Made by a program: the position numbers and the translations under genes | Virus record (IMG/VR): IMGVR_UViG_3300049448_000391 | Source: a virus | Length of the DNA stretch: 60,190 nucleotides | Strand: one strand, 5' to 3' | Notes under the pieces: generated by a model | Told to the model about the DNA's origin: nothing | Databases searched by the model: none | The model's input: only the letters and a program-made list of their open reading frames with translations | In this document: positions 1-60,190 of the stretch, piece by piece | Layout of the letters: the number at the start of each line of letters is the position of its first letter | Position numbering within the stretch: the first letter of the stretch is position 1

Positions 1-125
1 ATTTCGGGATGGGCCGATACGTCCGCAACTCCCACGAGACATGCATCATCGCGAGACGCGGCTCCGCGAAGGTCCGTAACCGCTCAGTGAAATCCGTCTT
101 CGAGGCGCCGATCCGCGCGCACTCG
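1..125. repeat. Terminal overlap identical to 60066-60190 (circular or terminally redundant 60,065-bp unit)
   Basis: Both window ends compared base by base: 125/125 identical; one ORF reads through the junction in frame. Confidence 0.95.
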
Positions 126-257
126 CAGAAGCCAGAGGCCTTCTACCACCTAGTCGAGCGGCTCGCGGAAGGGCCCTACCTAGAGCTTTTCGCGCGCCGG
201 CGCCGCCCGAACTGGATCTGCCGCGGCGACGAGATCGATGCGGAGGCCGCCGAATGA
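1..257 (+). CDS. MT-A70 methyltransferase, 3' part of the gene starting at 59780
   Basis: ORF 9..257 (GRYVRNSHETCIIARRG...AHSQKPEAFYHLVERL); bases 1-125 duplicate 60066-60190. Confidence 0.8.
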   Translation, partial: FGMGRYVRNSHETCIIARRGSAKVRNRSVKSVFEAPIRAHSQKPEAFYHLVERLAEGPYLELFARRRRPNWICRGDEIDAEAAE

Positions 258-1186
258 CCGCCCACGACTACTGGGTCGATCGCGCCGAGCTCGAGCAGCC
301 TGGGGGGGGGCAGTCGATGAAGCTCCGGCGATGTCCGCAGCATTGGGGCTTCGTGGCGGACACGGAGTTCCTTTCCGACAAGCCGGGCGCAATGTGCTCG
401 ACGTGCCGCGGTCGCGCGCGCCGCGGTGAGCAGCGAACGCCGGCGGAGCGCCGGGCCCGACTCGGTCGATCGCCGAACGCGCTTCCGACGGTCCTCGTCA
501 TGGGGGCGAGCGGCAATCAGAAGCTAGGCGGGATCCCCGCGACGATCTCCTCGGCGGAGACCTGCCCCGATGCGTGCTCGCTCAAAGGAAACGGCTGCTA
601 CGCGGAGCAGCACGTACTCGCGTTCCACTGGCGCGGCGCCTCCGAGCGCGGTCTCTTCTGGTCGGACTTCCTCTGCTGGGTCCGTGCGCTTCCCGCGGGG
701 CAGCTATGGCGGCACAACACTGCGGGCGACCTCGCCGGCGGGAACGACGAGCTCGACGTGGACGCCTTGGACGAGCTCGTTGACGCGGCTCGCGCGACTA
801 GGGGCTTCTCCTTCACGCATAAACCGCTGCGGTCCGCGCATGAACGCGACGCGATCGCTCATGCGAACGACGGCGGCTTCACGATCAACCTCTCGGCGGA
901 CTCGCTGCCTGAGGCGGATCGCAAGCTCGCCCTCGGCATCGCGCCTGTCGTGAGCCTCGTCCCACACGGCACGCGGACGGGCGATCGCTCCGGGGGAGGT
1001 CACCGCATCGTCGTCTGCCCGGCGCAGCTCCACGACGACGTGACGTGCCGTGACTGTGGCCTCTGTCGGAACGCGTACCGCCAGGGCCTCGTCGGCTTCC
1101 TGCCCCACGGACAGCTCGGCAGTGCGATCGCGCGCCGGCTGCCTGTCGTTCAGCGCGCACCCCTCACCGCGGCCCCGGCCGCCTGA
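254..1186 (+). CDS. Cys-rich phage protein (possibly GP88-type family)
   Basis: ATGA overlap with methyltransferase stop; Cys clusters ETCPDACSLKGNGCYA and CPAQLHDDVTCRDCGLC; family assignment from memory only. Confidence 0.55.
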   Translation: MTAHDYWVDRAELEQPGGGQSMKLRRCPQHWGFVADTEFLSDKPGAMCSTCRGRARRGEQRTPAERRARLGRSPNALPTVLVMGASGNQKLGGIPATISSAETCPDACSLKGNGCYAEQHVLAFHWRGASERGLFWSDFLCWVRALPAGQLWRHNTAGDLAGGNDELDVDALDELVDAARATRGFSFTHKPLRSAHERDAIAHANDGGFTINLSADSLPEADRKLALGIAPVVSLVPHGTRTGDRSGGGHRIVVCPAQLHDDVTCRDCGLCRNAYRQGLVGFLPHGQLGSAIARRLPVVQRAPLTAAPAA

Positions 1187-1208
1187 CACGAGAAACACAG
1201 GAGGAATC

Positions 1209-1907
1209 ATGAACTGTACGGAAAATGGAGTCGGTCTCACCGCTGCGGAAATCCGCACCTTGCTCAAGTTCGCGTCCCGCGAGGATGCCGACCGAGACAA
1301 GTACGGCGTCAAGTTCATCGTCGAAGGCGATCGCTGCTGGGCGCGAGCCGCCGCGCACAACTCGATCGAGCTCGACGGGGAGAGCGACAAGCAGCTCCCC
1401 GATGGGGAGTGGTTCGTCCGACGCGACTTCCTCGAGCAAGCCGTGAAGCTCGTGGTCGGCGTGAAGGCCATGCTCCGGCTCGCGTTCAGCGGCGCGTCTC
1501 TGAACCACGCGATCGTCGAGGAGAACGGCATCGAGACTGGCTCCTTCGACGTCCCGACCGACGCGGCCGTCGCGGATGTCTCGTTTCCCTGGACGAAGCT
1601 TCAGATCCCTCGCCGCGGTCGCGAAATCGCGCATTGCTCGGCGCTCCCCGGTGCGTACGCCGCGCTCCTCCAGGACGTCGAGAGCGCCCTCGATGTCGAA
1701 TACTCCGACCTCTACCCGCCTGTCGATCCGGAGCACCCGTGGGTCTTCGTGACGAACGACTCCGGGCAGACGGTCGCGCGCGGAACCCTGAAGGGTGCGA
1801 AGAGCGCCTCCGCGACCAAAGGGAAGGGCGACGAGGAGGGATCGGAAGACGAGGTCTCGCGTCGGCGGAAGAAGAAGAACGATCGCCAGCAGGAGATCGC
1901 GCACTGA
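1209..1907 (+). CDS. Hypothetical early protein
   Basis: GGAGGA just upstream of ATG 1209 (track ORF 1050.. is an SD-less upstream extension); 232 aa with Lys/Glu-rich tail. Confidence 0.6.
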   Translation: MNCTENGVGLTAAEIRTLLKFASREDADRDKYGVKFIVEGDRCWARAAAHNSIELDGESDKQLPDGEWFVRRDFLEQAVKLVVGVKAMLRLAFSGASLNHAIVEENGIETGSFDVPTDAAVADVSFPWTKLQIPRRGREIAHCSALPGAYAALLQDVESALDVEYSDLYPPVDPEHPWVFVTNDSGQTVARGTLKGAKSASATKGKGDEEGSEDEVSRRRKKKNDRQQEIAH

Positions 1908-2476
1908 TGCCCGAGCCGCTCCGCCTCGTGCCTCTCCGGCCGCCGGCGCCGAAGAGGAAAGGACCGGTCGACTTCTCCGTTCCGCGCGCGCTCGAGCTCG
2001 CGGACCGGATCCTCGCCGGTCCTCCGTCGGGTCACAACCCGCGGGTCCCGGGGCGGGGCGTCCTCCTCGCGCGTTTCGTGATGCCGCTAGAGCTCGCGTC
2101 GCCGGAGAACCGGCACAGCCGCGCGGCGAACTGGATGCACGCAGCGCGGAAGGAGCGGCTCTTCCGGCTCATGTGGGTGCAGGCAGCGTCGAACCTGCCG
2201 AAGACGCCTCTCGGCTACTTGCCGCACCGACCGATGGCGCGGCTCGTGCGCTTCTCTTCCGTCGAGACCGACGATCGCGACGGCTTCAAGGCAGCGATCG
2301 ACTTCCTCTGCGTGCCGGTCGCGCCGTGCGCGAAGTGGAAGCACGGAAAGAAAGGCCTCGGCTTTCTCACCGACGACGCGCCGAAGTACCTCGACCGATC
2401 GGCGTCGTGGTGGGAGCGCGCGCCTCGGGGACAGGGCCTAGCGCTAGTCGAGCTGTGGAGCGGAGGCCCGTCGTGA
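1907..2476 (+). CDS. Putative RusA-like Holliday-junction resolvase
   Basis: TGATG overlap at 1905-1909; SSVETDDRDGFKAAIDFLC...GLGFLTDDAPKYL resembles the RusA D.D..K..D.L...DD pattern. Confidence 0.45.
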   Translation: MPEPLRLVPLRPPAPKRKGPVDFSVPRALELADRILAGPPSGHNPRVPGRGVLLARFVMPLELASPENRHSRAANWMHAARKERLFRLMWVQAASNLPKTPLGYLPHRPMARLVRFSSVETDDRDGFKAAIDFLCVPVAPCAKWKHGKKGLGFLTDDAPKYLDRSASWWERAPRGQGLALVELWSGGPS

Positions 2477-2598
2477 CGAGGACCAGACGGAAGCTCGCGC
2501 GCCTCTCCGCGAGGGGATGGCGGCACATCAGCGAAGCACGGCGGATGTTCCGCGGCGCCTGGCGGGCCACCGCGCAGGCGAGGAAGGCGATGCGATGA
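2473..2598 (+). CDS. Possible small basic ORF (41 aa)
   Basis: GTGA overlap with the 2476 stop and ATGA overlap with the next start; may exist only as a coupling ORF. Confidence 0.3.
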   Translation: MTRTRRKLARLSARGWRHISEARRMFRGAWRATAQARKAMR

Positions 2599-2795
2599 GC
2601 GTGCGCGGTGAGCCGAGACTGCCGGTGTACCAGCCTCCGAAAGAGGACGAGGTCGCCGACTCCGTTATCGAGGTCGCAGCGGACGCGATCCTTCGACGCG
2701 CACGGGTCCTCGATGCGCAGGATCCAGAGATTGCGCACGGCCTTCGTTCCCTCGTTCTCAATTTGCGACCGGACATGGTGGAGACGTCCCAATGA
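2595..2795 (+). CDS. Hypothetical small acidic protein
   Basis: ATG 2595 inside ATGA overlap; its stop overlaps the ATG at 2792. Confidence 0.45.
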   Translation: MSVRGEPRLPVYQPPKEDEVADSVIEVAADAILRRARVLDAQDPEIAHGLRSLVLNLRPDMVETSQ

Positions 2796-3736
2796 TCACG
2801 GTGAAAGAGGAATTCCTGACGGATCCGAAGACGGTCCTCGCCATGAAGCTCGGCGGGAGCGAGGCGATCCACCTTTGGCTCGCGATGAAGGCGCACGCGG
2901 CGAGCAAGCTCACAAACGGCTTCGTGCCGGATGCGTTGATCGATCACCTGCCTGGAGGACCGAAGAATCCGCGACGAGCCCTCAAGGCACTCGTTGACTG
3001 CGCGTTCCGCAGGGCCGACGGCACCATGGGCAGCGGCCTCGTCGAAAAGGTCAATCACGGATGGCAGCTTCACGACTACCTCGACCACGCGAATAGCGCC
3101 GACGAGGAGCTCGAGAGACGTCGGAAGGAGCGGGAACGGAAGGCCGCCTACCGCGAGACAAAGAAGGGACGTGTCCCACCTGTGTCCCACGGGACATCTG
3201 GGACAGATGATGGGACATCAGGTGGGACGGAGACAGGGACAGAAACGGGACGTCCCAGTCCCCTCGCGTGCGCGCCTGCCGCGCGCCCGCGCGCGCCCGC
3301 GTCCCCACCCCACCCCACCCCACCCCAGTCCCAACCAACACCACCACCGGATCCGGCGACGTCGGCGGTGGACTCGAACGAGGATCCCGGACGGGAGACG
3401 GCCTGCCCGCTCGACCTGTATGACCGCGCCGAGCAGGCCGGCGTGCACACGGAGCTCGCTGGGCGTCTCACCGTGCCGATCGAGTCCCTGCGGCAGGAGA
3501 CACGTGAGTTCGTCGCGTACTGGACGATCGGCGGCGGTATGGGACAGCGCCGAACGACGTGGGTGGCGCGCCTTCGGCAGCGTCTCGTCAAACGCGCCGG
3601 AGAGGGCGCGCTGAAGGCCCCAGGCGCCATCGCGCACGCCGCGACGAAGGTCGCAGAGCTCGGGAGCCCAGGCGCCGCCGTCGCGCCGTCGAAGCACCTC
3701 GCCGGGTTCGTCGGGGACGAGCGAGGGTCGTCGTGA
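2792..3736 (+). CDS. Putative replication-initiation / DNA-binding protein with an internal iteron array
   Basis: 314-aa ORF; the central low-complexity linker (GTSGTDDGTSGGTETGTETG, PHPTPPQSQPTPPP) is encoded by GGGAC iterons and (CCCCA)5. Function inferred from analogy to lambda O/ori. Confidence 0.5.
   Translation: MITVKEEFLTDPKTVLAMKLGGSEAIHLWLAMKAHAASKLTNGFVPDALIDHLPGGPKNPRRALKALVDCAFRRADGTMGSGLVEKVNHGWQLHDYLDHANSADEELERRRKERERKAAYRETKKGRVPPVSHGTSGTDDGTSGGTETGTETGRPSPLACAPAARPRAPASPPHPTPPQSQPTPPPDPATSAVDSNEDPGRETACPLDLYDRAEQAGVHTELAGRLTVPIESLRQETREFVAYWTIGGGMGQRRTTWVARLRQRLVKRAGEGALKAPGAIAHAATKVAELGSPGAAVAPSKHLAGFVGDERGSS
3166..3263. repeat. Iteron-like cluster: 7 direct GGGAC(A/G) plus 4 inverted GTCCC copies
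   Basis: GGGAC at 3166, 3191, 3200, 3212, 3224, 3236, 3247 (spacing 9-12 bp); GTCCC at 3173, 3184, 3252, 3258. Confidence 0.7.
3303..3327. repeat. (CCCCA)x5 pentanucleotide repeat; the complement (TGGGG)5 is G-quadruplex capable
   Basis: Five perfect CCCCA units read directly; 40 bp downstream of the iterons. Confidence 0.9.
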
Positions 3737-4170
3737 GTCTCGACGACGTGTACTGGAGCATGCCGGACGACGCGCGACGTCGCGTCGACGCGGTTCAGCA
3801 CGACGGGCTTCGAAGACTCTGCATCGAGCTCTGGACGTGCATCGGCGACCACCACGACAACGGGTCCACGAAGCCGTCGCAGGCCGAGGATACCGTCCGG
3901 ATGGCGCTCGAGGGGAAGTTCGGCACGGAGCTCCAGAAGCTCGTCGAGGAGCGAATGGAGTCGTTCAAGCGCAGGGTCCAGCGCTTCCCGCACGAGGCGA
4001 AACGGGAGTTCCCCGAGCAGTACTGGAAGCTCGTGCACGGTAGCGTCCGAGCGATCCAACGGGTGCGTGAGGGCCTGCAGCCCGCGAAGCCGCGGCAGGT
4101 CGCGTTACCGCTTCACCCGCAAGAGCCTGTGATCGGACGAGCACCCGCGCGCGACACGAGGTTTCCGTGA
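3733..4170 (+). CDS. Hypothetical early protein
   Basis: GTG 3733 in GTGA overlap with previous stop; 145 aa. Confidence 0.55.
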   Translation: MSLDDVYWSMPDDARRRVDAVQHDGLRRLCIELWTCIGDHHDNGSTKPSQAEDTVRMALEGKFGTELQKLVEERMESFKRRVQRFPHEAKREFPEQYWKLVHGSVRAIQRVREGLQPAKPRQVALPLHPQEPVIGRAPARDTRFP

Positions 4171-4234
4171 CGCTTGGACGACCCTTTTTGGATCCCGCCG
4201 AAACGCGCGCACGACGCGCGAGATTGGAGACGCG

Positions 4235-4555
4235 ATGAGCAAGCAGAAGGAAGACAGCCCCATGAAGTCCACGATCACGAAAGAAGCGCCCCCGTCCGAT
4301 CCGACCAAGTCGACGACGGAGCCGCAGCCTCCCCATGCACCGCCCACGCTTCCGGACGAGCGGCACCGTGGGCGCGACGTCTTCGCCGAGCTTGACATGC
4401 TCGCTGGCCGCGTCTCGAAACTCGAAGGCCAGCTTCCCGTTCCACGCGTGCAGCCCGAGATGTGTCAGAAGTGCGGCGGCCCCGTCACCGGCGGCGTGCT
4501 GATCGGCGAGAAGCACTACCACGCGGGATGCGCGCCGACGGGAACGGGCCGATGA
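4235..4555 (+). CDS. Hypothetical protein with C-terminal zinc-ribbon-like motif
   Basis: 106 aa; MCQKCGG...HYHAGC (CxxC...HxxC). Confidence 0.55.
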   Translation: MSKQKEDSPMKSTITKEAPPSDPTKSTTEPQPPHAPPTLPDERHRGRDVFAELDMLAGRVSKLEGQLPVPRVQPEMCQKCGGPVTGGVLIGEKHYHAGCAPTGTGR

Positions 4556-4860
4556 GCAACGTCGCGCGAGCATGGGCACGGGTCGCTGCTCATCACCGGT
4601 TCCGCAGTGAGTACGCGAAGGCGTTCCGCGTGCTCGCGCGATTCCCGATCTACACGCTCAAGGGCGCCTCTCGGCACCACATCCTGAACGGCGACATCTT
4701 CGACGTCGAGAAGCACACGACGGCCGGCGGTCACCCGAAGGACCAGGTCGATCGCGGGGACGACTTCATGGACGCGAAGCGCTACCAGGACGCCGAGCGG
4801 TTGAACGAGCTCGTTGAGCTGCAACGGAAGATGCAAGCGGAGATGGGAGCGGAAGGGTGA
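4552..4860 (+). CDS. Hypothetical protein
   Basis: ATG 4552 in ATGA overlap; 102 aa. Confidence 0.55.
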   Translation: MSNVARAWARVAAHHRFRSEYAKAFRVLARFPIYTLKGASRHHILNGDIFDVEKHTTAGGHPKDQVDRGDDFMDAKRYQDAERLNELVELQRKMQAEMGAEG

Positions 4861-4952
4861 CGTTCCACGAGTTCACGAACTATGCGTGCGCGGCGATCAT
4901 CGGCTACTCGACGGCCGCGATCGTTGCCTACGTGGTGAGGGGCGGACGATGA
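4857..4952 (+). CDS. Possible 31-aa hydrophobic peptide
   Basis: GTGA and ATGA overlaps at both ends; core AAIIGYSTAAIVAYVV. Confidence 0.3.
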   Translation: MTFHEFTNYACAAIIGYSTAAIVAYVVRGGR

Positions 4953-5221
4953 ACCGCCGCCTCGCCTTCGTTGTCTACGCCGCGGGCGGCTCCAGGGTAG
5001 CCGAGGGTTACGACTACGTCCGCTGCGACCGGTGCGCGCATTGGAAAAACCAAGGATTCGCCGGCAAATGCAATGTGCCACCACCGAGGCTCACCGATGG
5101 ATTCGGCGAGAAGCCGCCAACGCCCGCATTCCTCACGAACGATCGGCAGCCGCTTACGACGTCGTTCGACTTTGGCTGCGCCCTCTTCACGCCCCGCGCG
5201 GAAACGGAGACGGCGAAGTGA
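4949..5221 (+). CDS. Hypothetical Cys-containing protein
   Basis: ATG 4949 in ATGA overlap; 90 aa; CDRCAHW...GKC. Confidence 0.5.
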   Translation: MNRRLAFVVYAAGGSRVAEGYDYVRCDRCAHWKNQGFAGKCNVPPPRLTDGFGEKPPTPAFLTNDRQPLTTSFDFGCALFTPRAETETAK

Positions 5222-5775
5222 CGCTCATCCTCGCAATGACCGACGCCGTGAACGACCGAGCGATCCTCTGCACGGACTCGGGGCAGTGGAACGGAAGCAT
5301 GGTGAGCCGCGCACGACGGCCGAAGTTCTGGGGCACGAAGCCCTGGGTGGTCGCGATGGCGGGCACATCCGGAATCATCAACACCGTACGGAGAATTGAG
5401 ACGCCGCTCGCCACATCGGACGAGGCCGTAGAGGACTATGCGGGTCTCGTTCTTCGGGCGGCCGGCGCGTGGCAGACGGAAGTCTCGAAGTTCGACTCGG
5501 AACCCGACAAGTTCTCAATGGTGATCGCGGCGGGGGGTCGAGTTTTTCACTGCGGCACCGATTGCGGCATCTCCTCGCCGGTCAGCGGCGTCATCGCGCG
5601 CGGCATGGGCAACGAGTTCGCGATGGGAGCCGCGCTCACGATGATGCGCGAGGTGACGACCGACGTTCTGCGCGTCGGTGAGGGCGTGATGCGACTTGCC
5701 GCCGAGCACACGGACGGGTGCCGGCCTCCGTTTCGATGGATGGCGACGGACGGAGCGGAAGGAACGTGGACGTGA
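5218..5775 (+). CDS. Ntn-hydrolase / proteasome-beta (HslV)-like protein
   Basis: GTGA overlap; after the initiator the N-terminus is T-L-I-L-A-M-T-D; MAGTSG and ARGMGNEFAMGAAL blocks are spaced as in proteasome-beta-type folds. Confidence 0.4.
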   Translation: MTLILAMTDAVNDRAILCTDSGQWNGSMVSRARRPKFWGTKPWVVAMAGTSGIINTVRRIETPLATSDEAVEDYAGLVLRAAGAWQTEVSKFDSEPDKFSMVIAAGGRVFHCGTDCGISSPVSGVIARGMGNEFAMGAALTMMREVTTDVLRVGEGVMRLAAEHTDGCRPPFRWMATDGAEGTWT

Positions 5776-5904
5776 GGGTCGACGGGGCGATCGTTTGCGC
5801 GAACTGCGGAGCCGCGAAACGGGAGGGCGCCTAGAAACAGAAGACCCGCACCTCTCGGCACGGGCCTTTCCGGATCTTCGCGGGACCGGAAGGAAACCTA
5901 CCCG

Positions 5905-6975
5905 ATGGAAGACATTCTCACCAGTGCGGATGTTCAGAAGAGCATCGAGAAGCTACGACTTCGCGACGACACGCGCGCCAACAAGCTAGCCGCTTTCGTT
6001 CGCGAGTCGCTCCCCGATCCTTCGTTCCAGCAAGCGATCCGCCGCGGAGAGATCCAGGCATGGGAACGAGCCCTCGCGCACGTGATCGCCGTGCAAGGGT
6101 TCTTCCGAGTGTGCGACGAACGCACCGAGGAGGACGGACGGCTCGCTTACACCGTCGTCGACGAGTCCGAAGAGCGGACGGGATACCTGCGAGCTCTCGC
6201 GGAGACCGATCTCGGCTACGTGCACGATCCGAGCTGGACGAACGGCGGTCTCGCTTCGCACGGCGCGGATCCGGCGCCCCTCGAGGACGGTGTGAGGGAT
6301 CCGCTCCCAGCGCTCCGACACGTCGCGGCCTACGCGATGGTCGTGCAGGTCGACGGGGTGCCCGAGGTCGCCTGGCAGTACTCTGCGAGCACATTCGAGC
6401 TCGGGATCTCCTCGATTCACGACGCGATGGTCGCGAAGCTGCTCCTCGGGGACAGCATGGGTGGCGGTTCCTCGGATCCGCCGGAGGGCCCGACGGACAG
6501 CCAGATCCAAGCCGCGAGCCTGCAGCGGCGCATCCGTGAACGGCTCGGGCGGCTCCCTCATCGCCTCCAGGCCGTGCTCGAGCTCGCCTACACGGATCGT
6601 CGCTACGAGAACCAGCTCGTGTCGGACTACGGGATCGGGCTCGCCCCGCTTGTGTGGCGCGCAGCGGAGCGCGCAGGCGACGTCCGGGATGGACGCGTCC
6701 GGACGAACATCGGCACACTTCGCGCGCTCGTCGACGACGTCCGGAAAGAGTGGCCGACGTACGAAGCGCCGCAGACGGGCAACTTGAAGCACCGGATCAA
6801 GGCGGTCGCCGAGCTGCTCCTGTGGACCGCGCACGCCTGGTACGAGGCGCTCTCGGGAGACCCGCCGCAGCGACCCCAGAAGGCGCGGCGCAAGCGAAGG
6901 ACGCCCGTCCTCGAGGTCGCGAGTCAGCCACGCGATCTCGTCGAGGTCCGGAGCGACCCGAGGGCAGCGGCGTGA
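5905..6975 (+). CDS. Hypothetical protein, possible sigma-region-4-like HTH
   Basis: 356 aa; RLPHRLQAVLELAYTDRRY resembles sigma-70 region 4. Confidence 0.5.
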   Translation: MEDILTSADVQKSIEKLRLRDDTRANKLAAFVRESLPDPSFQQAIRRGEIQAWERALAHVIAVQGFFRVCDERTEEDGRLAYTVVDESEERTGYLRALAETDLGYVHDPSWTNGGLASHGADPAPLEDGVRDPLPALRHVAAYAMVVQVDGVPEVAWQYSASTFELGISSIHDAMVAKLLLGDSMGGGSSDPPEGPTDSQIQAASLQRRIRERLGRLPHRLQAVLELAYTDRRYENQLVSDYGIGLAPLVWRAAERAGDVRDGRVRTNIGTLRALVDDVRKEWPTYEAPQTGNLKHRIKAVAELLLWTAHAWYEALSGDPPQRPQKARRKRRTPVLEVASQPRDLVEVRSDPRAAA

Positions 6976-7280
6976 GCGGAGCGATGTGGACGCTCCGGGA
7001 GGCGGCCGCGCGAATGCGGAAGGGCCTGAAGGCGGCGCGGGCCGAGCTCCACGAGCTCCAGGCGAAGCACGGCGGCCTGCTCTTCCGCGCCGCGGGCGGG
7101 CGAAACACGAAGCTCTGGATCGAGCCCACGAAGCTCCTTGAGCTCCGTCCCGCTCTCGCTCAGCGCGAGCACCTCGGCGACGTCCTGACGCGCCTCGACG
7201 CGGTCGAGCAGCAGCTCGCCGACCTGGTCGAGTTCAGACGGAAGGCCAACGCCTGGCTGTCCAAAGTGGGCCCTAAGTAG
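6972..7280 (+). CDS. Hypothetical DNA-binding/coiled-coil protein
   Basis: GTG 6972 in GTGA overlap (or ATG 6984); WTLREAAARM... then a heptad-like region. Confidence 0.5.
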   Translation: MSGAMWTLREAAARMRKGLKAARAELHELQAKHGGLLFRAAGGRNTKLWIEPTKLLELRPALAQREHLGDVLTRLDAVEQQLADLVEFRRKANAWLSKVGPK

Positions 7281-7293
7281 ACCAAAGTGGGCC
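7261..7293. repeat. Two exact CCAAAGTGGGCC 12-mers, 21 bp apart
   Basis: 7261-7272 and 7282-7293 read directly; they sit at the start of the 320-bp gap before the packaging genes. Confidence 0.85.
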
Positions 7294-7605
7294 GGCGTTT
7301 TCCGCGGGACACCTTATACACGCGCGCGCACGCGCACCCGCGGGGAGTCTTCAGAGAGCGCGGACGCCATGAGCCCGGGACGCCCTCCCGAAAAGCCATG
7401 TGGTCGGTCACGCCTGATAGCCCCTCCCTCCGTCGCCAAATCCTCGCCGAGTTCTCGCAGTGTCGTACACCCGCGGGATGCGTCGGCAGGGTGCCGGAGC
7501 CGGTGACGGTCGAGCCCAAACTGCCGGCGCCGTCGAAGCCGATCGAGGGGGCACGAGCTCGCCGCATCGTCGAGTGCCGAGCGGCCTGACGAGAACGAGG
7601 ACGCC

Positions 7606-7815
7606 ATGGCCACCCTGACGACGAAAGCCCGCAAGGCCCTCCCGAAGTCGAGCTTCGGCCTGCCGACGCAGCACGCGTACCCGATGCCGAATCGGGAGCA
7701 CGCCGCGAACGCGAAGGCCCGCGCCTCGCAAGAGTTCAGCGCCGGCAAGCTCTCCGCGTCCGCGAAAGCGCAGATCGACGCGAAGGCCAACAAGATCCTG
7801 AAGCGCGGCAAGTAG
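7606..7815 (+). CDS. Small basic conserved-looking phage protein
   Basis: GAGGA SD before ATG; 69 aa MATLTTKARKALPKSSFGLP... Confidence 0.6.
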   Translation: MATLTTKARKALPKSSFGLPTQHAYPMPNREHAANAKARASQEFSAGKLSASAKAQIDAKANKILKRGK

Positions 7816-7846
7816 CCCGCGCGTTTCACAACGCACGCAGTTCCCC

Positions 7847-7876
7847 CCAACGGGTCGCCGCCGGTCAACGGGCGTG
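7847..7876 (+). promoter_or_regulatory. Conserved upstream element, copy E1 (candidate late promoter/activator site)
   Basis: CCAACGGGTCGCCGCCGGTCAACGGGCGTG, 22 nt before the terS start; near-identical to 13107-13137. Confidence 0.4.
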
Positions 7877-7898
7877 AAGGGGGAAGGAGCGGACGGAC

Positions 7899-8372
7899 AT
7901 GCGTGGTTCACGCACGCCGGAGGCGACGAAGCTCAAGTTTCGTGCGGCCTACATCGAGCACAAGAACGTCAGCGCTGCGGCTCGGGCGGTCGGCATCCCG
8001 ACGAGCACGGCGTTCGACCTGGTCGACGAGGCTGAGGCTGATCCCGCGTTCGTCGAAGCTCGGGAAAAGATCCGTGCCCGAGTAATGCCTCAGCTCGAGG
8101 ACCGCCTCCTCGACATGGCGGCAACGATCCACGAGCGCATCCACGCGCCGGATCCGACGCCGAAGCAGCTCGCCGCGATCGCAGTCGACAGCGGCCTGAA
8201 GAGCTTCAGCTACCAGAATCCGAAGCCGCAGTACTTCAAGGGCTTCGTCGATCTCTACAAGGCCATCGGCGGCGCTCGCAAAGGCGAAGGCGGACCGCTC
8301 GACAACGGCCCCTCGGTCGTCGTGAATCTCACGGTCGGCAAGTCGGAGAAGCCGACGCCCGATGGCGCTTGA
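7899..8372 (+). CDS. terS: Terminase small subunit (putative)
   Basis: GGGGGAAGGAG SD; N-terminal HTH NVSAAARAVGIPTSTAFDLV; directly upstream of and overlapping terL. Confidence 0.55.
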   Translation: MRGSRTPEATKLKFRAAYIEHKNVSAAARAVGIPTSTAFDLVDEAEADPAFVEAREKIRARVMPQLEDRLLDMAATIHERIHAPDPTPKQLAAIAVDSGLKSFSYQNPKPQYFKGFVDLYKAIGGARKGEGGPLDNGPSVVVNLTVGKSEKPTPDGA

Positions 8373-9618
8373 GTTCGCGCTCGACGAGCACCAGTCGCGA
8401 GCGTTTCGGATGGTGCGACCCGGCGTGGTCTGCACGTTCCCGCTCGGCCGCGGCTCTGGCAAAACCTTTCTCGCTCGAGCGCTGATCCACACGGGCGGCC
8501 TCAATCAGCCGGGCGCGCACGTCGGGCTGATCATGCCGTCGCTGAAGCAGGCGCGGCAGGTGTTTTGGCCGGCGCTCCTCGAGGACTTCGAAGGGCCGCT
8601 GCGAGGCGCGCTCCGCGGAGCACCGAACAAGACCGAGCTGACCGTCACCTACCGGAACGGCTCGCGCTTCACGACCTGGGGCACCGAGAACGCCGGCGGC
8701 ATCCGCGGCCAGCGCTTCACGCGGATCATCCAGGACGAGACGGACCTCATCGACCCCTCGGTCGAGCACGCGGTCATCACGCCGACGTTCTCGCGGGTCG
8801 GCCGGAACTTCGAACACGCGAAGTTCGGCACGCCTCTCCGCGGTCGCTACGGCTCGCTCTACTCGACGTATTCGCTAATCGCGAAAGGCGAACCGGGCTT
8901 CGACGGCTTCCGGCTCCGGAGTGACGAGAGCCCGCAGGTCGACCAGGAATGGCTCGCTCGGATCAAGGCGACGACGCCGAAGGCGATCTACGAGCGCGAG
9001 TACAACTGCAACTTCGAGAGCGGCGAAGGCCTCGTTTACGACTTCGACGAGGACTTCCACGTCCGAGTCCCCGAGCCGCACCTCCGATTCTCCGCGCACC
9101 TCGTCGGTGTCGACCACGGCTGGACGGACGCCGGCGTCTTTCTCCTGATCGGCATTGCCGGCCACGGCCTCGACGCGACGGCCTGGGTGCTCCGCGAGAT
9201 CTATGTGCCCGAGAAACCGGGCTCGTGGTGGGACGAGCAAGCGACGCAGTTCCAGGGCGCGCAGTTCTGGTGCGACCCGTCGCGGCCGGACCGAATCAAA
9301 GACTTGATGTCGCGCGGTGGCGTGACTGCACGCGGCGCCGACAACGACATCGCCGCCGGCGTCGCTCGCGTCGCCGAGATGCTCTTCCGGCGCGAGACCG
9401 AGGCGGGCCCGTTCGCTCGGCTCTACGTGCACCCGGACTGCGTGAACACGATCCGCGAGTTCAAGAGCTACCGGCGACGCAAAGACCCCAAGCAGGCGGA
9501 CCGGTTCACCGACGACATCGAGGACCGGAACAACCACGCGATGGACGCGCTCCGCTACGCCATCGTGATGCGCTTCGGGCGCCTCTCGACGGGCAAGACG
9601 ATTGTCAGCGGCGCGTGA
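8362..9618 (+). CDS. terL: Terminase large subunit
   Basis: Walker A GRGSGKT, Walker B-like IIQDETD, 418 aa, followed by the portal gene. Confidence 0.85.
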   Translation: MALEFALDEHQSRAFRMVRPGVVCTFPLGRGSGKTFLARALIHTGGLNQPGAHVGLIMPSLKQARQVFWPALLEDFEGPLRGALRGAPNKTELTVTYRNGSRFTTWGTENAGGIRGQRFTRIIQDETDLIDPSVEHAVITPTFSRVGRNFEHAKFGTPLRGRYGSLYSTYSLIAKGEPGFDGFRLRSDESPQVDQEWLARIKATTPKAIYEREYNCNFESGEGLVYDFDEDFHVRVPEPHLRFSAHLVGVDHGWTDAGVFLLIGIAGHGLDATAWVLREIYVPEKPGSWWDEQATQFQGAQFWCDPSRPDRIKDLMSRGGVTARGADNDIAAGVARVAEMLFRRETEAGPFARLYVHPDCVNTIREFKSYRRRKDPKQADRFTDDIEDRNNHAMDALRYAIVMRFGRLSTGKTIVSGA

Positions 9619-9624
9619 GAAACC

Positions 9625-11382
9625 ATGGCCCAGCAGCGCCCCGAAGGTGAAGCGGCGGCGCTGAAGGCGCTCACGCAATACCAAGATCCGCGCTTCCAGG
9701 CGCTGGACAGGCTCGAGCGCTACGTCTCGACGACGCAGTACGAGGGCCGAGTCAACTGGTACGACGATTCGAAGCCGCTCTGGGAGCGCGCTCCGTGCAT
9801 CGCCTACCCGATCGTCCAGGCGGCAATCTCGTCGAACGTCGACCTGCTCTTCGGAGACGGCCGATGTCCGACGGTGACGGCGGCGAGCGACCAGAACGAC
9901 GACGAGGCTGCGGCAGACGAGGCGCTCGAGCAACGGTTCGAGGACATCGACCGCGGCGTTGCCGAGCTCATCGAGAAGGCACGGCTCTGGGCAGCCTTCC
10001 GCGAGGCGTACGGCCAAGCGCAGGGCGCGCGCACCGCGGTGTGCATCCTTGGCGTTCGCGACGGCAATCCCTTCGTCGACACCGTCAAGGCGAAATGGTG
10101 CACGCCGAAGCTCGACAACGCGGGCAACGTTCTCAGCATCGAGATCCGCTACTGCTACCTCGACCGAGTGAAGCTCGAGAGCGGCAAGTGGCAGGTTCAA
10201 GCCAAGCTCTATCGCCGCACGATCGACGCGGCGCGGGATGTCACGTACGTTCCGGCGCCGGCAACGCCTGACGGGCGCGAGCCGAAGACCTGGGTCGAGG
10301 ACGCTGCGCTGACGGTGGCCCACGGCCTCGGGTTCTGCCCGGTCGTCTGGTACGCCTACCGCAAGGGCTGCTCGGCGGTGAACGAGATCGACGGCAAGGC
10401 TCTGCACGAGCACTGCCTCGACGAGATCGAAGCGCACGATATAGCGCTCTCTCAAAGACACACGGCGGCCCTCTTCATGGTGCCGCAGATCTGCGAGATC
10501 GGCGTCACGCCGGGGTACAACCCGACCGACGAAGGGCAGAAGCCCGACCTACTCGGCTCGATGCAAGGCGGCCTGCCGAACGGCGCGGTCGACGGCGTGC
10601 CGAATCAGATCCGCGGGTCGTGGACGAACGGACGGAAGCCCGGCGGCGCCCGCAAGAAGGGCCCCGGCTACGTCTGGCAGTATCCGGTCGACACGAAGGT
10701 CCAGCTCCTGGCGCTCGAGCCGGGCGCCCTCGACGCGCTCGACAAGCATGCGCACGACCTGCGCGTGAAGATCGCCGAGTCGCTCCAGGTCGTCTTCCTC
10801 GATCCGGAGAACCTCAAGTTCGCCGCGAGCGTGAGCGGCAAGGCGCTCCGCATCCTCCGTGAACGGCAGTTCGCGCACAGCGACGTCGACCGCGAAGACA
10901 TCGGCGATGGCCTGGTGCTCCGCGTCCTGAATCTTTTCCTCCGCATGGTGGAGGTCCTCGGCAAGGGAGCCGTCCGGCTCAAGTTCCTCGACAAGCTGCT
11001 CGCGGCGCTCAAAGGTTTCCCGGAGAACGAGCGCCCGAGCCTGTCGTTGGTGTGGCCCGACTACGTGTCGGCCTCGGCAGACGACGAGCTCAAGACGGTG
11101 CAGCTCGTCGCGGCGGCGAAGGTCGCAGGGATCCTTCCGCGCCACACGCTGGTCGAGAAGCTCGTCGGCGTGTTCAGCATCGAGAACGTGAACGCGCTCC
11201 TCGCCGAACTCGACGACGAGAACGCCGAGGACGCGAAGAGACAAGGGGCGCTCGAGCACGCGCTGAACCGAGTTGCTGCGACAGGAACAGGCGGAACTCC
11301 TCAGGGCGGAGGGGCGGACGAAGCGCCGGCTGGAATCGGCGCTCGCTCTGGCACTCCTGTGGCCCCGGCGACGGCCGCCTGA
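9625..11382 (+). CDS. Portal protein
   Basis: 585 aa immediately after terL and before an SPP1-gp7/Mu-F-type gene; Ala/Gly-rich acidic C-terminus. Confidence 0.7.
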   Translation: MAQQRPEGEAAALKALTQYQDPRFQALDRLERYVSTTQYEGRVNWYDDSKPLWERAPCIAYPIVQAAISSNVDLLFGDGRCPTVTAASDQNDDEAAADEALEQRFEDIDRGVAELIEKARLWAAFREAYGQAQGARTAVCILGVRDGNPFVDTVKAKWCTPKLDNAGNVLSIEIRYCYLDRVKLESGKWQVQAKLYRRTIDAARDVTYVPAPATPDGREPKTWVEDAALTVAHGLGFCPVVWYAYRKGCSAVNEIDGKALHEHCLDEIEAHDIALSQRHTAALFMVPQICEIGVTPGYNPTDEGQKPDLLGSMQGGLPNGAVDGVPNQIRGSWTNGRKPGGARKKGPGYVWQYPVDTKVQLLALEPGALDALDKHAHDLRVKIAESLQVVFLDPENLKFAASVSGKALRILRERQFAHSDVDREDIGDGLVLRVLNLFLRMVEVLGKGAVRLKFLDKLLAALKGFPENERPSLSLVWPDYVSASADDELKTVQLVAAAKVAGILPRHTLVEKLVGVFSIENVNALLAELDDENAEDAKRQGALEHALNRVAATGTGGTPQGGGADEAPAGIGARSGTPVAPATAA

Positions 11383-11821
11383 CGAGGTCGCTCGCATCAT
11401 CCTGCTCTCGAGGCAGGACGCAGCGGACGCGGGAGCAAGACTCGCAACACGGGCCGCTCGCATCGAGCAGCCCGTCGCCTACTCGCTCCGCGCTCAGTAC
11501 GAGCAGTTCCGAGCCGACCGCGCCGCGAAGGCGCTGACTGAGAATCTCCAACGCGAGGGCTACATCGCCCGCCGCGTGGCGGTAACGGCGACGTCGGAAA
11601 CGGCGGACGCCTTCAGCCGCGGCGCGACCCAGCAGGCCGTCGCGATCGAACGCGACACGGGCGTGATGCTCTGGCGCCGGTGGGTCTGCGAAGGCGTGCA
11701 CCCGTGCGACCTCTGCGAAGCCCACGACGGCGAGCGGGTCCGCGCGAACGAAGACTTCAACGACGGTGACGAGCCCGGGATGCACCCGAGCTGTCGGTGC
11801 GTGGTCGTGATCGAAACCTGA
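11273..11821 (+). CDS. Head morphogenesis protein (SPP1 gp7 / Mu gpF type)
   Basis: C-terminal DGDEPGMHPSCRCVVV (HP.CRC signature); the first ~110 nt overlap the portal ORF, so the true start may be later. Confidence 0.7.
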   Translation: MLRQEQAELLRAEGRTKRRLESALALALLWPRRRPPDEVARIILLSRQDAADAGARLATRAARIEQPVAYSLRAQYEQFRADRAAKALTENLQREGYIARRVAVTATSETADAFSRGATQQAVAIERDTGVMLWRRWVCEGVHPCDLCEAHDGERVRANEDFNDGDEPGMHPSCRCVVVIET

Positions 11822-11824
11822 ACG

Positions 11825-12298
11825 ATGTACCGCCGACAACTCCTCCATATTTTCTCGGGGACAACCCTGAACGCGCCGGGCACGGCTGTGCTTGGCACGG
11901 TGGCCATGGGCCTGTCTCAGTGGGACTGGTTCCAGATCGACGCGCAGCTGCTCGGCGCAGCGGGCGGCCCGCTCGACATCTGCCTGCAGCGGCGCATCGA
12001 GGTCACTGACGACCAGGGCAACGCGATCGACTTCTGGTTCGACTGGCTGCACTTCACGCAGCTCGCAGCTGCCGCTCCCGCAGTCAGCTATTCCGCGCAG
12101 AGCGGCGTCAGCAACACGATCTTCACGGTCGGCTCTGTCGTGACGGCCTCCCCGGTTCTTCCGACGCTTGCCGCCGGCAGTTTCGTCGGAGGGCATCCTG
12201 GCGACGCCGTGCGCGCGATTGCGACGGCTGGCGCAAGCACCTCTGCCGGCGCTGCGCAGAAGATTTACATCACCGGCTGGCGGCACAGCGAAGCATGA
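11825..12298 (+). CDS. Hypothetical head-module protein
   Basis: 157-aa ORF; its stop overlaps the next start (ATGA at 12295). Confidence 0.55.
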   Translation: MYRRQLLHIFSGTTLNAPGTAVLGTVAMGLSQWDWFQIDAQLLGAAGGPLDICLQRRIEVTDDQGNAIDFWFDWLHFTQLAAAAPAVSYSAQSGVSNTIFTVGSVVTASPVLPTLAAGSFVGGHPGDAVRAIATAGASTSAGAAQKIYITGWRHSEA

Positions 12299-12636
12299 GC
12301 ACGATCCAGCTCCGCGGAGACGGGTCGTGCGTCGAAGTGCACCCCGACGGCACCGTCACGGCGCTCCCGATCGCCGGACTCGTGGCGCCGGCGCCTGCTT
12401 CTGCGCCGTCGGCAACGAGCACCGCGCCGCTCCCGAGCAAGACGCACCCCGCGAAGCCGACGAAGCGCACGACGCGCTCCATCGTCGCCGAGCTCCGCGC
12501 ACGCCTCAAAGAGGTCGAGCGCGAGATCCGACTCCGCGAGTCGCTCGAGGCCGAGCGCTCGCAAATCAAACGACTCATCGACGCGGCGACCGGCAAGACG
12601 CCGGCGCCAGTCCGAACCATCGCCCGCACGGGCTGA
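12295..12636 (+). CDS. Hypothetical head-module protein
   Basis: 113 aa; Pro/Ala linker then a charged helix. Confidence 0.5.
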   Translation: MSTIQLRGDGSCVEVHPDGTVTALPIAGLVAPAPASAPSATSTAPLPSKTHPAKPTKRTTRSIVAELRARLKEVEREIRLRESLEAERSQIKRLIDAATGKTPAPVRTIARTG

Positions 12637-12654
12637 CAACGGAGATCCAGGACC

Positions 12655-13062
12655 ATGGCCAACCAAATCGGCACGCTGCAGGGCTGCGAGTGCGTTCTCA
12701 AGGGCAACTCTGGCTTCGGCTCCTCGGGCGCCCCGGCGCGCGAGATGTGGAGACTGACCTACAGCTGGCCGGCGTACACCGGCGCATCGGATACCGCGCA
12801 GGTGTCCGGCGTCGTCGCGGCGATCAACGCGAAGGCGCGTGACGGCAAGACGCGCACGCTCCGCGGAGGTTTCCCTGGGCCTGCCGGCTACGACACTGCC
12901 GCCCAGGCCGTCTACATGACGGGCACTGCCGCGCAGGTTCTGACCGTCTCGACGAACGATCTCACTGGGCAGCTGTCCGACAACACGGGCGCTGAGCTCG
13001 CGACCACCACGGTGGTCAACGGCGTCTCGGTGCTCGTGTTCGTGGACGTAAACATCCTCTGA
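12655..13062 (+). CDS. Hypothetical virion protein (decoration-like position)
   Basis: 135 aa; AGGA-type SD; followed by a perfect stem-loop. Confidence 0.55.
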   Translation: MANQIGTLQGCECVLKGNSGFGSSGAPAREMWRLTYSWPAYTGASDTAQVSGVVAAINAKARDGKTRTLRGGFPGPAGYDTAAQAVYMTGTAAQVLTVSTNDLTGQLSDNTGAELATTTVVNGVSVLVFVDVNIL

Positions 13063-13076
13063 TCGCTTCGGCGATC
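13061..13076 (+). terminator. Stem-loop GATCGC-TTCG-GCGATC after the 12655 gene
   Basis: Perfect 6-bp stem with TTCG tetraloop overlapping the stop codon; no clear U-tract. Confidence 0.35.
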
Positions 13077-13106
13077 GGCTGAAAAGACGCGGCCTCGTGC
13101 CGCCCT

Positions 13107-13137
13107 CCAATACGGGTCGCCGCCGGTAACGGGCGTG
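13107..13137 (+). promoter_or_regulatory. Conserved upstream element, copy E2
   Basis: CCAATACGGGTCGCCGCCGGTAACGGGCGTG, 10 nt before the scaffold-like gene start; matches E1 at 7847-7876. Confidence 0.4.
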
Positions 13138-13147
13138 GGAGGACTGA

Positions 13148-13852
13148 ATGGCTGGAGAAGCACCGGCCGTAGGCGCACCTGCGCCCGCGGCACCTGTTGT
13201 CGAAACGCCCGCGCCCGCTGCTCCGGCAGTCGTCGCGGCACCGCCTGCGGCTCCCGCCGCACCACCGCCTCCGGTTGCTGCAGCACCGGTCGCGCCTGCG
13301 GCGCCGCCTCCGGTTGTCGTCGCGGACAACAGTCCGTGGCTCAGGGGCAGGCTCGAACAGCAGGCGCGCTCGACGATCGCAGAACTGCTCAGGGAGGCCG
13401 GCGCATCGAGCGTCGAAGAAATCAAGGCCGCGATGAAAGCGGCCGAGGACACGAACGCGCTCCGCGCGCGACTCGAGCATCTCGAGGGCGACGCGAAGAC
13501 GAATGCGGATCGGGAGATGGCTGCGCTCACGGAAACGCATCGCGCAGCCGTGACTGGTTTGCTGGGAGATCTAGGTCTCAAGGCGGACGATCCGATTTCG
13601 CAACTGCGCGCGATCGCGAAACTCAGGCCGACGTGGGCAGCGACAACGTCTGTCGCTCCGACGACGACTCCTACTGCACCGGCAGCGCCCGCTTCTCCAG
13701 CAACGACGGCGCCCCCACGCGCCGCGCCTGCTCCGACAACGACAACGCCAGAGGATCACAAGACGATCTGGCGTGACCTGCAGAAGACCGATCCGGTCCG
13801 CGCAGCGAAATACCTCAAGCAACACCAACGACTGATTTTCCCGACGCAGTAG
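13148..13852 (+). CDS. Scaffolding-like protein
   Basis: 234 aa, Ala/Pro-rich ends and a central helical region, directly upstream of the capsid gene. Confidence 0.5.
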   Translation: MAGEAPAVGAPAPAAPVVETPAPAAPAVVAAPPAAPAAPPPPVAAAPVAPAAPPPVVVADNSPWLRGRLEQQARSTIAELLREAGASSVEEIKAAMKAAEDTNALRARLEHLEGDAKTNADREMAALTETHRAAVTGLLGDLGLKADDPISQLRAIAKLRPTWAATTSVAPTTTPTAPAAPASPATTAPPRAAPAPTTTTPEDHKTIWRDLQKTDPVRAAKYLKQHQRLIFPTQ

Positions 13853-13896
13853 CTCGCGATCACCGCGCGCTCTGACATCGGGGGAGGCGAAGCTCC

Positions 13897-14994
13897 ATGG
13901 TTTCTCGACTCACACTGCCCGAGGAATTCTACGACATTGTCTCGGCGGATCTCTTGGTCCAGCCGGAGCCGCAGTACTTCTACTGCAAGCTCTTCCTCGA
14001 AGCCGTCGGTCAAGAACTGACGCCCCCCGACGAGGTCGGTGTTCCCGTTCTCGGTCACCAGGTTGCGGGCCAAGGCGCCAACTACATGGCGCACGAGGAC
14101 ATGCAGCTGATGCTCGCGAACACGCTCCCGCAGGGGCTGTTTGCGACGAAGGTCAACTTCGACGGCGCTCCCGGGCACACGATGCGGTTCAACCGCCCCG
14201 CGTTCCTGAACAGCACGTACACGCAGGCCGTTCGCCGGATCGCGACGAATCAGACCGTCACGACGGTTCCGATCGAGCCCGGCTCCGAGCAGGTGCCGCT
14301 CACGATCCAGCGGTTCGGCGGTCCCTACGACGCCACGAACAACCGCGTCGCGCCGTACCCGATCGACGAGTTCGACGCCTCGATGGGCGTGCACAATCTC
14401 GCGAAGGTCATCGGTCTCCAGCTGAAGCGCGACTTCCACCGCACGGTGGACGCGTTCTGGAACACGCTCTTCGATCTCGCCGCGACGACGGTCTACCCGG
14501 AAGGGTTCGCCGCCGACAACGACATCACCGGCAAGGGCCAGGCGAAGCTCACCTTCGAGCAGATCAACCGCACGGCGAAGGCGATGGACGAGGCCAACCT
14601 CCCCACGCTGCCGGACGGTCGCCGCGTGCTCGTGATGACGCCGACGGGGAAGAAGTACCTGAAGGACGACCCGCAGCTCGCGCGGTACGTGCAGTTCTTC
14701 AAGGACGCGAACCCGATGTTCCCCGGCTACATGGGGAGCACGCCCGAGTTCCACATGTTCTACTCGACGACCCTGAACCAGGTTCAGAACTCGAGCTCGA
14801 TCAACGTCCACTACGCACACGCGATCGCCCCGGGTGCCGCTCTCGCCGGCATGGGCCAGGCGCCGCAGGTGCGGAGCGCGACGGACGACAACTACGGCAT
14901 GACCCCGAAGGTCATCTGGCTCGCGCACCTCGCGCTAGGCCTCGCCGACAACCGCTTCGTGTACTCGGTTCGTTACGGCCAGGACGTGTCGTAA
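13897..14994 (+). CDS. Major capsid protein
   Basis: 365 aa, GGGGGAGG SD, located between the scaffold-like and connector genes. Confidence 0.7.
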   Translation: MVSRLTLPEEFYDIVSADLLVQPEPQYFYCKLFLEAVGQELTPPDEVGVPVLGHQVAGQGANYMAHEDMQLMLANTLPQGLFATKVNFDGAPGHTMRFNRPAFLNSTYTQAVRRIATNQTVTTVPIEPGSEQVPLTIQRFGGPYDATNNRVAPYPIDEFDASMGVHNLAKVIGLQLKRDFHRTVDAFWNTLFDLAATTVYPEGFAADNDITGKGQAKLTFEQINRTAKAMDEANLPTLPDGRRVLVMTPTGKKYLKDDPQLARYVQFFKDANPMFPGYMGSTPEFHMFYSTTLNQVQNSSSINVHYAHAIAPGAALAGMGQAPQVRSATDDNYGMTPKVIWLAHLALGLADNRFVYSVRYGQDVS

Positions 14995-15413
14995 TGGCTC
15001 GCGCACCGGTCAAACTTGCCGGCGGGTCCGGCAACCTCAACACTCTCGTCGCGGGCACGATCACGGGAGGGACGGCGATCACTCGCCAGCTCTTCCGTGC
15101 CGGCTCGCTCTCGGCGGAGTTCGCGCTCACCGCGGCAACGGCGACGATCCAGCTCTTCGCCGTCTGGCAGGTGTCGCACGACAACGTCACCTGGATCACG
15201 ATGGTCCAGGACCAGGCGAACGTCGCGCCCGTCGCCATCACGACCGGCACCGCGGCGATCGTCACGGTCTCCGTGCCCGCTCCCCGCGGGTGCGAAGGCT
15301 ACGAGTACGTGCGTGCGGCCGTGAAAAACACGGTGGCCACCGGCGCAGCCGGCGACCTGTACGCCTTCACGTACGACTTCGAGGCGCGTCAGAGCTTCGA
15401 GAACCAGTACTGA
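14994..15413 (+). CDS. Hypothetical head protein
   Basis: 139 aa; TAATG overlap with the capsid stop. Confidence 0.55.
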   Translation: MARAPVKLAGGSGNLNTLVAGTITGGTAITRQLFRAGSLSAEFALTAATATIQLFAVWQVSHDNVTWITMVQDQANVAPVAITTGTAAIVTVSVPAPRGCEGYEYVRAAVKNTVATGAAGDLYAFTYDFEARQSFENQY

Positions 15414-15425
15414 CGGGAGGCCCTC

Positions 15426-16028
15426 GTGGCTCTCCTCACCTCGGAGATCGCGCGCTGTAAGTTCGAGCTCGGGTACAACGTCCTCACGATCGGGGCTGAA
15501 CCGTTCATCGGCGTCAGCATCGTCTTCGAGGGCGTGATCCAGAACAACGTGTCGGCCGGCGCCGTCACGTCGAGCGCGACGCCAGTCACGGCGGCAACGG
15601 CGGCGACGCCCGTCACGCTCACCCTCGCGGTCGGCACGGGCTTCGCTACCGGGGCCCGCGTCGTCATCGACGTGGACGACCGGCAGGAGGTCGTCACCGC
15701 CGAGCTCGTGGCCGGAACGGCGCTGACCGTGCTCCTCACGAAGGCGCACGCAGGCACCTACCCGGTCACGGTGGACGGCGGCGAGACGATCGTCCGCGAG
15801 TGCCTGCAGCTCATCCGCGTCTACAAGGACGAGCTCGCGCGTACGTTCGGCACGGGCTCGCTCGCGCAGGTCGACGAGATCAAGTTCTTCCAGACGCGCG
15901 GGAACACGGCCTTCGACAACCTCTGCGCTCAGATCGACTGGGCGCGTGACGAGCTCGCGGCCGCGCTCGGAGTCGTGAACCTCCGGAAGATGAAGCGTAG
16001 CGCCGGGTCCTCGATCTCGATGTACTGA
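15426..16028 (+). CDS. Hypothetical head-tail connector-region protein
   Basis: 200 aa, GTG start after GGGAGG. Confidence 0.55.
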   Translation: MALLTSEIARCKFELGYNVLTIGAEPFIGVSIVFEGVIQNNVSAGAVTSSATPVTAATAATPVTLTLAVGTGFATGARVVIDVDDRQEVVTAELVAGTALTVLLTKAHAGTYPVTVDGGETIVRECLQLIRVYKDELARTFGTGSLAQVDEIKFFQTRGNTAFDNLCAQIDWARDELAAALGVVNLRKMKRSAGSSISMY

Positions 16029-16031
16029 GCG

Positions 16032-16490
16032 ATGCCGACCCCCGCCGACATGCGAGAGCGCTTCAAGCGGCTCGTCTGGCGGTACCGGCATATCCCCGGC
16101 GACTACGGCCTGCGTCCGTACACTGTTGACCTCGTCAGCACGACGTGGACGGGCGCGCAAGCCGGCGAAGGCGCGCGCGTCGCGACCACGATTCGGCTTA
16201 CCGAGGCGAACGGCATCGGTCCGAAGGTCCGCTACCTCAAGAGTGAGGAGCTCGCGCTCGGCAATCTGTCGGCGGGCTCGATTGTGATCGGGCCCATCAC
16301 GCCCGACTTCACGCTCGGCGGAACCACGATGGCGGCGCTGATGGCGCAGGCACTCGCCGCCGGCGGCACGTTCCACGTCGTCATCACGGGGCCGCTCGAG
16401 CCGAACGGCACGCGCTTCGTGCCCACGGACTTCGGCGGCGATCACGCGCTCCACTACAGCGTGACCGCGAGTCCTGTCGGGCCGCTATGA
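16032..16490 (+). CDS. Hypothetical connector-region protein
   Basis: 152-aa ORF; its stop overlaps the next start. Confidence 0.55.
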   Translation: MPTPADMRERFKRLVWRYRHIPGDYGLRPYTVDLVSTTWTGAQAGEGARVATTIRLTEANGIGPKVRYLKSEELALGNLSAGSIVIGPITPDFTLGGTTMAALMAQALAAGGTFHVVITGPLEPNGTRFVPTDFGGDHALHYSVTASPVGPL

Positions 16491-17275
16491 CGGATTCCCT
16501 CTTCCAGACGCTCGGCTCGATGCGGTTGCCCACGAAGGCGACCGACGTCGACCCCGTAGCGCTGACGCTCGCCCCGCTCGATCCCGCGCGCGACGCGATG
16601 CTCGCCCTCTTCAAGGCGGCCATCAACGCCGAACTCGGTCCCGCGTGGGCCGTCGTGCAGGCGGCCGAGCCGACGCTTCCGGTCACTCCCGTCGTGGACA
16701 CCTGGCCGGGCGAACCGAGCCCGGAGATCGTCCTCCAGAGGAAGTGCGCATTCCCGTGCTTGTTCCTCGCGCGGAGCGGCGTCGGCAAGATCAACGACTA
16801 CTCGCTCGCGCGAAAGCAGCTCACCCAGAAGTGGGGCCTGCACTACATCATCGCTCCAGTCGAGGTCGGCGACGTCCGCAAGATCGGTGACGTCCTCGTC
16901 CGCGTCGGCGGCGTGATCCTCGCGACGATCGAGCGCGGTGGCCACCCGGCGTACCTGAGCGGCTCGAAAGTGCTCGGCACGGTCGGGCTCTCGATTCTCA
17001 ACCTAGAGACGATCCAGGCCGGGCAAGCGAAGTTCGCGGCGAGCACGCCGGACGTCCAGGCGCCTACCTACCATGCGCTCTCCTGCGAGCTCGAGTCGGT
17101 CGAGATCGCGAGCTGGGTGCCTGGCACAGCGACGCCCTACGGCGGCATGAGCCTCTCGCTCGGCACCGGCAATCAGGACGGCGTGATCGACGCGCTGCTG
17201 AACGTCGACTCCGAAGCACCCATCCAGGCCTTCCCGAAGCTCGACGCGACGGCCGTCGGCAGGACCTTCCCGTGA
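16487..17275 (+). CDS. Hypothetical connector-region protein
   Basis: 262-aa ORF with ATGA overlap. Confidence 0.55.
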   Translation: MTDSLFQTLGSMRLPTKATDVDPVALTLAPLDPARDAMLALFKAAINAELGPAWAVVQAAEPTLPVTPVVDTWPGEPSPEIVLQRKCAFPCLFLARSGVGKINDYSLARKQLTQKWGLHYIIAPVEVGDVRKIGDVLVRVGGVILATIERGGHPAYLSGSKVLGTVGLSILNLETIQAGQAKFAASTPDVQAPTYHALSCELESVEIASWVPGTATPYGGMSLSLGTGNQDGVIDALLNVDSEAPIQAFPKLDATAVGRTFP

Positions 17276-17727
17276 AACTCAACGTCGGCACCCTCCGCGC
17301 CGACCACGACCGCTTTCTCTCCGCGCACTCCGCGATGGTCGCGGGCGTCATGTACGACGCGGGCGTCGTCGCTCTCGCCGAGGTCGCGGTCCACTCAGGA
17401 TTCAAGCCCGAATCGGGCAAGCTCCAGCAGGCCACGACGACGCGCGTGATCCGGACGTCCGGCGGCAAGCTCCTGCGGATCTCGAACGCGCGGCCATACG
17501 CTCGAGCAATCGAACTCGGCGCGAAGCCGCACAAGATCGTCGCTCGCAAGTCGAAGTTCCTTCGGTTCTACGGCAAGGGCGGCGGGCTCACGTTCCGCCG
17601 CTCCGTCAATCATCCGGGTAACCGCCCGTACTGGTTTCTTCGCAACGCGACGCAGGTCGCGGCCTCTCGTGCGGAGCTGATGCTCCTCGCCGGAATGCAA
17701 CGAGTCGCCCGCAACGCGGGCCGCTGA
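17272..17727 (+). CDS. HK97 gp10-like neck/tail-completion protein (putative)
   Basis: 151 aa; ARPYARAIELGAKPH and NHPGNRPYWFL resemble the gp10 family. Confidence 0.45.
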   Translation: MKLNVGTLRADHDRFLSAHSAMVAGVMYDAGVVALAEVAVHSGFKPESGKLQQATTTRVIRTSGGKLLRISNARPYARAIELGAKPHKIVARKSKFLRFYGKGGGLTFRRSVNHPGNRPYWFLRNATQVAASRAELMLLAGMQRVARNAGR

Positions 17728-17786
17728 CGTTCACACACGGGCCTCGCCGGTCCTGAGCGCTTCGGCGCGGGCGGGAGACAATCTCG

Positions 17787-18149
17787 ATGGCACGACTCAA
17801 GTTCGTACCGAAGGCGGGGCTCTGCGTTCCGTATCCGGGACGCGGCGCCGGCGATCTCCACTTCGCGGGCCGCACGGTCGTCAGTGATCCGCTGACGAAG
17901 GCGATCCGGAACGTCGCCGACGAGAATCCTGTCGAGGCCGAAGAGGGCACCGTCGAGGCCGAACGCTTCAAGCAGTTCGTGGTGCGCGACGGCGACATGT
18001 ATCCGTTCGACGAGGCCACGGCGAAGGCTTGCGGCGTTCCGTTCGTTCCTGTCGAGCGCGGCACGGACGGCGAATGGAGCCGTGTGCTGCCGACGAGTCT
18101 CGCGGCCGAAGACGCCAAGTCGAAGTCATCCCGAAAGGCGGCTGAGTAA
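17787..18149 (+). CDS. Hypothetical protein preceding the sheath gene
   Basis: 120 aa; TAATG overlap with the sheath start. Confidence 0.5.
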   Translation: MARLKFVPKAGLCVPYPGRGAGDLHFAGRTVVSDPLTKAIRNVADENPVEAEEGTVEAERFKQFVVRDGDMYPFDEATAKACGVPFVPVERGTDGEWSRVLPTSLAAEDAKSKSSRKAAE

Positions 18150-19708
18150 TGGCGCTTCAACCGATCACGGGCTACCCGTCCTCGTGGAAGGCGCCCTTCG
18201 TCGCCGCAGAAATCCTGCTCGGGCAGGGTCCGTCGAGCGCCGCCGCTGGCCCGCGTGAAGCTTGCTACGTCGCGCCGATGCTAGCTGCCGGTGCGAACTG
18301 GACGGCGAACACGCTCTATCCGGTCGGCAACGAGCAGGACGTCATCAACGGCGCCGGCGTCGGGTCCCCGATCCACCGGCAGATCCGCAAGCACTTGATG
18401 TGCAACCCGCGCGGCAAGCTGTACGCACTGCCGTACCTGCCCTCGAGCGGCGCAGGCCTCGTCTCCGCGACGGGCACGATCACATACACGTCCGCGCCGA
18501 CCGCGACCGGTCAGACGCAGATCTACGTGTGCGGCGAGCTCATCACGTCGAACTTCACGAGCTCGAGCACGGTCACGACGATCGCGGCCGACGTCGCGGC
18601 GAAGATCAACGCGAAGGTCTGGCTCCCCGTCACGGCAACGCCGGCGGTAGGCGTCGTCACGCTCACGGCCAAGATCGGCGGCGCGTCACAGAACTCGATC
18701 ATCCGGTTCCGTGCGCTCATCGACCCAGGCAAGACGACCACGGTCGCAACAAGCGGCGCGACGGTCGGGACTGGCACCGGCACGGCGGGCGTGGACGGCG
18801 CGACGGCCGAGAGTACGAACCTGGCCGCGGCGCTCGCGACGATCGTCTCGACGCGGCTCTACTACCTCGGTTTCACCGTCCTCGACGGCACGAACTTCAC
18901 GGCCATCAAGACGCACGTCTCGAACAAGAACGCGCCGAGCCCGGGCCTCACGTGCCGCGCCTTCGTCGCCTCCGTGGACACGCTCGCGAACGCGCTCACC
19001 CGCGCGACGGCGCTCAACACCGAGCTGATGCACATCGCGTGGCAGAAGAACTCGGAGCATGATGCGTGCGAGCTCTCCGCGAACCTCATCGCGAGCACGC
19101 AGCTCCGCGAGGAGCTCGACACGGCGTTCCCGGGATTCGACGGCTACGCCCGCGCCGACTGGCAGATCCTGCCGGCGTACGCGCAGGCGGATTGGCCGAC
19201 GGACCAGGACAAGCAGGACGCCGCGACGGGCGGTCTCTGCACGATCACGTCGAACACCGTCAACTCGCAGCTCGTCATGCACGTCACGACGCGCTCGAAG
19301 GACTCGACCGGCGTGATCAACGACTTCCGCGCTACCGAGACCCACCGCGTCTCGGCGATGCACGACTTCGCGGACACGATCAAGCTGCAGCACTACCTGA
19401 CGTACACGCAGAAGGGCTTCAACCTCCAGACCGATCCGCTGAACGCGGACGGCACGGTGGACGTGAACGCTGTCGGGCTCCTGCCCGCGAAGGTGCTCAC
19501 GCCGTACAAGTACCGTCCCTGGTACTTCGCTCGGCTGAAGGACTTCGTCGACGCCGGCAAGTTCCAGAACCTGAAGGCGTGGCAGGACGGGACGCGTATC
19601 AACGTCGATCCGGCGAACGCGAGCCGTCTCGAAGTCGGCTCCGGCGGACGCACCGTCGACGTGCTGCACCAGACGAGCTTCCGGCTCGCCGAGAACTCGC
19701 CCGGTTGA
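18149..19708 (+). CDS. Contractile tail sheath protein
   Basis: 519 aa, followed by a tube-sized gene, a chaperone-position gene and the tape measure, in Mu/P2 order. Confidence 0.65.
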   Translation: MALQPITGYPSSWKAPFVAAEILLGQGPSSAAAGPREACYVAPMLAAGANWTANTLYPVGNEQDVINGAGVGSPIHRQIRKHLMCNPRGKLYALPYLPSSGAGLVSATGTITYTSAPTATGQTQIYVCGELITSNFTSSSTVTTIAADVAAKINAKVWLPVTATPAVGVVTLTAKIGGASQNSIIRFRALIDPGKTTTVATSGATVGTGTGTAGVDGATAESTNLAAALATIVSTRLYYLGFTVLDGTNFTAIKTHVSNKNAPSPGLTCRAFVASVDTLANALTRATALNTELMHIAWQKNSEHDACELSANLIASTQLREELDTAFPGFDGYARADWQILPAYAQADWPTDQDKQDAATGGLCTITSNTVNSQLVMHVTTRSKDSTGVINDFRATETHRVSAMHDFADTIKLQHYLTYTQKGFNLQTDPLNADGTVDVNAVGLLPAKVLTPYKYRPWYFARLKDFVDAGKFQNLKAWQDGTRINVDPANASRLEVGSGGRTVDVLHQTSFRLAENSPG

Positions 19709-19788
19709 GTCTCGCGCTGACCTGACACGGCTACTCGCCGACGCGCCTCCGCCGTCGGCCAACAACGTTTCGCAAAGGGTGATCTCGC

Positions 19789-20160
19789 ATGGCGATGAAC
19801 GACCATCAGCGGATGTCGCTGCTCGTGGATACGGTCCTCCAGATCACCGTCCACGACGTGAGCGTCAACGGCGACTCCGGCGCGCAGGCAGTGAAGACGC
19901 TCGTGCAGGGTCTCGCCGGCAAGACGCCCGGCGCGAAGATGCTCGAGATCGAGGGCAAGTGGTCGCTCCCGGTGTCGGGCATGGAGTTCGATGTCGCGAC
20001 CGCGTGCGCGAACGGCACCTATCACGAGCTCCAGATCCCGCTTGGCAGCAAGACGCTGGTCACGAAGGGCTGGTGGCAGACGTGGAGCGTGCAGGGCTCC
20101 GTCGATTCGAACACCGAGATCGGCGCCAAGTTCACGGGGACTTTCGACGCGCCGAGCTGA
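19789..20160 (+). CDS. Tail tube protein
   Basis: 123 aa directly after the sheath gene. Confidence 0.55.
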   Translation: MAMNDHQRMSLLVDTVLQITVHDVSVNGDSGAQAVKTLVQGLAGKTPGAKMLEIEGKWSLPVSGMEFDVATACANGTYHELQIPLGSKTLVTKGWWQTWSVQGSVDSNTEIGAKFTGTFDAPS

Positions 20161-20226
20161 TCTGAGCTGACGACATAGCGCCCGCATCGGGCGGCAAACG
20201 ACACGTAACCGAAGGGAGACGGTGAA

Positions 20227-21054
20227 GTGGACAACGAGCAGGAAAGCACCGCCTCGGGAGCACCGCGCAATGGCGCGGGGCCCGGGGCGTTTTCTATTGG
20301 GGAAGCGTCCGAGCTGATCGCGGAGCTGACGTCGCCGGCGCCGTCGGAGCCGTTCAGCCTGTTTCGTGTACAGCCCGACGGGAGCAAGAAGGAGTTTCCA
20401 CTGCGGATGCGGCTCCTCCGCGTCGAGGAGACGATCGACTGTCTCCGCGAGGCGCAGGCATACGCGAAGGCGAACGCGGAGATCGGCAAAGAGTACGGCG
20501 ACATCTACAAGGAAGCGCAGGCGGTCGCGCTGATCGCTCGCGCGCTCTGCCACGCGAAGTCGCGGCGGATGACGAACAAGGCGGGCTCGTCGGAAGGCCC
20601 CGAGTACTACCCGCAGCTCTTCACGAGCTCGGCGCAGCTCCGGTCGTCATTCATGGCGCACGAGATCGCTGTCTGCCTGAACGCGCACGAGGTCGTGCAG
20701 GCGAAGTACCGATGTGTCGAGTCGTTCTCTCCAGAAGAGCTCGACAAGTGGGCCGCGCGTCTGTCGGACGCGTTCCTGGGCCCCCTTTTTTTAGCACGCT
20801 TGGACTCGTCTCACTGGCCCGCACTACTTACGTGCTTGGCGCAGCGGGTGCAGTTGCTGTCCGAGAGCCTTGGCCAGCCGCTACCGAGCTTGCTCGATAC
20901 GTCGGCGTCGAACCCAGAGAGCTCGGACAGTGGCACTGGTGGATCTACGCCGTCGCCGCACGTTGTGTCGAGCGAGGGCGAAACGCTTCCGGATGATCGC
21001 CTGCTCACGCGGGACGAGGCCGAAGCGATCGTGAAGGCGCGCAAGGACCCGTAG
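20227..21054 (+). CDS. Tail assembly chaperone-position protein
   Basis: 275 aa between tube and tape measure; GTG start after GGGAGA. Confidence 0.45.
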   Translation: MDNEQESTASGAPRNGAGPGAFSIGEASELIAELTSPAPSEPFSLFRVQPDGSKKEFPLRMRLLRVEETIDCLREAQAYAKANAEIGKEYGDIYKEAQAVALIARALCHAKSRRMTNKAGSSEGPEYYPQLFTSSAQLRSSFMAHEIAVCLNAHEVVQAKYRCVESFSPEELDKWAARLSDAFLGPLFLARLDSSHWPALLTCLAQRVQLLSESLGQPLPSLLDTSASNPESSDSGTGGSTPSPHVVSSEGETLPDDRLLTRDEAEAIVKARKDP

Positions 21055-21066
21055 CAGTAGCAATCG

Positions 21067-23154
21067 ATGACCGTTCCCCTCGTCTACGAGATTTCCTCGA
21101 TCGGCGAGGACAAGCTCAAGCGCACGATGCGCTCCATCGAGTCAGAGGCGAAGGCCTCGGCGTCTCGAATGGACACCGTATCGCGGCGCTCCGTGCGTGG
21201 CGGTCGCGCTCCGGCAGATCCGCAGGCGTGGCAGGCGGCGCGTGGGTTCGACCAGATCGGTCGGGCCGCTCGAGCAGCAGACGCCGCTGCGATCCGCGAG
21301 CGCATGGCGGGCGACAAGCGGGCCTCGGCGGAGCGGCTTCGGCAGATCGCCACGGAAGAGCGTGCGGCCACGCGAGCCGCGAAGGCGGCAGCGAATGTCC
21401 AGGAGCGGACGTCGCGACGCTTCGCCAGCGGCGTGGCGAGCACAGTCGGCGGCTCGGTCAAGAAGGTCGTCGGGCTCGGAGCGAATGCGCTCGCGCTCGG
21501 TGGCGGGCTCTTGGGCGGCGTCGCTGCGGGTAGCGCCATCGAGTCGACGATCGCTCTTCAGCACGCGCAGCGCGCGGTCATCCGCAACGCACGTGGTGCC
21601 GGGCAGGCCGACGCCTACACGTCCGACGAGCTCGGGAAGCGCGTTTCGTCGGCAGCGCTCAGCACGGGAGCCAGCCAGGAGGACGTCACCGCTGGACTCG
21701 CTGCGTTCGTCGCCAAGACCGGCGACCTGAAGACGGCCGTCGGTAACCTGCAGTCGTTCTCGACTGTCGCCATGGCCACCGGAGCATCGGTGGAGGACAT
21801 CGCCGGAGCGGCAGCGGATCTCGCGCAGAAGTTCGACATCAGCACGACCGAAGGCATGGCCGAAGCCCTATCCGTGCTCGCCTTCCAGGGCAAGAAGGGC
21901 GCGTTCGAGCTGAAGAACATGGCCGCCGAGTTCCCGGTGCTCGCGTCGGCGGCGGCTCGGTCCGGCATGACCGGAGAGAAGGGCGTCAAGCAGCTCGGCG
22001 GCCTCATCCAGATCGCGACCGTTGGCGCGGGCAAAGGAGAGGCAACGACGAGTCTCGTCGACGCGTTCTCGGAACTCACGAAGCACGCGGCGGAGCTCGA
22101 GGGCGCCGGCGTTCACATCTTCAAGAAGGGCAAAGGCATCGGGCACGGCGAGGTCCAGAACGACTTCCAAGACTCGATCCGCGAGGTGATATCGGCCAAG
22201 CGCGGCGACCTCACGAAGCTCGATCCGATCTTCGGGCTGCGCGGCATCAAGGCGGTCTCTCCGATGATCAGCGCCTACAACAAGGCGTCGATCGGCGCGG
22301 GAGGCGGCGCGAAGGGCGACGCAGCGGGGCGCGCGGCGATCGACGCGATGATCAAGACGAACATCGAGGCGGGCGGCACGTTCGCGGAGATCCAGAAGGA
22401 CGCAGCGAACGCCCTGAAGGACACGTCGTCGCAGCTCGAGAACGCGCGCACGTTGTTCACGAACGCCGTTGGTCAGCAGATGCTGCCCGTACTCACGTCG
22501 CTGATCCCGAAGTTCACGGAGCTCATCCCGACGATCGCGAACGCGACGGGTGTCTTCGCAGGATTTGCTGAGAAGCTGATCGACGACCCGATTCCGAACA
22601 TCGGCAAGCTCATCGCCGCAAAGGTGGGCTTCGACCTCGCCGAAGCCGGCATCGGCGCTGTGCTCAAGAGCGGACTCGAGACCGCGCTGAAGGCCGCGAC
22701 GGGCGGCGCGATCGGAGCCGGCGGCGTCCTCAGCGTCTTCGTGACCGGCGGCTTGATCGGCGTGACGCTCGGCGCTGCGGCAGGAAACGAGGCGGCGGGG
22801 CGCTTGGCAGATCCCGGAACCGCGGCCGCGCAATCGATGCTCGATCTCGCGCAGGGCAAACTGAGCGACCCGAAGGAGATCTCCGACCGCCGCGCGATGC
22901 TGCAGTCGAAGATGACCGATCTCCAGGAGAACGGTCCGGGAGCGGTCGCAACGGTCTTCGGCGGCGTCTCGAAGGCACTCGGTGGGCAGTCCGCGTCTGA
23001 GGTCCAGCAGGCGTCCGTCGCCTCCCTGCAGACGGCGATCGACAAGCTTTCCGCGGCGCTCAGCAAGGGCGGCGACGATCTCGTAGGCAAGCTCGCAGCC
23101 GCGAACGTCGGCGGAGGGGACGCGCGCCGCACGATGCCCATCGGGGCAAGATGA
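21067..23154 (+). CDS. Tail tape measure protein
   Basis: 695 aa, Ala/Gly-rich helical sequence, positioned before the baseplate genes. Confidence 0.8.
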   Translation: MTVPLVYEISSIGEDKLKRTMRSIESEAKASASRMDTVSRRSVRGGRAPADPQAWQAARGFDQIGRAARAADAAAIRERMAGDKRASAERLRQIATEERAATRAAKAAANVQERTSRRFASGVASTVGGSVKKVVGLGANALALGGGLLGGVAAGSAIESTIALQHAQRAVIRNARGAGQADAYTSDELGKRVSSAALSTGASQEDVTAGLAAFVAKTGDLKTAVGNLQSFSTVAMATGASVEDIAGAAADLAQKFDISTTEGMAEALSVLAFQGKKGAFELKNMAAEFPVLASAAARSGMTGEKGVKQLGGLIQIATVGAGKGEATTSLVDAFSELTKHAAELEGAGVHIFKKGKGIGHGEVQNDFQDSIREVISAKRGDLTKLDPIFGLRGIKAVSPMISAYNKASIGAGGGAKGDAAGRAAIDAMIKTNIEAGGTFAEIQKDAANALKDTSSQLENARTLFTNAVGQQMLPVLTSLIPKFTELIPTIANATGVFAGFAEKLIDDPIPNIGKLIAAKVGFDLAEAGIGAVLKSGLETALKAATGGAIGAGGVLSVFVTGGLIGVTLGAAAGNEAAGRLADPGTAAAQSMLDLAQGKLSDPKEISDRRAMLQSKMTDLQENGPGAVATVFGGVSKALGGQSASEVQQASVASLQTAIDKLSAALSKGGDDLVGKLAAANVGGGDARRTMPIGAR

Positions 23155-24080
23155 CCGACGTACTCCGCCAGCTCAATGACGCCGCGTGGCGCGGCATCCA
23201 GTTCCCGATCAGCGCGTGGGACTTCGGCTTCTCACAGGACAACGAGAAGCACCGGTTCATCTTCCGCGACGAGGAGCTGATCGAGTCCCTCGGGACGACG
23301 AATCCGACCTACCGCTACACGATCCCGTTCCGCGAGGACATCGTGCGCGGACCCTTCGTGAACCTGTTCACGAAGGTGTGGCCGCAGTTCCTGACGGCCT
23401 GCCTCGATCGCACGCAAGGCCTCCTCGACGACCCGTTCAACGGGCCCGTGCAGGTCAAGGTCGCATCGCTGCAGGCGACGGGCGATCCGGACAAGCGGGA
23501 TGGCATCGACGTCCAGTGCGACTTCATCACGTCGCCCGACGAGGACTTCGACCGGAAGGACCTCGGCTCGAACCTCTCCACGATCGAAGGCGCGCGGGGG
23601 ATGCAGGGCTTCCTCGACCGCGAGGCGGGCAAGCTCGACGACGCGACGAAGAAGACGATCGCCGCCCTGAACAAGGACTCGGGCTTCGGTCGCCTGAACC
23701 CGTTCGACGCCGCGACGGGAGCCATCAATCAGATCGAGGCGGGCGGGAACAAGATCTCCGCTGCCTTCGGCGACGTGGCCTTTCGCGCCGGCAAGCTCGA
23801 CGACGCCCTCCGGCGGAACGCGAACCCGCGGACGGCTCCCCTCCGCTCGAACGCGCGCAGCATGCAGCTAACGGCGCTCGACCTTCAGAAGCAGACGCTG
23901 ACTGGCAACGCCGCGCGGAGCCGCACGATCCGCCTCTACACGGTGCTCGCCGCGATCGGGAAGCTCGCGCTCGCGTCGAAGCTCGGAATGGGCGTGCGGG
24001 ATCTCATTCGGCTGAACCCTTCGATCGCGCGCATGCCGCTCGTCCCAGCCGGCACGCAAGTCACCTACTTCGTGTCATGA
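23151..24080 (+). CDS. Mu gp43 (gpN, DNA-circulation)-like tail protein with LysM-like C-terminus
   Basis: N-terminal AAWRGIQFPI as in the Mu N family; C-terminal ...LGMGVRDLIRLNPSIARMPLVPAGTQVTYF. Confidence 0.55.
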   Translation: MTDVLRQLNDAAWRGIQFPISAWDFGFSQDNEKHRFIFRDEELIESLGTTNPTYRYTIPFREDIVRGPFVNLFTKVWPQFLTACLDRTQGLLDDPFNGPVQVKVASLQATGDPDKRDGIDVQCDFITSPDEDFDRKDLGSNLSTIEGARGMQGFLDREAGKLDDATKKTIAALNKDSGFGRLNPFDAATGAINQIEAGGNKISAAFGDVAFRAGKLDDALRRNANPRTAPLRSNARSMQLTALDLQKQTLTGNAARSRTIRLYTVLAAIGKLALASKLGMGVRDLIRLNPSIARMPLVPAGTQVTYFVS

Positions 24081-25351
24081 CCGAGCTCGCGCAGCACAAG
24101 CTGACGGTGCTCATCGAATCGACCGGCGAGGTCTGGGACAAGATCCAGACGTACCGGCTCAACTCGAACTACCTGACGCCATCGGACGAGTGGGAGTTCG
24201 TCGCCTACGACACGGCGAGCCCGGCATCGCTCCGGCGCAAGTTTCGCCCGCTCATGCGGGTAAAGCTCTTCATCGACGGCGAGCTCCAGGTGCACGGCCG
24301 CATCGACGAGACGGAGGGCACCGGCGGCTCGGGAAGCGCGCTCCTCGTGAAGGGACGCGACTACGTCGGCGAGCTCGTCGATGCCGGCGCCGATCCTTCG
24401 ATCCGCTTCACCGAGAAGCAGGACCTCGGGGACGCGCTCCTCACGCTCTTCAGGCCGCACGGGATCGTGACGCTCTTCGGGAACTGGAACCTGACGCGGA
24501 ACCTGCTGACGGGGCGCATCCCACAGGTTGGCGTTCCGCGGAACGACTTCCACACGGCGAAGATCGAGGACTTCAAGGTCAGCTCGGGCCAGGGCGTATT
24601 CGAGACGGCTGACAAGATCGTCGCGCGGCACGGCTACACGATCCAACCGGGCGGAACCCGTGACTCGCTCTGCGTGACGGAGCCACAGTTCGGACAGGAC
24701 CCTCTCTACACGCTCAGTCGTCCAGGGAACGTGCTCGAGGGTCGGGCCCGGCGCTGCTACGCCGACGTGCCGTCCGTCACGATCGCCACCGGGCGCGTGA
24801 AGAAGAAGCGGAAGACGAAGGCGTCGAACCTCTTCGATCGAACGGCGCAGGTCGGCACGGACGGCGTCGTGCAAGACGAGGCGCTGCTCCCGGCGCTCGT
24901 GCAGTTCCCGAGCTTCGGCGACCTCGCCCCGAACGAGCTCGGCACCTTCGCGGAAGTGAAACGGATCGCGCTCGAGCCGCTGACGCTACTCCGGCAATCG
25001 CGCGTCGACTGGAAGGCGAAGACGATGCCGTACACGGCGGACGACGACGTCATTTATCGGCCGATGTACTACGAGGATCGAAACTCGCGCACGGACGAGC
25101 AGCTCGAGCGCGTGGCGCGCCGCGAGCTCGGGCGCCGCATGAAGGACGTGCTCACGTACAAGTGCACGATGCGCGGGCACCGCGATCTCGTGAGCGGCGC
25201 CGTCTACGCGATCGATACGGTCGCGACGGTCAACGACCAGAACGAGGACGTGAATCAGACGATGTGGGTCCTCGACCGAACGTTCTTCAACAACGGGCAG
25301 GGGCCGAAGACCGATCTGCAGCTCATCCTCCCCGGAGCGATCGCGCTCTGA
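24077..25351 (+). CDS. Baseplate hub protein (Mu gp44 / P2 gpD-like)
   Basis: ATG 24077 in ATGA overlap (the track ORF 23186.. is an upstream extension); 424 aa in the Mu gene order. Confidence 0.55.
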   Translation: MTELAQHKLTVLIESTGEVWDKIQTYRLNSNYLTPSDEWEFVAYDTASPASLRRKFRPLMRVKLFIDGELQVHGRIDETEGTGGSGSALLVKGRDYVGELVDAGADPSIRFTEKQDLGDALLTLFRPHGIVTLFGNWNLTRNLLTGRIPQVGVPRNDFHTAKIEDFKVSSGQGVFETADKIVARHGYTIQPGGTRDSLCVTEPQFGQDPLYTLSRPGNVLEGRARRCYADVPSVTIATGRVKKKRKTKASNLFDRTAQVGTDGVVQDEALLPALVQFPSFGDLAPNELGTFAEVKRIALEPLTLLRQSRVDWKAKTMPYTADDDVIYRPMYYEDRNSRTDEQLERVARRELGRRMKDVLTYKCTMRGHRDLVSGAVYAIDTVATVNDQNEDVNQTMWVLDRTFFNNGQGPKTDLQLILPGAIAL

Positions 25352-26001
25352 TGTCCCACGACTGGTGCGAACTCGGGACGTTCTTCCTCGAGCAGGCGAG
25401 CAAGTCTCTCTTCGTGCAGTGCCACGGCGGCGCCGTCTCGGACGACGGCACGGCGCCCGACTACGGGTCGGTGCCGATGATGTGTGCCCTCGGGCTCACG
25501 GCCGCGCCGTATCAGGCGACGAAGGACGGCGCCGTCGAGTCGATCGTCGCTCGCGACATCCCTGGCATTGATGGCGCGGTCGTCGGCGCTCGCGACACGC
25601 GATCTGCGAAGATCGCCGGTAACCTGAAGCCCGGCGACACGGTTCTTCACTCGACCGGTCCGCAGCAAGCCGCACAGGTCCAGCTCAAGGAGGACAAGCG
25701 TCAGGCGGCCGTCCTTACGAAGACGAGCGGCGGCAAGACGATGATGTTCTTGCTGGACGGCGACGCCGACGTCGTCCAGCTCACACACGCGGGCGCGATG
25801 TTTCAGATCGCCAAGAACGGCGACGTCTCGATCGTCAACGGCTCGGGCGCTGGAATTCTCATTCAGGGCGGCAACGTGCACGTGCTCGGAAACCCGGTAC
25901 TCGGCGCCGGCAATCCTCCGCTCTGCTTCGCGCTCTGCACGCCAGCCGGCTATCCGCTCGGCGGCATCGTGGCCTGTCAGGGAGTGACGCCAGGGACGTG
26001 A
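25351..26001 (+). CDS. Baseplate spike/assembly protein V-like (Mu gp45 position)
   Basis: ATG 25351 overlaps the previous TGA; 216 aa. Confidence 0.45.
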   Translation: MSHDWCELGTFFLEQASKSLFVQCHGGAVSDDGTAPDYGSVPMMCALGLTAAPYQATKDGAVESIVARDIPGIDGAVVGARDTRSAKIAGNLKPGDTVLHSTGPQQAAQVQLKEDKRQAAVLTKTSGGKTMMFLLDGDADVVQLTHAGAMFQIAKNGDVSIVNGSGAGILIQGGNVHVLGNPVLGAGNPPLCFALCTPAGYPLGGIVACQGVTPGT

Positions 26002-26004
26002 TGC

Positions 26005-26313
26005 GTGTGCGAGTTCACGCTTCCGGCGTTCCAGATCCCGCTCCCGTCGCTCCCCTTCCCGGCCATTCCGACGCTGCCGACGTTCGCCGTCAACTTCGAC
26101 CTGCCTGGGCTCGACATCACACTGCCGGCTTTCAAGCTGCCGCTCCCAGCGTTGCCGCTACCCGCGCTCCCGTCGCTCCCTCCCTTCTCGCTCGCGTTTG
26201 ACCTGCCAGGGATCGACGTGACGCTTCCAGCATTCCGGATCCCCATTCCGAGCCTGCCGTTCCCGACGATCGCCGTCCTGCTGTCCTTCGTGGTGCCGTG
26301 CCCGTTCGACTAG
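26005..26313 (+). CDS. Pro/Leu-rich triple-repeat protein (102 aa)
   Basis: GTG 26005, 4 nt after the spike-gene stop; three 34-aa units each starting TLPAF(Q/K/R)(I/L)P(L/I)P. Confidence 0.55.
   Translation: MCEFTLPAFQIPLPSLPFPAIPTLPTFAVNFDLPGLDITLPAFKLPLPALPLPALPSLPPFSLAFDLPGIDVTLPAFRIPIPSLPFPTIAVLLSFVVPCPFD
26017..26313 (+). repeat. Tandem 102-nt coding repeat, about 3 units
   Basis: Units start at 26017, 26119 and 26221; the last unit is truncated and diverged. Confidence 0.8.
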
Positions 26314-27119
26314 GGAGGGCCGCACTGCCACATGCCGTGCCCATCGGCGCACAGCGGACACTGCTTGCCAGTCGCAAGATCGAAAAGAGGACTGCAGGAG
26401 TAGTAGGAGCCACGACACCCAGTAAGTGGAGACGTCTGACAGTAGCCGTCGCAAATTGCACCGGGCGGGATTGGCTTCGTCGGATCGCAGCTGCCCGCGT
26501 ATCCCTTCGTGTAGCAAGAAAACACGGACTGCCCGGAAACGACGGTGCAGACTTGGTCTGCGGAGCAAGTCCCGTTCCCGGGACCGCAAGTTGGTAGTCC
26601 CGCTTCCGGGGCAGTTCCGGTGCCGCCAGCCGCCGAAGTTTGACCGCCATCGCTGGCGCCCCCTGATCCGGTCGCTCCTCCCGTTCCGACAGGCTGACAG
26701 CACGCGCATAGCGTCCCGGCGCAGCAGTGGTGCCAACCCGTCGAGCACGAGTTGCTGCACGCGGGCGCGTAGCAGGCGGCATTGGTCCCACCGCTCCCGA
26801 TCTCGCCGGCGTCTGCGCCAGCAGAGCCGAGGCCGCCCGCGCCCTGCGCCCCACCGCTCGACGGTGTCACGCACTTCCCGTTTTCGCAGACCCTGGCGCC
26901 CTTGCAGTCCAGGTCGGTCGAGCATCCGAGGACAACGCCTACGCGGCCTCCTGAAGAGACGGAGCCGCCGAGGCCGCTCCTGCCTCCGGAGCTCGCCATC
27001 GCGCCTCCTGAGCCAGCGTCAGACGGAGAACCGCCCTTTGCGGCCTGCCCCCCGAACAGCGATCCATCGCTCGACCCGCAGCCGATCACGAGCAGCCCCA
27101 CCCAAAGCTTCTGACGCAT
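26310..27119 (-). CDS. Cys-rich secreted lipoprotein (antisense moron inside the baseplate operon)
   Basis: MRQKLWVGLLVIGC|GSS lipobox, more than 25 Cys, Gly/Ser linkers, GGGAGAG SD; the only protein-coding gene on the minus strand of the rightward arm (the other is the tRNA). Confidence 0.7.
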   Translation of the reverse strand: MRQKLWVGLLVIGCGSSDGSLFGGQAAKGGSPSDAGSGGAMASSGGRSGLGGSVSSGGRVGVVLGCSTDLDCKGARVCENGKCVTPSSGGAQGAGGLGSAGADAGEIGSGGTNAACYAPACSNSCSTGWHHCCAGTLCACCQPVGTGGATGSGGASDGGQTSAAGGTGTAPEAGLPTCGPGNGTCSADQVCTVVSGQSVFSCYTKGYAGSCDPTKPIPPGAICDGYCQTSPLTGCRGSYYSCSPLFDLATGKQCPLCADGHGMWQCGPP

Positions 27120-27268
27120 CGGCTCTCCCTAATCGGACAGCCTAACTCTCCGCCGACGCCCCCGCAAACGGGCGTCCCGGCTTCGACAGTCTCCGGGCGC
27201 GGCCGTGCGTCCAGGCGACGGCGCCGCTCCCTCGGCCGCCGTTTCCGAACCCCCGCGGCCATTCAACC

Positions 27269-27697
27269 ATGTCCGGATGGATCGGTTCACCGTTCGCCGT
27301 CTACCCGTTCGGTGCTGGCACGCCGTCGTCGTCCCTTGCGACGCCGACCGTCCCGGCGCTGACGGCGCCGTACATCGATCCGCGCACCCGTGACTACGTC
27401 CGGCAGAGCGACGGCGAGCTCGCCCGCATGCCGCGCGTGCGGCAGCAGATGCTGATCGCGCTCACGACCGTCGTCGGAACGATGAGCGCGAGCCAGAAGT
27501 TCGGGATCGTCCTGCCTCAGAAGGTGGACGACACCTTCGCGCGCCGGATGGACATCCAGGTGCGCCGCGCCTGCAAGCACATCGTCGACGCGCTCATCAC
27601 GGCCGTCACGACCGAAATCACCGGCATGGGTCGCGTCATCACGACCGTCGCCTTCACGGATCTCACGAACGGCCTCGCCGATCGAGTCAGCGCGTAA
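27269..27697 (+). CDS. Baseplate protein, Mu gp46-like
   Basis: 142 aa directly before the J-like gene; YIDPRTRDYV...QQMLIALTT resembles the GP46 family. Confidence 0.45.
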   Translation: MSGWIGSPFAVYPFGAGTPSSSLATPTVPALTAPYIDPRTRDYVRQSDGELARMPRVRQQMLIALTTVVGTMSASQKFGIVLPQKVDDTFARRMDIQVRRACKHIVDALITAVTTEITGMGRVITTVAFTDLTNGLADRVSA

Positions 27698-29205
27698 TGG
27701 CACTCCCTCAGCTCAACATCCCGTTCGTCCCCGCAACGCAGGAGCAGATCCGCGACGCGATCCTCGCCGACTACCGGCTCGAGATGATCAAGACGACGGG
27801 TCTCGAGCCCGCGGTGCAGCCCGGCACGGAAGCCTGGTGCTGGGCGACGGCGCACGCCGGGATCTCGATGCTCGAATTCTCGAACATCGAGCTTTCGCGC
27901 GACGCGATCACTCCGCTGAACGCGACGGGCCAGGACCTGGAGAACTGGCGCCTCGCGCTCGGTCTTCCGGAGGTCAAGCCGTCGCCCTCGACGGGCAAGA
28001 TCGTCGTCTCTGTGGTCGGCACGAGCTCGCTCGCTGACGGCGAGCCATTCACGCTCCCGAACGGACTCCGCGGGAAAGTCTCGGGGGCATGGGCCGGCCT
28101 CGTCGAAGGCAGCGAGGTCGACGCCGTCACGGTCGATACGGGAAGCGCCACGGTGTTCGACGGCGGCACGCCCGTGCGCTTCGTCGCGCCGCCCCTCAAT
28201 ATCAACACGGCCGCGACGGTCTCCAGGAACTCACCGCTTCGCGGTGGACTCGACAAGGAGAACGACGACCGGAAGCGCTCGCGCATCCTCAACACGCTCG
28301 CCAACAAGCCGGGCGGCGGCAACTGGGGGCAGATGCGGCAGATCGCGCTCGACGCGCTCGCGAGCGTCCAGGATTGCTACGTCTATCCGGCACTCGGTGG
28401 GCCCGCTTCAGCGAAGGTCGTGCCCGTCAGGGACTTCGACCCGAGCAAGCGAGAGTTCACCCGCGTCATGTCGGCGGCCGCGCTGACGATCGTCCGAACG
28501 GCGCTTTACAACCAGCTCCCGGACGGCATCGAGGTCGTCGTCGAGGCGCCCGCCGATCAGCCCGTAGACGTCGCGCTTACGGTGACGATCCCGCTGTCGT
28601 CTCTCCAGGGCGGCAACGGAAACGGCTGGGTCGATCAGCTCGTGTGGCCGAACCTCAGCGGAGACACGAAGGTGACGGTCACCGGCGTGACGTCGAGCAA
28701 CGTCATCACGGTTTCCGCGCTCACTGCCACGGCGCCGATCTCCGGCCAGACGCACATCGTGTGGTGGTCACCGAAGGATCGGAAGTTCCGGCAGTACCTG
28801 GTCACCGCCGTAACTGGAGGCTCGGGGGCATGGGTGCTGACGCTCGACCGCCCGCTCATCGCCGACGACGGGACGCTCGTCGCGACCGGCGACTACATCA
28901 GCCCGGCCGCCGTCAACAGCATCTCCTACGGCACGAGCTGGGTGAACTCGCTGCGCGCGATCGGGCCTGCCGAGAACACGACGGACGCAAACCGCATCCC
29001 GCGAGCGAAGCGACACCCGTACATCGCCGACCAGGCGCCGTCGGACCTCACCTTCCTCATGCTCCAGTCATTCCGGAACGGGCACCCTGAGGTGACGGAC
29101 ATCAATTGGAGCGCGCGCTCCGCGACGACGCCGACCGTTCCCGCAAGCGTCGCGAGTTTCGTCAACGTCTTCGTGCCGCAGCACTTCGGGATCTACTCGA
29201 CCTAA
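27697..29205 (+). CDS. Baseplate J-like protein (Mu gp47)
   Basis: 502 aa; the N-terminal region and position are typical of baseplate J. Confidence 0.65.
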   Translation: MALPQLNIPFVPATQEQIRDAILADYRLEMIKTTGLEPAVQPGTEAWCWATAHAGISMLEFSNIELSRDAITPLNATGQDLENWRLALGLPEVKPSPSTGKIVVSVVGTSSLADGEPFTLPNGLRGKVSGAWAGLVEGSEVDAVTVDTGSATVFDGGTPVRFVAPPLNINTAATVSRNSPLRGGLDKENDDRKRSRILNTLANKPGGGNWGQMRQIALDALASVQDCYVYPALGGPASAKVVPVRDFDPSKREFTRVMSAAALTIVRTALYNQLPDGIEVVVEAPADQPVDVALTVTIPLSSLQGGNGNGWVDQLVWPNLSGDTKVTVTGVTSSNVITVSALTATAPISGQTHIVWWSPKDRKFRQYLVTAVTGGSGAWVLTLDRPLIADDGTLVATGDYISPAAVNSISYGTSWVNSLRAIGPAENTTDANRIPRAKRHPYIADQAPSDLTFLMLQSFRNGHPEVTDINWSARSATTPTVPASVASFVNVFVPQHFGIYST

Positions 29206-29777
29206 TGGCCATCGTTCCCACAGGCGCGCCCGCGTGGGTCCGTTCATCGGATCACACGACGTACGGCGGCGACCAGAACAAGACGAACTGGCACACCCAG
29301 GGCGCCACGAACCCGCGCACTGACGTCGCCGCCGAGGCGTTCTGTCGACTCGCCGACGACCTTGCGGCGTGCATGCGCACGGCGCCGTTCTGCACGCTCA
29401 CGATGACGTGCGACGACGCGACGCCTGCGAATCCGAGCGTTACCGTCGTCAATCAGATGACGGGCGTCCGCGTCACGTCGTACGCCGGAGGATCTCCGCC
29501 GGCCGGCTTCCCGACGTGCATCCGGAACGGCAACGGCGACGTCACGATCACCTGGGCGACGAGCTACACGGACGACTACGGCGTCGCGGGAAACGTCCAC
29601 ATCGTGCACCACGAGATCACTGCGCACGGCTCGGTCGCGCTCATTCCTGTCGGCGTTCTGACGGACACGAACGTCGACGGGCTGAACGAGGCCGTCCGGG
29701 TCCGCATCTTCACGACTGCCGGCGCCGCGGCCGCTAGCCCGACGTTCTCGCTATCGGTCTGCACGGGCACCGCATGA
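29205..29777 (+). CDS. Hypothetical baseplate-module protein
   Basis: ATG 29205 in TAATG overlap; 190 aa. Confidence 0.5.
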   Translation: MAIVPTGAPAWVRSSDHTTYGGDQNKTNWHTQGATNPRTDVAAEAFCRLADDLAACMRTAPFCTLTMTCDDATPANPSVTVVNQMTGVRVTSYAGGSPPAGFPTCIRNGNGDVTITWATSYTDDYGVAGNVHIVHHEITAHGSVALIPVGVLTDTNVDGLNEAVRVRIFTTAGAAAASPTFSLSVCTGTA

Positions 29778-30223
29778 GCGGGTTCGGTGCGTTCTGCCCG
29801 ATGCCGCTCCGGCTCGGAGGCTCGCAGACGGAAGGCTGGACGGCGCAACAGCACGCGCGCGTGGTCGCCGATCGGACGGCACTCGTCCGCGCGAGTCACT
29901 TCGCGTGGCTCACGTTCACACTCTCCGCGGGCGTCATCACGCGCCACTCGTACAACGGCATGCCTGGCAACGGCCTCGCGTTTGCGCCGACTGGCGTCGT
30001 CATCGGCACGGGTCACACGCAGTGGACGTGGCCTGCGAGCCAGGCCGACTCGTACGAGGTCCTCGAGCCCGTAGCGCTCCGGCAGGCGAAGGTCAGCCCG
30101 CACGGCACGACCGCACTCATCGGTACCGCCGTAGTTGCAGCGGGCCGCAACGTCGTGGACGTCTACACGTTCGACAACACGGGTGCGGCTGCGAACTGCA
30201 AGGCGACGCTGAGGGTCGCGTGA
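29774..30223 (+). CDS. Hypothetical baseplate-module protein
   Basis: 149 aa with ATGA overlap. Confidence 0.5.
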   Translation: MSGFGAFCPMPLRLGGSQTEGWTAQQHARVVADRTALVRASHFAWLTFTLSAGVITRHSYNGMPGNGLAFAPTGVVIGTGHTQWTWPASQADSYEVLEPVALRQAKVSPHGTTALIGTAVVAAGRNVVDVYTFDNTGAAANCKATLRVA

Positions 30224-31002
30224 CGACGCCGAACACAACGCAGGTCCCGAACGGGCGTCCGGCGTGGAGCCGCACGGCTGTGATCGGGGACTGCGACGGC
30301 GCGACGGACAAGCAGGACACGGCGACCGAGCAGATCCCCTACGCGTGGATCGCTTACCAGGAATACACGGGCGCCATGGGGTCGGCGTTCACGATCCTCG
30401 CGACGGGCGCCGTGCACTGCCGGAAGCTCGCTCTGGGTCGCCTCGCTGCGGCCATTGTGCGCGGCGCGGAGAAGATCAACGCGAACAGCGTGCCCGTCAC
30501 CGCCGACGACATGCTCGGCGAGTGGGTGCAGATCCTGCAGCTGCGGATCACGGGCACAGAGACGAAACAGGACATCCGGATCCGCGCCGCCGCGAAGTTC
30601 TCGACGGCCAAGGGCGCGGCGCGGCCGCAGGTCGACCAGGTCTGCTCGGATCTGCTTGGCACGTACTTCGTCGGGATCATCCGCAACCAAGGCGTCGATC
30701 TCGCGAACCCGCCTCCGAACACGAAGTGGCCCGGCATCGCTCCAGGCCCAGCGTCCTATGCAATCAGCAGCGACGCATGGTTCAGCGAGCGCTCTAGCGT
30801 CTTCGTGAGCGTGAAGGGACCCAGCGACATCCGCGACGCGACGTTTTCGCAACTCGTGAACGTCGAGCTCTTCAACGAGCTCGATCGAACGCTGCCCGGC
30901 TGGTGCGTGCCCGGATGGTCTGTCGGAACCGGATTCGTCCTCGACGGCTATCCGCTGAATACCCCGTCGCCGAGCCGACTCGACTTCAGTGGCCTCTTTT
31001 GA
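30220..31002 (+). CDS. Mu gp48-like (DUF2313-type) baseplate/tail protein
   Basis: GTG 30220 in GTGA overlap; DDMLGEWVQILQL resembles the gp48 family N-region. Confidence 0.5.
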   Translation: MTTPNTTQVPNGRPAWSRTAVIGDCDGATDKQDTATEQIPYAWIAYQEYTGAMGSAFTILATGAVHCRKLALGRLAAAIVRGAEKINANSVPVTADDMLGEWVQILQLRITGTETKQDIRIRAAAKFSTAKGAARPQVDQVCSDLLGTYFVGIIRNQGVDLANPPPNTKWPGIAPGPASYAISSDAWFSERSSVFVSVKGPSDIRDATFSQLVNVELFNELDRTLPGWCVPGWSVGTGFVLDGYPLNTPSPSRLDFSGLF

Positions 31003-31019
31003 TCGCGAGCTGAGAGCAC

Positions 31020-31616
31020 ATGGCATTCACCAGAGTAAATCCCGGAGGCTGGCCACTCGGCGCGCTGCTCACCAGCACGCAGATGAACTCGCTCGACACC
31101 AACGTGTCGAACGCCATCGACAATCGCGTAGGCGCGCTGGATATCGCGGCGCGCCCGACCGTGCAGCGGTATTCGGCGATGCCGCCAGTAGCGCCGGTCC
31201 CGGCGTCGTGGACGCTGACGGGGCACAACGCGATTACGACCGTCAACACCCTCGCGACGCTCTACTGGATGATCGCGCCGCCGAATGGCTCGACGATCAC
31301 GGCGATGTTCGTCTGGTTGAAGGGCGCCGGTGGCCACGGCGCCCTACCCGGAACGATGCCAACGCTCCAGGCGTTCAAGGTCGCCACTGACAGCACGGTG
31401 ACTGTCCTGCAGACCGTGACGGACTCGTCGGGGACGACTGGCGTGTACCAGGCCCCGCACACCATGAACGCCGGATCGTTGTCCGAGGTCGTGGACAACA
31501 CGGCCTTCCGGTACGGCGTCGCCATCACCACTGAGGCGGTCTCCAACAACCTGTCAGGCGCGACGTACATGTCGTGCGGATACATCTGCGCGCTCTCGAA
31601 GCTCGACGAAGTCTGA
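31020..31616 (+). CDS. Tail fibre-module protein
   Basis: 198-aa ORF after the baseplate genes. Confidence 0.5.
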   Translation: MAFTRVNPGGWPLGALLTSTQMNSLDTNVSNAIDNRVGALDIAARPTVQRYSAMPPVAPVPASWTLTGHNAITTVNTLATLYWMIAPPNGSTITAMFVWLKGAGGHGALPGTMPTLQAFKVATDSTVTVLQTVTDSSGTTGVYQAPHTMNAGSLSEVVDNTAFRYGVAITTEAVSNNLSGATYMSCGYICALSKLDEV

Positions 31617-31619
31617 TCA

Positions 31620-32753
31620 GTGCCGCTAGCGATCACACAAACGCCGACCTACCCGGTCGTCACGAAGGGCGCCCGTCTGACCTTCACGCCCGGCGCGGGC
31701 GGCAATTTCGTCCGCGTCTGGTGCACGGACGCGCCCGTCGGATCGGACCTCCGATCGAAGATCGAAGGCGTCGCGAGCGCGGCGCAGATCTCCGCGGGTA
31801 CGGCACGCTTCCAGATCTTCGAGGGCGACGCGGCATCGGCCCCGGCGTCCGGTACGCCGTTCGATCTCAAGCCCGACGTGCCGGGCAAGTACGTCATCGC
31901 CGCGCAGGAGTACACGAAGGGTGCGTCGGCCTACGGCGGCGCGTATCAGGGCGATCCGCGCGGCTTCACCGCAGAGACGAAGCTCGGATCCGAGGCATCG
32001 ATCACGGTCGTCTTCGGCGACCGCGTGACGATCCAGCTCGGCGTGCCACCGGATACGGCGACCCTCGTTCTCTGGGTGTGGGACTCCAACATCCGCGCGA
32101 CGACGCTCGCTCTCCACGGTGAGCACAGCCCGGCGATCGCGAAGCCGAGCACGGCCGCTGCCACGACTGCAGCGCGAAACCTTGGAGTGGTCGCGGGTCT
32201 CGGAACGCTCATCGACGCGACGGTGACGAGCGCGATCGGCTCCGACTACGTCGCGATGATCAACGACTTCGGCAGCAAGTACAACGCGCACATCGGAAGC
32301 CTGGTGTTCCACGCGGCCGCCGACACCTTCAACGGCCTCCCTGTAGCGTACGGGTCGCCGGGCTCGAAGGCGGGGATCGCGAAGTCACTCTCGAAGATCT
32401 TCGAGCTGCTGACCGCGCACATGAAGAACGACAAGCGCGACGGGAACGGGACCGGCGGCGGTCTGTGGCACACGCTCGTCGACAGCATCAATCTGCCTGC
32501 TGCTCCGCCGTCCGCGGACATGTCCGGATCGTTCGCGGAGATGGCGAGCATCTACGGCGCGTACGAGCACCATCGCACGAACGTCACCTCGCACGTCGCA
32601 CCTGACGGAACCGCGCTCACGACGCCGGCGCTGCTCTTCGTGCTCCAGGCGGCGTTCATCTACTCGACGCTCGCGACGGGGCCGACCGCGGCAGCAACCG
32701 AAAACCCGGGCGCCGTGGCTCTCGTGAATCTCGCGGGCGCAAAGAAAGGCTGA
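31620..32753 (+). CDS. Tail fibre-module protein
   Basis: 377-aa ORF with GTG start. Confidence 0.5.
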   Translation: MPLAITQTPTYPVVTKGARLTFTPGAGGNFVRVWCTDAPVGSDLRSKIEGVASAAQISAGTARFQIFEGDAASAPASGTPFDLKPDVPGKYVIAAQEYTKGASAYGGAYQGDPRGFTAETKLGSEASITVVFGDRVTIQLGVPPDTATLVLWVWDSNIRATTLALHGEHSPAIAKPSTAAATTAARNLGVVAGLGTLIDATVTSAIGSDYVAMINDFGSKYNAHIGSLVFHAAADTFNGLPVAYGSPGSKAGIAKSLSKIFELLTAHMKNDKRDGNGTGGGLWHTLVDSINLPAAPPSADMSGSFAEMASIYGAYEHHRTNVTSHVAPDGTALTTPALLFVLQAAFIYSTLATGPTAAATENPGAVALVNLAGAKKG

Positions 32754-32756
32754 GCA

Positions 32757-33206
32757 GTGGCAGGCATTCTAGCTATCTCGGCGGCCGTCCCGACGCCGGG
32801 AACGGCTGCGAACAACGCCGTCGCCGGCTACATCACGGCGCAGCAGATCTCGCTCTCCACGACGCCGACCGGGGCTGCGTACGTCTGGAGCCTCTCGGTC
32901 CCTGCAGGTTCGACCGTTGCGCGCTCCGGCCTCACGGCTGCGAGCGGCGCGACGAGCAGCTTCACTCCTGACGTCGCCGGCGAGTACGTCGTCATCTGCA
33001 CGGTCGACTCCGTCACGACGTACACGATCCGCTGCAGCGTCACGGCTGTCACCGCGGTGAACGCGACGGGGGCAACGCGCTACCTGCCCGTCCCGGACGC
33101 GAGCGTCACGGCGCCGGCGACCGGGTGCGTTCTCTACATGTCGAGCACGACGAACAAGCTCAGCGTGAAGTTCCCCAACAACTCGATCCAAACGCTGACG
33201 GTCTAG
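32757..33206 (+). CDS. Ig/PKD-like tail fibre-module protein
   Basis: 149 aa; SSFTPDVAGEYVVICTV resembles PKD/Ig-like strands. Confidence 0.45.
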   Translation: MAGILAISAAVPTPGTAANNAVAGYITAQQISLSTTPTGAAYVWSLSVPAGSTVARSGLTAASGATSSFTPDVAGEYVVICTVDSVTTYTIRCSVTAVTAVNATGATRYLPVPDASVTAPATGCVLYMSSTTNKLSVKFPNNSIQTLTV

Positions 33207-33207
33207 C

Positions 33208-34050
33208 ATGGCAAGCGCAGCATTTACCGTTAACGGTGGCAGCTCTCCGCAGACCTGCGCAGCCGGCTCCCTCGTCACGCTCGCGCTCACGAGCACGACC
33301 GGCGTCGGCACCGTCACGTGGTCGATCATCGGGAGCAGCGACTCGTCGAAGGTCGCTCCGACGATCACGCCGACGGGCTCGCCGAACGGCGCGACGGCGA
33401 CGTTCACGATGAACACGCCGGTCGGCTCCGTCGGGCTGACGTGGCTCGTCCGATGCGTCATCAACGGCGGCGTCGATTCCGCCGGCCAGGCCGTTGCCGC
33501 TTACACCGCTACGGCCGTCGTAGGCGTCGTCAACTCGACCGGGATCCTTCCGTTCGCGTTCGGCGAGAGCCTCGAACGGAATGCCGTCACCGGGATCGCT
33601 AACGACCTCAACACGGCGATGGCCTCGAGCGGAGCCGGCACGACGGGACCGGTCGCGACCGTCGCTTCCACATTCTCGACGACGGCCGGGAACGTCGACG
33701 CAACGGTCTACACGATCCCAGCATCGCCGAGCGGCGCGGGTCGCTTCGTGCTCTCGGTGCCGCGCGTGCGACTCAACACGGCGATCGTCGGCACCGGCAA
33801 CGTCACCGTCACCGTCGGCATCGCAGCGGGCGGCACGGAGTACGTGCTCGCCGTCGTGCTCAACAACGCCACTGCGGTCGGCATCGTCGCCGGTCTCGCT
33901 CTGTCGACCTACGGAACGGCGCTGCTGATCGGCAACGGCTACCAGGTCGATCTCGCTGCAGGCGCGACCATCACGGTGCGCTGGGCGACTGCCGGCACCA
34001 TCTCCGCGGGCGCGGGCGAGGTTGCCGTGTTCGGGCAGACGATCCCGTGA
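33208..34050 (+). CDS. Tail fibre-module protein
   Basis: 280 aa, Thr/Ala/Gly-rich beta-like sequence. Confidence 0.5.
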   Translation: MASAAFTVNGGSSPQTCAAGSLVTLALTSTTGVGTVTWSIIGSSDSSKVAPTITPTGSPNGATATFTMNTPVGSVGLTWLVRCVINGGVDSAGQAVAAYTATAVVGVVNSTGILPFAFGESLERNAVTGIANDLNTAMASSGAGTTGPVATVASTFSTTAGNVDATVYTIPASPSGAGRFVLSVPRVRLNTAIVGTGNVTVTVGIAAGGTEYVLAVVLNNATAVGIVAGLALSTYGTALLIGNGYQVDLAAGATITVRWATAGTISAGAGEVAVFGQTIP

Positions 34051-34853
34051 TCATCCACGGCATCCCGAAATGGCAGCCGTCGGACGACCTGCCGGACATC
34101 TGGCTCGACGCGACGAACACGAGCACGGGTTCGCTCAAGGACTCGGGCGGATCGGCGATCACGAACAACGCGACCGTCGGGCACTGGATCAGCCAGGGCG
34201 GTTCCGCGTTCGACCTGGTGCAATGGGGCGCCAACAATCGTCCGACTTGGGTAACCAACGGGATCGTAGGCAAGGCATCGGTTAAATTCGTCTCCGCATC
34301 CTCGCAAATCCTCGCACTCGTCACGCCTGGCGGGATGACGAGCATGACCGGGATTTCGGTCCTGATGGTCTATCAGCGAGCTAGCACGCCAGGCGGTGGC
34401 TCGCTGGCGTTCGGACTGATGACCCCGCACGAATCGGGGAACGCCGACACGACGCTCGTCTATTGCGCCGCAGATGATTTCTCGCTTGGCGGTCGGCGAC
34501 TACAAGCAGACTCGTTTCAAGCCGGCAATTCCGGGTCGATGACGAACGGCGTACCCGGGCTTTTCGCTGGAACGTTGGACTGGTCCAACGCCAAGACGAC
34601 CTTTCTGAGGAACGGGAAAGTCGTCACGCGCTCCGCGAGCTTTCAGACATCAGGAACGACGGCGGCCATCGCACCGCACGCGATCATGGTCGGAGGCTTC
34701 GCCTTCGAGAGCGGGACCGCTACAGGCTCGAATTTCGACGGATTCATTTCAGAGATCCTCGTCTACAAAAACCGTGTTCTGACGGCCGATGAGATGTGCG
34801 TGCGTGCCGCCTATCTCGCGGTGAAGTGGAACCCGAACCCGCCGGTGTTCTGA
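34047..34853 (+). CDS. LamG/concanavalin-A-like lectin domain protein
   Basis: GTG start in GTGA overlap; C-terminal FDGFISEILVYKNRVLTADEM is typical of LamG_3-type domains. Confidence 0.55.
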   Translation: MIIHGIPKWQPSDDLPDIWLDATNTSTGSLKDSGGSAITNNATVGHWISQGGSAFDLVQWGANNRPTWVTNGIVGKASVKFVSASSQILALVTPGGMTSMTGISVLMVYQRASTPGGGSLAFGLMTPHESGNADTTLVYCAADDFSLGGRRLQADSFQAGNSGSMTNGVPGLFAGTLDWSNAKTTFLRNGKVVTRSASFQTSGTTAAIAPHAIMVGGFAFESGTATGSNFDGFISEILVYKNRVLTADEMCVRAAYLAVKWNPNPPVF

Positions 34854-34856
34854 ACT

Positions 34857-35912
34857 ATGCAACACGCACTCAGGATCGGGATCGGCTACTCGGCGGTCGC
34901 TTGCAATGCAGGCAGCGATAACCCGATTGCCGCGCAGATCTACACCGCGAGCGGTGGCGGGACGGTGCCCGCCGGCGCGACCTCGGTCTACTGCTTCGTT
35001 CGACCCGGAGCCGGTGGCGGAGCATCTGGCGGGGGTGGCGGTGGTGGCTTTGGCGGCGCGACGGGCGGAGGCGGAGGCGGTGGCGGTGGCGGCGGCTCCG
35101 GTGCTCCGTGCGTCGGCGAGTGGACCGACTGCCCGATCGCAGTGACCGCCGGGCAATCGATCACCGTAGTCATTGGCGCTGGCGGGCTCGCGGGTGCGAC
35201 GGGCGGATCTGCGGGAGCGGCGGGCGGTGCTGGCGGCGCTGGTAGTGCCGGAGCGGCCGGCGGACTCACGTCGCTAACGATCAACGGCACGCTCGCGCTC
35301 CAAGCCTGTCAGGGCGCTTCGAATCAAGGCGGCACCGGCGGAAACGCTGGCGGCGGCGGCGGCGCTGGACTGGTCGGCGCAGGCGGCGCAGGCGGCACTG
35401 CCGGCGGTGCTCCGGCGACGAAATGGGGCATCAACGCAATCCTCGGACAGGCGGGGATAGTCGGGGGCGCTGGAGGTTTCACGTCGGGAGCCGCTGGCGG
35501 AAATAGCTCAGCGGGAGCCGCCGTAAACGCAACTCGATTCGGTGTGAGCCCAGTGATCAGCGCCATTTCACCAGGCGGACCTGGGGGCTCCGGTGACGGC
35601 ATCTCTCTCGGCGGTGGCGGAGGCGGCGGCCCCGGCGGCAGCGCAGGTCTCGGCGACGAGACCGTCGTGAACGGAGTCGCGGCCGCGAATGCGAACGGTA
35701 GAGGCGGCACCGGCGGCCACGGCGGAGCGTTCACTAACAACTCCGGCGGCCTCGCGGGGAGCGCGGGCGGCGCTGGCCTCGTCGGCCGCGGCGGTGGAGG
35801 CGGAGGCGGCGGCGGCGGTGGCGGAGCCGCGAACCCGACGGGCATGGTCGGACTCATCGGCGGGGTCGGAGGCGCGGGCGACGCAGGCATCCTGATTCTG
35901 ATCTTCACGTGA
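34857..35912 (+). CDS. Glycine-rich domain protein, paralogue 1
   Basis: 351 aa; IAAQIYTASGGGTVPAGAT, poly-Gly runs, GGHGGAFTNN, C-terminal ILILIFT; a paralogue of the next two genes. Confidence 0.75.
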   Translation: MQHALRIGIGYSAVACNAGSDNPIAAQIYTASGGGTVPAGATSVYCFVRPGAGGGASGGGGGGGFGGATGGGGGGGGGGGSGAPCVGEWTDCPIAVTAGQSITVVIGAGGLAGATGGSAGAAGGAGGAGSAGAAGGLTSLTINGTLALQACQGASNQGGTGGNAGGGGGAGLVGAGGAGGTAGGAPATKWGINAILGQAGIVGGAGGFTSGAAGGNSSAGAAVNATRFGVSPVISAISPGGPGGSGDGISLGGGGGGGPGGSAGLGDETVVNGVAAANANGRGGTGGHGGAFTNNSGGLAGSAGGAGLVGRGGGGGGGGGGGGAANPTGMVGLIGGVGGAGDAGILILIFT

Positions 35913-35919
35913 GAGATCA

Positions 35920-36921
35920 ATGACGATCGCAGCTCAAATCTATACGGCGAACGGCGGCGGCACGGTGCCCGTCGGCGCGACGATCTGCATGGCTTACATG
36001 CGCCCGGGCGCAGGCGGAGGAGCTAGCGGGACCGGCGGAGGAGCGGGCAACGGCGGCGCGACAGGCGGTGGCGGTGGTGGCGGCGGAGGTGGTGGCTCTG
36101 GTGCTCCGTGCGTCGGTGAGTGGGCCGCGCCCATCACCGTAGTCGGAGGCCAATCGATCACAGTCGCGATCGGCGCCGGCGGGATCGGCGGAACCCCTGG
36201 AGGCACGGGTGGCACGGGCGGGGCGGGCTCAGGTGGGGCAGGCGGCGTCGGCACCACGGGCGGCGTCGGGGGCGTTTCGTCTCTGACGATCAACTCGATT
36301 CTGGTCGCGCAGGCGGCCCAGGGCGCATCCGTGCAAGGAGCAAACGGCGGAGCCGCCAACGGCTCGGCCGCGGGAGGCGGCACCAACGCGGCGGGCGGCA
36401 CGCTCGGGTCGGCGAGCTCGCAAGGCGCCGTCAAATGGGGCACGGACGCGTTTACCGGACAGGCCGGAACGGCAGGATCTGCCGGCGGAGGAACCGCGGG
36501 ACAAACGGCCTCAAACACGGGCGCGAATCCGGCCCAAAATCCAGTCCGATTCGGCGCGGCACCTGCAATCGCAGCGGGCACTGCCGCCGTTGGTGGGACA
36601 GGAGACGCCGTCTCTCTCGGTGGTGGCGGAGCGGGCGGAGCAGGGGGCAGCACCAACCTCGGCGATGAGACGCTCATCGGTGGGGTGATGTCGTCCACGA
36701 CTGACGGCAAGGCTGGCGTGGGCGGTCACGGGGGCGCCTTCACGAACAACGCGTCTGGCACTGCAGGCGGCAACGGCAACGCGGGCACCAACGGTCGCGG
36801 CGGTGGTGGTGGCGGAGGCGGCGGCGGCGGTGGTGCAGCGAACCCGACCGGGCAGAACGGATTCGCCGGAGGAACGGGCGGCGCTGGTTCAGCGGGTCTA
36901 GTCGTCCTCCTTTTCAAGTGA
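35920..36921 (+). CDS. Glycine-rich domain protein, paralogue 2
   Basis: 333 aa; MTIAAQIYTANGGGTVPVGAT..., same motif order, C-terminal LVVLLFK. Confidence 0.75.
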   Translation: MTIAAQIYTANGGGTVPVGATICMAYMRPGAGGGASGTGGGAGNGGATGGGGGGGGGGGSGAPCVGEWAAPITVVGGQSITVAIGAGGIGGTPGGTGGTGGAGSGGAGGVGTTGGVGGVSSLTINSILVAQAAQGASVQGANGGAANGSAAGGGTNAAGGTLGSASSQGAVKWGTDAFTGQAGTAGSAGGGTAGQTASNTGANPAQNPVRFGAAPAIAAGTAAVGGTGDAVSLGGGGAGGAGGSTNLGDETLIGGVMSSTTDGKAGVGGHGGAFTNNASGTAGGNGNAGTNGRGGGGGGGGGGGGAANPTGQNGFAGGTGGAGSAGLVVLLFK

Positions 36922-36928
36922 TCCAACA

Positions 36929-37906
36929 ATGACGATCGCAGCTCAGATCTACACGGCAAATGGCGGCGGAACGGTGCCCGCTGGCGCGACGATCTGCCAG
37001 ATCTTCATCCGTCCCGGAGCCGGTGGCGGAGCATCTGGCGGCGGAGGCGGCGGTGGCTTCGGCGGCGCGACCCCCGGCGGCGGAGGCGGCGGCGCTGGCG
37101 GAGGTAGCGGAGCTCCGTGCTGCGGAGATTGGACGCCGCCGGTGAGCGTGACTGCGGGCCAATCGATCACGGTCGCGATCGGCGCCGGCGGACTCGCGGG
37201 GACGCCGGGCGGAACTGCAGGAGCCGGCAGTGGAGCAGGCGGCGCTGGCAATCCTGGCGGCGCGGGCGGCATCACGAGCGTGACGATCAACAGCGTGCTC
37301 GTCGCGCAGGCTGGACAGGGCGCGAGCAACCAGGGAGGCACTGGCGGCGGAGCAGGCGGCGCAGGTAATCCTGGCACGAGCGGCACCGGCGGCACCGGCG
37401 GCTCAGCGGGTTCGGCGCCCACCGCGAAATGGGGGCCAGCGGCGATCCTGGGTCAGGCCGGGATCGCGGGCGCCGCCGGAGGTAACTCGGGCGTCGGCGG
37501 TAACACTGCCGCGACAATAGCAGTGCACTCCTCGAGATTTGGCGGCGCCTCTCAGATCGCTATCGGAACGGCAATCATCGGAGGCACCGGAAGCGCGCCA
37601 ATTGCCGGCGGCGGTGCAGGCGGTGGTGGCGGCTCCTCGGGACTCGGCGACGAGACTGCGGTGAACGGCGTCATTTCTGCGAATACCGATGGCAAGGGCG
37701 GCACCGGTGGCCACGGCGGCGCGTTCACCAACAACGCGGGCGGGCTCGTGGGGAACGCAGGAAACAACGGCACCAACGGTCGCGGCGGTGGTGGTGGCGG
37801 AGGCGGCGGCGGCGGTGGTGGCGACGGTACCAGCGGCCAAGTTGGGCTCGCGGGCGCAGCGGGTGGCAACGGAGACAACGGGATCGCGATCCTGGTCTTC
37901 ACTTGA
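36929..37906 (+). CDS. Glycine-rich domain protein, paralogue 3
   Basis: 325 aa; MTIAAQIYTANGGGTVPAGAT..., same motif order, C-terminal IAILVFT. Confidence 0.75.
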   Translation: MTIAAQIYTANGGGTVPAGATICQIFIRPGAGGGASGGGGGGGFGGATPGGGGGGAGGGSGAPCCGDWTPPVSVTAGQSITVAIGAGGLAGTPGGTAGAGSGAGGAGNPGGAGGITSVTINSVLVAQAGQGASNQGGTGGGAGGAGNPGTSGTGGTGGSAGSAPTAKWGPAAILGQAGIAGAAGGNSGVGGNTAATIAVHSSRFGGASQIAIGTAIIGGTGSAPIAGGGAGGGGGSSGLGDETAVNGVISANTDGKGGTGGHGGAFTNNAGGLVGNAGNNGTNGRGGGGGGGGGGGGGDGTSGQVGLAGAAGGNGDNGIAILVFT

Positions 37907-37919
37907 AGGGAGCAAGAAC

Positions 37920-38138
37920 GTGGAATTCATCGACTGCACGACGCCGGGAACGCCGCTCACTTGGGCGGTCGTCGAAGACGGCAAGGTTACGAACATGGTG
38001 AGCGCGAGCCAGCGCTTCGTCGACGAGAACCCGGAGTTCACCAAGAGCTACGTTCTCGTGCCTCCCGGCATCGTCGTCGAGAGCGGACACACGTTCGACG
38101 GCAAGACGTTCGCGCCCGGCGCGCAGGAGACGCAGTGA
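37920..38138 (+). CDS. Small hypothetical protein (72 aa)
   Basis: GTG 37920 after GAAGGGAG; VEDGKVTNMV...GHTFDGKTF; resembles the next ORF. Confidence 0.45.
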   Translation: MEFIDCTTPGTPLTWAVVEDGKVTNMVSASQRFVDENPEFTKSYVLVPPGIVVESGHTFDGKTFAPGAQETQ

Positions 38139-38509
38139 ACATCTACGCGCTGGTGAAAGCGGGGGTCGTGAAAAACATCGTTCTCGCGGCCGATCCGGCG
38201 AGCGCGACGCAAGGCGACGCCACGCTGACGGCCGTGCTCGTCGCAGCGGGGAAAGTCGTATCCGGAGGCGACACCTACGACGGCGTCAATTTCATCCTGG
38301 CGCCATTTACGTTCCAGGACCCGGGACCTCCTGATGCTCAGGCGGTGGCGATCCAGCTCGCCTACGCGAACCGCGCATCCATCGCTGCACAGGCCGGAGT
38401 GAAGAGCGTGACGCTCATGAATGCGGCCCGCTCTTTCATACAGGCTTGCGCGGCATCGCTCACGTCCGCGGCCCCCACCGCGGTCACCGCGGGCATCAAC
38501 GCTATCTGA
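38135..38509 (+). CDS. Small hypothetical protein (124 aa)
   Basis: GTG 38135 in GTGA overlap; VKAGVVKNIV...GGDTYDGVNF. Confidence 0.45.
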   Translation: MNIYALVKAGVVKNIVLAADPASATQGDATLTAVLVAAGKVVSGGDTYDGVNFILAPFTFQDPGPPDAQAVAIQLAYANRASIAAQAGVKSVTLMNAARSFIQACAASLTSAAPTAVTAGINAI

Positions 38510-38598
38510 TTTCCACGTAGTTGGTCGCAGAGCAGCCGTAGCGCGCTCCGACCCAATCAGCATCACCCGCGCTCTTCGCAGCGCATCAGGAGAACTCC

Positions 38599-39072
38599 AT
38601 GCAACAAGTCACCGCCTTCCTCTTCGGTCACTGGACCGCGATCCTGCTCTACCTCTCGATCGGCACCGCGCTGGTCCGCGGTTTCGACGCACTCGCGCAG
38701 AAGTTCCCGAAGCTCGCTCCAGCCGCTTCGGTCGTCGACGCGTTGTTCCACGACGTCTTCGAGATCCTCGGTGCGCTGGCGTCGATGTTCGGTCTCAGGT
38801 GGCCGCCGAGCTCGGGCGGGACGGCGGCGAAGGTGGCGATCGTCTGTCTGCTCGCCTTCCTCGGCTGCGGCATCCCCGCGAAGACCGTCGTGCGGGATGT
38901 CTGCACGGTCATCGATAGCGGGAATCCGGCGATCGGTGCGCTGTGCCTGACGGCGGAGGAAATCGCGTCGCTGTTCGGCCACGTGCGAGCCGCTCGCGCA
39001 TTCCGCGCGTCCCACCCCGGCGTCTCGCCCGGTCACGCCGTCGACGTCTGCGAAGGGTCGGTGTCGAAGTGA
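38599..39072 (+). CDS. Membrane protein, holin candidate
   Basis: AGGAGA SD; about 3 hydrophobic segments (WTAILLYLSIGTALV, FEILGALASMFGL, VAIVCLLAFLGCGI); first gene of the lysis cluster. Confidence 0.4.
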   Translation: MQQVTAFLFGHWTAILLYLSIGTALVRGFDALAQKFPKLAPAASVVDALFHDVFEILGALASMFGLRWPPSSGGTAAKVAIVCLLAFLGCGIPAKTVVRDVCTVIDSGNPAIGALCLTAEEIASLFGHVRAARAFRASHPGVSPGHAVDVCEGSVSK

Positions 39073-39995
39073 TCGCGCGCGGTCGTGGCTGGCGCCCGAA
39101 CGTCCGCCCCTTCGCGCACACGTTCTCGGCGGTCCATCCGCTCTCGCTCGCCGCCGTCATGGCAGACGGCTCGGACCTCACGCCGTTCGTCGCGCCCGTG
39201 ATGGATCAGGGCCAGACGAGCACGTGCACCGGTCACGCGAGCTCGGACGGCGCCTTCACGTCGTTCGGTAAGGCAGGCGCGCCCCTCGATTGGGTGCCGT
39301 CGCAGGCAGGCATCTACGTGCTCGGCAACGCGACATCGCGCGCCGCGCAGGGGCTCGATCCGGCGACGCACCCGCTCGTCGACCAGGGCGCCTTCCCGGC
39401 GGACGTCATGGACGGGATCGCGAAGTGGGGCCTTCGCCCGATGGGTCCCGAGGTCGAGGGCCGGTTCTCCGATGCCGACGCCGAGACGTGCGTTGCGGAG
39501 CCCACGCTCGACGAGCTCGAGACGGACGCGCTCCACCTCGTCGAGTCGCACGCGATCGCGCGCGGTCCGAACCTCATCGGCGACGTTTGCGCGGCGCTCG
39601 CGGAGTACGCGGTCCCGACGGGCTTCTTTGTCGATACGGCGTTCGAGCAGTGGAACCCGATGAACGGCTTCGTCGGCGCGCCCCTCAATCCGAACGACCC
39701 TAACGGCGGCGGGCACTACGTCGACGTCGTCGGCTTCGTGCGCGCCGGCATCCTCGCTCAGCAGGGCGCGGGCGCTCTGCCGCGGATCATGCGTGCTACC
39801 GCCGAGCAAGCGGCGGCTCTCGCCGTGGCTGCCGGGCGGCTGGCGAGCAACGCGCCGGTCTTCTTCGTCAAGAACTCCTGGGGCGACACCGACTGGGGCC
39901 TCGGCGGGTTCTTCCTCGCGACGAAGGCGTGGCTGCTCGACGCCCAGACGAGCGACTCGAACGCGATCCTGCCCGTCATGAAGGAGGCTGCCTGA
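39069..39995 (+). CDS. Papain-like cysteine peptidase (C1 family-like), endolysin-position
   Basis: GTGA overlap; DQGQTSTCTGHA (Q...C), GGGHYVDVVGF (His), VKNSWGDTDWGLGGFF (N-S-W-G) in canonical order. Confidence 0.7.
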   Translation: MIARGRGWRPNVRPFAHTFSAVHPLSLAAVMADGSDLTPFVAPVMDQGQTSTCTGHASSDGAFTSFGKAGAPLDWVPSQAGIYVLGNATSRAAQGLDPATHPLVDQGAFPADVMDGIAKWGLRPMGPEVEGRFSDADAETCVAEPTLDELETDALHLVESHAIARGPNLIGDVCAALAEYAVPTGFFVDTAFEQWNPMNGFVGAPLNPNDPNGGGHYVDVVGFVRAGILAQQGAGALPRIMRATAEQAAALAVAAGRLASNAPVFFVKNSWGDTDWGLGGFFLATKAWLLDAQTSDSNAILPVMKEAA

Positions 39996-40360
39996 TGTAC
40001 CGAACGATCCTCGCCGTCGCGCTGCTCGTCGCATCGTCTCCGAGCTGCAACCCGCCGCCGGATCCGGTGACGCCGCCCGCTCCGGCGCCCGCTCCCATCC
40101 CGACGATCCCGCCTCCGCTGCCGGTCGTCGATGCGGGGCCGCCTGCGCCTCCTCCCGCGCCCGCGCCCGGAGACGCGTACGACGACGCCTGCGCGGCCAT
40201 GAAGGCCGCTGGGTGCCACGCAGGGGCTGATCCGACGTGCGCGGCAACGATGCGGCACGCCGACCACGACGGGATTACCAAGGTGCCCGTCGCGTGCCTC
40301 GGATCGGCGAAGACGAAGGCGGCCGTGCGCGCATGCGGGTTCACCAAATGCGCGCCGTAG
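39995..40360 (+). CDS. Proline-rich lipoprotein (o-spanin-like candidate)
   Basis: TGATG overlap; MYRTILAVALLVASSPSC then a Pro-rich stretch; 4 further Cys. Confidence 0.5.
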   Translation: MYRTILAVALLVASSPSCNPPPDPVTPPAPAPAPIPTIPPPLPVVDAGPPAPPPAPAPGDAYDDACAAMKAAGCHAGADPTCAATMRHADHDGITKVPVACLGSAKTKAAVRACGFTKCAP

Positions 40361-40647
40361 TCCTGGCCCTCGTCGCCCTGGTCGTGGCCGGCTGCCACTT
40401 CGACTCGCCCATCTTCACGCCGGATCCTCACGACAAGGCCTACCCGTGCCACCGCGCGGACGGCTCGGCGGACCCGAACGCGACGTGGTGCTTCCCGGTC
40501 GACGGATCGCACACGTGCTGCCCTGAGCGGTCCGCGTGCTCGTCGCTCGAGGGGCAACCGATCTGCGCCTACCAGGGTCCAGAGGTCGGTCCCGGCGGCC
40601 TGTTCGAGACACGACGACCGATCGCGCGCACGCCGGAGCACCCGTGA
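40348..40647 (+). CDS. Cys-rich lipoprotein
   Basis: MRAVVLALVALVVAGC|H lipobox; start overlaps the end of the previous gene. Confidence 0.55.
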   Translation: MRAVVLALVALVVAGCHFDSPIFTPDPHDKAYPCHRADGSADPNATWCFPVDGSHTCCPERSACSSLEGQPICAYQGPEVGPGGLFETRRPIARTPEHP

Positions 40648-40763
40648 TCCAGCATCTCTCAGAGCTCGGAGACGTGGTCTTCGAAAGCGCGCTGATCGCC
40701 CTCGCGGGCGCCGCCGGGCTCCTCGTCGTCATGTGGTTGCTGCTTGGGGGGCCGTGGACGTGA
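40644..40763 (+). CDS. Small single-TM peptide (39 aa)
   Basis: GTGA overlap; LIALAGAAGLLVVMWLLLGG. Confidence 0.4.
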   Translation: MIQHLSELGDVVFESALIALAGAAGLLVVMWLLLGGPWT

Positions 40764-40785
40764 GGCCCATCTACCAGGAACCGCA

Positions 40786-41565
40786 ATGACGGACTCGATC
40801 TGGCCCCCGCCATCCGCCGACGCAGCGACGAAGCACGCGCACTACTTCGCGCTCCTCTCTGCAGCCGGAATCGGAACGCGTCTCGATCGCCCACTGCTCC
40901 TTGGGATCCGCGGCCTCGAGCTCGGCGGAACGGAGCCGCACGACACGATCTCGCGGCCCGCCTACGACGACGCCTTCGTCCTCCTCGCCGAGGGCATCGT
41001 TCGCGAGTTCCGCGGCTCGACCCACCCATACCAGCACACCACGCGCGCAACCGTCGACGTCGACCACGACGGGACGCCCGACGTCGGCACAATTCGGCCG
41101 GGCCGCTACGTCATGCAACGGCTACAGACCGCGCCGTTTCCGAAGCTTTGGATCAAGGGCAGCGCCACGGATCCGCGCGTCCCGACATGGCGGGACACGA
41201 ACCACGACGGCACGATCACCGACGCGGAGCGCGATGCCTCGGAGGAACGTCAACGCGGCGAGCAGTCAGCGCCCGACGTCGGCGACTTCGCGACGGAGGT
41301 CCTCTTGCACCCCGGTTTCGACTGCGCCGGTCCGAGCGGAAAAGCGTTCAGCTCGATCGGGTGCCAGACCGCGCACCTTTCCGACGTGGCAGCCGTCGCG
41401 ACCTTCGCCGAGCTCGACTACCTGCTGCTCGATGCGCGGACGCTCCTCGACGCTGCCGCTTCGCCGTTCACGGACGAGCAGCGGCGCGAGATCGAGGGAT
41501 CGGTCGCGTTGACGACGGAAGAGAGCGCGGAAGACGCGCTCCGCGGCGCGGAGAAACCCGCGTGA
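40786..41565 (+). CDS. Putative cell-wall enzyme with L,D-transpeptidase-fold-like motif and EF-hand-like loops
   Basis: LLHPGFDCAGPSGKAFSSIGCQT fits H-x14-S-x-G-C (YkuD/Tlde1-like); DTNHDGTITDAE fits an EF-hand loop; function is inferred. Confidence 0.4.
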   Translation: MTDSIWPPPSADAATKHAHYFALLSAAGIGTRLDRPLLLGIRGLELGGTEPHDTISRPAYDDAFVLLAEGIVREFRGSTHPYQHTTRATVDVDHDGTPDVGTIRPGRYVMQRLQTAPFPKLWIKGSATDPRVPTWRDTNHDGTITDAERDASEERQRGEQSAPDVGDFATEVLLHPGFDCAGPSGKAFSSIGCQTAHLSDVAAVATFAELDYLLLDARTLLDAAASPFTDEQRREIEGSVALTTEESAEDALRGAEKPA

Positions 41566-41996
41566 CCGACGACGACGCCCGCCATCTCGAACCATTCCCG
41601 CTCCCCGAACAACGCGACACCGACAAGTCAGAGCTTTCACCCGATGAGGACAGAGAAATGAACGAGCACGAGGCCGCGAAGGAAGTCCGAAAAAAGCAGC
41701 TCGAAACGTTGGACGCGCATGCGCTCCTCGTATCTCTGCACCTCCGCCTCGACGAGATCGATAGCTGGCGAGCGAAGACGGACCGCCGCCTCGAGGAGGG
41801 CGATCAAGAATTCCAGGAGCAGAAACGGGACATCGGGATCGTGTCCTCCGCCGTGAAGGCGCTCTGCGCGGTCCGAGGGCTCGACGACAAGGTCGAGGAG
41901 CTCGGGCGACGGCTCTCTGACCGGTTTCCCTCGAACGGCGCCGCTGAGCACGATGTGCCGACGAACCCGGCGAACGAGCGCCCGGACGCGGAGTGA
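41562..41996 (+). CDS. Coiled-coil protein
   Basis: GTGA overlap; 144 aa, acidic, heptad-like centre. Confidence 0.5.
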   Translation: MTDDDARHLEPFPLPEQRDTDKSELSPDEDREMNEHEAAKEVRKKQLETLDAHALLVSLHLRLDEIDSWRAKTDRRLEEGDQEFQEQKRDIGIVSSAVKALCAVRGLDDKVEELGRRLSDRFPSNGAAEHDVPTNPANERPDAE

Positions 41997-41997
41997 C

Positions 41998-42510
41998 GTG
42001 GCCGAGCTCCCGCCCATCACTTCCCCCGTCGCGTTCCTCGGATGGGCCGTTGCTGGGCTCGGTGCCGTCGTCGGGCTCCTCTACCGCAATGCCGAGAAGG
42101 CCCGAGACCGCGAGCTCGCGACGCTCCGCGAGGCGCACGCGGGGGAAGTCGCGTCCCTGAAGGCGCAACTCGACGAATCCCGCCGGCGGGAGGCCGAGCG
42201 CCGAGACGAACGGGACCGGCTCGGTCGGCTCTACGACGAAGAGCGAGAGGGCCGAGCGCGGGACCTGGAGAGGATGGCGCGCGCCGTGGCTCTCAGGACC
42301 CCGCCAGAGGCCGCGAGGAGCGTCGCGACCGACTGGGTCGAGCTGCCGACGGGGGTGCATGACCGGCTCGACCTGGTGGCGCAGGCGCTCTCCCCAGTGC
42401 CGCTCCCGGAGGCCGAGGAGCGTAGGCTCGCGCGTTATGCCGCCGGAGACCCGCTCTCGACGCCGCCGGAGGCTCCGCGGCGGCCGCGATTGCCCTCGCG
42501 GTCGCGCTGA
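41998..42510 (+). CDS. N-terminal TM plus coiled-coil protein (i-spanin-like candidate)
   Basis: GTG 41998; VAFLGWAVAGLGAVVGLLY then a charged helical region; last gene before the terminator. Confidence 0.45.
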   Translation: MAELPPITSPVAFLGWAVAGLGAVVGLLYRNAEKARDRELATLREAHAGEVASLKAQLDESRRREAERRDERDRLGRLYDEEREGRARDLERMARAVALRTPPEAARSVATDWVELPTGVHDRLDLVAQALSPVPLPEAEERRLARYAAGDPLSTPPEAPRRPRLPSRSR

Positions 42511-42569
42511 ATATCCCCGACGCCATCCCCGCCCCCATCCGCCGTCGCTCCTACGTGGGCGGCGCCTTG

Positions 42570-42606
42570 CCCCTCTCGCTTCACGGCGGGAGGGGTTTTG
42601 CTTTTG
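42570..42606 (+). terminator. Intrinsic terminator of the rightward late/lysis operon
   Basis: CCCCTCTCGCT-TCAC-GGCGGGAGGGG (11-bp stem with 2 G-U pairs) followed by TTTTGCTTTTG. Confidence 0.8.
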
Positions 42607-42683
42607 GTACGGCCCTCAGCTCCGCCAGCGTCCCGTTCGTGATTGGTTCCGGGGACTGACTCCCGACGTGACGGGGTGAGTCG

Positions 42684-42727
42684 GAGTAGCTGTTACCCAC
42701 TGCTTCACGGCGCGGGATTGGTCTTTC
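42684..42727 (-). repeat. Junction element R1 (outside any gene)
   Basis: Minus strand: GAAAGACCAATCCCGCGCC-GTGAAGCAGTGGGTAACAGCTACTC. Confidence 0.7.
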
Positions 42728-42737
42728 GTGGGCGCGC

Positions 42738-42953
42738 TCACCTATTGGCCTTCCGTTTGATTTCCTTCTTGACCGCCTCAATCGCTTTCGTGAGCCGACG
42801 CTGGTCCGGCTCCTGCTCGATGCCGCCGAACATCCAGCCGTCGCGCTCTGTCAGCTCGTGGTCGAGCATTGCGAACAGCACCCGGTAGACGTACCGACGA
42901 GCTTGCGCTTGCGGCCGCAACCCGTCGCGCCCGTTGAACTGTAGCTCGGTCAA
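42738..42953 (-). CDS. Hypothetical small protein (71 aa)
   Basis: TTG start 42953 overlapping the stop of a 19-codon mini-ORF (TTGA); last gene of the leftward arm. Confidence 0.5.
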   Translation of the reverse strand: MTELQFNGRDGLRPQAQARRYVYRVLFAMLDHELTERDGWMFGGIEQEPDQRRLTKAIEAVKKEIKRKANR

Positions 42954-43009
42954 GAGACCGCCTCTCTCGTGACGGGCTTCGCGCGAGTAGCTGTTCTTTG
43001 CTGCTTCAC
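42950..43009 (-). CDS. 19-codon mini-ORF (VKQQRTATRAKPVTREAVS)
   Basis: Starts at the GTG of junction element R2 (GTGA overlap) and stops on the next TTG start. Confidence 0.3.
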   Translation of the reverse strand: MKQQRTATRAKPVTREAVS

Positions 43010-43025
43010 GGGGCGCGGTCCTTTC
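42985..43025 (-). repeat. Junction element R2
   Basis: Minus strand: GAAAGGACCGCGCCCC-GTGAAGCAGCAAAGAACAGCTACTC. Confidence 0.75.
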
Positions 43026-43374
43026 TGCCTGGCTCCGCGCTACCCCGATCCGGAGTCATCCAGTCATCTAAGGTGAGCATCTGCTCGCGGAATTCTTCGG
43101 CGTGCATCACGGCAAGCGCGACCAAGCCCTTGGTCGCCAGCTCGACGGCGAACTGCAATGAACCGAGAGATTTAGAGACCGTGAGCGCCTCGAACGGCGT
43201 AAGGGTGGGCACCGGGTATGGGTTTGGCCCGTAGGCGCATTCCACGATCATTTTGTGCGGCGGCTCGAAGGACGGACGCAATCCGTAACCGTCAAAATAC
43301 CAGCGCAGCCTAGGTGGAGGGATTGTCTCCGGCATGTCTGACTCCGCCGGGTCTGGGATGTCTTGCTGCTTCAC
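43006..43374 (-). CDS. Hypothetical protein (122 aa)
   Basis: GTG start in R3; begins VKQQ and ends GRKDRAP inside R2. Confidence 0.55.
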   Translation of the reverse strand: MKQQDIPDPAESDMPETIPPPRLRWYFDGYGLRPSFEPPHKMIVECAYGPNPYPVPTLTPFEALTVSKSLGSLQFAVELATKGLVALAVMHAEEFREQMLTLDDWMTPDRGSAEPGRKDRAP

Positions 43375-43383
43375 GGTTGCACC
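43364..43383 (-). repeat. Junction element R3
   Basis: Minus strand: GGTGCAACC-GTGAAGCAGCA. Confidence 0.7.
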
Positions 43384-43610
43384 GCAGTTTTATCGGGCGT
43401 GCAGACTTGAATCCGAACTACCTGCCCAGGGTCGTCGCGGAACCAGCAGAACCTCTCCCGCGGCCAGTGGACATAGAAGTGCTCGGGGCCGGCGCCGACG
43501 AACCGAGCGACGGTGAGCACAGTGTTGTTCGCCGTCCAGAAGAGCGTTTTCACGTCGTCGTAGATGACCTGCGCGGTGCTGTCGTCGCGGTATAGAGTGA
43601 GGCGTCTCAT
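43371..43610 (-). CDS. Hypothetical protein (79 aa)
   Basis: ATGA overlap upstream; ends TAVQP inside R3. Confidence 0.55.
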   Translation of the reverse strand: MRRLTLYRDDSTAQVIYDDVKTLFWTANNTVLTVARFVGAGPEHFYVHWPRERFCWFRDDPGQVVRIQVCTPDKTAVQP

Positions 43611-43867
43611 CGGCCGCGCTTACGCTCCTGCTCGGTCATGGGTCGCGGTGGCCCGTAATTGTGCGGCGCATCGGGATTGTCGAAAATGGTGTGACCGGGT
43701 GGAACCTTGCAAGGGTCACTAAACCCCGAAGATTGGCTGTCGGCACTACACCGTCGACACGTTCCGTCTCCGCTCCACTCGTGTTGCCATGCCGTGGGTT
43801 CCTGGGTCAACGAATCGGGTGGTTGCATGATGGGCTCCTTCGGGTCTCTGGTTTCGTGTTGCTTCAC
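43607..43867 (-). CDS. Hypothetical protein (86 aa)
   Basis: GTG 43867 in R4 (GTGA overlap); begins VKQHETRDP (alternative ATG at MQPPDSL). Confidence 0.5.
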   Translation of the reverse strand: MKQHETRDPKEPIMQPPDSLTQEPTAWQHEWSGDGTCRRCSADSQSSGFSDPCKVPPGHTIFDNPDAPHNYGPPRPMTEQERKRGR

Positions 43868-43884
43868 GGCGCACGATCCTTTCC
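43857..43884 (-). repeat. Junction element R4
   Basis: Minus strand: GGAAAGGATCGTGCGCC-GTGAAGCAACA. Confidence 0.75.
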
Positions 43885-44211
43885 GTACCTGATTCTCGCG
43901 ACCTCGCTCTCGAAGAACTGGTCCAACGTCTGCACGACGTTCGGTCCGAGCCGAGTGCACTCCGCGGCTATTTTGTCGGCCATCTCTTCGGGCGTCTTGC
44001 GGTTGCGCGCCACTTCTTCGGCGATCTCGGTGAGCGTGCCCATGACGGAGTCGAGCGCGTGGTCGAGGCATTGCGACGTGACGACGTCGCCGAACTCCCG
44101 ACAGCGACGCCAAACGCACCCGCAAGCGGAAGGATTGGGTGGAGCGATCCAGGAGAGATTCCCCACATCGGTATCCACGAGTCTACGGACTGCCGGTACC
44201 TGTTGCTTCAC
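43864..44211 (-). CDS. Hypothetical protein (115 aa)
   Basis: GTG start in R5; begins VKQQ and ends YGKDRAP inside R4. Confidence 0.55.
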   Translation of the reverse strand: MKQQVPAVRRLVDTDVGNLSWIAPPNPSACGCVWRRCREFGDVVTSQCLDHALDSVMGTLTEIAEEVARNRKTPEEMADKIAAECTRLGPNVVQTLDQFFESEVARIRYGKDRAP

Positions 44212-44220
44212 GGTTGCACC
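44201..44220 (-). repeat. Junction element R5
   Basis: Minus strand: GGTGCAACC-GTGAAGCAACA. Confidence 0.7.
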
Positions 44221-44318
44221 TCAATCATGGTCTACCTAGACCCCGGGCCGCGGTAAAAAAGTTGATCCGTTCTGGCCCTTTTCCCTGGCATAAGGCGACC
44301 CCCTTGCGTCGCCCTATT

Positions 44319-44347
44319 TGTTGGCTTCATTCGCGCGGGTCCTTTCC
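44319..44347 (-). repeat. Junction element R6 (diverged, ATG version)
   Basis: Minus strand: GGAAAGGACCCGCGCGA-ATGAAGCCAACA. Confidence 0.6.
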
Positions 44348-44662
44348 GAGAGCCAGGACCACGTCCTCGACTAGCTTGTCCTGACCATCGAGCGCCGAAC
44401 GGCGTCGCCGAAGGTACTTCGCGTACCAAACAAGAATGTCTGGCATCCACGCGAGCACTCCTCGCTCGACACGATCAAAGCAACAGTCGCAGACCACGAG
44501 ACCGGCAAAATCAGCATGCGAAACGCTGTCACCGTCATACACACCACGAGCATCCTCGCCCTCGTTGTACTTGCCGCCGCACAGTCCGCACGTGATATCT
44601 CCGTACGTGCCGGTTCCCATCCCGTTGCCGAACAATGATGTCGAATCTTCGATGCGCGACAT
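44327..44662 (-). CDS. Hypothetical Cys-rich (zinc-binding-like) protein
   Basis: GAAGGAG SD; ITCGLCGG...VVCDCCFD; ends LGKDPRE inside R6. Confidence 0.55.
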   Translation of the reverse strand: MSRIEDSTSLFGNGMGTGTYGDITCGLCGGKYNEGEDARGVYDGDSVSHADFAGLVVCDCCFDRVERGVLAWMPDILVWYAKYLRRRRSALDGQDKLVEDVVLALGKDPRE

Positions 44663-44677
44663 TCAGGTAGCTCCTTC

Positions 44678-44737
44678 TCAAAAGACCAGCGGTCCCGTGC
44701 TCCGCTCTTCGCGGCCTGCCGTGCATCCGTGCTTCAC
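44678..44737 (-). CDS. 19-codon mini-ORF (VKHGCTAGREERSTGPLVF)
   Basis: Starts at the GTG of R7 (GTGA overlap) and stops 15 nt before the ATG at 44662, just ahead of its SD. Confidence 0.3.
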   Translation of the reverse strand: MKHGCTAGREERSTGPLVF

Positions 44738-44740
44738 CGC
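44727..44740 (-). repeat. Junction element R7 (core only)
   Basis: Minus strand: GCGGTGAAGCACGG. Confidence 0.5.
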
Positions 44741-45018
44741 CCACCCCGCTTCCGTTTCGCCACCTTCGCGGCAGGCAGGGCGCGGAGGCAGAGGAGGAGC
44801 CGAGTCCGGGCCGTCCCCTCGGTGTCCGCGTCGCATCTCACTTCGTCGTTGTTGCGATAGGCGATTGCGATTGCGAACCCGCCCGTGGCGCAGTCGGTGA
44901 CCGTGACGCCAGCGCGGGGGCCGAACGCGCGCTTCGCAGCGGCGCAGAGAGCGGATAGCGATGGGGGGCGGGGCGGGGTCGAACGACTGTCCGCGCGTGA
45001 TCGATTCGGGGCGATCAT
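44734..45018 (-). CDS. Hypothetical protein (94 aa)
   Basis: ATG 45018, 2 nt after the upstream stop; the track ORF to 45222 is an extension overlapping the upstream gene. Confidence 0.45.
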   Translation of the reverse strand: MIAPNRSRADSRSTPPRPPSLSALCAAAKRAFGPRAGVTVTDCATGGFAIAIAYRNNDEVRCDADTEGTARTRLLLCLRALPAAKVAKRKRGGR

Positions 45019-45020
45019 CG

Positions 45021-45683
45021 TCACAGTCGTCCTTCGAGCACCGCGAGCTCCAGCGGCGTCATGTGCCATTGCGCTTCGACGGTGAAGAACCCGCCGCCGA
45101 TGTGTTTGAGCAGGAACGGATCCGGGTCTGGCGGACGCTTCTCCCACTTCGGTTCCCACAAGAGGTAGCGCTCGGTGAGACCGCCCAGCGTCGGACGGAA
45201 CCTCGGCGGGATCTGCGGGCACACCGCTCGCGCGTCACGGAGCCTCAGCAGCTTGTTCCGTTCACGCCATTGCCAGTCACGGATCTCCGCCGGGAACAGG
45301 TTCGACGGGATGCGAGCATGAGGCTCGGAGCGCATGCGGTTCGCGTCATCCAAGAAGACCAGGGAATCGCCATCGAACGAGAGCCCGACGTGCTTCGCGT
45401 CGGCGCGCACGATCGCGAGCTTCGGCAGGAACGTCACCGGGTCGAGCCCGGCCTTGCGCATGACCATCGGTAGAGAGAGCACCGTCTCCTCGCGACCGAG
45501 CGCGCAGAACGCCTTGTGCAGCGCCGCGTCCTCCTTGTCTTGCGCGTCGGGGTAGCGAACGCGGCGACGGGTATCGCCCTCGCCGGTGAAGCGCGCCTCT
45601 CGGTCGTCGCGAACCTTGCGGCCGTATTCGATCGCCTTGTCGCGAGCGGCGTACTTGTCCATTTTCAGGGTTTCTAGGTTCAT
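45021..45683 (-). CDS. Hypothetical protein (220 aa)
   Basis: GGAGGAA SD before ATG 45683 (MNLETLK...); ATGA overlap with the upstream stop. Confidence 0.6.
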   Translation of the reverse strand: MNLETLKMDKYAARDKAIEYGRKVRDDREARFTGEGDTRRRVRYPDAQDKEDAALHKAFCALGREETVLSLPMVMRKAGLDPVTFLPKLAIVRADAKHVGLSFDGDSLVFLDDANRMRSEPHARIPSNLFPAEIRDWQWRERNKLLRLRDARAVCPQIPPRFRPTLGGLTERYLLWEPKWEKRPPDPDPFLLKHIGGGFFTVEAQWHMTPLELAVLEGRL

Positions 45684-45889
45684 GGTCTTCGGTTCCTCCG
45701 CGGCTTCCTGCCGCTGCGTTCTTTCTTCGCTGCGTGCCGGTACGTCTCGACTTTCACGTGGCCGCTGCCGGGCGGGCACTCCTCGCAATAGAGGGCGTGA
45801 CCGGTCGGCTTGCGCCCGACGCTGCACGGCGTACTGCAGCGGACGCAGACCGCGACATGGATCACTTGCGGGATGAGGGCGGAATTCAT
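45680..45889 (-). CDS. Small zinc-ribbon-like protein (69 aa)
   Basis: MNSALIPQ...CVRCSTPC...CEECPPG; ATGA overlaps at both ends. Confidence 0.5.
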   Translation of the reverse strand: MNSALIPQVIHVAVCVRCSTPCSVGRKPTGHALYCEECPPGSGHVKVETYRHAAKKERSGRKPRRNRRP

Positions 45890-46047
45890 CGCCGGAACAT
45901 GTTTCCCATCGCGGTCATGAGGGCGCCGATGACGACGACGAGGCCTCCGCAGATGAGCCACGGCAGCCACGCCCACGTGATGTCGTGCCGCACGGCCACG
46001 AAGAAGAGCGCGACGACCAGGAGCCAGGGGAGGAGGCGGGAGGTCAT
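45886..46047 (-). CDS. Small two-TM membrane protein (53 aa)
   Basis: MTSRLLPWLLVVALFFVAV...WLICGGLVVVIGALM; ATGA overlap with the methyltransferase stop. Confidence 0.5.
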   Translation of the reverse strand: MTSRLLPWLLVVALFFVAVRHDITWAWLPWLICGGLVVVIGALMTAMGNMFRR

Positions 46048-46831
46048 GCGGCCTCCTGCGCGATGAGTTCCCGGATCACCCATCCGACGACCTCAGCGCA
46101 CTGCGGAACAACGGCGTTTCCCAGACAGTGGAGTCGGGAATCGACCAGTCCGTCGAGAAGCCCATCAACGCCTCGACGAATTGCGGGTTCAGGTCCACCG
46201 TCGGCGAGCCACTCGGCCCAGGCGGAAATGTCGTCGGGCCCAGGTGGGAACCGGTGGGGATCCGTAGCACCGCGTCCGAGAGCGACGTCCCCGGGTGCAT
46301 CACGTCCGTCTTCGTCGTGACTCGGCCCGAGCGCTTCGAGTCCGTCACGACCGGCGTGGGCCACGATGAAGATTCGTCCACGGCGGTGCGGGGCGCCGAC
46401 ATCGCTCGCTCGCAACGGGATCGGAAGGCTTTCATAGCCTCGCTCTGCCAGGTCTCCTCGGACGGCATCGACCCAGCGATTCGGTCCGCTGGCGACGTTC
46501 TCGATGACGAGCCAGTCGGGGGCGAGCGCCGAAGCGATTCGAGCGAACTCAAAGTAGAGGCCGCTTCGAGCACCAGTGAGGCCAGCTCCCTTGCCGGACG
46601 AGGAGATGTCCTGACAGGGGAAGCCGCCGCAGAGGAGATCAATGGGGGGGGCTGGTGTCGCCGGCAGATGTCGCGGACATCGTCGAACCTCCTCGTGGTG
46701 GGCCAATGCCGCGCGAGCACGCGGCGACAGAACTCGTCTTGCTCGACCTGCCAAAGCACCGGACCGAGCCCGGCGCGTTCGAGGCCGAGCTCCAGCCCGC
46801 CGATGCCGGAGAAGAGGGAACCGATCTTCAT
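46044..46831 (-). pseudogene. dcm: DNA (cytosine-5)-methyltransferase with a disrupted reading frame (frameshift at a C8/G8 tract; possibly more)
   Basis: ORF 46076..46831 holds motif I ([11 protein letters not shown]); ORF 46044..46754 holds [23 protein letters not shown] and LGNAVVPQ. The switch coincides with G8 at 46644-46651. Confidence 0.7.
46644..46651. repeat. G8 (C8 on the coding strand) homopolymer at the methyltransferase frameshift point
   Basis: Counted directly; one extra C would fuse ...RRHQPPP to [12 protein letters not shown] in frame. Confidence 0.9.
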
Positions 46832-47976
46832 TGCGCCGCCGCGTCGTCGGACGCCTCGGTCTCGAACGCCTCGAGCGATGAAAGCGTCGCGTCGATCGTG
46901 GGCCAGCGGGCGAGGAAGAAGACGTTCGCCTCCTCCGTCGCGAACTCCGGCGGCTTCACCTGGCGGAGGCGCGCCGCGTAGTCTCTCAGGCGCTCCCCGT
47001 CGGGCTTCAGGGCTTCGAGCCTGGCGGCGTGGGCGGCCTTCCTCTCTTCCTCGGCGATCCGGCGCTGCTCCGCCTCGACGCGTTCTCGCTCGAGCCGCTC
47101 CTTGGCCTCCTGCTCCGCCTTGATCTTCGCCTGCCGCTCGAACTCCTCGCGCTCGACCTTCTCCCGAGCGGCGTCGAGCTCGCGGCGCTGGGCGTCGAGG
47201 CGCTCCTGTTCGGCGCGCTGCCCCGCGGCGATGCGGTCGCGTTCGACCTGGAGGGACCTCTCGGCGAGCTCGCGCTCGTGCAGGGCGTCCGCGATCCGCT
47301 TCCGGTCCTCCTCCTCAGCAAGACGGCGATCGGCTTCGAGCTTGGCGCGCTCTTCGGCGATCTTCGCCTGCTCCGCGCGGGCGCGGGCTTCCTCGTCGGC
47401 GCGCGCCTTTGCGGTCTGAGCCTCGAGCTCGCGACGCAAGGATTCGAGCCGCTCAGCCTCGATCGCCTGGGCCTTCCGCTCATCGGCGAGACGGGCCTCC
47501 TCGGCGTCGCGCTCGGCCTTGAGGCGGGCGGCTTCCTGCTCGCGGAGCTCCCGGAGCCGAGCTTCCTCGGCCTCGCGCGCCTCCCGGATCGTGCGCTCGA
47601 TCTCGGCTCGCTCGGCCTCTTCCTTCTCGCGCTTCAGCCGCTCCTTCTCTTCGTCGATCGCCTTGATCAGCGCGTCGAGGCGCTCCTCGGTCGGCTCGAT
47701 GGCGGCCGTCAGGTCCTTCGCGGCGGCGTCGACCGCTTTTCCGTAGATCAAGGCTCCGCGCTTCAGATCCTTCCGGCGGGCCTCGATGCTCGTGCGCGTC
47801 GTGCGGAGGTGAGCGCGGGCTTTCGTGACCTCCTTGTATTTCTCGGGGGTCTCCGCGGACGTGAGCGCGTCGTACTTCGAGGCCATCGCGCGGGCCTCTT
47901 CGATGCTGAACTCGTATTTCACGAGCGGGACGATCGTTGCGCCCGCGGCTTCCACTATTTCGGTTTCGTCGGACAT
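46828..47976 (-). CDS. Long coiled-coil protein (Glu/Arg/Ala-rich)
   Basis: AGGAGA SD; 382 aa with a central segment of about 230 aa of E/R/A/K heptads; adjacent to the recombination genes. Confidence 0.65.
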
Positions 47977-47986
47977 GGGGGTCTCC

Positions 47987-48448
47987 TCAGTAGTTCTCGG
48001 GATCCAAGTCGTCGTCTGCCGGCGGCGCGGCCTTGCGCTGCCCGTTACCGGCCCGCGCGTGAACGCGTGGCTTCGCGCTCGGTGGTGCGGCGTTCACTTG
48101 CTCCTCGCCGCGGACGCCGCTCCACACCGCGTCCGGGTACCACTCGCGCCACGCGATCCACTTCGCGAGGTTCTCCGCCATCTTCGAATCCCTCGCGGCC
48201 CACTCGTTCCCCTCGCGCGCGGCGGAATCGAGCGAGCGGTTCCGGAACCAGCGGAGGCTCTCCAGGGATGTCTCGGACGCCCACTGGTAGCCGGCCTTGA
48301 TGTGGAGCTGCGTGTCGTACTTCCCCCGACGAGGCTCCTCCGGCTTCGCGCGCGCGAGCAGGGACGCGGACGTCTCCTGGTCGAGCGAGTCGAAGAGCAC
48401 CCGCAACGCGATGCCGGGAGGGAGCGAAAAGAACTCGTCGGGGGTCAT
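47987..48448 (-). CDS. Hypothetical protein with acidic C-terminal tip
   Basis: 153 aa; ends PPADDDLDPENY. Confidence 0.55.
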   Translation of the reverse strand: MTPDEFFSLPPGIALRVLFDSLDQETSASLLARAKPEEPRRGKYDTQLHIKAGYQWASETSLESLRWFRNRSLDSAAREGNEWAARDSKMAENLAKWIAWREWYPDAVWSGVRGEEQVNAAPPSAKPRVHARAGNGQRKAAPPADDDLDPENY

Positions 48449-48454
48449 CGGGGA

Positions 48455-49294
48455 TCAGTTCTTGTCTTCGTTCTTCTTCTCGACGCCCTCGGCCTCGATG
48501 AGGCCTTCGCGCTCCATGGCCTCCGCGATGACGGGATCCATGGTCGCGAGAAGCGACGTCCCGATCTCCGGTGCCTCGTCGAGTGCGGTCGCGAGCGCGA
48601 TCCGTTCCGTCGACTTCGGCATCCAGCGGAAGTGGGCGCGGACCGCCGTCTTCAGGCACATGGCCGCGTAGTCCGTCACCCACGGTCCCGACTTCGCCGC
48701 CGGGGAGCGGTCGCGGCGGGTGTTGATCTCGGCGATCGAGAGGACCGTGAACTGCTTCCGGCCGTCCGGTGTCACCGACACCGCGTAGGCGTGCGTGATC
48801 GGCTTCGCCTCCCGATCCGGCGCGTCGCTCTGCACGTGGTCGACGCTCGGATCCGTGCCGAGCTTCACGCGGAAGTCGTCGCCCTGGCGGACGAGGTAGC
48901 CGTACACGGTGACGCCCGCGCGCCCCGCGAGCTCGAGCATCCCCTGATAGCCGAGCTGCAGGGTGCACTCCTTCTTGCCCGTCTTGTTGTTCTGCCTGGG
49001 GATCAGGTAGGCGAGCCCGAGCGGCGTGTTCGGTTCGAGCCCGAGCTGCGCGCACGAGAGAACGCACCCGACGAAGGACGCCTGCGTGCACTCCGCGAGT
49101 TCCGGGTTGATCCGGATCGCAGTGAGAACGATTCGCGCCATGCGGTCGCCCGTCATGTGCTTCGGGAGCGCGAGCGCGATCTGCGGCGTCATCTTCTGGA
49201 TGATCTCGGCCATCTTGTCGCCGGGCTTCTTCTCCTCGGTGCGGGGAACGATCTGCCCGGTCTTGTCGGTCTGGGGGGTGGACATGGGATTCAC
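48455..49294 (-). CDS. recT: RecT-family single-strand annealing protein
   Basis: ASFVGCVLSCAQLGLEPNTPLGLAYLIP, LGYQGMLELA, KTAVRAHFRWMP blocks are typical of RecT; GTG 49294 in GTGA overlap (or ATG 49285). Confidence 0.85.
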   Translation of the reverse strand: MNPMSTPQTDKTGQIVPRTEEKKPGDKMAEIIQKMTPQIALALPKHMTGDRMARIVLTAIRINPELAECTQASFVGCVLSCAQLGLEPNTPLGLAYLIPRQNNKTGKKECTLQLGYQGMLELAGRAGVTVYGYLVRQGDDFRVKLGTDPSVDHVQSDAPDREAKPITHAYAVSVTPDGRKQFTVLSIAEINTRRDRSPAAKSGPWVTDYAAMCLKTAVRAHFRWMPKSTERIALATALDEAPEIGTSLLATMDPVIAEAMEREGLIEAEGVEKKNEDKN

Positions 49295-50247
49295 TTTCCT
49301 TTGGGTTGATGCAGTCGCAGCACTCGGAAGCTGTTCGCCGCCACGGTGAACTCCCTCCGGTGTTGCAGCTTGTTCGAGAACGAGCGCCCGTCGGTCATCA
49401 CGCCGACTTCGGCGGCTCCGATCCCGGCGCGCACCTCGTTCTCCAGGACGTCGATCCGCTCGGCGACGCGCTTCCGGTCCGCCTTCAGGCGCTCGAGCTC
49501 GTCCGCTACGTCGCGCATCGTGCCCGGGAGCACGACGACGCCGTGCCCTTCCGGGTAGAGCGCCGTGAGCGCGCGCCGTGTCTCCTCGCTACCATCCGGA
49601 GCGGGCACGTCGCGGGCCTGGACGCGCTGCCAGAAGCGTTCGCCGTGGTAGACGATCTTTCGGATCGTCACCTCGTCGCGCGGCACGTCCGCCCACACCA
49701 TGCGGTTCCCGCCGAGGAGCGCGGCGATCGTCGCCCGCTGCGCGCCCGTTACGAGCATCTGCTGTTGAACCTGGAGGAAGTAGTGCGGCGGCGGACCGTC
49801 GACCCACTCGTCCCCCATGAAGCTCGAAACGTTCTTCACCTCGAGCGGCCACGCCTCGACGTCGTTCGCCGCGTCCCAGGTCTTCCCGTCCAGCGTGCAC
49901 ATCGCCCACGGATGCGCCGTCGAGCGGAGGAGGAGCCCGTCCTTGCGCGTCCGTCTTCCAGTGCGCTCCTGGTACGCCTCGATGACGCGATCCTCGAGCT
50001 TGAGTCCCCAATAGATCGCCTCGACGTCGGACAGGTCGCGCTCGTACGCGCCGGTCTTCTTCGCATAGAGGGCGAGCGCGCCGCCCCATGCCCTCGGGGC
50101 TTCGCCGAGTGCCATGGCGATCTCCGAGGCGCCGATCCCCGAGTGACGATGGCGGAGCCAGCTCTCGCGATCGTCCGTCGTGCACACGAGCTCGCAGTGC
50201 GGGCTCTCTGCTTCGATCACACGGCCGGCTTGCTGCGCTGCGCTCAT
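49291..50247 (-). CDS. YqaJ/lambda-Exo-type recombination exonuclease
   Basis: ATG 50247 in ATGA overlap; GIGASEIAMALG, PLEVKN (E.K) and HYFLQVQQQM blocks; paired with recT. Confidence 0.8.
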   Translation of the reverse strand: MSAAQQAGRVIEAESPHCELVCTTDDRESWLRHRHSGIGASEIAMALGEAPRAWGGALALYAKKTGAYERDLSDVEAIYWGLKLEDRVIEAYQERTGRRTRKDGLLLRSTAHPWAMCTLDGKTWDAANDVEAWPLEVKNVSSFMGDEWVDGPPPHYFLQVQQQMLVTGAQRATIAALLGGNRMVWADVPRDEVTIRKIVYHGERFWQRVQARDVPAPDGSEETRRALTALYPEGHGVVVLPGTMRDVADELERLKADRKRVAERIDVLENEVRAGIGAAEVGVMTDGRSFSNKLQHRREFTVAANSFRVLRLHQPKGK

Positions 50248-50747
50248 GATGCTTTTTGCTCCCGTGGGAAGTTGAGGACCGCGAATGCTCCGAAGAAGTG
50301 CATCGCCGCGGCGTCCCACACGCGCGCCGCGGCCTCCTCGTCGAGGAAATACCCGAGCCCCATCTTCTTTCCGGCGGACTGGATCTGAGCCTTCCAGCGC
50401 GACGTCGGCGCGTACCAGGACACGCCGATGAAGCGGCTCGTCTTACGGCCACCGCGCACACGGTTCTGCGCATTCTGTGCGGCCGTGGCGAAGCGTAGGT
50501 TCTCGCGGCGGTTGTCGAGGCCGTCACGATTCTTGTGATCGACGCGCTGCCCGCGAGGCGCCGCGAGGATGGCTCGGTGCATCGAGAGCGTCGCGCGGCG
50601 GCCGTCGGGGCGCTTGATGTTCCGGATCGCGTACCAGGCGAGACCCGGCGGCATTATCACCGCGTGCCAGCGGTGCTTTGCCAGCTCCGGATAGTCCTCG
50701 TCGTCGACGAGCGCGACCTTCCCCTGCGTGAGAACGATCTCCCTCAC
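50244..50747 (-). CDS. HNH endonuclease with AP2 DNA-binding domain (homing-endonuclease-like)
   Basis: VDHKNRDGLDNRRENLR...AQN (HNH) followed by SRFIGVSWYAPTSRWKAQI...GYF...AARVWD (AP2). Confidence 0.8.
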   Translation of the reverse strand: MREIVLTQGKVALVDDEDYPELAKHRWHAVIMPPGLAWYAIRNIKRPDGRRATLSMHRAILAAPRGQRVDHKNRDGLDNRRENLRFATAAQNAQNRVRGGRKTSRFIGVSWYAPTSRWKAQIQSAGKKMGLGYFLDEEAAARVWDAAAMHFFGAFAVLNFPREQKAS

Positions 50748-51016
50748 GCGGTCTCCTTCGAGCCGTCACTCCGCGCAGCGCGCGCGAGGATCAGCTCCGC
50801 GCCCGTCCTGAGCTCGTCCCGCTCCTCTGCCGCCTGTTCGAAGAACGCGGCCCGTACCGCCTCGGCATCGAACGCGCGCGCCTTCTGCCTCGCGCGCTCC
50901 GCAAGCTCGGAGAACCCGAGACGGTCGGCGTCCTTCGCGAGCCTGAAGCCGAGCGCGGCGGCGCAGCGGAGGGAGACGGAATCCTCGCGCGGGCGGAGAG
51001 AGCGAACGTTCTTCAT
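50744..51016 (-). CDS. Hypothetical protein (90 aa)
   Basis: ATG 51016 in ATGA overlap; GTGA overlap downstream. Confidence 0.45.
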   Translation of the reverse strand: MKNVRSLRPREDSVSLRCAAALGFRLAKDADRLGFSELAERARQKARAFDAEAVRAAFFEQAAEERDELRTGAELILARAARSDGSKETA

Positions 51017-51219
51017 CGCATCGCCTCCCTCACCGCGGCGTCCCACCGGCGACGCGCAAGCACCCAGTCGATCTGAAAGTCCGGCTCATCAGGAAAGCGG
51101 CGCAAGTTCTCGTCCGCCAAGTTCATGCTCGCCAGTGCTTCCAGGACGGCGCTCTTCGCTGGCGTGGCGCCGACGTGGTCGTGGGGACCGGGCTCGCGCG
51201 CATCGTCGTCGAAGCTCAC
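51013..51219 (-). CDS. Hypothetical protein (68 aa)
   Basis: AGGAGG SD then GTG 51219 (GTGA overlap). Confidence 0.45.
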   Translation of the reverse strand: MSFDDDAREPGPHDHVGATPAKSAVLEALASMNLADENLRRFPDEPDFQIDWVLARRRWDAAVREAMR

Positions 51220-51497
51220 GACGCCCTCCTCGTCTCGATCTCTTCCCGACACGCCGAGATCAGCACCGTGAGCGCCGCCACCGCGGGCTCGATCTTGGCG
51301 CGCATCGCCTCGAAGCATCCGGCGCCCGACGCGATCTGCAGCGCGTCGAGCAGGCTCACGCGCGCGTCACACGCGACACGGTGGAGCTCGCGGGCGTCGG
51401 CGGGGAAGGCGAGCGGGATCGTCGAGCGGGCGTCGCGGAGGGCCGTGACGGCGGCGGTTTGGAGGACGTGGAGGTGAGAGAAGGAGCGATCGATCAC
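51216..51497 (-). CDS. Hypothetical protein (93 aa)
   Basis: GAAGGA SD then GTG 51497 in GTGA overlap. Confidence 0.45.
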   Translation of the reverse strand: MIDRSFSHLHVLQTAAVTALRDARSTIPLAFPADARELHRVACDARVSLLDALQIASGAGCFEAMRAKIEPAVAALTVLISACREEIETRRAS

Positions 51498-51697
51498 GGC
51501 GAGATCCTTCCGGGTTGGATGCGCGTCCTGGCTTCCCTCGCCCGCGACGTCACCGCCAAGCGCTGGTCGAGGATGCGGAGGAGGCCGGCATGCTGAGCGG
51601 TCCGGGGAGAACGGATGCGGGTGGGGAGGGGCTCCGTCAGAACGAACTGCGGGTCTTCGGTGATCGAGACTTCGGCAGAGACGACGAGGGCGAGCAT
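51494..51697 (-). CDS. Hypothetical protein (67 aa)
   Basis: ATG 51697 in TGATG overlap with the upstream stop. Confidence 0.45.
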   Translation of the reverse strand: MLALVVSAEVSITEDPQFVLTEPLPTRIRSPRTAQHAGLLRILDQRLAVTSRAREARTRIQPGRISP

Positions 51698-51975
51698 CAG
51701 ACGTCCGCCTCTCCGGTCGTGCGCGCGAGCTCTTCGATCGACCGCTGACCGAACAGCTTCCGCTCGGTGATCCGACAGGCCACGGAGCTGCACTCGCGGC
51801 ACGTGGTGTTGTGCGGATCCGAGGTGCCGTGCCCGAGCGGTATCCCGGTGGCCTCGTCGCGCTCACCGTCGAGGGCGGGATCGTAGGCGACCCTGACGAT
51901 CACCTTGCCGCACAGGGAGCGGCGACGGGTCGCGCCTTCGTTGCGGCGGACCTGGTGGACGACGTGAGCGGTCAT
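51697..51975 (-). CDS. Hypothetical protein (92 aa)
   Basis: ATGA overlap with the upstream gene; TCRECSSVAC Cys pair. Confidence 0.5.
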   Translation of the reverse strand: MTAHVVHQVRRNEGATRRRSLCGKVIVRVAYDPALDGERDEATGIPLGHGTSDPHNTTCRECSSVACRITERKLFGQRSIEELARTTGEADV

Positions 51976-52289
51976 CGGCCGATCCCCCCTTCACGGCTCT
52001 CGCGTTCAAAGTCGGCGCGGTCCTGACGGTCGGCGGCGAGGAAGGCTGAGATTTCGGCGGCCGCGTCGCTGTCCTTCGTGACGGCGTAGAGCTCGTCGAT
52101 GTCGAACGAGTCGAGGGCGTGGTCGGCGCAGTACGTTTCGTCCCGGTCGGAGGCGTCGGCCACGATGGCGGGGGAGACGCAGCCGGGGCGGTGGCACGTG
52201 AAGCCGGGAGGGCAAAGCTGGAGGCGAGGGCGCTTCGCGGAAGTGGAGGAGCGGGCGGCGGTGAGGGGGCGGGGTGTCGCGGGCTGCAT
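51972..52289 (-). CDS. First gene of the leftward early operon (105 aa)
   Basis: ATG 52289 lies 9 nt downstream of a TAATAT -10 box. Confidence 0.55.
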   Translation of the reverse strand: MQPATPRPLTAARSSTSAKRPRLQLCPPGFTCHRPGCVSPAIVADASDRDETYCADHALDSFDIDELYAVTKDSDAAAEISAFLAADRQDRADFERESREGGIGR

Positions 52290-52298
52290 GGTTTGGGT

Positions 52299-52326
52299 AT
52301 ATTAACCTAAACCCATCGCTGTGCAA
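52299..52326 (-). promoter_or_regulatory. Sigma-70-like early-left promoter (near-leaderless)
   Basis: Minus strand: TTGCAC-16 nt-TAATAT, then ACCCAAACC ATG; lies in an AT-rich patch with an inverted repeat GGTTTGGGT-N6-ACCTAAACC. Confidence 0.55.
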
Positions 52327-52336
52327 GAGGGTGAAC

Positions 52337-52369
52337 AAAAAAAGTTAGGGCCGCTCCGGAGAGCAGCCC
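52337..52369 (-). terminator. Intrinsic terminator after the repressor-position gene
   Basis: Minus-strand RNA: GGGCUGCUC-UCCG-GAGCGGCCC followed by UAACUUUUUUUG. Confidence 0.8.
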
Positions 52370-52411
52370 TGGAGTGCCGCGAACGACGCTATTCCCTGCC
52401 TGGAGACGCCG

Positions 52412-52786
52412 TCAGTGTCCCCTTGCCACAGCTCTCAGGGTGCCGCTCTTGGTTCGCTTTCGCGGACCTCGCGCGGGCGCCGGCTTCGCGCGCATGTGCT
52501 CGGCGTAGCCGCGTCCCGTGCGGTCCCACCAACTTAGCGCCTCGTCCAACACCCTCCCCGGCGAGCGTTCTCCTAAGACCTCCGCGAGCCTGATCAGTCC
52601 CATAATTCCGGCCCCGCGAGCATTTCTCATCTGGTGAAGAATCTGCTTCCCGTGCTTCGGGTCGCCGCCCCCAAGGATCTTCCTCACTTCGGTCATCCTT
52701 TCCGGACCGATCTTCTCCTCTTGCTCGAGTCTCCACCGCGCGTACCACCCCGGCGCCTCTTCTCGGTCGTCATTGCTCCGGGCCAT
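52412..52786 (-). CDS. Putative regulator in the CI (repressor) position
   Basis: 124 aa, divergent from the cro-like gene; possible HTH ILHQMRNARGAGIMGLIRLAEVLG; role inferred from position. Confidence 0.4.
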   Translation of the reverse strand: MARSNDDREEAPGWYARWRLEQEEKIGPERMTEVRKILGGGDPKHGKQILHQMRNARGAGIMGLIRLAEVLGERSPGRVLDEALSWWDRTGRGYAEHMRAKPAPARGPRKRTKSGTLRAVARGH

Positions 52787-52842
52787 GATGGCGATCCTAG
52801 CTCCGTTTAGCGGACTGAACACAGCCGCGCTGTGCGGTGGGG

Positions 52843-52871
52843 TTGACAGAGTCGCGGTCGGGGTATATGAA
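52843..52871 (+). promoter_or_regulatory. Sigma-70-like early-right promoter
   Basis: TTGACA (52843-52848), 15-17 nt spacer, TATATG/TATGAA; ATG 52881 only about 10 nt downstream. Confidence 0.55.
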
Positions 52872-52880
52872 CCAATACCA

Positions 52881-53222
52881 ATGGGCAACGACGCCGTTTC
52901 CGCTCCGGAGCTGCTTCGGCAGTTCCTCGATGAAAACAAGATCACCCAGGCCACCGCCGCGGCGGCCCTGGGGGTCCAGCGTCCCGTCATCAGTCTCTGG
53001 CTGAACGGGCACTCGGTTCCCCAGCTCAAGAGGCGCCGAGACATCGCGATCTGGACCGGCGGCAAGGTGACCGAGGAGGCGTGGGAGTCGGCTGCCGATG
53101 CGCCGACGGTGACGCCGTTCATACAGGATCACTCTGAACCGCAGGAGCCCGGTGGTGCTCCCGCTGCGACCTTTCCGGCTGGAGGCCTTCCTGCCGCGGC
53201 TGGAGTTGCGCCTCGTGGCTGA
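52881..53222 (+). CDS. Cro/XRE-type HTH regulator
   Basis: ITQATAAAALGVQRPVISLWLNG HTH; first gene of the rightward arm. Confidence 0.6.
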   Translation: MGNDAVSAPELLRQFLDENKITQATAAAALGVQRPVISLWLNGHSVPQLKRRRDIAIWTGGKVTEEAWESAADAPTVTPFIQDHSEPQEPGGAPAATFPAGGLPAAAGVAPRG

Positions 53223-53430
53223 GACGGATAACCCCCACGATGCCGCGAAGGCCCGCGCGTTCATGAAGCGCGTGTCGAACTTCGTCGATGCGCAGTTCGA
53301 GGCCGGTGCGCTCAGCGTCGCCGCCGCAAGCGTGGCACCCGAAGAGGGAGAGCTCTTCCGCGCTGTCGTGACATCGGACCTGCTCGACAGCCCGCACGTG
53401 ATGAGCGAGCGGCATTCGGAGAACGAGTGA
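53215..53430 (+). CDS. Hypothetical protein (71 aa)
   Basis: GTG 53215 overlapping the cro-like stop. Confidence 0.4.
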   Translation: MAETDNPHDAAKARAFMKRVSNFVDAQFEAGALSVAAASVAPEEGELFRAVVTSDLLDSPHVMSERHSENE

Positions 53431-54026
53431 TGTTCGACGTCCCCAGCGATCTCACGCTCACGCGCCAGGGCGTCAACGGCGCGCTTAGGGATTGGTCGCG
53501 CAAGATCGGCAGGCCCTCCGTTGACCTCCCGTGGCCCGAATTGGCGCCCGATCTCCTCTCGCCGCCGCAGTGTTCGTCCCTTTCGTGGGTCTACATCGCT
53601 CGACGCCCCTGCGACGGAGTCCTCAAGGTCGGCTTTTCCGGCGATCCGCTTCGTCGCGTGAAGCATCTGTCGCGCGGAGGTGGCGGGTTCAACGCGATCG
53701 GCTTTCTCCCGTTCTGCACGCTCGCGCACGAAGCGGAGCTGATCAATGTGCTCGCCCCATTCGCGCTGGACGGCGGCCGGGAATGGTTCCGCGACTGCAG
53801 GGAGACGCGACTCTTCGCCTGGCAGATTACCGCGGCCCTCGCCGAGCCGATCATCGACGAGCCGCTCAAGGTCTTCGGCTACGAGCTGAAGGACGCCTTT
53901 CGAGCACTCGGGGAGTTCATCGCTGGGGGGTACGTCGAGCCCTCTTGGCTCGACCCGGAAGACCACGCCGCAATCGAAATGGCCGAGCAAGACCGATGGG
54001 AGGCGGAGATCGATGAAGCCTGCTGA
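53427..54026 (+). CDS. GIY-YIG superfamily / T5orf172-like domain protein
   Basis: WVYIARRPCDGVLKVGFSGDPLRRVKHL...EAELINVLAPFALDGGREWF matches the T5orf172/MUG113 pattern. Confidence 0.55.
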   Translation: MMFDVPSDLTLTRQGVNGALRDWSRKIGRPSVDLPWPELAPDLLSPPQCSSLSWVYIARRPCDGVLKVGFSGDPLRRVKHLSRGGGGFNAIGFLPFCTLAHEAELINVLAPFALDGGREWFRDCRETRLFAWQITAALAEPIIDEPLKVFGYELKDAFRALGEFIAGGYVEPSWLDPEDHAAIEMAEQDRWEAEIDEAC

Positions 54027-54101
54027 CCCGAGGCGGAAGAAGAGTCCCGCGCCGTGCACGACGATCTTCGTGACGGCGCTGCCGCACCTGAGGCGCGCGT
54101 G

Positions 54102-54311
54102 ATGGCGAAGCTCATCTGGATCCTCGCGGCCATGTTCGCGACCGCCGCATGTGCGCTCGCGTTCGTCGTGACGCACGAAGAACGGTTCGCTTTCTACAGC
54201 GCCTTCTGCGGGCTGAGCGGGCTCATCTTCATCCAGGATCGCCAGCTCGACCGGCTCAAGGATCGCGTCGAGGAACTCGAAGACGCGCACTCGCGTAGGT
54301 GGGAACCGTGA
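54102..54311 (+). CDS. Small two-TM membrane protein (69 aa)
   Basis: MAKLIWILAAMFATAACALAFVV...FYSAFCGLSGLIFI. Confidence 0.45.
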   Translation: MAKLIWILAAMFATAACALAFVVTHEERFAFYSAFCGLSGLIFIQDRQLDRLKDRVEELEDAHSRRWEP

Positions 54312-54700
54312 CCCACCAGTCCGACTCCCCGCCGTCGTCACGCAGTGGAACGCAGCGGGTTGACGTGATCGACGAGCTCCTCGCGGCACCCGTGCGCGCC
54401 CGGATTCAATCCGTGCGCGGCCCCTCCATCGTGAAAGCCACATGCTCATGGGACGAGCTGTGCAAGCGCCGCGCCCAAGACATGTACGCGGCTGCCGTGC
54501 ACACGAGCGGAGGCTACTCACCGGCCGCGCGCCGCCAGCAATGCGACGAGTCGACGGTGCGTGACCGTTGCCACGATCCGAGGAAGATTCCCGCCCTCTG
54601 GCATGCGCTCGCCGGTCTCTCTCGAGCCGGCCTCTACGAGCTCGCGTCGGCGATCTGCGACTTCGCCGATCAACAGGAGGCGAAGCGCCATGTCGGCTAA
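54308..54700 (+). CDS. Hypothetical protein (130 aa)
   Basis: GTG 54308 in GTGA overlap. Confidence 0.45.
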   Translation: MTHQSDSPPSSRSGTQRVDVIDELLAAPVRARIQSVRGPSIVKATCSWDELCKRRAQDMYAAAVHTSGGYSPAARRQQCDESTVRDRCHDPRKIPALWHALAGLSRAGLYELASAICDFADQQEAKRHVG

Positions 54701-54824
54701 TCGTGGCGTCGCAGCAGGTTCGGGCCCGATGGGCCCGGGTGCAAATGATTCGCACGCTTGCGGAGTCGCGCCGCTCATCCGTCCAGGAGAGTGGTCATGC
54801 GTCACTTCGCGTCCGTTCACTACT

Positions 54825-54873
54825 GCTCGCGGCATCGGGCCGCACGAGAGTTCGACTCTCTCGGCGAGCGCCG
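54825..54873 (+). other. tRNA-like acceptor/T-arm minihelix or degraded tRNA remnant
   Basis: GCTCGC(G)-14 nt-CGAGAG TTCGACT CTCTCG-GCGAGC-G-CCG: 6-bp acceptor-like stem stacked on a 6-bp T-stem with a TTCGACT loop. Confidence 0.3.
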
Positions 54874-55060
54874 GATCGCGCGTAGGAGGCTGTTACCCCG
54901 CGGCCCCACGCGCGGTCCTCTTTCACCGGCTGATTCGCACAGGCCACGGAACAACACGGCGTGTTGAAGAGCGGCAACGCTCGGAGCGTTGTGCCGGCCC
55001 GAGGGGAAGCGTCGCCGTCGAAAGCCGGCGCCCCTCGGGGGTGATTCTCCGGGGTGCCCC

Positions 55061-55147
55061 GTGATCCTCACCGCCGTCCTCTTCGCGCCCGTCGTCGTTC
55101 TGTGGGCGATGTTCGAGCTGCTCGCTCGCTTCTTGGGGTGGGCGTGA
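55061..55147 (+). CDS. 28-aa hydrophobic peptide
   Basis: VILTAVLFAPVVVLWAMFELLARFLGWA; its stop overlaps the next GTG (GTGA). Confidence 0.35.
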   Translation: MILTAVLFAPVVVLWAMFELLARFLGWA

Positions 55148-55224
55148 CCGCTCTCGCGATCCTCTCCGGCATCGTCGCCGCGTCCGTGACGGGTCTCGTT
55201 CTCGCTCTGGTGTTGATCCGATGA
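55144..55224 (+). CDS. 26-aa hydrophobic peptide
   Basis: VTALAILSGIVAASVTGLVLALVLIR; its stop overlaps the next ATG (ATGA). Confidence 0.35.
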   Translation: MTALAILSGIVAASVTGLVLALVLIR

Positions 55225-55490
55225 ACCTCTCCGCCTTCCAGCTCTGCGCCCTCGCCTTGGTCGTCGCAGGCTACTCGTGGCTCGCGTTCCGTCTCGGGAT
55301 GAACCACGAGCGCGACTCGAAGCGCCGAGCGCTCTACCGCCGAATCATGGCCGACATGAAGGCCGAGCCGGAGATCCGAAAGATGGCGGAGACGGCTCGT
55401 CGTCGTGCCGAGATGCGGCGCCTCACCGTCCTCAAGGGCGGCCTCGTCGAGCGCGGGCCGTTTGCGCTCCCGGGAAGGCGGCAGGCGTGA
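55221..55490 (+). CDS. Small N-terminal-TM protein (89 aa)
   Basis: MNLSAFQLCALALVVAGYSWLAF then a basic helix. Confidence 0.5.
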   Translation: MNLSAFQLCALALVVAGYSWLAFRLGMNHERDSKRRALYRRIMADMKAEPEIRKMAETARRRAEMRRLTVLKGGLVERGPFALPGRRQA

Positions 55491-55858
55491 CCTCCCCTCT
55501 CCTTACCCACCGCGAGGCCGCGTCCTACGTGAAGCTCTCTCCACAAGCTTTCGACAGGCACGTGCGTCCAGTCTTGACGAAGATCCCGCCGTCGCGTCCC
55601 CTGCGCTTCCTCCGCTCGGAGCTCGACGCATGGCTCGCCCGTCTTCAGGCTGGAAACTCCGACCTCCCCGCGACAAGTGCGGCAGCTACACCGTCCGTTT
55701 CTGGTGGCAAGGCCGAGAAATCGAGCGCAGCACCGGGACCGCGGACCCTGAACGAGCTGCGAGCGAAGCTGCGCGGATCTACGCCCGCGAAGTCTCACGA
55801 CCGGAGCAACGTCGTCCCGTTCAAGTCCGCGCAGTCGGCGAACTCGAGGAGTCGGTAA
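55487..55858 (+). CDS. Excisionase-type HTH protein (putative)
   Basis: GTGA overlap; LLTHREAASYVKLSPQAFDRHV...LRFLRSELDAWL; the 3' 229 nt overlap int out of frame. Confidence 0.45.
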   Translation: MTSPLLTHREAASYVKLSPQAFDRHVRPVLTKIPPSRPLRFLRSELDAWLARLQAGNSDLPATSAAATPSVSGGKAEKSSAAPGPRTLNELRAKLRGSTPAKSHDRSNVVPFKSAQSANSRSR

Positions 55859-56727
55859 CCCGATGGCTCGATTCGCTCATCCCGACGCACGACGCGGGCA
55901 CGGTGGAGTGTTACCTCGACTACGCGCGGTCGCACTGGTTCCCGTTCTTCTCGGGGATGCAGTCGGTGACGGACGCGGAGTGCGACCGGTACATGCGGGC
56001 GCGACTCTCGAAGGTGCAGGCGACCACGGTCAAGAAGGAGCTCTCGGCGCTCCGCGGCTTCACGTCGTGGGCGACAGCGAAGCGGCTCATCGGGCCGGTC
56101 GTGGTGCCGACGGTGCCGAAGCGATCGACGGGCGCGACGTATCGAAACGAGAACGGCGAGACGGTGCGACGACGAGCGGCAGCGATCCCGATCTCGCCGA
56201 AGGAGGCGCGCGCGATCCTCGCCGGGCTTCCCGAGCGGAGCACCAGCAAGAAGGTTCCGGAGTTTCCGATCCGCGCTCGGTTCGAGGTTCAGTACGAGAC
56301 GGGGCTACGGCCCGAGCTGATCGATCTGCTCTCGGTGCCGGAGCACTACCGCAAGAAGGCGACGCACCTTCGGATCCCGGGCGAGCTCGACAAGGCACGG
56401 CAGGCGCGACGGGTCCCGCTATCGGCGGCGGCTCGGAAGGCGCTCGACCGGGTCTGTCCCGAGAAGGGTCTCATCTTCGGGCACCACGACTATCGGGAGC
56501 ACCTGAAGCTCGCGGCGGCCGACGTGCTACCAGCGGAGCGGGCAGAGCTCTTCTGCGGGGCTCACTTGCGGTCAGCGCGGATCACGCACTGGCTCGACGA
56601 GGGGGCGCCCCTCACGGGCGTGATGCGACTCGTCGGGCACACGCGTCTCGAGACGACCGCGAAGTATGTGCGAGCCTCGGACAAGGTGGCCGAGGAGATT
56701 GTCGCGCCGAAGCGCCGCCGTCGTTGA
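55630..56727 (+). CDS. int: Tyrosine integrase
   Basis: ETGLRPELI (R), HLRSARITHW (H..R), GHTRLETTAKYV (H...Y); arm-type N-domain YTVRFWWQGREIERSTG; its stop is 1 nt from the tRNA 3' end. Confidence 0.85.
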   Translation: MARPSSGWKLRPPRDKCGSYTVRFWWQGREIERSTGTADPERAASEAARIYAREVSRPEQRRPVQVRAVGELEESVTRWLDSLIPTHDAGTVECYLDYARSHWFPFFSGMQSVTDAECDRYMRARLSKVQATTVKKELSALRGFTSWATAKRLIGPVVVPTVPKRSTGATYRNENGETVRRRAAAIPISPKEARAILAGLPERSTSKKVPEFPIRARFEVQYETGLRPELIDLLSVPEHYRKKATHLRIPGELDKARQARRVPLSAAARKALDRVCPEKGLIFGHHDYREHLKLAAADVLPAERAELFCGAHLRSARITHWLDEGAPLTGVMRLVGHTRLETTAKYVRASDKVAEEIVAPKRRRR

Positions 56728-56728
56728 G

Positions 56729-56812
56729 TGCTGACGGTCGGGGTCGAACCGACACGCCCTTGCGGGCACCAGCTCCTGAAGCTGGCGCGTCTGCCAATTC
56801 CGCCACGTCAGC
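56729..56812 (-). tRNA. tRNA-Leu(CAG): tRNA-Leu (anticodon CAG), full length, no encoded CCA
   Basis: Folded by hand: acceptor GCTGACG/CGTCAGC, 3-bp D-stem, anticodon stem CCAGC/GCTGG with loop TTCAGGA, long variable arm GCCC-GCAA-GGGC, T-arm GTCGG-TTCGACC-CCGAC, discriminator A. Confidence 0.9.
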
Positions 56813-57112
56813 GTTTCTGGGAGAGCAGCCCCTCGGATTCCCGGGAGACCACGCTTTCGATCGGTGTTTCCTCTCAATCCGTCAAGAACCTGAATCTAAT
56901 GGGTTTTTCGGAATCGTTGAGGAATCTGCCGACGAAGTAGTGCGAGCGCATCTGAGAATCTCGGAAGCCCTCCCGGTTACTGGGAGAGTCTCCCGGGAGA
57001 GTCGACGAGGGTACCACGCGGTCGCGAAGGCCCGCCTCTCCCTCGCCGCCGCCCGCGTATCGGCTGCCCTCGCCTGGTCGGCCCTCGGCCTGCCCGCGCT
57101 CCGGAGGGTCGC
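56813..57112. other. Candidate attP arm region
   Basis: Non-coding, less GC-rich; CTGGGAGAG at 56817 and 56980; TCCCGGGAGA at 56839 and 56991; GAATC(T/G) at 56892, 56911, 56922, 56956. Confidence 0.4.
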
Positions 57113-57589
57113 ATGATACCCCTCCGCCGCGGCTACCCGCACGACGAGTCCGCCCGTCGCGCCCGGATGATCAACCTCGCCGGCAAGCAGGTCGGTCGCT
57201 GCGTCGTCGTGCGCCTCTCCGAGAACAAGCGCCTCGGCGCCCGCTGGATCCTCCGCTGCCAGTGCGGCAACGAGTTCGAGGTTCTCGGGTTCAACGTCCG
57301 CGACGCGGGACCGAACTACGCGTGTCCGACGTGCCGCCCTCGCGGGCGCCGTCCGGTCCGTAGCCCCATCCACTGCACCGAGTGCGGCTCTGGTGGCCAC
57401 AACCGCGCGACGTGCCCGCGACGAACGATGCCCAGCAAGTCGCCGCTCGCGTGCTTCGGGTGCGCGGGCCTTCCGCATCGGCGGCCGAAGGATGGGTGCG
57501 TTTGCGGCGGCCGCTACGCCCCCGAGGCGCCCGTCACGATCGACGACGTCATGGCCATGCCGGCGAAGGCGCCGAGGGAGTGCGCGTGA
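57113..57589 (+). CDS. Cys-rich protein with a CCHC zinc-knuckle-like motif
   Basis: CQCGNEF...CPTC and CTECGSGGHNRATC (C-x2-C-x4-H-x4-C). Confidence 0.55.
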   Translation: MIPLRRGYPHDESARRARMINLAGKQVGRCVVVRLSENKRLGARWILRCQCGNEFEVLGFNVRDAGPNYACPTCRPRGRRPVRSPIHCTECGSGGHNRATCPRRTMPSKSPLACFGCAGLPHRRPKDGCVCGGRYAPEAPVTIDDVMAMPAKAPRECA

Positions 57590-58170
57590 AACTCGCCGCC
57601 GCGATCCTCCTCGTGATCTCGCACTGGGATCACGCCTGCTATCCGGTCGACACCCCGCCGCCCGAGACCGTCGGCGAGTTCCAGATCCGGGAGGAGACCA
57701 TCGCGGAGGCCGACGCGGAGATCGCCGAGGAGGTCGCGCAGCCGTGGGGCGTCACGATCGTCGCCGCCGGCGTCGCGGTCGTCTTCCACTCGGAGAGCCG
57801 GTTCGATTGGTACATTCACGCGGGCGTCCCGCACCCTGATCCGTCGCACCACGAGGATCACGGGCTCGCGCGGTGCATGGGCTCGCTCCATGCGAACAAG
57901 CTCCTCTCGCACGACGAATGGCTCGGGCTCGCCGGTACGAGCCTCGAAGCGACGACGCGCTGTGCGCTCCGTACGGCGCTCGCCCTTCGTTCGTCGCACT
58001 GGGTCTGCGCGCACGACCTCCCGCCGAGCGAGTACGCGATGGCGCTCACGCTCGAGCACTACGCCCGCGGGCACTGCGCGGAGCCCGGCACGGAGTCGTG
58101 GAAGCGCGCGGCGCGGTGGATGCGGACCGCGAACCGAATCGGCGAGCTCGTAAAGGGGAGGCATAGCTGA
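57586..58170 (+). CDS. Hypothetical protein, weak lytic-transglycosylase-like motif
   Basis: GTGA overlap; hydrophobic N-terminus; VFHSESRFDW (E-S) block. Confidence 0.35.
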   Translation: MKLAAAILLVISHWDHACYPVDTPPPETVGEFQIREETIAEADAEIAEEVAQPWGVTIVAAGVAVVFHSESRFDWYIHAGVPHPDPSHHEDHGLARCMGSLHANKLLSHDEWLGLAGTSLEATTRCALRTALALRSSHWVCAHDLPPSEYAMALTLEHYARGHCAEPGTESWKRAARWMRTANRIGELVKGRHS

Positions 58171-59213
58171 TGGGCGCAACGCCGATCGAATGGACCGACT
58201 TTTCGATCAACCCGCTCCGCGCGCGTCTCCGCGACCGCGTCGGGCACTACTGCGAGAAGGTCTCGCCGGGCTGCAAGAATTGTTACAGCTCGCGCCTGCA
58301 GCCCCGTTTCGGGCTCCCGCAGTTCCAGGAGCAGCGCGGCAACGCGGACGTGAAGAGCTTCCTCGACGAGACGAAGCTCCACGAGGTCCTCCGCCGCCGG
58401 AAGCCCACCAAGTTCTTTTGGTGTGACATGACCGACATGTTCGGGGAGTGGGTGCCGGACGAGGCGATCGCGATGTGCTTCGCGGCGATGGCCGCGACGA
58501 CCTGGCACACGCACCAGGTCCTCACGAAGCGCGCCGACCGCCTTCGCGAGATCGTACCGAAGCTCTACGCGAACGACGGCGCGATGCTCATCGAGGCCGC
58601 GGAGCGACTCGCGCCGCAGATCGACGCCTGTCACATCGGCGAGGACGATTGGAAGTTCCCGCTCCCGAACGTGTGGCTCGGCGTCTCCGCGGAGGACCAG
58701 GCGCGAGCGGACGAGCGGATCCCTGATCTCCTGGCGACGCCGGCTGCTGTGCGTTTCGTGTCGGCGGAGCCGCTCCTAGGACGGGTGAACCTCGAGCGCG
58801 TCCTCTGGACGCAATGCGAGCGCTGCGGTGGTTCCTGCTCCGTCCCCGTCCCAGGAGGCGGCCGCCCGTGTCCCGCATGCCTCGAGCACCAGGGTTTCCA
58901 GCGCGGCGGTCTCGACTGGGTGATTGTTGGCGGGGAGAGCGGACAGCAGGCGCGTCAGTGCGATATCGCGTGGATCCGTTCGCTCGTCGAGCAGTGTCGT
59001 TCCGCTGGCGTCGCCGCGTTCGTGAAGCAGCTTGGGGCGAAACCGGTCCCATTGAAGCCGATGCGGCTGCCCTCGTGGAACGCGTCCACCGGCAAGCCGC
59101 ACCGAGGGTGGATCGACGACACCCATCACGCGTTGTCCGACTCGAAGGGCGGCGAGATCACGGAGTGGCCCGAGGACCTCCGTGTTCGCGAGTTTCCGGA
59201 GGCGCACCCGTGA
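58170..59213 (+). CDS. Phage Gp37/Gp68 family (DUF5131-like) protein
   Basis: N-terminal IEWTDFSINPLR...VSPGCKNCYS and the later FVSAEPLLG and VGGESG blocks are typical of this family. Confidence 0.75.
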   Translation: MGATPIEWTDFSINPLRARLRDRVGHYCEKVSPGCKNCYSSRLQPRFGLPQFQEQRGNADVKSFLDETKLHEVLRRRKPTKFFWCDMTDMFGEWVPDEAIAMCFAAMAATTWHTHQVLTKRADRLREIVPKLYANDGAMLIEAAERLAPQIDACHIGEDDWKFPLPNVWLGVSAEDQARADERIPDLLATPAAVRFVSAEPLLGRVNLERVLWTQCERCGGSCSVPVPGGGRPCPACLEHQGFQRGGLDWVIVGGESGQQARQCDIAWIRSLVEQCRSAGVAAFVKQLGAKPVPLKPMRLPSWNASTGKPHRGWIDDTHHALSDSKGGEITEWPEDLRVREFPEAHP

Positions 59214-59386
59214 ACGACCCACGCCCCGATCTCGCTCCCCCGCCGTCCGGCCCCGTGTGGTGGACCGGCAACTGCCGCGGCGTCGGCGCGGGGTGCGCGT
59301 TCACGACATACGCATTCGACGCCCGCCGGGAGATCGCGCGCGATCTCGGGGTTTCGCCTGAGCAAGTGGAGGTCGTGCAGGCATGA
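59210..59386 (+). CDS. Hypothetical small protein (58 aa)
   Basis: GTGA overlap. Confidence 0.4.
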   Translation: MNDPRPDLAPPPSGPVWWTGNCRGVGAGCAFTTYAFDARREIARDLGVSPEQVEVVQA

Positions 59387-59616
59387 AGATCGGAGCCCGC
59401 GCCTGCCTCCTCGTGTCCGAGCACGGCATCCTCGTGCCGACCCGCGCGCCGTACGGCCGCCGGGAGGCGATCGAGCACTTGCTCCTCGTCGAGCGCGATG
59501 TCGCAGAGCGACTGAAGTGCGTGACCGTCGATGTGACCGACGTCGAGTCGTTCGACGAGGTCCTCCGCGTCGCGAACGCGCCGACTCTTCCGCCGCCGGC
59601 GCCGGGGGATTCATGA
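59383..59616 (+). CDS. Hypothetical small protein (77 aa)
   Basis: ATGA overlap. Confidence 0.45.
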   Translation: MKIGARACLLVSEHGILVPTRAPYGRREAIEHLLLVERDVAERLKCVTVDVTDVESFDEVLRVANAPTLPPPAPGDS

Positions 59617-59783
59617 CGAAGGCGGCGACGTGCAGCACCGGGAAGCGGCAGTACCGCTCGCAGCGGGCCGCGAAACTCGCGCACACGAAGGCGCACTTCC
59701 GGGTCCGCCCATACCGCTGCGACGAGTGCGGCCTCTGGCACGCGGCGAACCACGAGAAGGAAGGGGCGGCGAGAGGGCGATGA
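59613..59783 (+). CDS. Small zinc-ribbon-like protein (56 aa)
   Basis: ATGA overlaps at both ends; YRCDECGLWH. Confidence 0.45.
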   Translation: MTKAATCSTGKRQYRSQRAAKLAHTKAHFRVRPYRCDECGLWHAANHEKEGAARGR

Positions 59784-60190
59784 CCGAACCAGCTCGCGTG
59801 ATCGTTGCCGATCCTCCTTGGAGCTTCGGCGACAAGCTGCCCGGAAAGAAGCGGGGCGCTGCGAAGAACTATCGCGTGCTCCCGCTCCTCGAGATCGAGA
59901 CGTTCCTCGATGATCAGCCGGAGCTCAAGATCGCCGACGACGCACTGCTCTTCCTCTGGCGCGTCTCCGCGATGGTCGAGGAGGCGATCGGCGTCGCGCG
60001 CGCCTGGGGGTTCGAGCCGAAAGCCGAGCTCGTCTGGATCAAGACAGAGAAGAGCGGCATCCGGCATTTCGGGATGGGCCGATACGTCCGCAACTCCCAC
60101 GAGACATGCATCATCGCGAGACGCGGCTCCGCGAAGGTCCGTAACCGCTCAGTGAAATCCGTCTTCGAGGCGCCGATCCGCGCGCACTCG
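59780..60190 (+). CDS. N6-adenine DNA methyltransferase, MT-A70 family (5' part; continues across the junction to 257)
   Basis: ATG 59780 in ATGA overlap with previous stop; MTEPARVIVADPPWSFGD... carries the DPPW motif; no stop before window end; in frame with ORF 9..257 after subtracting 60,065. Confidence 0.8.
   Translation, partial: MTEPARVIVADPPWSFGDKLPGKKRGAAKNYRVLPLLEIETFLDDQPELKIADDALLFLWRVSAMVEEAIGVARAWGFEPKAELVWIKTEKSGIRHFGMGRYVRNSHETCIIARRGSAKVRNRSVKSVFEAPIRAHS
60066..60190. repeat. Terminal overlap identical to 1-125
   Basis: Same comparison as for 1-125. Confidence 0.95.

Follow-up and report, generated by a model that had tools for sequence, protein, structure and literature searches.

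Bundles of polyglycine-II helices are a rare protein architecture, by means of which phages touch their hosts and ALK/LTK receptors bind cytokines. PPII-helix bundles occur in gp33 of phage Bxb1, in the fibre of phage Pam3 and in gp38 of phage S16 (PMC13243192, which cites PDB 7YFW for the Pam3 fibre structure), and it is presumed that polyglycine-rich domains make contact with the surface of the host (PMC13252515, PMC13243795). In Bxb1, gp33 is an accessory decoration on the tail 'wings' that binds only gp30 and gp31, and plaques still form without the brush gene region (PMC12646305). The fingers of the brush have been proposed to touch lipid-rich envelopes (PMC13243795, PMC13252515).

The remaining described systems place similar domains in other settings. 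The tip of Pam3 gp24 combines a TNF-like domain with a glycine-rich domain, and the gene for its chaperone, gp25, lies downstream (PMC9608196). The gp38 adhesin of S16 and T-even phages (PDB 6F45; Dunne et al. 2018, as cited in PMC9608196 and PMC12032242) is the functional paradigm for such domains, a polyglycine-II sandwich whose variable loops read host outer-membrane proteins. The gp38 loops of S16 and PP01 confer protein-receptor specificity (PMC12032242, PMC12892980). The TG/GRD region of ALK/LTK (PDB 7nx1, 7lrz, 7mzy, 7lir) belongs to metazoan receptors and binds the cytokines ALKAL1/2 (titles of 7nx0 and 7nwz).

We analysed a 60,190-nucleotide stretch of viral DNA, hereafter the window, in which a sequence-only reading had described three adjacent glycine-rich paralogues of 351, 333 and 325 amino acids. 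Open reading frames of exactly these lengths are present on the + strand at the positions that had been given. Together with the neighbouring genes considered below, the features are as follows.

34047..34853, + strand: upstream virion structural protein, 268 aa; its only match is phrog_10356, 'virion structural protein' (E 3e-11)
34857..35912, + strand: paralogue 1, 351 aa; polyglycine-II 'brush' module plus a 23-aa N-terminal extension (MQHALRIGIGYSAVACNAGSDNP)
35920..36921, + strand: paralogue 2, 333 aa; module only, beginning at the first beta-strand (MTIAAQIYTA)
36929..37906, + strand: paralogue 3, 325 aa; module only; the copy used for the AF2 model
37920..38138, + strand: p72, small partner protein, 72 aa; phrog_14370 (E 1e-4)
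38135..38509, + strand: p124, small partner protein, 124 aa; phrog_14370 (E 6e-7)

[quoted passage not shown] Genes for the terminase, major head protein, sheath, tape measure, hub and baseplate J protein lie upstream, the triplet ends this structural operon, and a putative lysis region follows directly. The source is a contractile-tail phage, and a search by way of its baseplate J protein found no close relatives in the viral and genome contigs. Neighbouring paralogue open reading frames are separated by 7-nt spacers, and paralogue 1 is in frame with the gene upstream, with TGA ACT between them. A scan of the block for regulatory signals found no promoter-like site and no convincing terminator inside it.

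All three proteins contain 36–37% glycine, and direct-repeat families run across the triplet with a period of ~985–1009 nt. Most of the motif order that had been reported is common to the three, namely IAAQIYTA(S/N)GGGTVP.GAT, RPGAGGGASG, GGGSGAPC.G(E/D)W, QSITV.IGAGG, GGHGGAFTNN and a second run of 12–13 glycines, in that order. Two of the reported motifs need correction: L(T/S).(L/V)TIN fits copy 1 only, the equivalent positions reading VSSLTIN in copy 2 and ITSVTIN in copy 3, and GDET..NGV fails in copy 2, which has GDETLIGGV. Each protein ends, as reported, in a short hydrophobic C-terminus (ILILIFT, LVVLLFK and IAILVFT in copies 1, 2 and 3). An alignment of the three shows an N-terminal extension in copy 1 alone, the other two starting without an anchor at that end. 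Repeats of the collagen or PE-PGRS type were rejected as a description of these proteins, given that the longest G-X-Y run is 2–4 repeats, glycines occur in runs of 4–13 and the model is compact (pTM 0.91). Slippage-prone perfect triplet repeats were rejected as well, the glycine runs being imperfect and of mixed codons.

The copies have diverged extensively. Protein identity to copy 1 is 62% for copy 2 and 69% for copy 3, mean column identity is 77%, and nucleotide identity among the three genes is 62–68%. Pairwise dS is 1.0–1.5 and dN is 0.27–0.33, giving a dN/dS of ~0.22–0.26. All three copies are therefore under purifying selection at near-saturated synonymous divergence, from which it follows that the triplication is old, in agreement with the earlier view that it is not an assembly artefact. 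For any pair of copies the same codon is kept at only 41–53% of the 99 invariant glycine columns, and recent gene conversion was rejected on this ground. Divergence among the copies is concentrated in the segments between the conserved glycine blocks.

An AF2 model of copy 3 was obtained with high confidence (pLDDT 94.7, pTM 0.91) and places ~12% of residues in strands and none in helices. The best solved match of this model is the 'tail wing brush' protein gp33 of Bxb1 (Foldseek against the PDB; E 9.4e-7 and 8.1e-6, probability 1.0). Among the 50 matches listed, the next ones ahead of noise are ALK/LTK TG/GRD entries only, which superpose poorly (E 0.011–0.3, probability 0.13–0.72, TM 0.16–0.21); S16 gp38 (6F45) and the Pam3 fibre do not appear among these 50. 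Foldseek TM-scores are low throughout (0.16–0.44 overall, 0.23–0.35 for gp33) and rmsd values are high, so the fold call rests on E-values and specific retrieval and not on superposition. In BFVD, 174 viral predicted structures match at E ≤ 1e-3, headed by a tail fibre of Achromobacter phage Mano and including many others named 'Glycine-rich domain-containing protein' or tail fibre. Thus, the link that had been drawn to the polyglycine-II domains of ALK/LTK and to glycine-rich domains of phage tail fibres holds at the level of fold. The glycines themselves point the same way, as pairs of conserved glycines at a lag of 3 number 43, compared with 25.7 +/- 3.1 expected (z = 5.5), and this three-residue spacing is the periodicity of polyglycine-II helices. 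The modelled fold of copy 3 is a bundle of polyglycine-II/PPII helices on a small beta core.

The closest comparison is with gp33, which like the paralogues is a small stand-alone protein with little more than a polyglycine-rich bundle and the small beta core that carries it. The two share a layout of N-terminal strand, VP.G, glycine run, 'GxGGxGG' and C-terminal hydrophobic strand, and both close the tail module, gp33 being the last tail-module gene of Bxb1 (PDB 9d93, chains Qa/Qb). They differ in that gp33 has 267 aa compared with 325–351 aa here, has ~35 N-terminal residues before its module and is single-copy in a siphovirus of a mycolata host, whereas three copies are found here in a phage with a contractile tail. 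Moreover, gp33 docks via gp31 and gp30 (PMC12646305), for which no equivalents were identified in the window. A direct profile alignment with gp33 by hhalign gave marginal similarity, with a probability of only 31% and an E-value of 5e-4 over 45 columns, and two profile searches of PDB sequences retrieved no ALK, LTK, gp33 or gp38 chain.

Pam3, like the source phage, has a contractile tail, and its gp24 tip, a TNF-like sandwich with a glycine-rich domain, contains 39% glycine, conserved GGGGxGG motifs and variable distal ends. However, Pam3 has one fibre gene where the window has three, and gp24 is a homotrimer with an N-terminal alpha-helical docking domain. A baseplate-docking domain of this type is absent from the paralogues: the model has no helix, the extension of copy 1 is only 23 residues long, and the other two copies begin directly at the first beta-strand, with no N-terminal domain. 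The gp38 adhesin gene, like the paralogues, stands alone and ends a fibre module. As described in the papers that cite its structure, gp38 is monomeric and consists of an N-terminal domain for attachment to gp37, a beta-helix and a three-layered polyglycine-II sandwich of 10 glycine-rich motifs, an architecture unlike that of the paralogues, which lack such an N-terminal domain and have no sequence similarity to gp38. The ALK/LTK domain resembles the module in size (~300 aa) and in its combination of a small beta-sandwich with long polyglycine-II helices, but its biological context is unrelated and no sequence similarity is detectable. This fold class has been described before, both at phage tail tips and in human ALK, so that the locus represents an unusual variant of something familiar.

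The module belongs to a rare, unnamed sequence family of 56 clusters among 1.84 billion proteins, and the module HMM matches paralogue 1 with an E-value of 4e-79. In about 50 of the 56 cluster representatives the module makes up the C-terminal ~310 aa of a 356–1532-aa protein, and in essentially every homologue it is preceded by at least ~35 aa, compared with none in copies 2 and 3. A few of these N-terminal parts match Phage_T7_tail, pectate-lyase-like or Kelch domains, and a T4 gp10-like segment was also detected in the family search (E 6.5e-4). A Rosetta-stone comparison of the upstream proteins of the window with the N-terminal fusion partners of the module elsewhere found no resemblance. 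The gene context was phage in nine of nine homologues examined, and the modules are encoded in structural regions of phages, most often at the C-terminal end of a fibre-like protein; the sequence-only reading had accepted that homologues mainly outside tail modules would count against it, and this distribution is the reverse.

Existing resources largely miss this family. Searches of Pfam, PHROGs and NCBIfam with the three proteins gave no match, including to Gly_rich_2 (PF21722) at E ≤ 1, although this family annotates many of the BFVD structural matches and has a similar motif layout. The Gly_rich_2 HMM misses the proteins of the window and 53 of 54 family members, the remaining one being matched below threshold (E 0.0024), which places the ~310-aa subfamily outside current Pfam coverage. 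Megablast and tblastn searches of GenBank phages with the three genes found no match, and a word-indexed protein search returned three weak matches only. Searches of viral contigs with the three-paralogue and 20-sequence module alignments gave pattern matches, none of which was confirmed by tblastn. The back-translated motif GHGGAF(T/S)NN was absent from viral contigs, and its one match in metagenomes (locus L007) was set aside as chance, being not glycine-rich. These search failures are probably due to low-complexity masking or to swamping by poly-glycine words.

The genes flanking the triplet offer possible partners. The labels that had been attached upstream, LamG-like for the gene at 34047 and Ig-like for those before it, were not confirmed. 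The 34047 gene has no Pfam, NCBIfam or PDB-sequence match and no LamG signal, its homologues carry no Pfam annotation, and its one match in a GenBank phage lies among unannotated genes. Its product may serve as the platform to which the brush proteins attach. Downstream, p72 begins at a GTG codon preceded by a GGGAG Shine–Dalgarno-like site and is a paralogue of the N-terminal half of p124 (38% identity, E 3e-8), such that p124 comprises a p72-family N-terminal domain followed by a predicted helical C-terminal half. The p124 protein resembles the product of the gene directly downstream of the module in at least one unrelated phage (locus L008, E 2e-4) and, weakly, that in L001. A sequence search for a matching solved chaperone found none. 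The AF2 model of p124, a beta-rich N-terminus with two C-terminal helices, is of low confidence (pLDDT 44.7) and is similar in outline to Pam3 gp25, a small chaperone encoded directly downstream of its fibre with a ~55-aa beta N-domain and a helical C-domain.

The paralogy, the purifying selection, the fold class, the phage-structural context of the family and the recurrent small partner gene are established. We consider it reasonably probable, taking the reading as a whole, that the three proteins are virion-borne modules for binding the host surface, that is, stand-alone brush domains with three binding surfaces, served by small downstream chaperones or adaptors. In each protein, a large bundle of polyglycine-II helices would extend from a small beta-sheet core. 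The proteins would be expressed late and attached peripherally to the baseplate or fibre apparatus; the host of the phage is probably Gram-negative. The conserved glycines would provide a rigid scaffold, and the variable segments between them would lie exposed and make the contact with the host envelope. Selection has maintained each copy in its own right, and it is mainly in these inter-glycine segments that they differ; three different binding surfaces are therefore probably displayed, which may permit multivalent or alternative adhesion. By analogy with gp25 and the Pam3 fibre, p72 and p124 are probably folding or assembly chaperones or adaptors. An accessory role in adhesion would be at least as likely as that of a primary receptor-binding tip, because the nearest solved relative, gp33, is accessory and its gene region is dispensable.

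We also weighed whether the three paralogues might co-assemble 1:1:1 as one heteromeric brush tip, a pseudo-trimer anchored by the extension of copy 1 and chaperoned by the small downstream proteins. That there are exactly three copies, almost equal in length and with their core motifs conserved, is consistent with such an assembly, the 7-nt spacers suggest coupled, equimolar translation, and the N-terminal extension occurs in copy 1 only. Precedents include the Pam3 gp24 tip, which is trimeric and embraced by a trimeric chaperone (PMC9608196), and the three gp33 chains held in PDB 9d93. However, the glycine-rich parts of the Pam3 tip make only loose contacts between subunits (PMC9608196), S16 gp38 is described as monomeric (PMC12032242), and most homologues are single-copy, with one module match per locus in L001, L004, L005, L008, L010, L014 and L015. 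In the only other tandem case (L009), each of the two copies has its own ~50-aa N-terminus. Co-assembly thus appears unlikely, and we consider slightly more so its stricter version, in which the paralogues are obligate subunits of one pseudo-trimeric polyglycine-II brush that is assembled by two duplicated small chaperones and anchored by copy 1 alone.

The accessory position of gp33 on the wings lends itself to a different proposal, wherein the proteins are non-specific and dispensable virion decorations, largely redundant copies of a sticky brush through which lipid- or polysaccharide-rich surfaces are encountered more often. Genes 30–35 are missing in the related phage Hami1 and deletion of gp30 is viable with a modest defect (PMC12646305), and the proposed contact of the brush fingers with lipid-rich envelopes would fit as well. 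Purifying selection on all three copies at near-saturated synonymous divergence argues against simple redundancy, and divergence that falls between the glycine blocks is expected of distinct binding surfaces, as with the specificity conferred by gp38 loops; we therefore find this proposal doubtful. Far less probable is that the proteins are not part of the virion at all and act during infection as exported or cell-envelope proteins (for example in superinfection exclusion or envelope remodelling), or that the region is non-genic, glycine-codon low-complexity DNA. A weak lipobox-like SAVAC lies near the start of copy 1, no anchor is present in the other two copies, the genes stand immediately ahead of the putative lysis region, and their GC3 of 0.70–0.71 is under the 0.77–0.86 of the two upstream genes. 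Against export, copies 2 and 3 have no signal peptide, and homologues carry the module behind fibre-like N-termini and lie within structural modules of phages. The low dN/dS, the conservation of non-glycine motifs across the 56 family members and the confident, compact model of copy 3 speak for genuine genes, and the antisense proline-rich open reading frames were dismissed as the trivial complement of glycine codons.

The locus adds to the polyglycine-II bundles a large (~310-aa), sequence-distinct subfamily missed by Pfam, PHROGs and NCBIfam, together with a free-standing form of the module, three copies of which have been kept by selection, and a recurrent small partner gene. The family is concealed by composition filters and word indexes, and BLAST-type tools returned nothing, so that it is probably under-represented in censuses of phage receptor-binding proteins. 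An obligate heteromer, if true, would be the first heteromeric polyglycine-II receptor-binding device, and from a family that domain databases do not cover. If the copies differ in specificity, they would represent a compact natural case of host-range diversification by duplication of a minimal adhesin module and would provide a swappable scaffold set for engineering phage tropism.

The window is essentially a single phage contig, and the three tandem glycine-rich genes end a plus-strand block that includes a contractile-tail structural operon (start positions are given for its recognizable members) and are followed directly by two small genes.

8362, plus strand, large terminase, contractile-tail structural operon
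13897, plus strand, major head protein, same operon
18149, plus strand, sheath, same operon
21067, plus strand, tape measure, same operon
23151, plus strand, hub, same operon
27697, plus strand, baseplate J, same operon
34857-35912, plus strand, paralogue 1, ORF of 351 aa
35920-36921, plus strand, paralogue 2, ORF of 333 aa
36929-37906, plus strand, paralogue 3, ORF of 325 aa
37920-38138, directly after the triplet, p72, 72 aa
38135-38509, after p72, p124, 124 aa

Past baseplate J, several unannotatable genes precede the gene at 34047, which matches phrog_10356 ('virion structural protein', E 3e-11), and the glycine-rich genes come next. No promoter-like site or convincing terminator was found within the block ending in the triplet. 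The 'LamG-like' and 'Ig-like' labels that the sequence-only reading had attached to upstream genes were unsupported by any library or by the annotations of homologues.

Its description of three adjacent genes of 351, 333 and 325 aa was borne out, and the spacers between them are 7 nt. The motifs it had listed are all present in the order described, although two of the patterns need slight relaxing to fit one or two of the copies. In end-to-end protein alignments, copies 2 and 3 are 62% and 69% identical to copy 1, respectively, and the mean column identity of the three-paralogue alignment is 77%. The glycine content of the proteins is 36-37%. Conservation is lowest at alignment columns of about 111-135, 161-190, 206-260, 271-285 and 296-345.

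At the DNA level, the copies are only 62-68% identical, and direct-repeat families recur across the triplet at a spacing of about 985-1009 nt. Nei-Gojobori estimates give dS values of 1.0-1.5 and dN values of 0.27-0.33 (dN/dS about 0.22-0.26), and of the 99 glycine columns that are invariant, no more than 41-53% have a matching codon in any two copies. Thus, the triplication is old, as had been proposed, gene conversion has not made the copies uniform, and purifying selection maintains all three. An assembly artefact is ruled out by the same divergence. The glycine codons are mostly GGC, with GGT and GGA mixed in, which keeps the poly-Gly runs imperfect as triplet repeats and excludes slippage-prone perfect ones; this imperfection may reflect selection against replication slippage. 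GC3 is 0.70-0.71 in the three paralogues versus 0.77-0.86 in the two genes upstream. Pro-rich antisense ORFs opposite the triplet are merely the complement of the glycine codons.

A structural model of copy 3, produced by AlphaFold2 from a 54-sequence alignment, has high scores (pLDDT 94.7, pTM 0.91). It contains seven short strands (residues 4-8, 12-15, 22-28, 79-83, 116-120, 123-128 and 319-324) and no helices, with about 88% of the chain in neither regular class. When the PDB was searched with Foldseek, two matches were significant, with E 9.4e-7 and 8.1e-6, and both are chains of the Bxb1 gp33 'tail wing brush'. LTK/ALK TNF-like/glycine-rich domain entries came next without a break (E 0.011-0.3), and the rest of the matches listed were noise. 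Among predicted viral structures, 174 match at E <= 1e-3. The best is the tail fibre of Achromobacter phage Mano, and many are annotated 'Glycine-rich domain-containing protein'; proteins with a glycine-rich domain from mycobacteriophages and one Gordonia phage are among the matches, as are the C-terminal parts of giant-virus 'collagen-like' proteins. Foldseek TM-scores are low (0.16-0.44) and superpositions poor, and the fold assignment therefore rests on which proteins were specifically retrieved.

A separate test at the level of sequence points the same way: the spacing of the family-conserved glycines has a period of three, with 43 lag-3 pairs versus 25.7 +/- 3.1 expected (z = 5.5) and enrichment also at lags 6 and 9. 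This pattern fits polyglycine-II helices, which complete a turn every three residues. The paralogues lack G-X-Y repeats of the collagen type. Bundles of PPII/polyglycine-II helices occur in S16 gp38 and the Pam3 fibre, and in Bxb1 both in gp33 and in part of gp29 (PMC13243192); in Pam3 gp24, a TNF-like sandwich is joined to a glycine-rich tip resembling the ALK ectodomain (PMC9608196). The predicted fold places the paralogues in this known class of phage polyglycine-rich 'brush' (TG-like) domains. By sequence they appear to be a distinct, larger subfamily: hhalign of the shared module of about 310 aa with gp33 returns a probability of only 31%, and Pfam Gly_rich_2 gives a below-threshold match to one of 54 family members and to no others.

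The paralogues have no matches in Pfam, PHROGs, NCBIfam or GenBank phages, and poly-Gly words overwhelmed a word-indexed search of proteins. An exhaustive HMMER search of 1.84 billion proteins with a three-paralogue profile retrieved only 56 cluster representatives. In about 50 of these, the full module is found at the very C-terminal end of a protein of 356-1532 aa. The regions ahead of it match Phage_T7_tail, pectate-lyase-like or Kelch domains in a few cases, and a T4 gp10-like baseplate-attachment segment was also found (E 6.5e-4). Of the clusters, ten were checked; they are unnamed or labelled 'hypothetical protein', metagenomic and mostly singletons. All nine gene contexts retrieved are phage, most of them among recognizable head, tail or lysis genes. 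Homologues located mainly outside tail modules, the outcome that the sequence-only reading had named as counting against it, are therefore not what the family presents. One of the nine, an 11.75-kb contig (L004), carries a 379-aa member (6951-8090) alongside Rep_1, PG_binding_1 and Peptidase_M23 (cell-wall hydrolase) proteins; it could represent a small phage without a tail or a plasmid-like element, either of which would be an atypical home for the module. In the locus of the best homologue (721 aa; L001), the fibre gene is flanked by the terminase and portal genes within a Mu-like head module, and a second Gly-rich protein upstream (310 aa, 3955-4887) matches module profile positions 38-193 (E 4e-7).

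The arrangement in the window is unusual in that the module stands alone: copies 2 and 3 start at the first beta-strand (MTIAAQIYTA) and copy 1 has an N-terminal extension of only 23 residues (34857-34925), whereas homologues have at least about 35 residues before the module and usually hundreds. With its lipobox-like AVAC, the extension (MQHALRIGIGYSAVAC...) looks like a weak lipoprotein signal, which would not be expected of a virion protein; alternatively, it could serve as a docking peptide. The 268-aa upstream gene and paralogue 1 share a frame, with TGA ACT alone preceding the ATG (34851-34859). Readthrough of this TGA (34851-34853) would fuse a virion protein to the brush module (~620 aa), and such a fusion may be represented by a 652-aa BFVD match to the brush model whose annotation is 'Concanavalin A-like lectin/glucanases superfamily'. 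The common frame could also have arisen by chance (1 in 3).

Among the loci retrieved as DNA, tandem modules occur elsewhere only on one metagenomic contig (L009, 789-2959), where two copies of 363 and 359 aa are 55% identical and each has its own N-terminus of ~50 aa; the other loci have a single full-length copy each by the module HMM. Mycobacteriophage Mysterious has two adjacent polyglycine-domain minor tail genes (PMC13252515). Tandem paralogy thus recurs, but is uncommon.

A stretch of about 50 residues marks the products of the small downstream genes, p72 and p124, as paralogues (38% identity, E 3e-8). Each also matches phrog_14370, whose function is unknown. At a locus unrelated to the window phage (L008), the gene directly downstream of the module (3330-3557) significantly resembles p124 (35% over 48 residues, E 2e-4). 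Weakly related genes also follow the module in L001 (7257-7790 and 7787-8161), where the downstream gene has the N-terminal motif of p124 at low significance (E 0.014). Both the phage-structural association of the family and its recurrent small partner gene can be regarded as established. An unreliable model of p124 (pLDDT 44.7) has a beta-rich N-terminal half and two C-terminal helices, an outline like that of the Pam3 chaperone gp25. We consider p72 and p124 candidate fibre chaperones or adaptors.

Membrane and lipoprotein-like ORFs follow at 38599-41565, and these read like a putative lysis cassette when judged from their sequences.

Within 38599-41565, hydrophobic holin-like ORF, 157 aa
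Within 38599-41565, ORF of 278 aa, weak peptidase match (phrog_16701, E 0.0025)
About 39995, Pro-rich ORF, lipobox-like N-terminus (…LLVASSPSC…)
40237-40647, ORF with lipobox-like N-terminus (…LVVAGC…)

Both lipobox-like ORFs resemble spanin-type lipoproteins, which would suggest a Gram-negative host. On the other genome arm (46828-50319 and 56728-59213), RecT and a YqaJ-like exonuclease are encoded on the minus strand; the arm also has a gene for a DUF5131 protein and one tRNA-Leu(CAG). Close relatives of the baseplate J gene were not found in viral or genome contig collections, and megablast of a 12-kb stretch covering the tail-fibre end gave no match among GenBank phages. The phage lineage appears to be unsampled.

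Fold class, tail-operon position and selection on all three copies are established. By analogy with S16/PP01 gp38, Pam3 gp24 and Bxb1 gp33, we think it probable that the paralogues are rigid glycine bundles with three different surfaces. The framework of the bundle would consist of the conserved glycines plus a few polar positions (R28, D241, E242 and R285 in copy-3 numbering), and the variable inter-glycine segments would form an exposed binding surface. The virion would gain three different surfaces from the three proteins, which the small partners would help to fold or mount. That the three instead form a 1:1:1 heteromeric tip seems unlikely. Slightly more doubtful is a non-specific, dispensable adhesion brush, for which it speaks that the Bxb1 gene 30-35 region is itself dispensable (PMC12646305). 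A non-virion or non-coding reading of the triplet is very improbable, and non-coding low-complexity frames are ruled out by the dS/dN values and the Gly-codon divergence.

The triplet observation is real, and the proteins it concerns can be explained as a variant of an already known type of phage host-adhesion domain, and so as nothing categorically new. It is worth recording because the family is rare and standard annotation is blind to it, and because the module here is stand-alone, triplicated and accompanied by a candidate chaperone pair.

Follow-up and report, generated by a model that had tools for sequence, protein, structure and literature searches.

Seven small genes occupy positions 42738-45018 on the minus strand of the 60,190-nt viral sequence analyzed here (the window), and the question raised by this locus is why almost the same sequence returns at nearly every boundary between them. 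In the order of transcription, they encode proteins of 94 aa (44734-45018), 111 aa (44327-44662), 115 aa (43864-44211), 86 aa (43607-43867), 79 aa (43371-43610), 122 aa (43006-43374), and 71 aa (42738-42953). No Pfam or PHROG family was found for any of the seven. As originally predicted, the joined proteins are unrelated to one another apart from their shared termini (all E > 0.7 in protein comparison), and among the other loci compared, homologues were found for just two of the seven, the 115-aa and 71-aa genes, in differing contexts. No promoter-like site was found within the array. The array converges with the rightward lysis genes at the terminator hairpin of the latter (42569-42596, plus strand, from a terminator scan), the loop of which carries CCGTGAAGCG. 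The same leftward gene block also encodes, outside the repeat, a RecT single-strand annealing protein (48455-49294, minus strand, Pfam RecT E = 2.5e-38) and a YqaJ-type exonuclease (49291-50319, minus strand, Pfam YqaJ E = 4.4e-25), which are candidate machinery for short-homology exchange.

The recurring motif described in the original prediction is real. It occurs as four exact copies of CCGTGAAGCA(R)CA, along with diverged ones, all within 42652-44752 on the minus strand; the rest of the window has none. The exact matches to CCGTGAAGCARCA are at 42999-43011, 43364-43376, 43857-43869, and 44201-44213, with their GTG codons at 43009, 43374, 43867, and 44211. With up to two mismatches allowed, the window contains 12 matches where 2.4 are expected, a number reached by 0 of 100 shuffled sequences. 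A profile derived from relatives found the element six times in the window, always on the minus strand and never outside the array; the profile was seeded with copies selected by a regular expression, so its copy counts are biased toward the core motif. The wording "nearly every gene boundary" proved apt, as the boundary at 43607-43610, an ATGA overlap, lacks the element and works without it. The further core copy claimed inside the lysis terminator (42574-42586, two mismatches) is probably a chance match, having no profile match and being absent from the syntenic terminator of the related locus L044.

Searches beyond this genome yielded 216 unique junction copies in 76 viral or metagenomic loci from many samples, and not one of these loci carries copies on both strands. 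The motif is the core of an apparently undescribed family of junction elements of about 110 bases, present in many uncultured high-GC phages and lying between small, unrelated accessory genes; dozens of further phage contigs show it in this position. The block of about 30 nt noticed originally is only part of the full element, in which the 3′ tail of the upstream gene, the invariant core CCGTGAAGCA, and a leader follow one another at fixed spacing without indels (GTGAAGCA-N25-C..CAYG). Within the core, the TGA stop of the upstream gene overlaps a GTG start. The 10-mer is identical in 162 of the 216 copies, and its TGAAGCA portion is nearly invariant, which is stricter than a stop/start overlap and a Lys codon demand and therefore leaves room for another reader of TGAAGCA. 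The syntenic relatives L002-L011 have neither the array nor the element.

The window copies, each of which lies on the minus strand, illustrate the range of forms. The canonical one is R2 (42943-43043, profile E = 3.9e-13), where the tail AGAAAGGACCGCGCCCC encodes GRKDRAP*, the core GTG is at 43009, and a 19-codon leader (43009-42950) containing AGAGAGG ends in a TGA (TTGA) that overlaps the TTG start at 42953 of the 71-aa gene. Its tail AGAGAGGCGGTCTCTTGA is also found in L019, L033, and L091. R7 (44678-44752, E = 6.6e-4), originally listed as a diverged copy, proved genuine: the TGA that ends the 94-aa gene overlaps its core GTG (44737), its 19-codon leader mini-ORF (44737-44678) ends in TTGA and is followed by GAAGGAG and the ATG at 44662 of the 111-aa gene, and it shares 85% identity over 67 nt with a copy in L043. 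The other listed diverged copy (R6, GTG 44330) was missed by the profile search of the window. Where the 111-aa gene stops, however, GGAAAGGACCCGCGCGA-ATGAAGCC (44322-44347) matches an L012 junction exactly over 24 nt, and since its GGAAAGGACCCGCGCGAATGAAGC is identical to the junction that opens the homologue of 43864-44211 in L012, we regard R6 as a remnant. On its 3′ side lies a spacer of about 119 nt with a hairpin at 44294-44313.

In the other genic copies the leader is joined to the next protein. R5 (44152-44244; profile match 44152-44230, E = 3e-10) consists of TCTAGGTAGACC, a six-codon ORF (MIEVQP*), and the core GTG 44211, and its leader forms the in-frame N-terminus of the 115-aa protein, whose homologues P0016-P0020 keep the VKQ/MKQ start. 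In R4 (43803-43893, E = 1.8e-8; 76% identical to a related L044 copy), the tail GGAAAGGATCGTGCGCC encodes YGKDRAP* and the leader runs in frame from GTG 43867 into the 86-aa gene. In R3 (43308-43406, E = 2.8e-15), the tail GCGGTGCAACC encodes ..TAVQP*, the leader is fused in frame from GTG 43374 to the 122-aa gene, and a downstream block CCTCCACCT is found at 43320-43312. Both have a conventional GGAG-N6-ATG start 13 codons downstream (43828 in R4, where the gene caller picked the ATG on the identical contig L001; 43335 in R3), so the core GTG may be unused there. R1 (42652-42745, E = 8.9e-9) had been placed beyond the last gene. Rather than stray sequence, it is a full-length terminal junction starting from the 71-aa gene's stop (AGGTGAGCGCGCC...), with its core GTG at 42708, a decayed leader frame of 30 codons, no cassette downstream, and a 45-nt stretch that is 91% identical to a copy in L030. 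A similar "empty" junction closes the array in L044.

The family as a whole is organized around translation signals. In 52 of 71 copies, the upstream coding frame terminates precisely at the core TGA. Of the 216 copies, 175 have GTG as the core codon, 28 have ATG, and 12 have CTG; in ten of these 12, an in-frame start lies exactly three codons upstream, which compensates for the lost core GTG. The two 19-codon mini-ORFs singled out by the original prediction (42950-43009 and 44678-44737) are real, and this exact length is seen in 49/216 copies (23%), all of which end in NTGA (TTGA 38, ATGA 7, GTGA 4) on the start of the next gene. The leader is an in-frame fusion to the next protein (>30 codons) in 124 copies (57%) and closes early in 19 (9%). 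Upstream of starts preceded by a 19-codon leader, the anti-SD duplex energy averages -12.9 kcal/mol; the corresponding means are -7.6 for the core start and -4.8 for random positions. These values assume a generic anti-SD, which may differ from the 16S tail of the host.

The element has no conserved RNA structure. A covarying hairpin had been hinted at for R1 and R2 and was rejected: RNAalifold placed 0 pairs in the element alignment, helix pairing in the element did not exceed the shuffled level, and folding is weaker in the elements than in their flanks (-21.0 kcal/mol per 80 nt, against -27.8 in the flanks; p about 1e-19). Nor is the GAGAGA/TCTCTT hairpin suggested around TTG 42953 a conserved feature. 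Differences among leaders are spread evenly over the codon positions (1503/1775/1821) and comprise 2581 nonsynonymous vs 421 synonymous changes; protein-level selection does not act on the leader peptide. In addition, the reading frame of the shared upstream nucleotides varies from copy to copy (KKTKVQP* vs MKDQxRP-VKQ). Selection targets the nucleotides rather than the peptide or the fold.

Several observations show that cassettes move between such junctions. The upstream half of a junction assorts independently of its leader half (Mantel r = -0.04, p = 0.89 for 83 copies; r = -0.06, p = 0.98 for 216 copies). The same cores enclose the cassette 43864-44211 on four contigs, in contexts and with flanks that are unrelated, and its DNA identity in 30-nt windows is mostly 70-100%, only between its two cores, with two L016 windows down to 53-57%. 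The 71-aa gene is found again in L027 beside other genes. Alignment with L044 shows a lysis region that is 80% identical next to different cassettes. The suggested portable cassette boundary is supported by its presence in dozens of contigs, by one cassette in four contexts, and by the independent halves.

The exchange might instead be enzymatic, with crossovers at the 10-bp core made by a site-specific recombination system of its own, which would excise and insert cassettes on an integron-like platform. The halves do assort around a sharp, short core, the cassettes are co-oriented and lack promoters of their own, the arrays of the window and L044 end in empty junctions, and tyrosine recombinases lie near the arrays in L012, L027, L030, and L037. 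Integron arrays are likewise made of co-oriented, promoterless cassettes, mostly of unknown function, with attC sites, including strongly conserved array repeats (e.g. the Vibrio cholerae repeats). In both systems a repeat of about 60-130 nt separates the cassettes, and the sequence 5′ of the core goes with the upstream cassette and that 3′ of it with the next. Unlike integrons, however, the junction has no attC-like dyad symmetry or foldable structure, no GTTRRRY core or RYYYAAC boxes, and no array-linked integrase of the IntI type; it is built on translation signals. The nearby recombinases are homologues of ordinary integrases in element-less relatives, and the window array has no clear linked tyrosine recombinase. 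We consider this mechanism rather improbable. Serial duplication of one gene boundary, leaving functionless relics, or chance would account for the clustering of the window copies within 2.1 kb and for the 73-91% identity of some pairs over 23-48 nt. This option is hardly credible and was rejected, because the element is present in at least 76 loci with shuffled halves; shuffled sequences fail to match the window count, and in sequence comparison window copies are often nearer to copies on other contigs than to one another.

The core or the whole element could also be an operator-like site for a phage or host regulator, with coupling and shuffling as side effects, or, in a variant of this reading, the site of a DNA-binding repressor that halts elongation through the array in the manner of stoperators. 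The near-invariance of TGAAGCA beyond stop/start needs and the strict co-orientation of the copies with transcription are consistent with such a site. The nearest published analogues, the SAS and ESAS of Cluster K mycobacteriophages, are also suspected binding sites (Pope et al. 2011, PMC3203893). The SAS is a 13-bp sequence (GGGATAGGAGCCC) 3-7 bp upstream of mostly ATG starts, to which the ESAS adds 17-bp inverted repeats (PMC3203893). Like the junction element, they are asymmetric sites in a single orientation, with an SD-like core at translation starts of unrelated, non-structural genes of temperate high-GC phages, and function is putative in both. The junction element differs in sequence, in its length of about 110 nt, and in its overlapping stop/start core, translated leader, mostly GTG or TTG starts, and lack of inverted repeats. 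Stoperators of Cluster A mycobacteriophages, as far as PMC3203893 covers them, are 13-bp repressor sites spread across the genome without conserved flanks; they too are short asymmetric sites at gene boundaries of temperate high-GC phages, in one orientation relative to transcription, whereas junction copies are confined to one array rather than spread genome-wide. A binding site would predict neither the conservation over about 110 nt with coding-frame features nor the 19-codon length, the NTGA ends, and the start-codon compensation, and no candidate regulator was found. An operator is an unlikely, if conceivable, explanation. It is very unlikely that leader and tail act as peptide tags shared by a set of phage proteins, the leader at the N-terminus (for targeting, processing, or degradation) and the tail at the C-terminus, with nucleotide conservation merely following. 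The frequent in-frame fusion of the leader fits such tags, as does the retention of the VKQ start and GK(D/E)RAP end in homologues of the 115-aa protein; the separate mini-ORFs, the early closures, the mostly nonsynonymous leader changes, and the different frames of the upstream nucleotides speak against them.

We favor, as the probable explanation, a junction element that couples translation, much as an engineered bicistronic design (BCD) does, and bounds swappable accessory-gene cassettes. It would separate promoterless cassettes at the far end of the leftward, non-structural and presumably early gene block. Each junction combines two independent parts that meet at CCGTGAAGCA: the last 12 or so codons of the upstream cassette, with an SD-like purine block (AGAAAGGA or GGTG), and a leader owned by the downstream cassette. 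A ribosome ending one gene would re-initiate at the overlapping GTG and translate the leader, which has little secondary structure. In the canonical form, the leader, with 19 codons and a putatively strong SD (AGAGAGG or GAGGTGATCC) at its 3′ end, would stop at a TTGA, ATGA, or GTGA that doubles as the start codon of the next gene; in the other common form, the next protein would carry it as an in-frame fusion. The translational-coupling part of the original prediction finds support here in the stop/start overlap, the leaders that end on the next start, the leader SD, and the start compensation; no result points to or against the RNA-binding regulator proposed with it. The CTCCACCTA block, at a constant offset of +55 in 35 family copies, is not explained by this model.

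The closest parallel for the coupling is the BCD, meant to express any gene independently of its context (Mutalik et al. 2013, as outlined in PMC5995908), together with natural termination-reinitiation coupling at NUGA overlaps. In that outline, the BCD shares with the canonical junction (R2 and 48 others) a leader ORF of <20 codons, a downstream SD in its 3′ end, and a leader stop that overlaps the downstream start with a 1-nt frame shift. The BCD described there is synthetic and has its own SD1 behind a promoter, while the junction leader starts by overlap with the upstream stop, is repeated along the array, and in most copies is fused rather than a separate cistron. For the mobility, the comparison is with the promoter-early stem-loops (PeSLs) of T4-type phages, mobile regulatory cassettes with modular shuffling that act on transcription through a sigma-70 promoter and a terminator hairpin and for which mini-circles were demonstrated (Arbiol et al. 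2010, PMC2839356; PMC4122927). Both are short conserved repeats around small homologue-less genes in variable regions, the intervening genes differ between close relatives, the repeat gives the next gene an expression signal, and recombination between copies is proposed as the driver. Unlike PeSLs, the junction element has translation signals in place of a promoter-like site and conserved hairpin, and it sits inside a polycistronic unit, overlapping coding ends.

Recombination between junctions would add, delete, or swap cassettes within one genome or between co-infecting relatives, plausibly by short-homology annealing of the RecT/exonuclease type, although new tail-leader combinations need crossovers within about 10-14 identical bases, a length that is small for annealing of this type and suggestive of a different mechanism. 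Expression would stay intact through such swaps because the boundary sequences are identical on every cassette, and with either leader form a newly gained gene would be translated regardless of its own 5′ sequence. In these phages, the junctions most likely pass ribosomes from gene to gene and mark the points at which cassettes are swapped between phages.

The array lies at 42600-45020 on the minus strand, at the distal end of the leftward non-structural gene block of a novel phage-like genome with ~67% G+C, where this block meets the terminator (42569-42596) of the lysis genes, which point rightward. Seven small genes are encoded, with products of 94, 111, 115, 86, 79, 122 and 71 aa. None of these proteins belongs to a Pfam or PHROG family in our scans, and they are mutually unrelated save at their extreme ends. 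The original prediction of a recurring motif at the gene boundaries was borne out. CCGTGAAGCARCA occurs exactly four times, on the minus strand only, and with two mismatches allowed there are 12 matches against 2.4 expected, a number that none of 100 shuffles reached. A repeat finder extended the similarity between copies to 45–48 nt. These counts, the shuffled control and the extension together indicate that the observation is real. Within the window, a profile of 66 copies retrieved six, every one on the minus strand and inside the array, so that the element is confined to 42652-44752 of the 60 kb, within the leftward accessory array. The copy claimed for the terminator loop (42574-42586) fell away, as it gave no profile match and the loop sequence differs in L044, a syntenic relative. 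The loop of this converging-terminator hairpin does hold CCGTGAAGCG, which has 9/10 core bases and lies ~120 nt past R1, the terminal copy. The match is probably due to chance, and it could be the final trace of a further junction.

Gapless alignment showed an element of ~110 nt with fixed spacing and four parts. Many copies have a block, (T)AGGTGAGCGCGCC, ~35 nt upstream. The tail is purine-rich and continues in one of several variants, ..GGAAAGGAYCGNGCGCC, ..AAAAAGNCNNCGGTGCAACC, ..ATGAAAGACCAANCCCGCCCC, or GGAG..CGCGAAG ahead of an ATG core. The core CCGTGAAGCA is identical in 162 of the 216 copies, an invariance somewhat inflated by the seeding of the profile and collection scans on the core motif, which also under-counts diverged copies. 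The leader, GTGAAGCA-N25-C(C/G)(C/G)R.CAYG, is followed by one of three endings. In T1, ..GGAGG..CTCCACCTA is in frame with the next protein; T2, AGAGAGG(C/T)GRTCYNTTGACC, comprises an SD, a 7-nt spacer and a TTG, ATG or GTG start overlapping the leader TGA; and T3 reads ..TCTTTTGAGARGGAG-N-ATG.

The window copies can be assigned to these forms. R2 (43009-42950, TTGA) is a canonical T2 copy, fully a short leader ORF with its stop overlapping the downstream start, and R7 (core GTG at 44737) is T3-like and also 19 codons long. R3 (43374) and R4 (43867) are fused and T1-like, each with an alternative GGAG-N6-ATG start 13 codons in, which was preferred by the gene caller on the identical contig. 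R5 (44211) is fused to the 115-aa protein, R6 (44330) is a remnant, and R1 (42652-42745) is a full-length terminal copy that starts at the stop of the last gene and has a decayed leader. The ~119-nt spacer between R6 and R5 (44232-44330, minus strand) looks like an insertion or a decayed cassette, because the equivalent junction in the contig L012 enters the 115-aa gene directly. This spacer contains a GC-rich hairpin, GGCGAC..GTCGCC at 44294-44313, which scored as terminator-like on the plus strand and is followed by the T-rich CTTTTTTACC.

Several features suggest that ribosomes read the element. The best upstream coding frame, called in this high-GC DNA by simple third-position G+C rules, has the core TGA as its exact stop in 52 of the 71 copies that could be assessed. 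For this reason a chain of two mini-ORFs, with an 11-codon ORF before the core, was rejected as a general rule. At the core, 175 copies have GTG as the overlapping codon, 28 have ATG and 12 have CTG. Ten of the 12 CTG copies have an in-frame ATG exactly three codons upstream (ATGGCACCCCTGAAGCA), a compensation that is sensible only if the leader frame must be initiated. The leader is exactly 19 codons long in 49/216 copies, and all 49 end in NTGA (TTGA 38, ATGA 7, GTGA 4). In a further 124 copies it exceeds 30 codons and continues as part of the next protein, and an early close is seen in only 19. Assuming a generic 16S tail, the anti-SD duplex energy averages −12.9 kcal/mol over the 18 nt preceding a start downstream of a 19-codon leader; the sequence ahead of the core start gives −7.6, and random positions give −4.8. 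The embedded SD consensus is AGAGAGG/GAGGTGATCC, 7 nt before TTG, and some tails also read GAGGTGATCC, a ten-base complement of the generic 16S tail. The block CTCCACCTA is found at a fixed offset of +55 in 35/216 copies, including R3 (43312-43320), and uses the rarer proline codons CCT and CCA, while gene bodies mostly use CCG. It follows the leader, encodes (S/A/P)-P-P and, in the manner of an anti-SD mimic, is similar to the 16S 3′ tail; it could also be a polyproline stalling site.

There is evidence that selection acts on the nucleotides of the element, and neither on a peptide nor on a fold. That leader and tail form a shared peptide tag is unlikely, since one upstream stretch (GAAAGACCAA + 9 nt) encodes ..KKTKVQP* in copies of one flavour and MKDQxRP-VKQ in those of another, the differences among 22 canonical leaders are spread almost evenly over the codon positions (1503/1775/1821), and the codon differences in these leaders are 2581 nonsynonymous versus 421 synonymous. 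RNAalifold predicted 0 pairs in the consensus of 24 canonical copies, and an unbiased scan for 4-bp helices from −40 to +66 gave none above 0.10 excess pairing. The SD hairpin proposed for R2 (GAGAGA/TCTCTT) was paired in 65.8% of cells versus 66.1% in shuffles, and the stem of R1 and R2, put forward as a covarying hairpin, paired at the shuffled level. A CCGTGA/TCACGG closing stem, an idea of our own, was rejected with the other RNA-structure ideas. Folding is weaker in the elements (−21.0 kcal/mol per 80 nt) than in the sequence around them (−27.8), and a deficit of +4.5 kcal/mol (p ~5e-15) persists after G+C correction, as expected of a translation-initiation region and not of a structured RNA. 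The Rfam covariance models gave a single chance-level match (E = 0.45), which scored 15 bits where the gathering score is 110 bits. A sigma-70 scan found 0 promoter-like sites within 42300-46200, and the consensus of 83 copies has no −35/−10 pair. The reading of GGTGCAACCGTGAAGCA and TTGACC as a sigma-54 or sigma-70 promoter was discarded, as the spacing is wrong by eye and the sigma-70 scan found no site.

The two halves of the element behave independently. Similarity of the upstream half is uncorrelated with that of the leader (Mantel r = −0.04, p = 0.89 for 83 copies; r = −0.06, p = 0.98 for 216), and in the 345 pairs with at least 79% leader identity the upstream identity is 0.36 versus a background of 0.37. 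One leader subfamily (TCCCCGAATCAGAAACCGTGC..) occurs after at least five different tails and before different genes. The genes themselves relocate as the original prediction of a portable boundary had it, with neighbours that differ between contigs. From 5′ core to 3′ core, the DNA of the 115-aa cassette (gene 43864-44211) is mostly 70–100% identical in 30-nt windows between our sequence and the contigs L012, L014 and L016, with two windows dropping to 53–57% in L016, and on both outer sides identity is at background. In these contexts the cassette is followed by an 86-aa gene, a 148/173-aa gene, a Dam methylase and a 70-aa gene. The 71-aa gene is found again in the contig L027, with a different gene before it and further cassettes after it. 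L044 is ~80% identical to the window over the lysis genes and carries different cassettes; its array ends with a junction leading into almost nothing, matching R1. Genes between junctions are mostly unique to a single locus.

At the DNA level, neither the array nor the first 25 kb of the window matched any of 50,697 GenBank phage records, and the best portal protein match, in Komagataeibacter phages, has only 23% identity. The phage group is therefore uncharacterised. Relatives (L002–L011) were found through the neighbouring 219-aa gene (47–72% identity) and share the general layout of the window: an integrase and the 219-aa gene, some small genes and then the converging lysis genes. Both the array and the motif are absent from them, and their small genes differ. 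We do not read this as relatives lacking the motif; all that the absence shows is the accessory nature of the array. No viral contigs were retrieved with the 115-aa protein as query. Homologues of this protein (P0016–P0020, 70–83% identity) are encoded in the otherwise different contigs L012–L018, where both junction flavours of the original prediction recur at several gene boundaries. Pattern scans located the element in many uncultured viral and metagenome contigs of 60–69% G+C, and all fetched loci together hold 216 unique copies in 76 loci, the comparison loci all being metagenomic fragments. Copies on both strands were seen in none of these loci (0/62 metagenome loci and none among the earlier ones). 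This occurrence in other genomes excludes a relic of serial duplication, another of the origins suggested at the outset. The single sub-pattern CCGTGAAGCA-N25-CCCGTCAC, scanned against 185,579 representative genomes of bacteria and archaea (one per species), gave 38 matches and no prophage or host. These matches look random because all are single and lack the flank consensus.

Other genes of the window and its relatives were also noted. A C-5 cytosine DNA methylase (46044-46831, minus strand) is split over two overlapping frames, the ORF 46076-46831 with the N-terminal motif FSGIGG and the ORF 46044-46754 with the PCQ motif and later parts. Only a 251-aa methylase piece is called on the identical Logan contig L001. 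The split may reflect a frameshift, a sequencing error, a pseudogene or programmed frameshifting. A DUF5131 protein is encoded at 58170-59213 on the plus strand (Pfam E = 2e-63). The ENA contig ERZ27297709, a phage relative that carries P0010, has an IS605 OrfB/TnpB-type gene with a Cas12f-like TNB domain (genes at 8561-9808), inserted among the lysis-side genes.

In the standard junction, the tail of one cassette meets the next cassette's leader at an overlapping stop and start; the junction is unstructured and bounds genes that can relocate. Its layout is that of the canonical bicistronic translational coupler known from engineered systems. Ribosomes terminating on the upstream gene would re-initiate on the core GTG, and translation of the leader would bring them to the following start codon or lead on directly into the protein encoded next. 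Newly joined genes would in this way be expressed independently of their own sequence, and the shared boundaries would allow recombination to add, remove or swap cassettes. Recombination genes are present in the same gene block as the array, on the minus strand: RecT (48455-49294) and a YqaJ-type exonuclease (49291-50319), with which an HNH endonuclease ORF (50244-50747, minus strand) is found upstream of the cassette array. Enzymes of the RecT and exonuclease class act on short homologies, as exploited in recombineering.

The invariance of TGAAGCA and the short crossover span leave room for two rivals of this coupling model. TGAAGCA is more invariant than coupling needs, and new combinations of tail and leader need crossovers within roughly 10–14 identical bases. 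One rival is a protein that would read the core, either at an operator- or stoperator-like site or as an RNA-binding regulator; the other is a site-specific, integron-like exchange of cassettes. The latter is opposed by the lack of attC-type symmetry, and where tyrosine recombinases lie near an array they are homologues of ordinary integrases, present in element-free relatives too. We looked for a special tyrosine recombinase tied to the arrays and found none; those near the arrays in the contigs L030 and L037 are homologous to integrases of relatives without the element, and the window match is weak and C-terminal only (56557-56733, E = 0.01–0.09). We consider it improbable that the arrays are a dedicated cassette platform, a phage counterpart of the integron, in which the invariant 10-bp core CCGTGAAGCA would be the crossover of a putative enzymatic exchange and each cassette would carry its own translation adaptor of tail and leader, so that captured genes would be expressed at once in the operon.

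Two recombinase-like proteins were observed besides. A 417-aa ORF (55863-57116, plus strand) weakly matches the C-terminal catalytic region of the relatives' integrases (E = 0.01–0.09) and has no Pfam match at 1e-3; a highly diverged tyrosine recombinase is a possible identity. Directly downstream of the arrays, L012 (13496-17335) and L027 (3687-7526) encode a 1279-aa protein with a tyrosine-recombinase (Phage_integrase) domain. It is unusually large for an integrase, and its two contigs are related (95% identical).

Integron attC sites carry RYYYAAC and GTTRRRY boxes and an imperfect dyad symmetry that folds as a hairpin. The cassettes bounded by our element are likewise co-oriented and promoterless, with flanks that assort independently around a short core; however, the element has neither attC boxes nor conserved pairing, its core is CCGTGAAGCA, and no IntI-type tyrosine recombinase adjoins the array. 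The closest described kinds are PeSL of T4-type phages and the start-associated sequences (SAS) of Cluster K mycobacteriophages. PeSL are "mobile regulatory cassettes" of T4-type phages (PMC2839356). Like them, the element flanks shuffled, variable orphan genes, the content between copies differing from relative to relative, and supplies an expression signal, but it has neither the strong sigma-70-like early promoter nor the terminator stem-loop of PeSL and works on translation. SAS is a 13-bp motif, GGGATAGGAGCCC, located 3–7 bp upstream of start codons (PMC3203893). Our element is similarly oriented and start-associated, with unrelated gene families among the non-structural genes of temperate high-GC phages. 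It differs in its consensus, length and stop/start/leader architecture, and lacks the imperfect 17-bp inverted repeats upstream of SAS that define ESAS. While the stoperators of Cluster A mycobacteriophages, which the phage repressor binds, have genome-wide copies, the copies here are found only within 42652-44752, and no repressor was identified. The engineered bicistronic coupler (PMC5995908) is matched by a leader ORF of <20 codons, a stop overlapping the downstream start and an SD in the 3′ end of the leader in 49/216 copies, whereas the 124 fused copies do not have such a short leader ORF. A full-text search found no published description of the element, which is no proof of its being unpublished. 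We rate it as joining a known kind, the conserved junction repeats that organise the variable gene regions of phages.

Variable regions of small orphan genes hold much of the host-takeover and anti-defence repertoire of phages. Except in T4-type phages, there is little understanding of how such genes come and go and are still expressed. The element would be a second and mechanistically different solution, with a standard junction at the level of translation instead of transcription, in many uncultured high-GC phages. If confirmed, the junction profile would serve as a sequence handle for locating arrays of accessory genes, and the limits of their cassettes, in phage genomes from metagenomes. 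The element would then also be a natural example of the "bicistronic design" principle of synthetic biology and a defined substrate for short-homology or site-specific gene exchange between phages.
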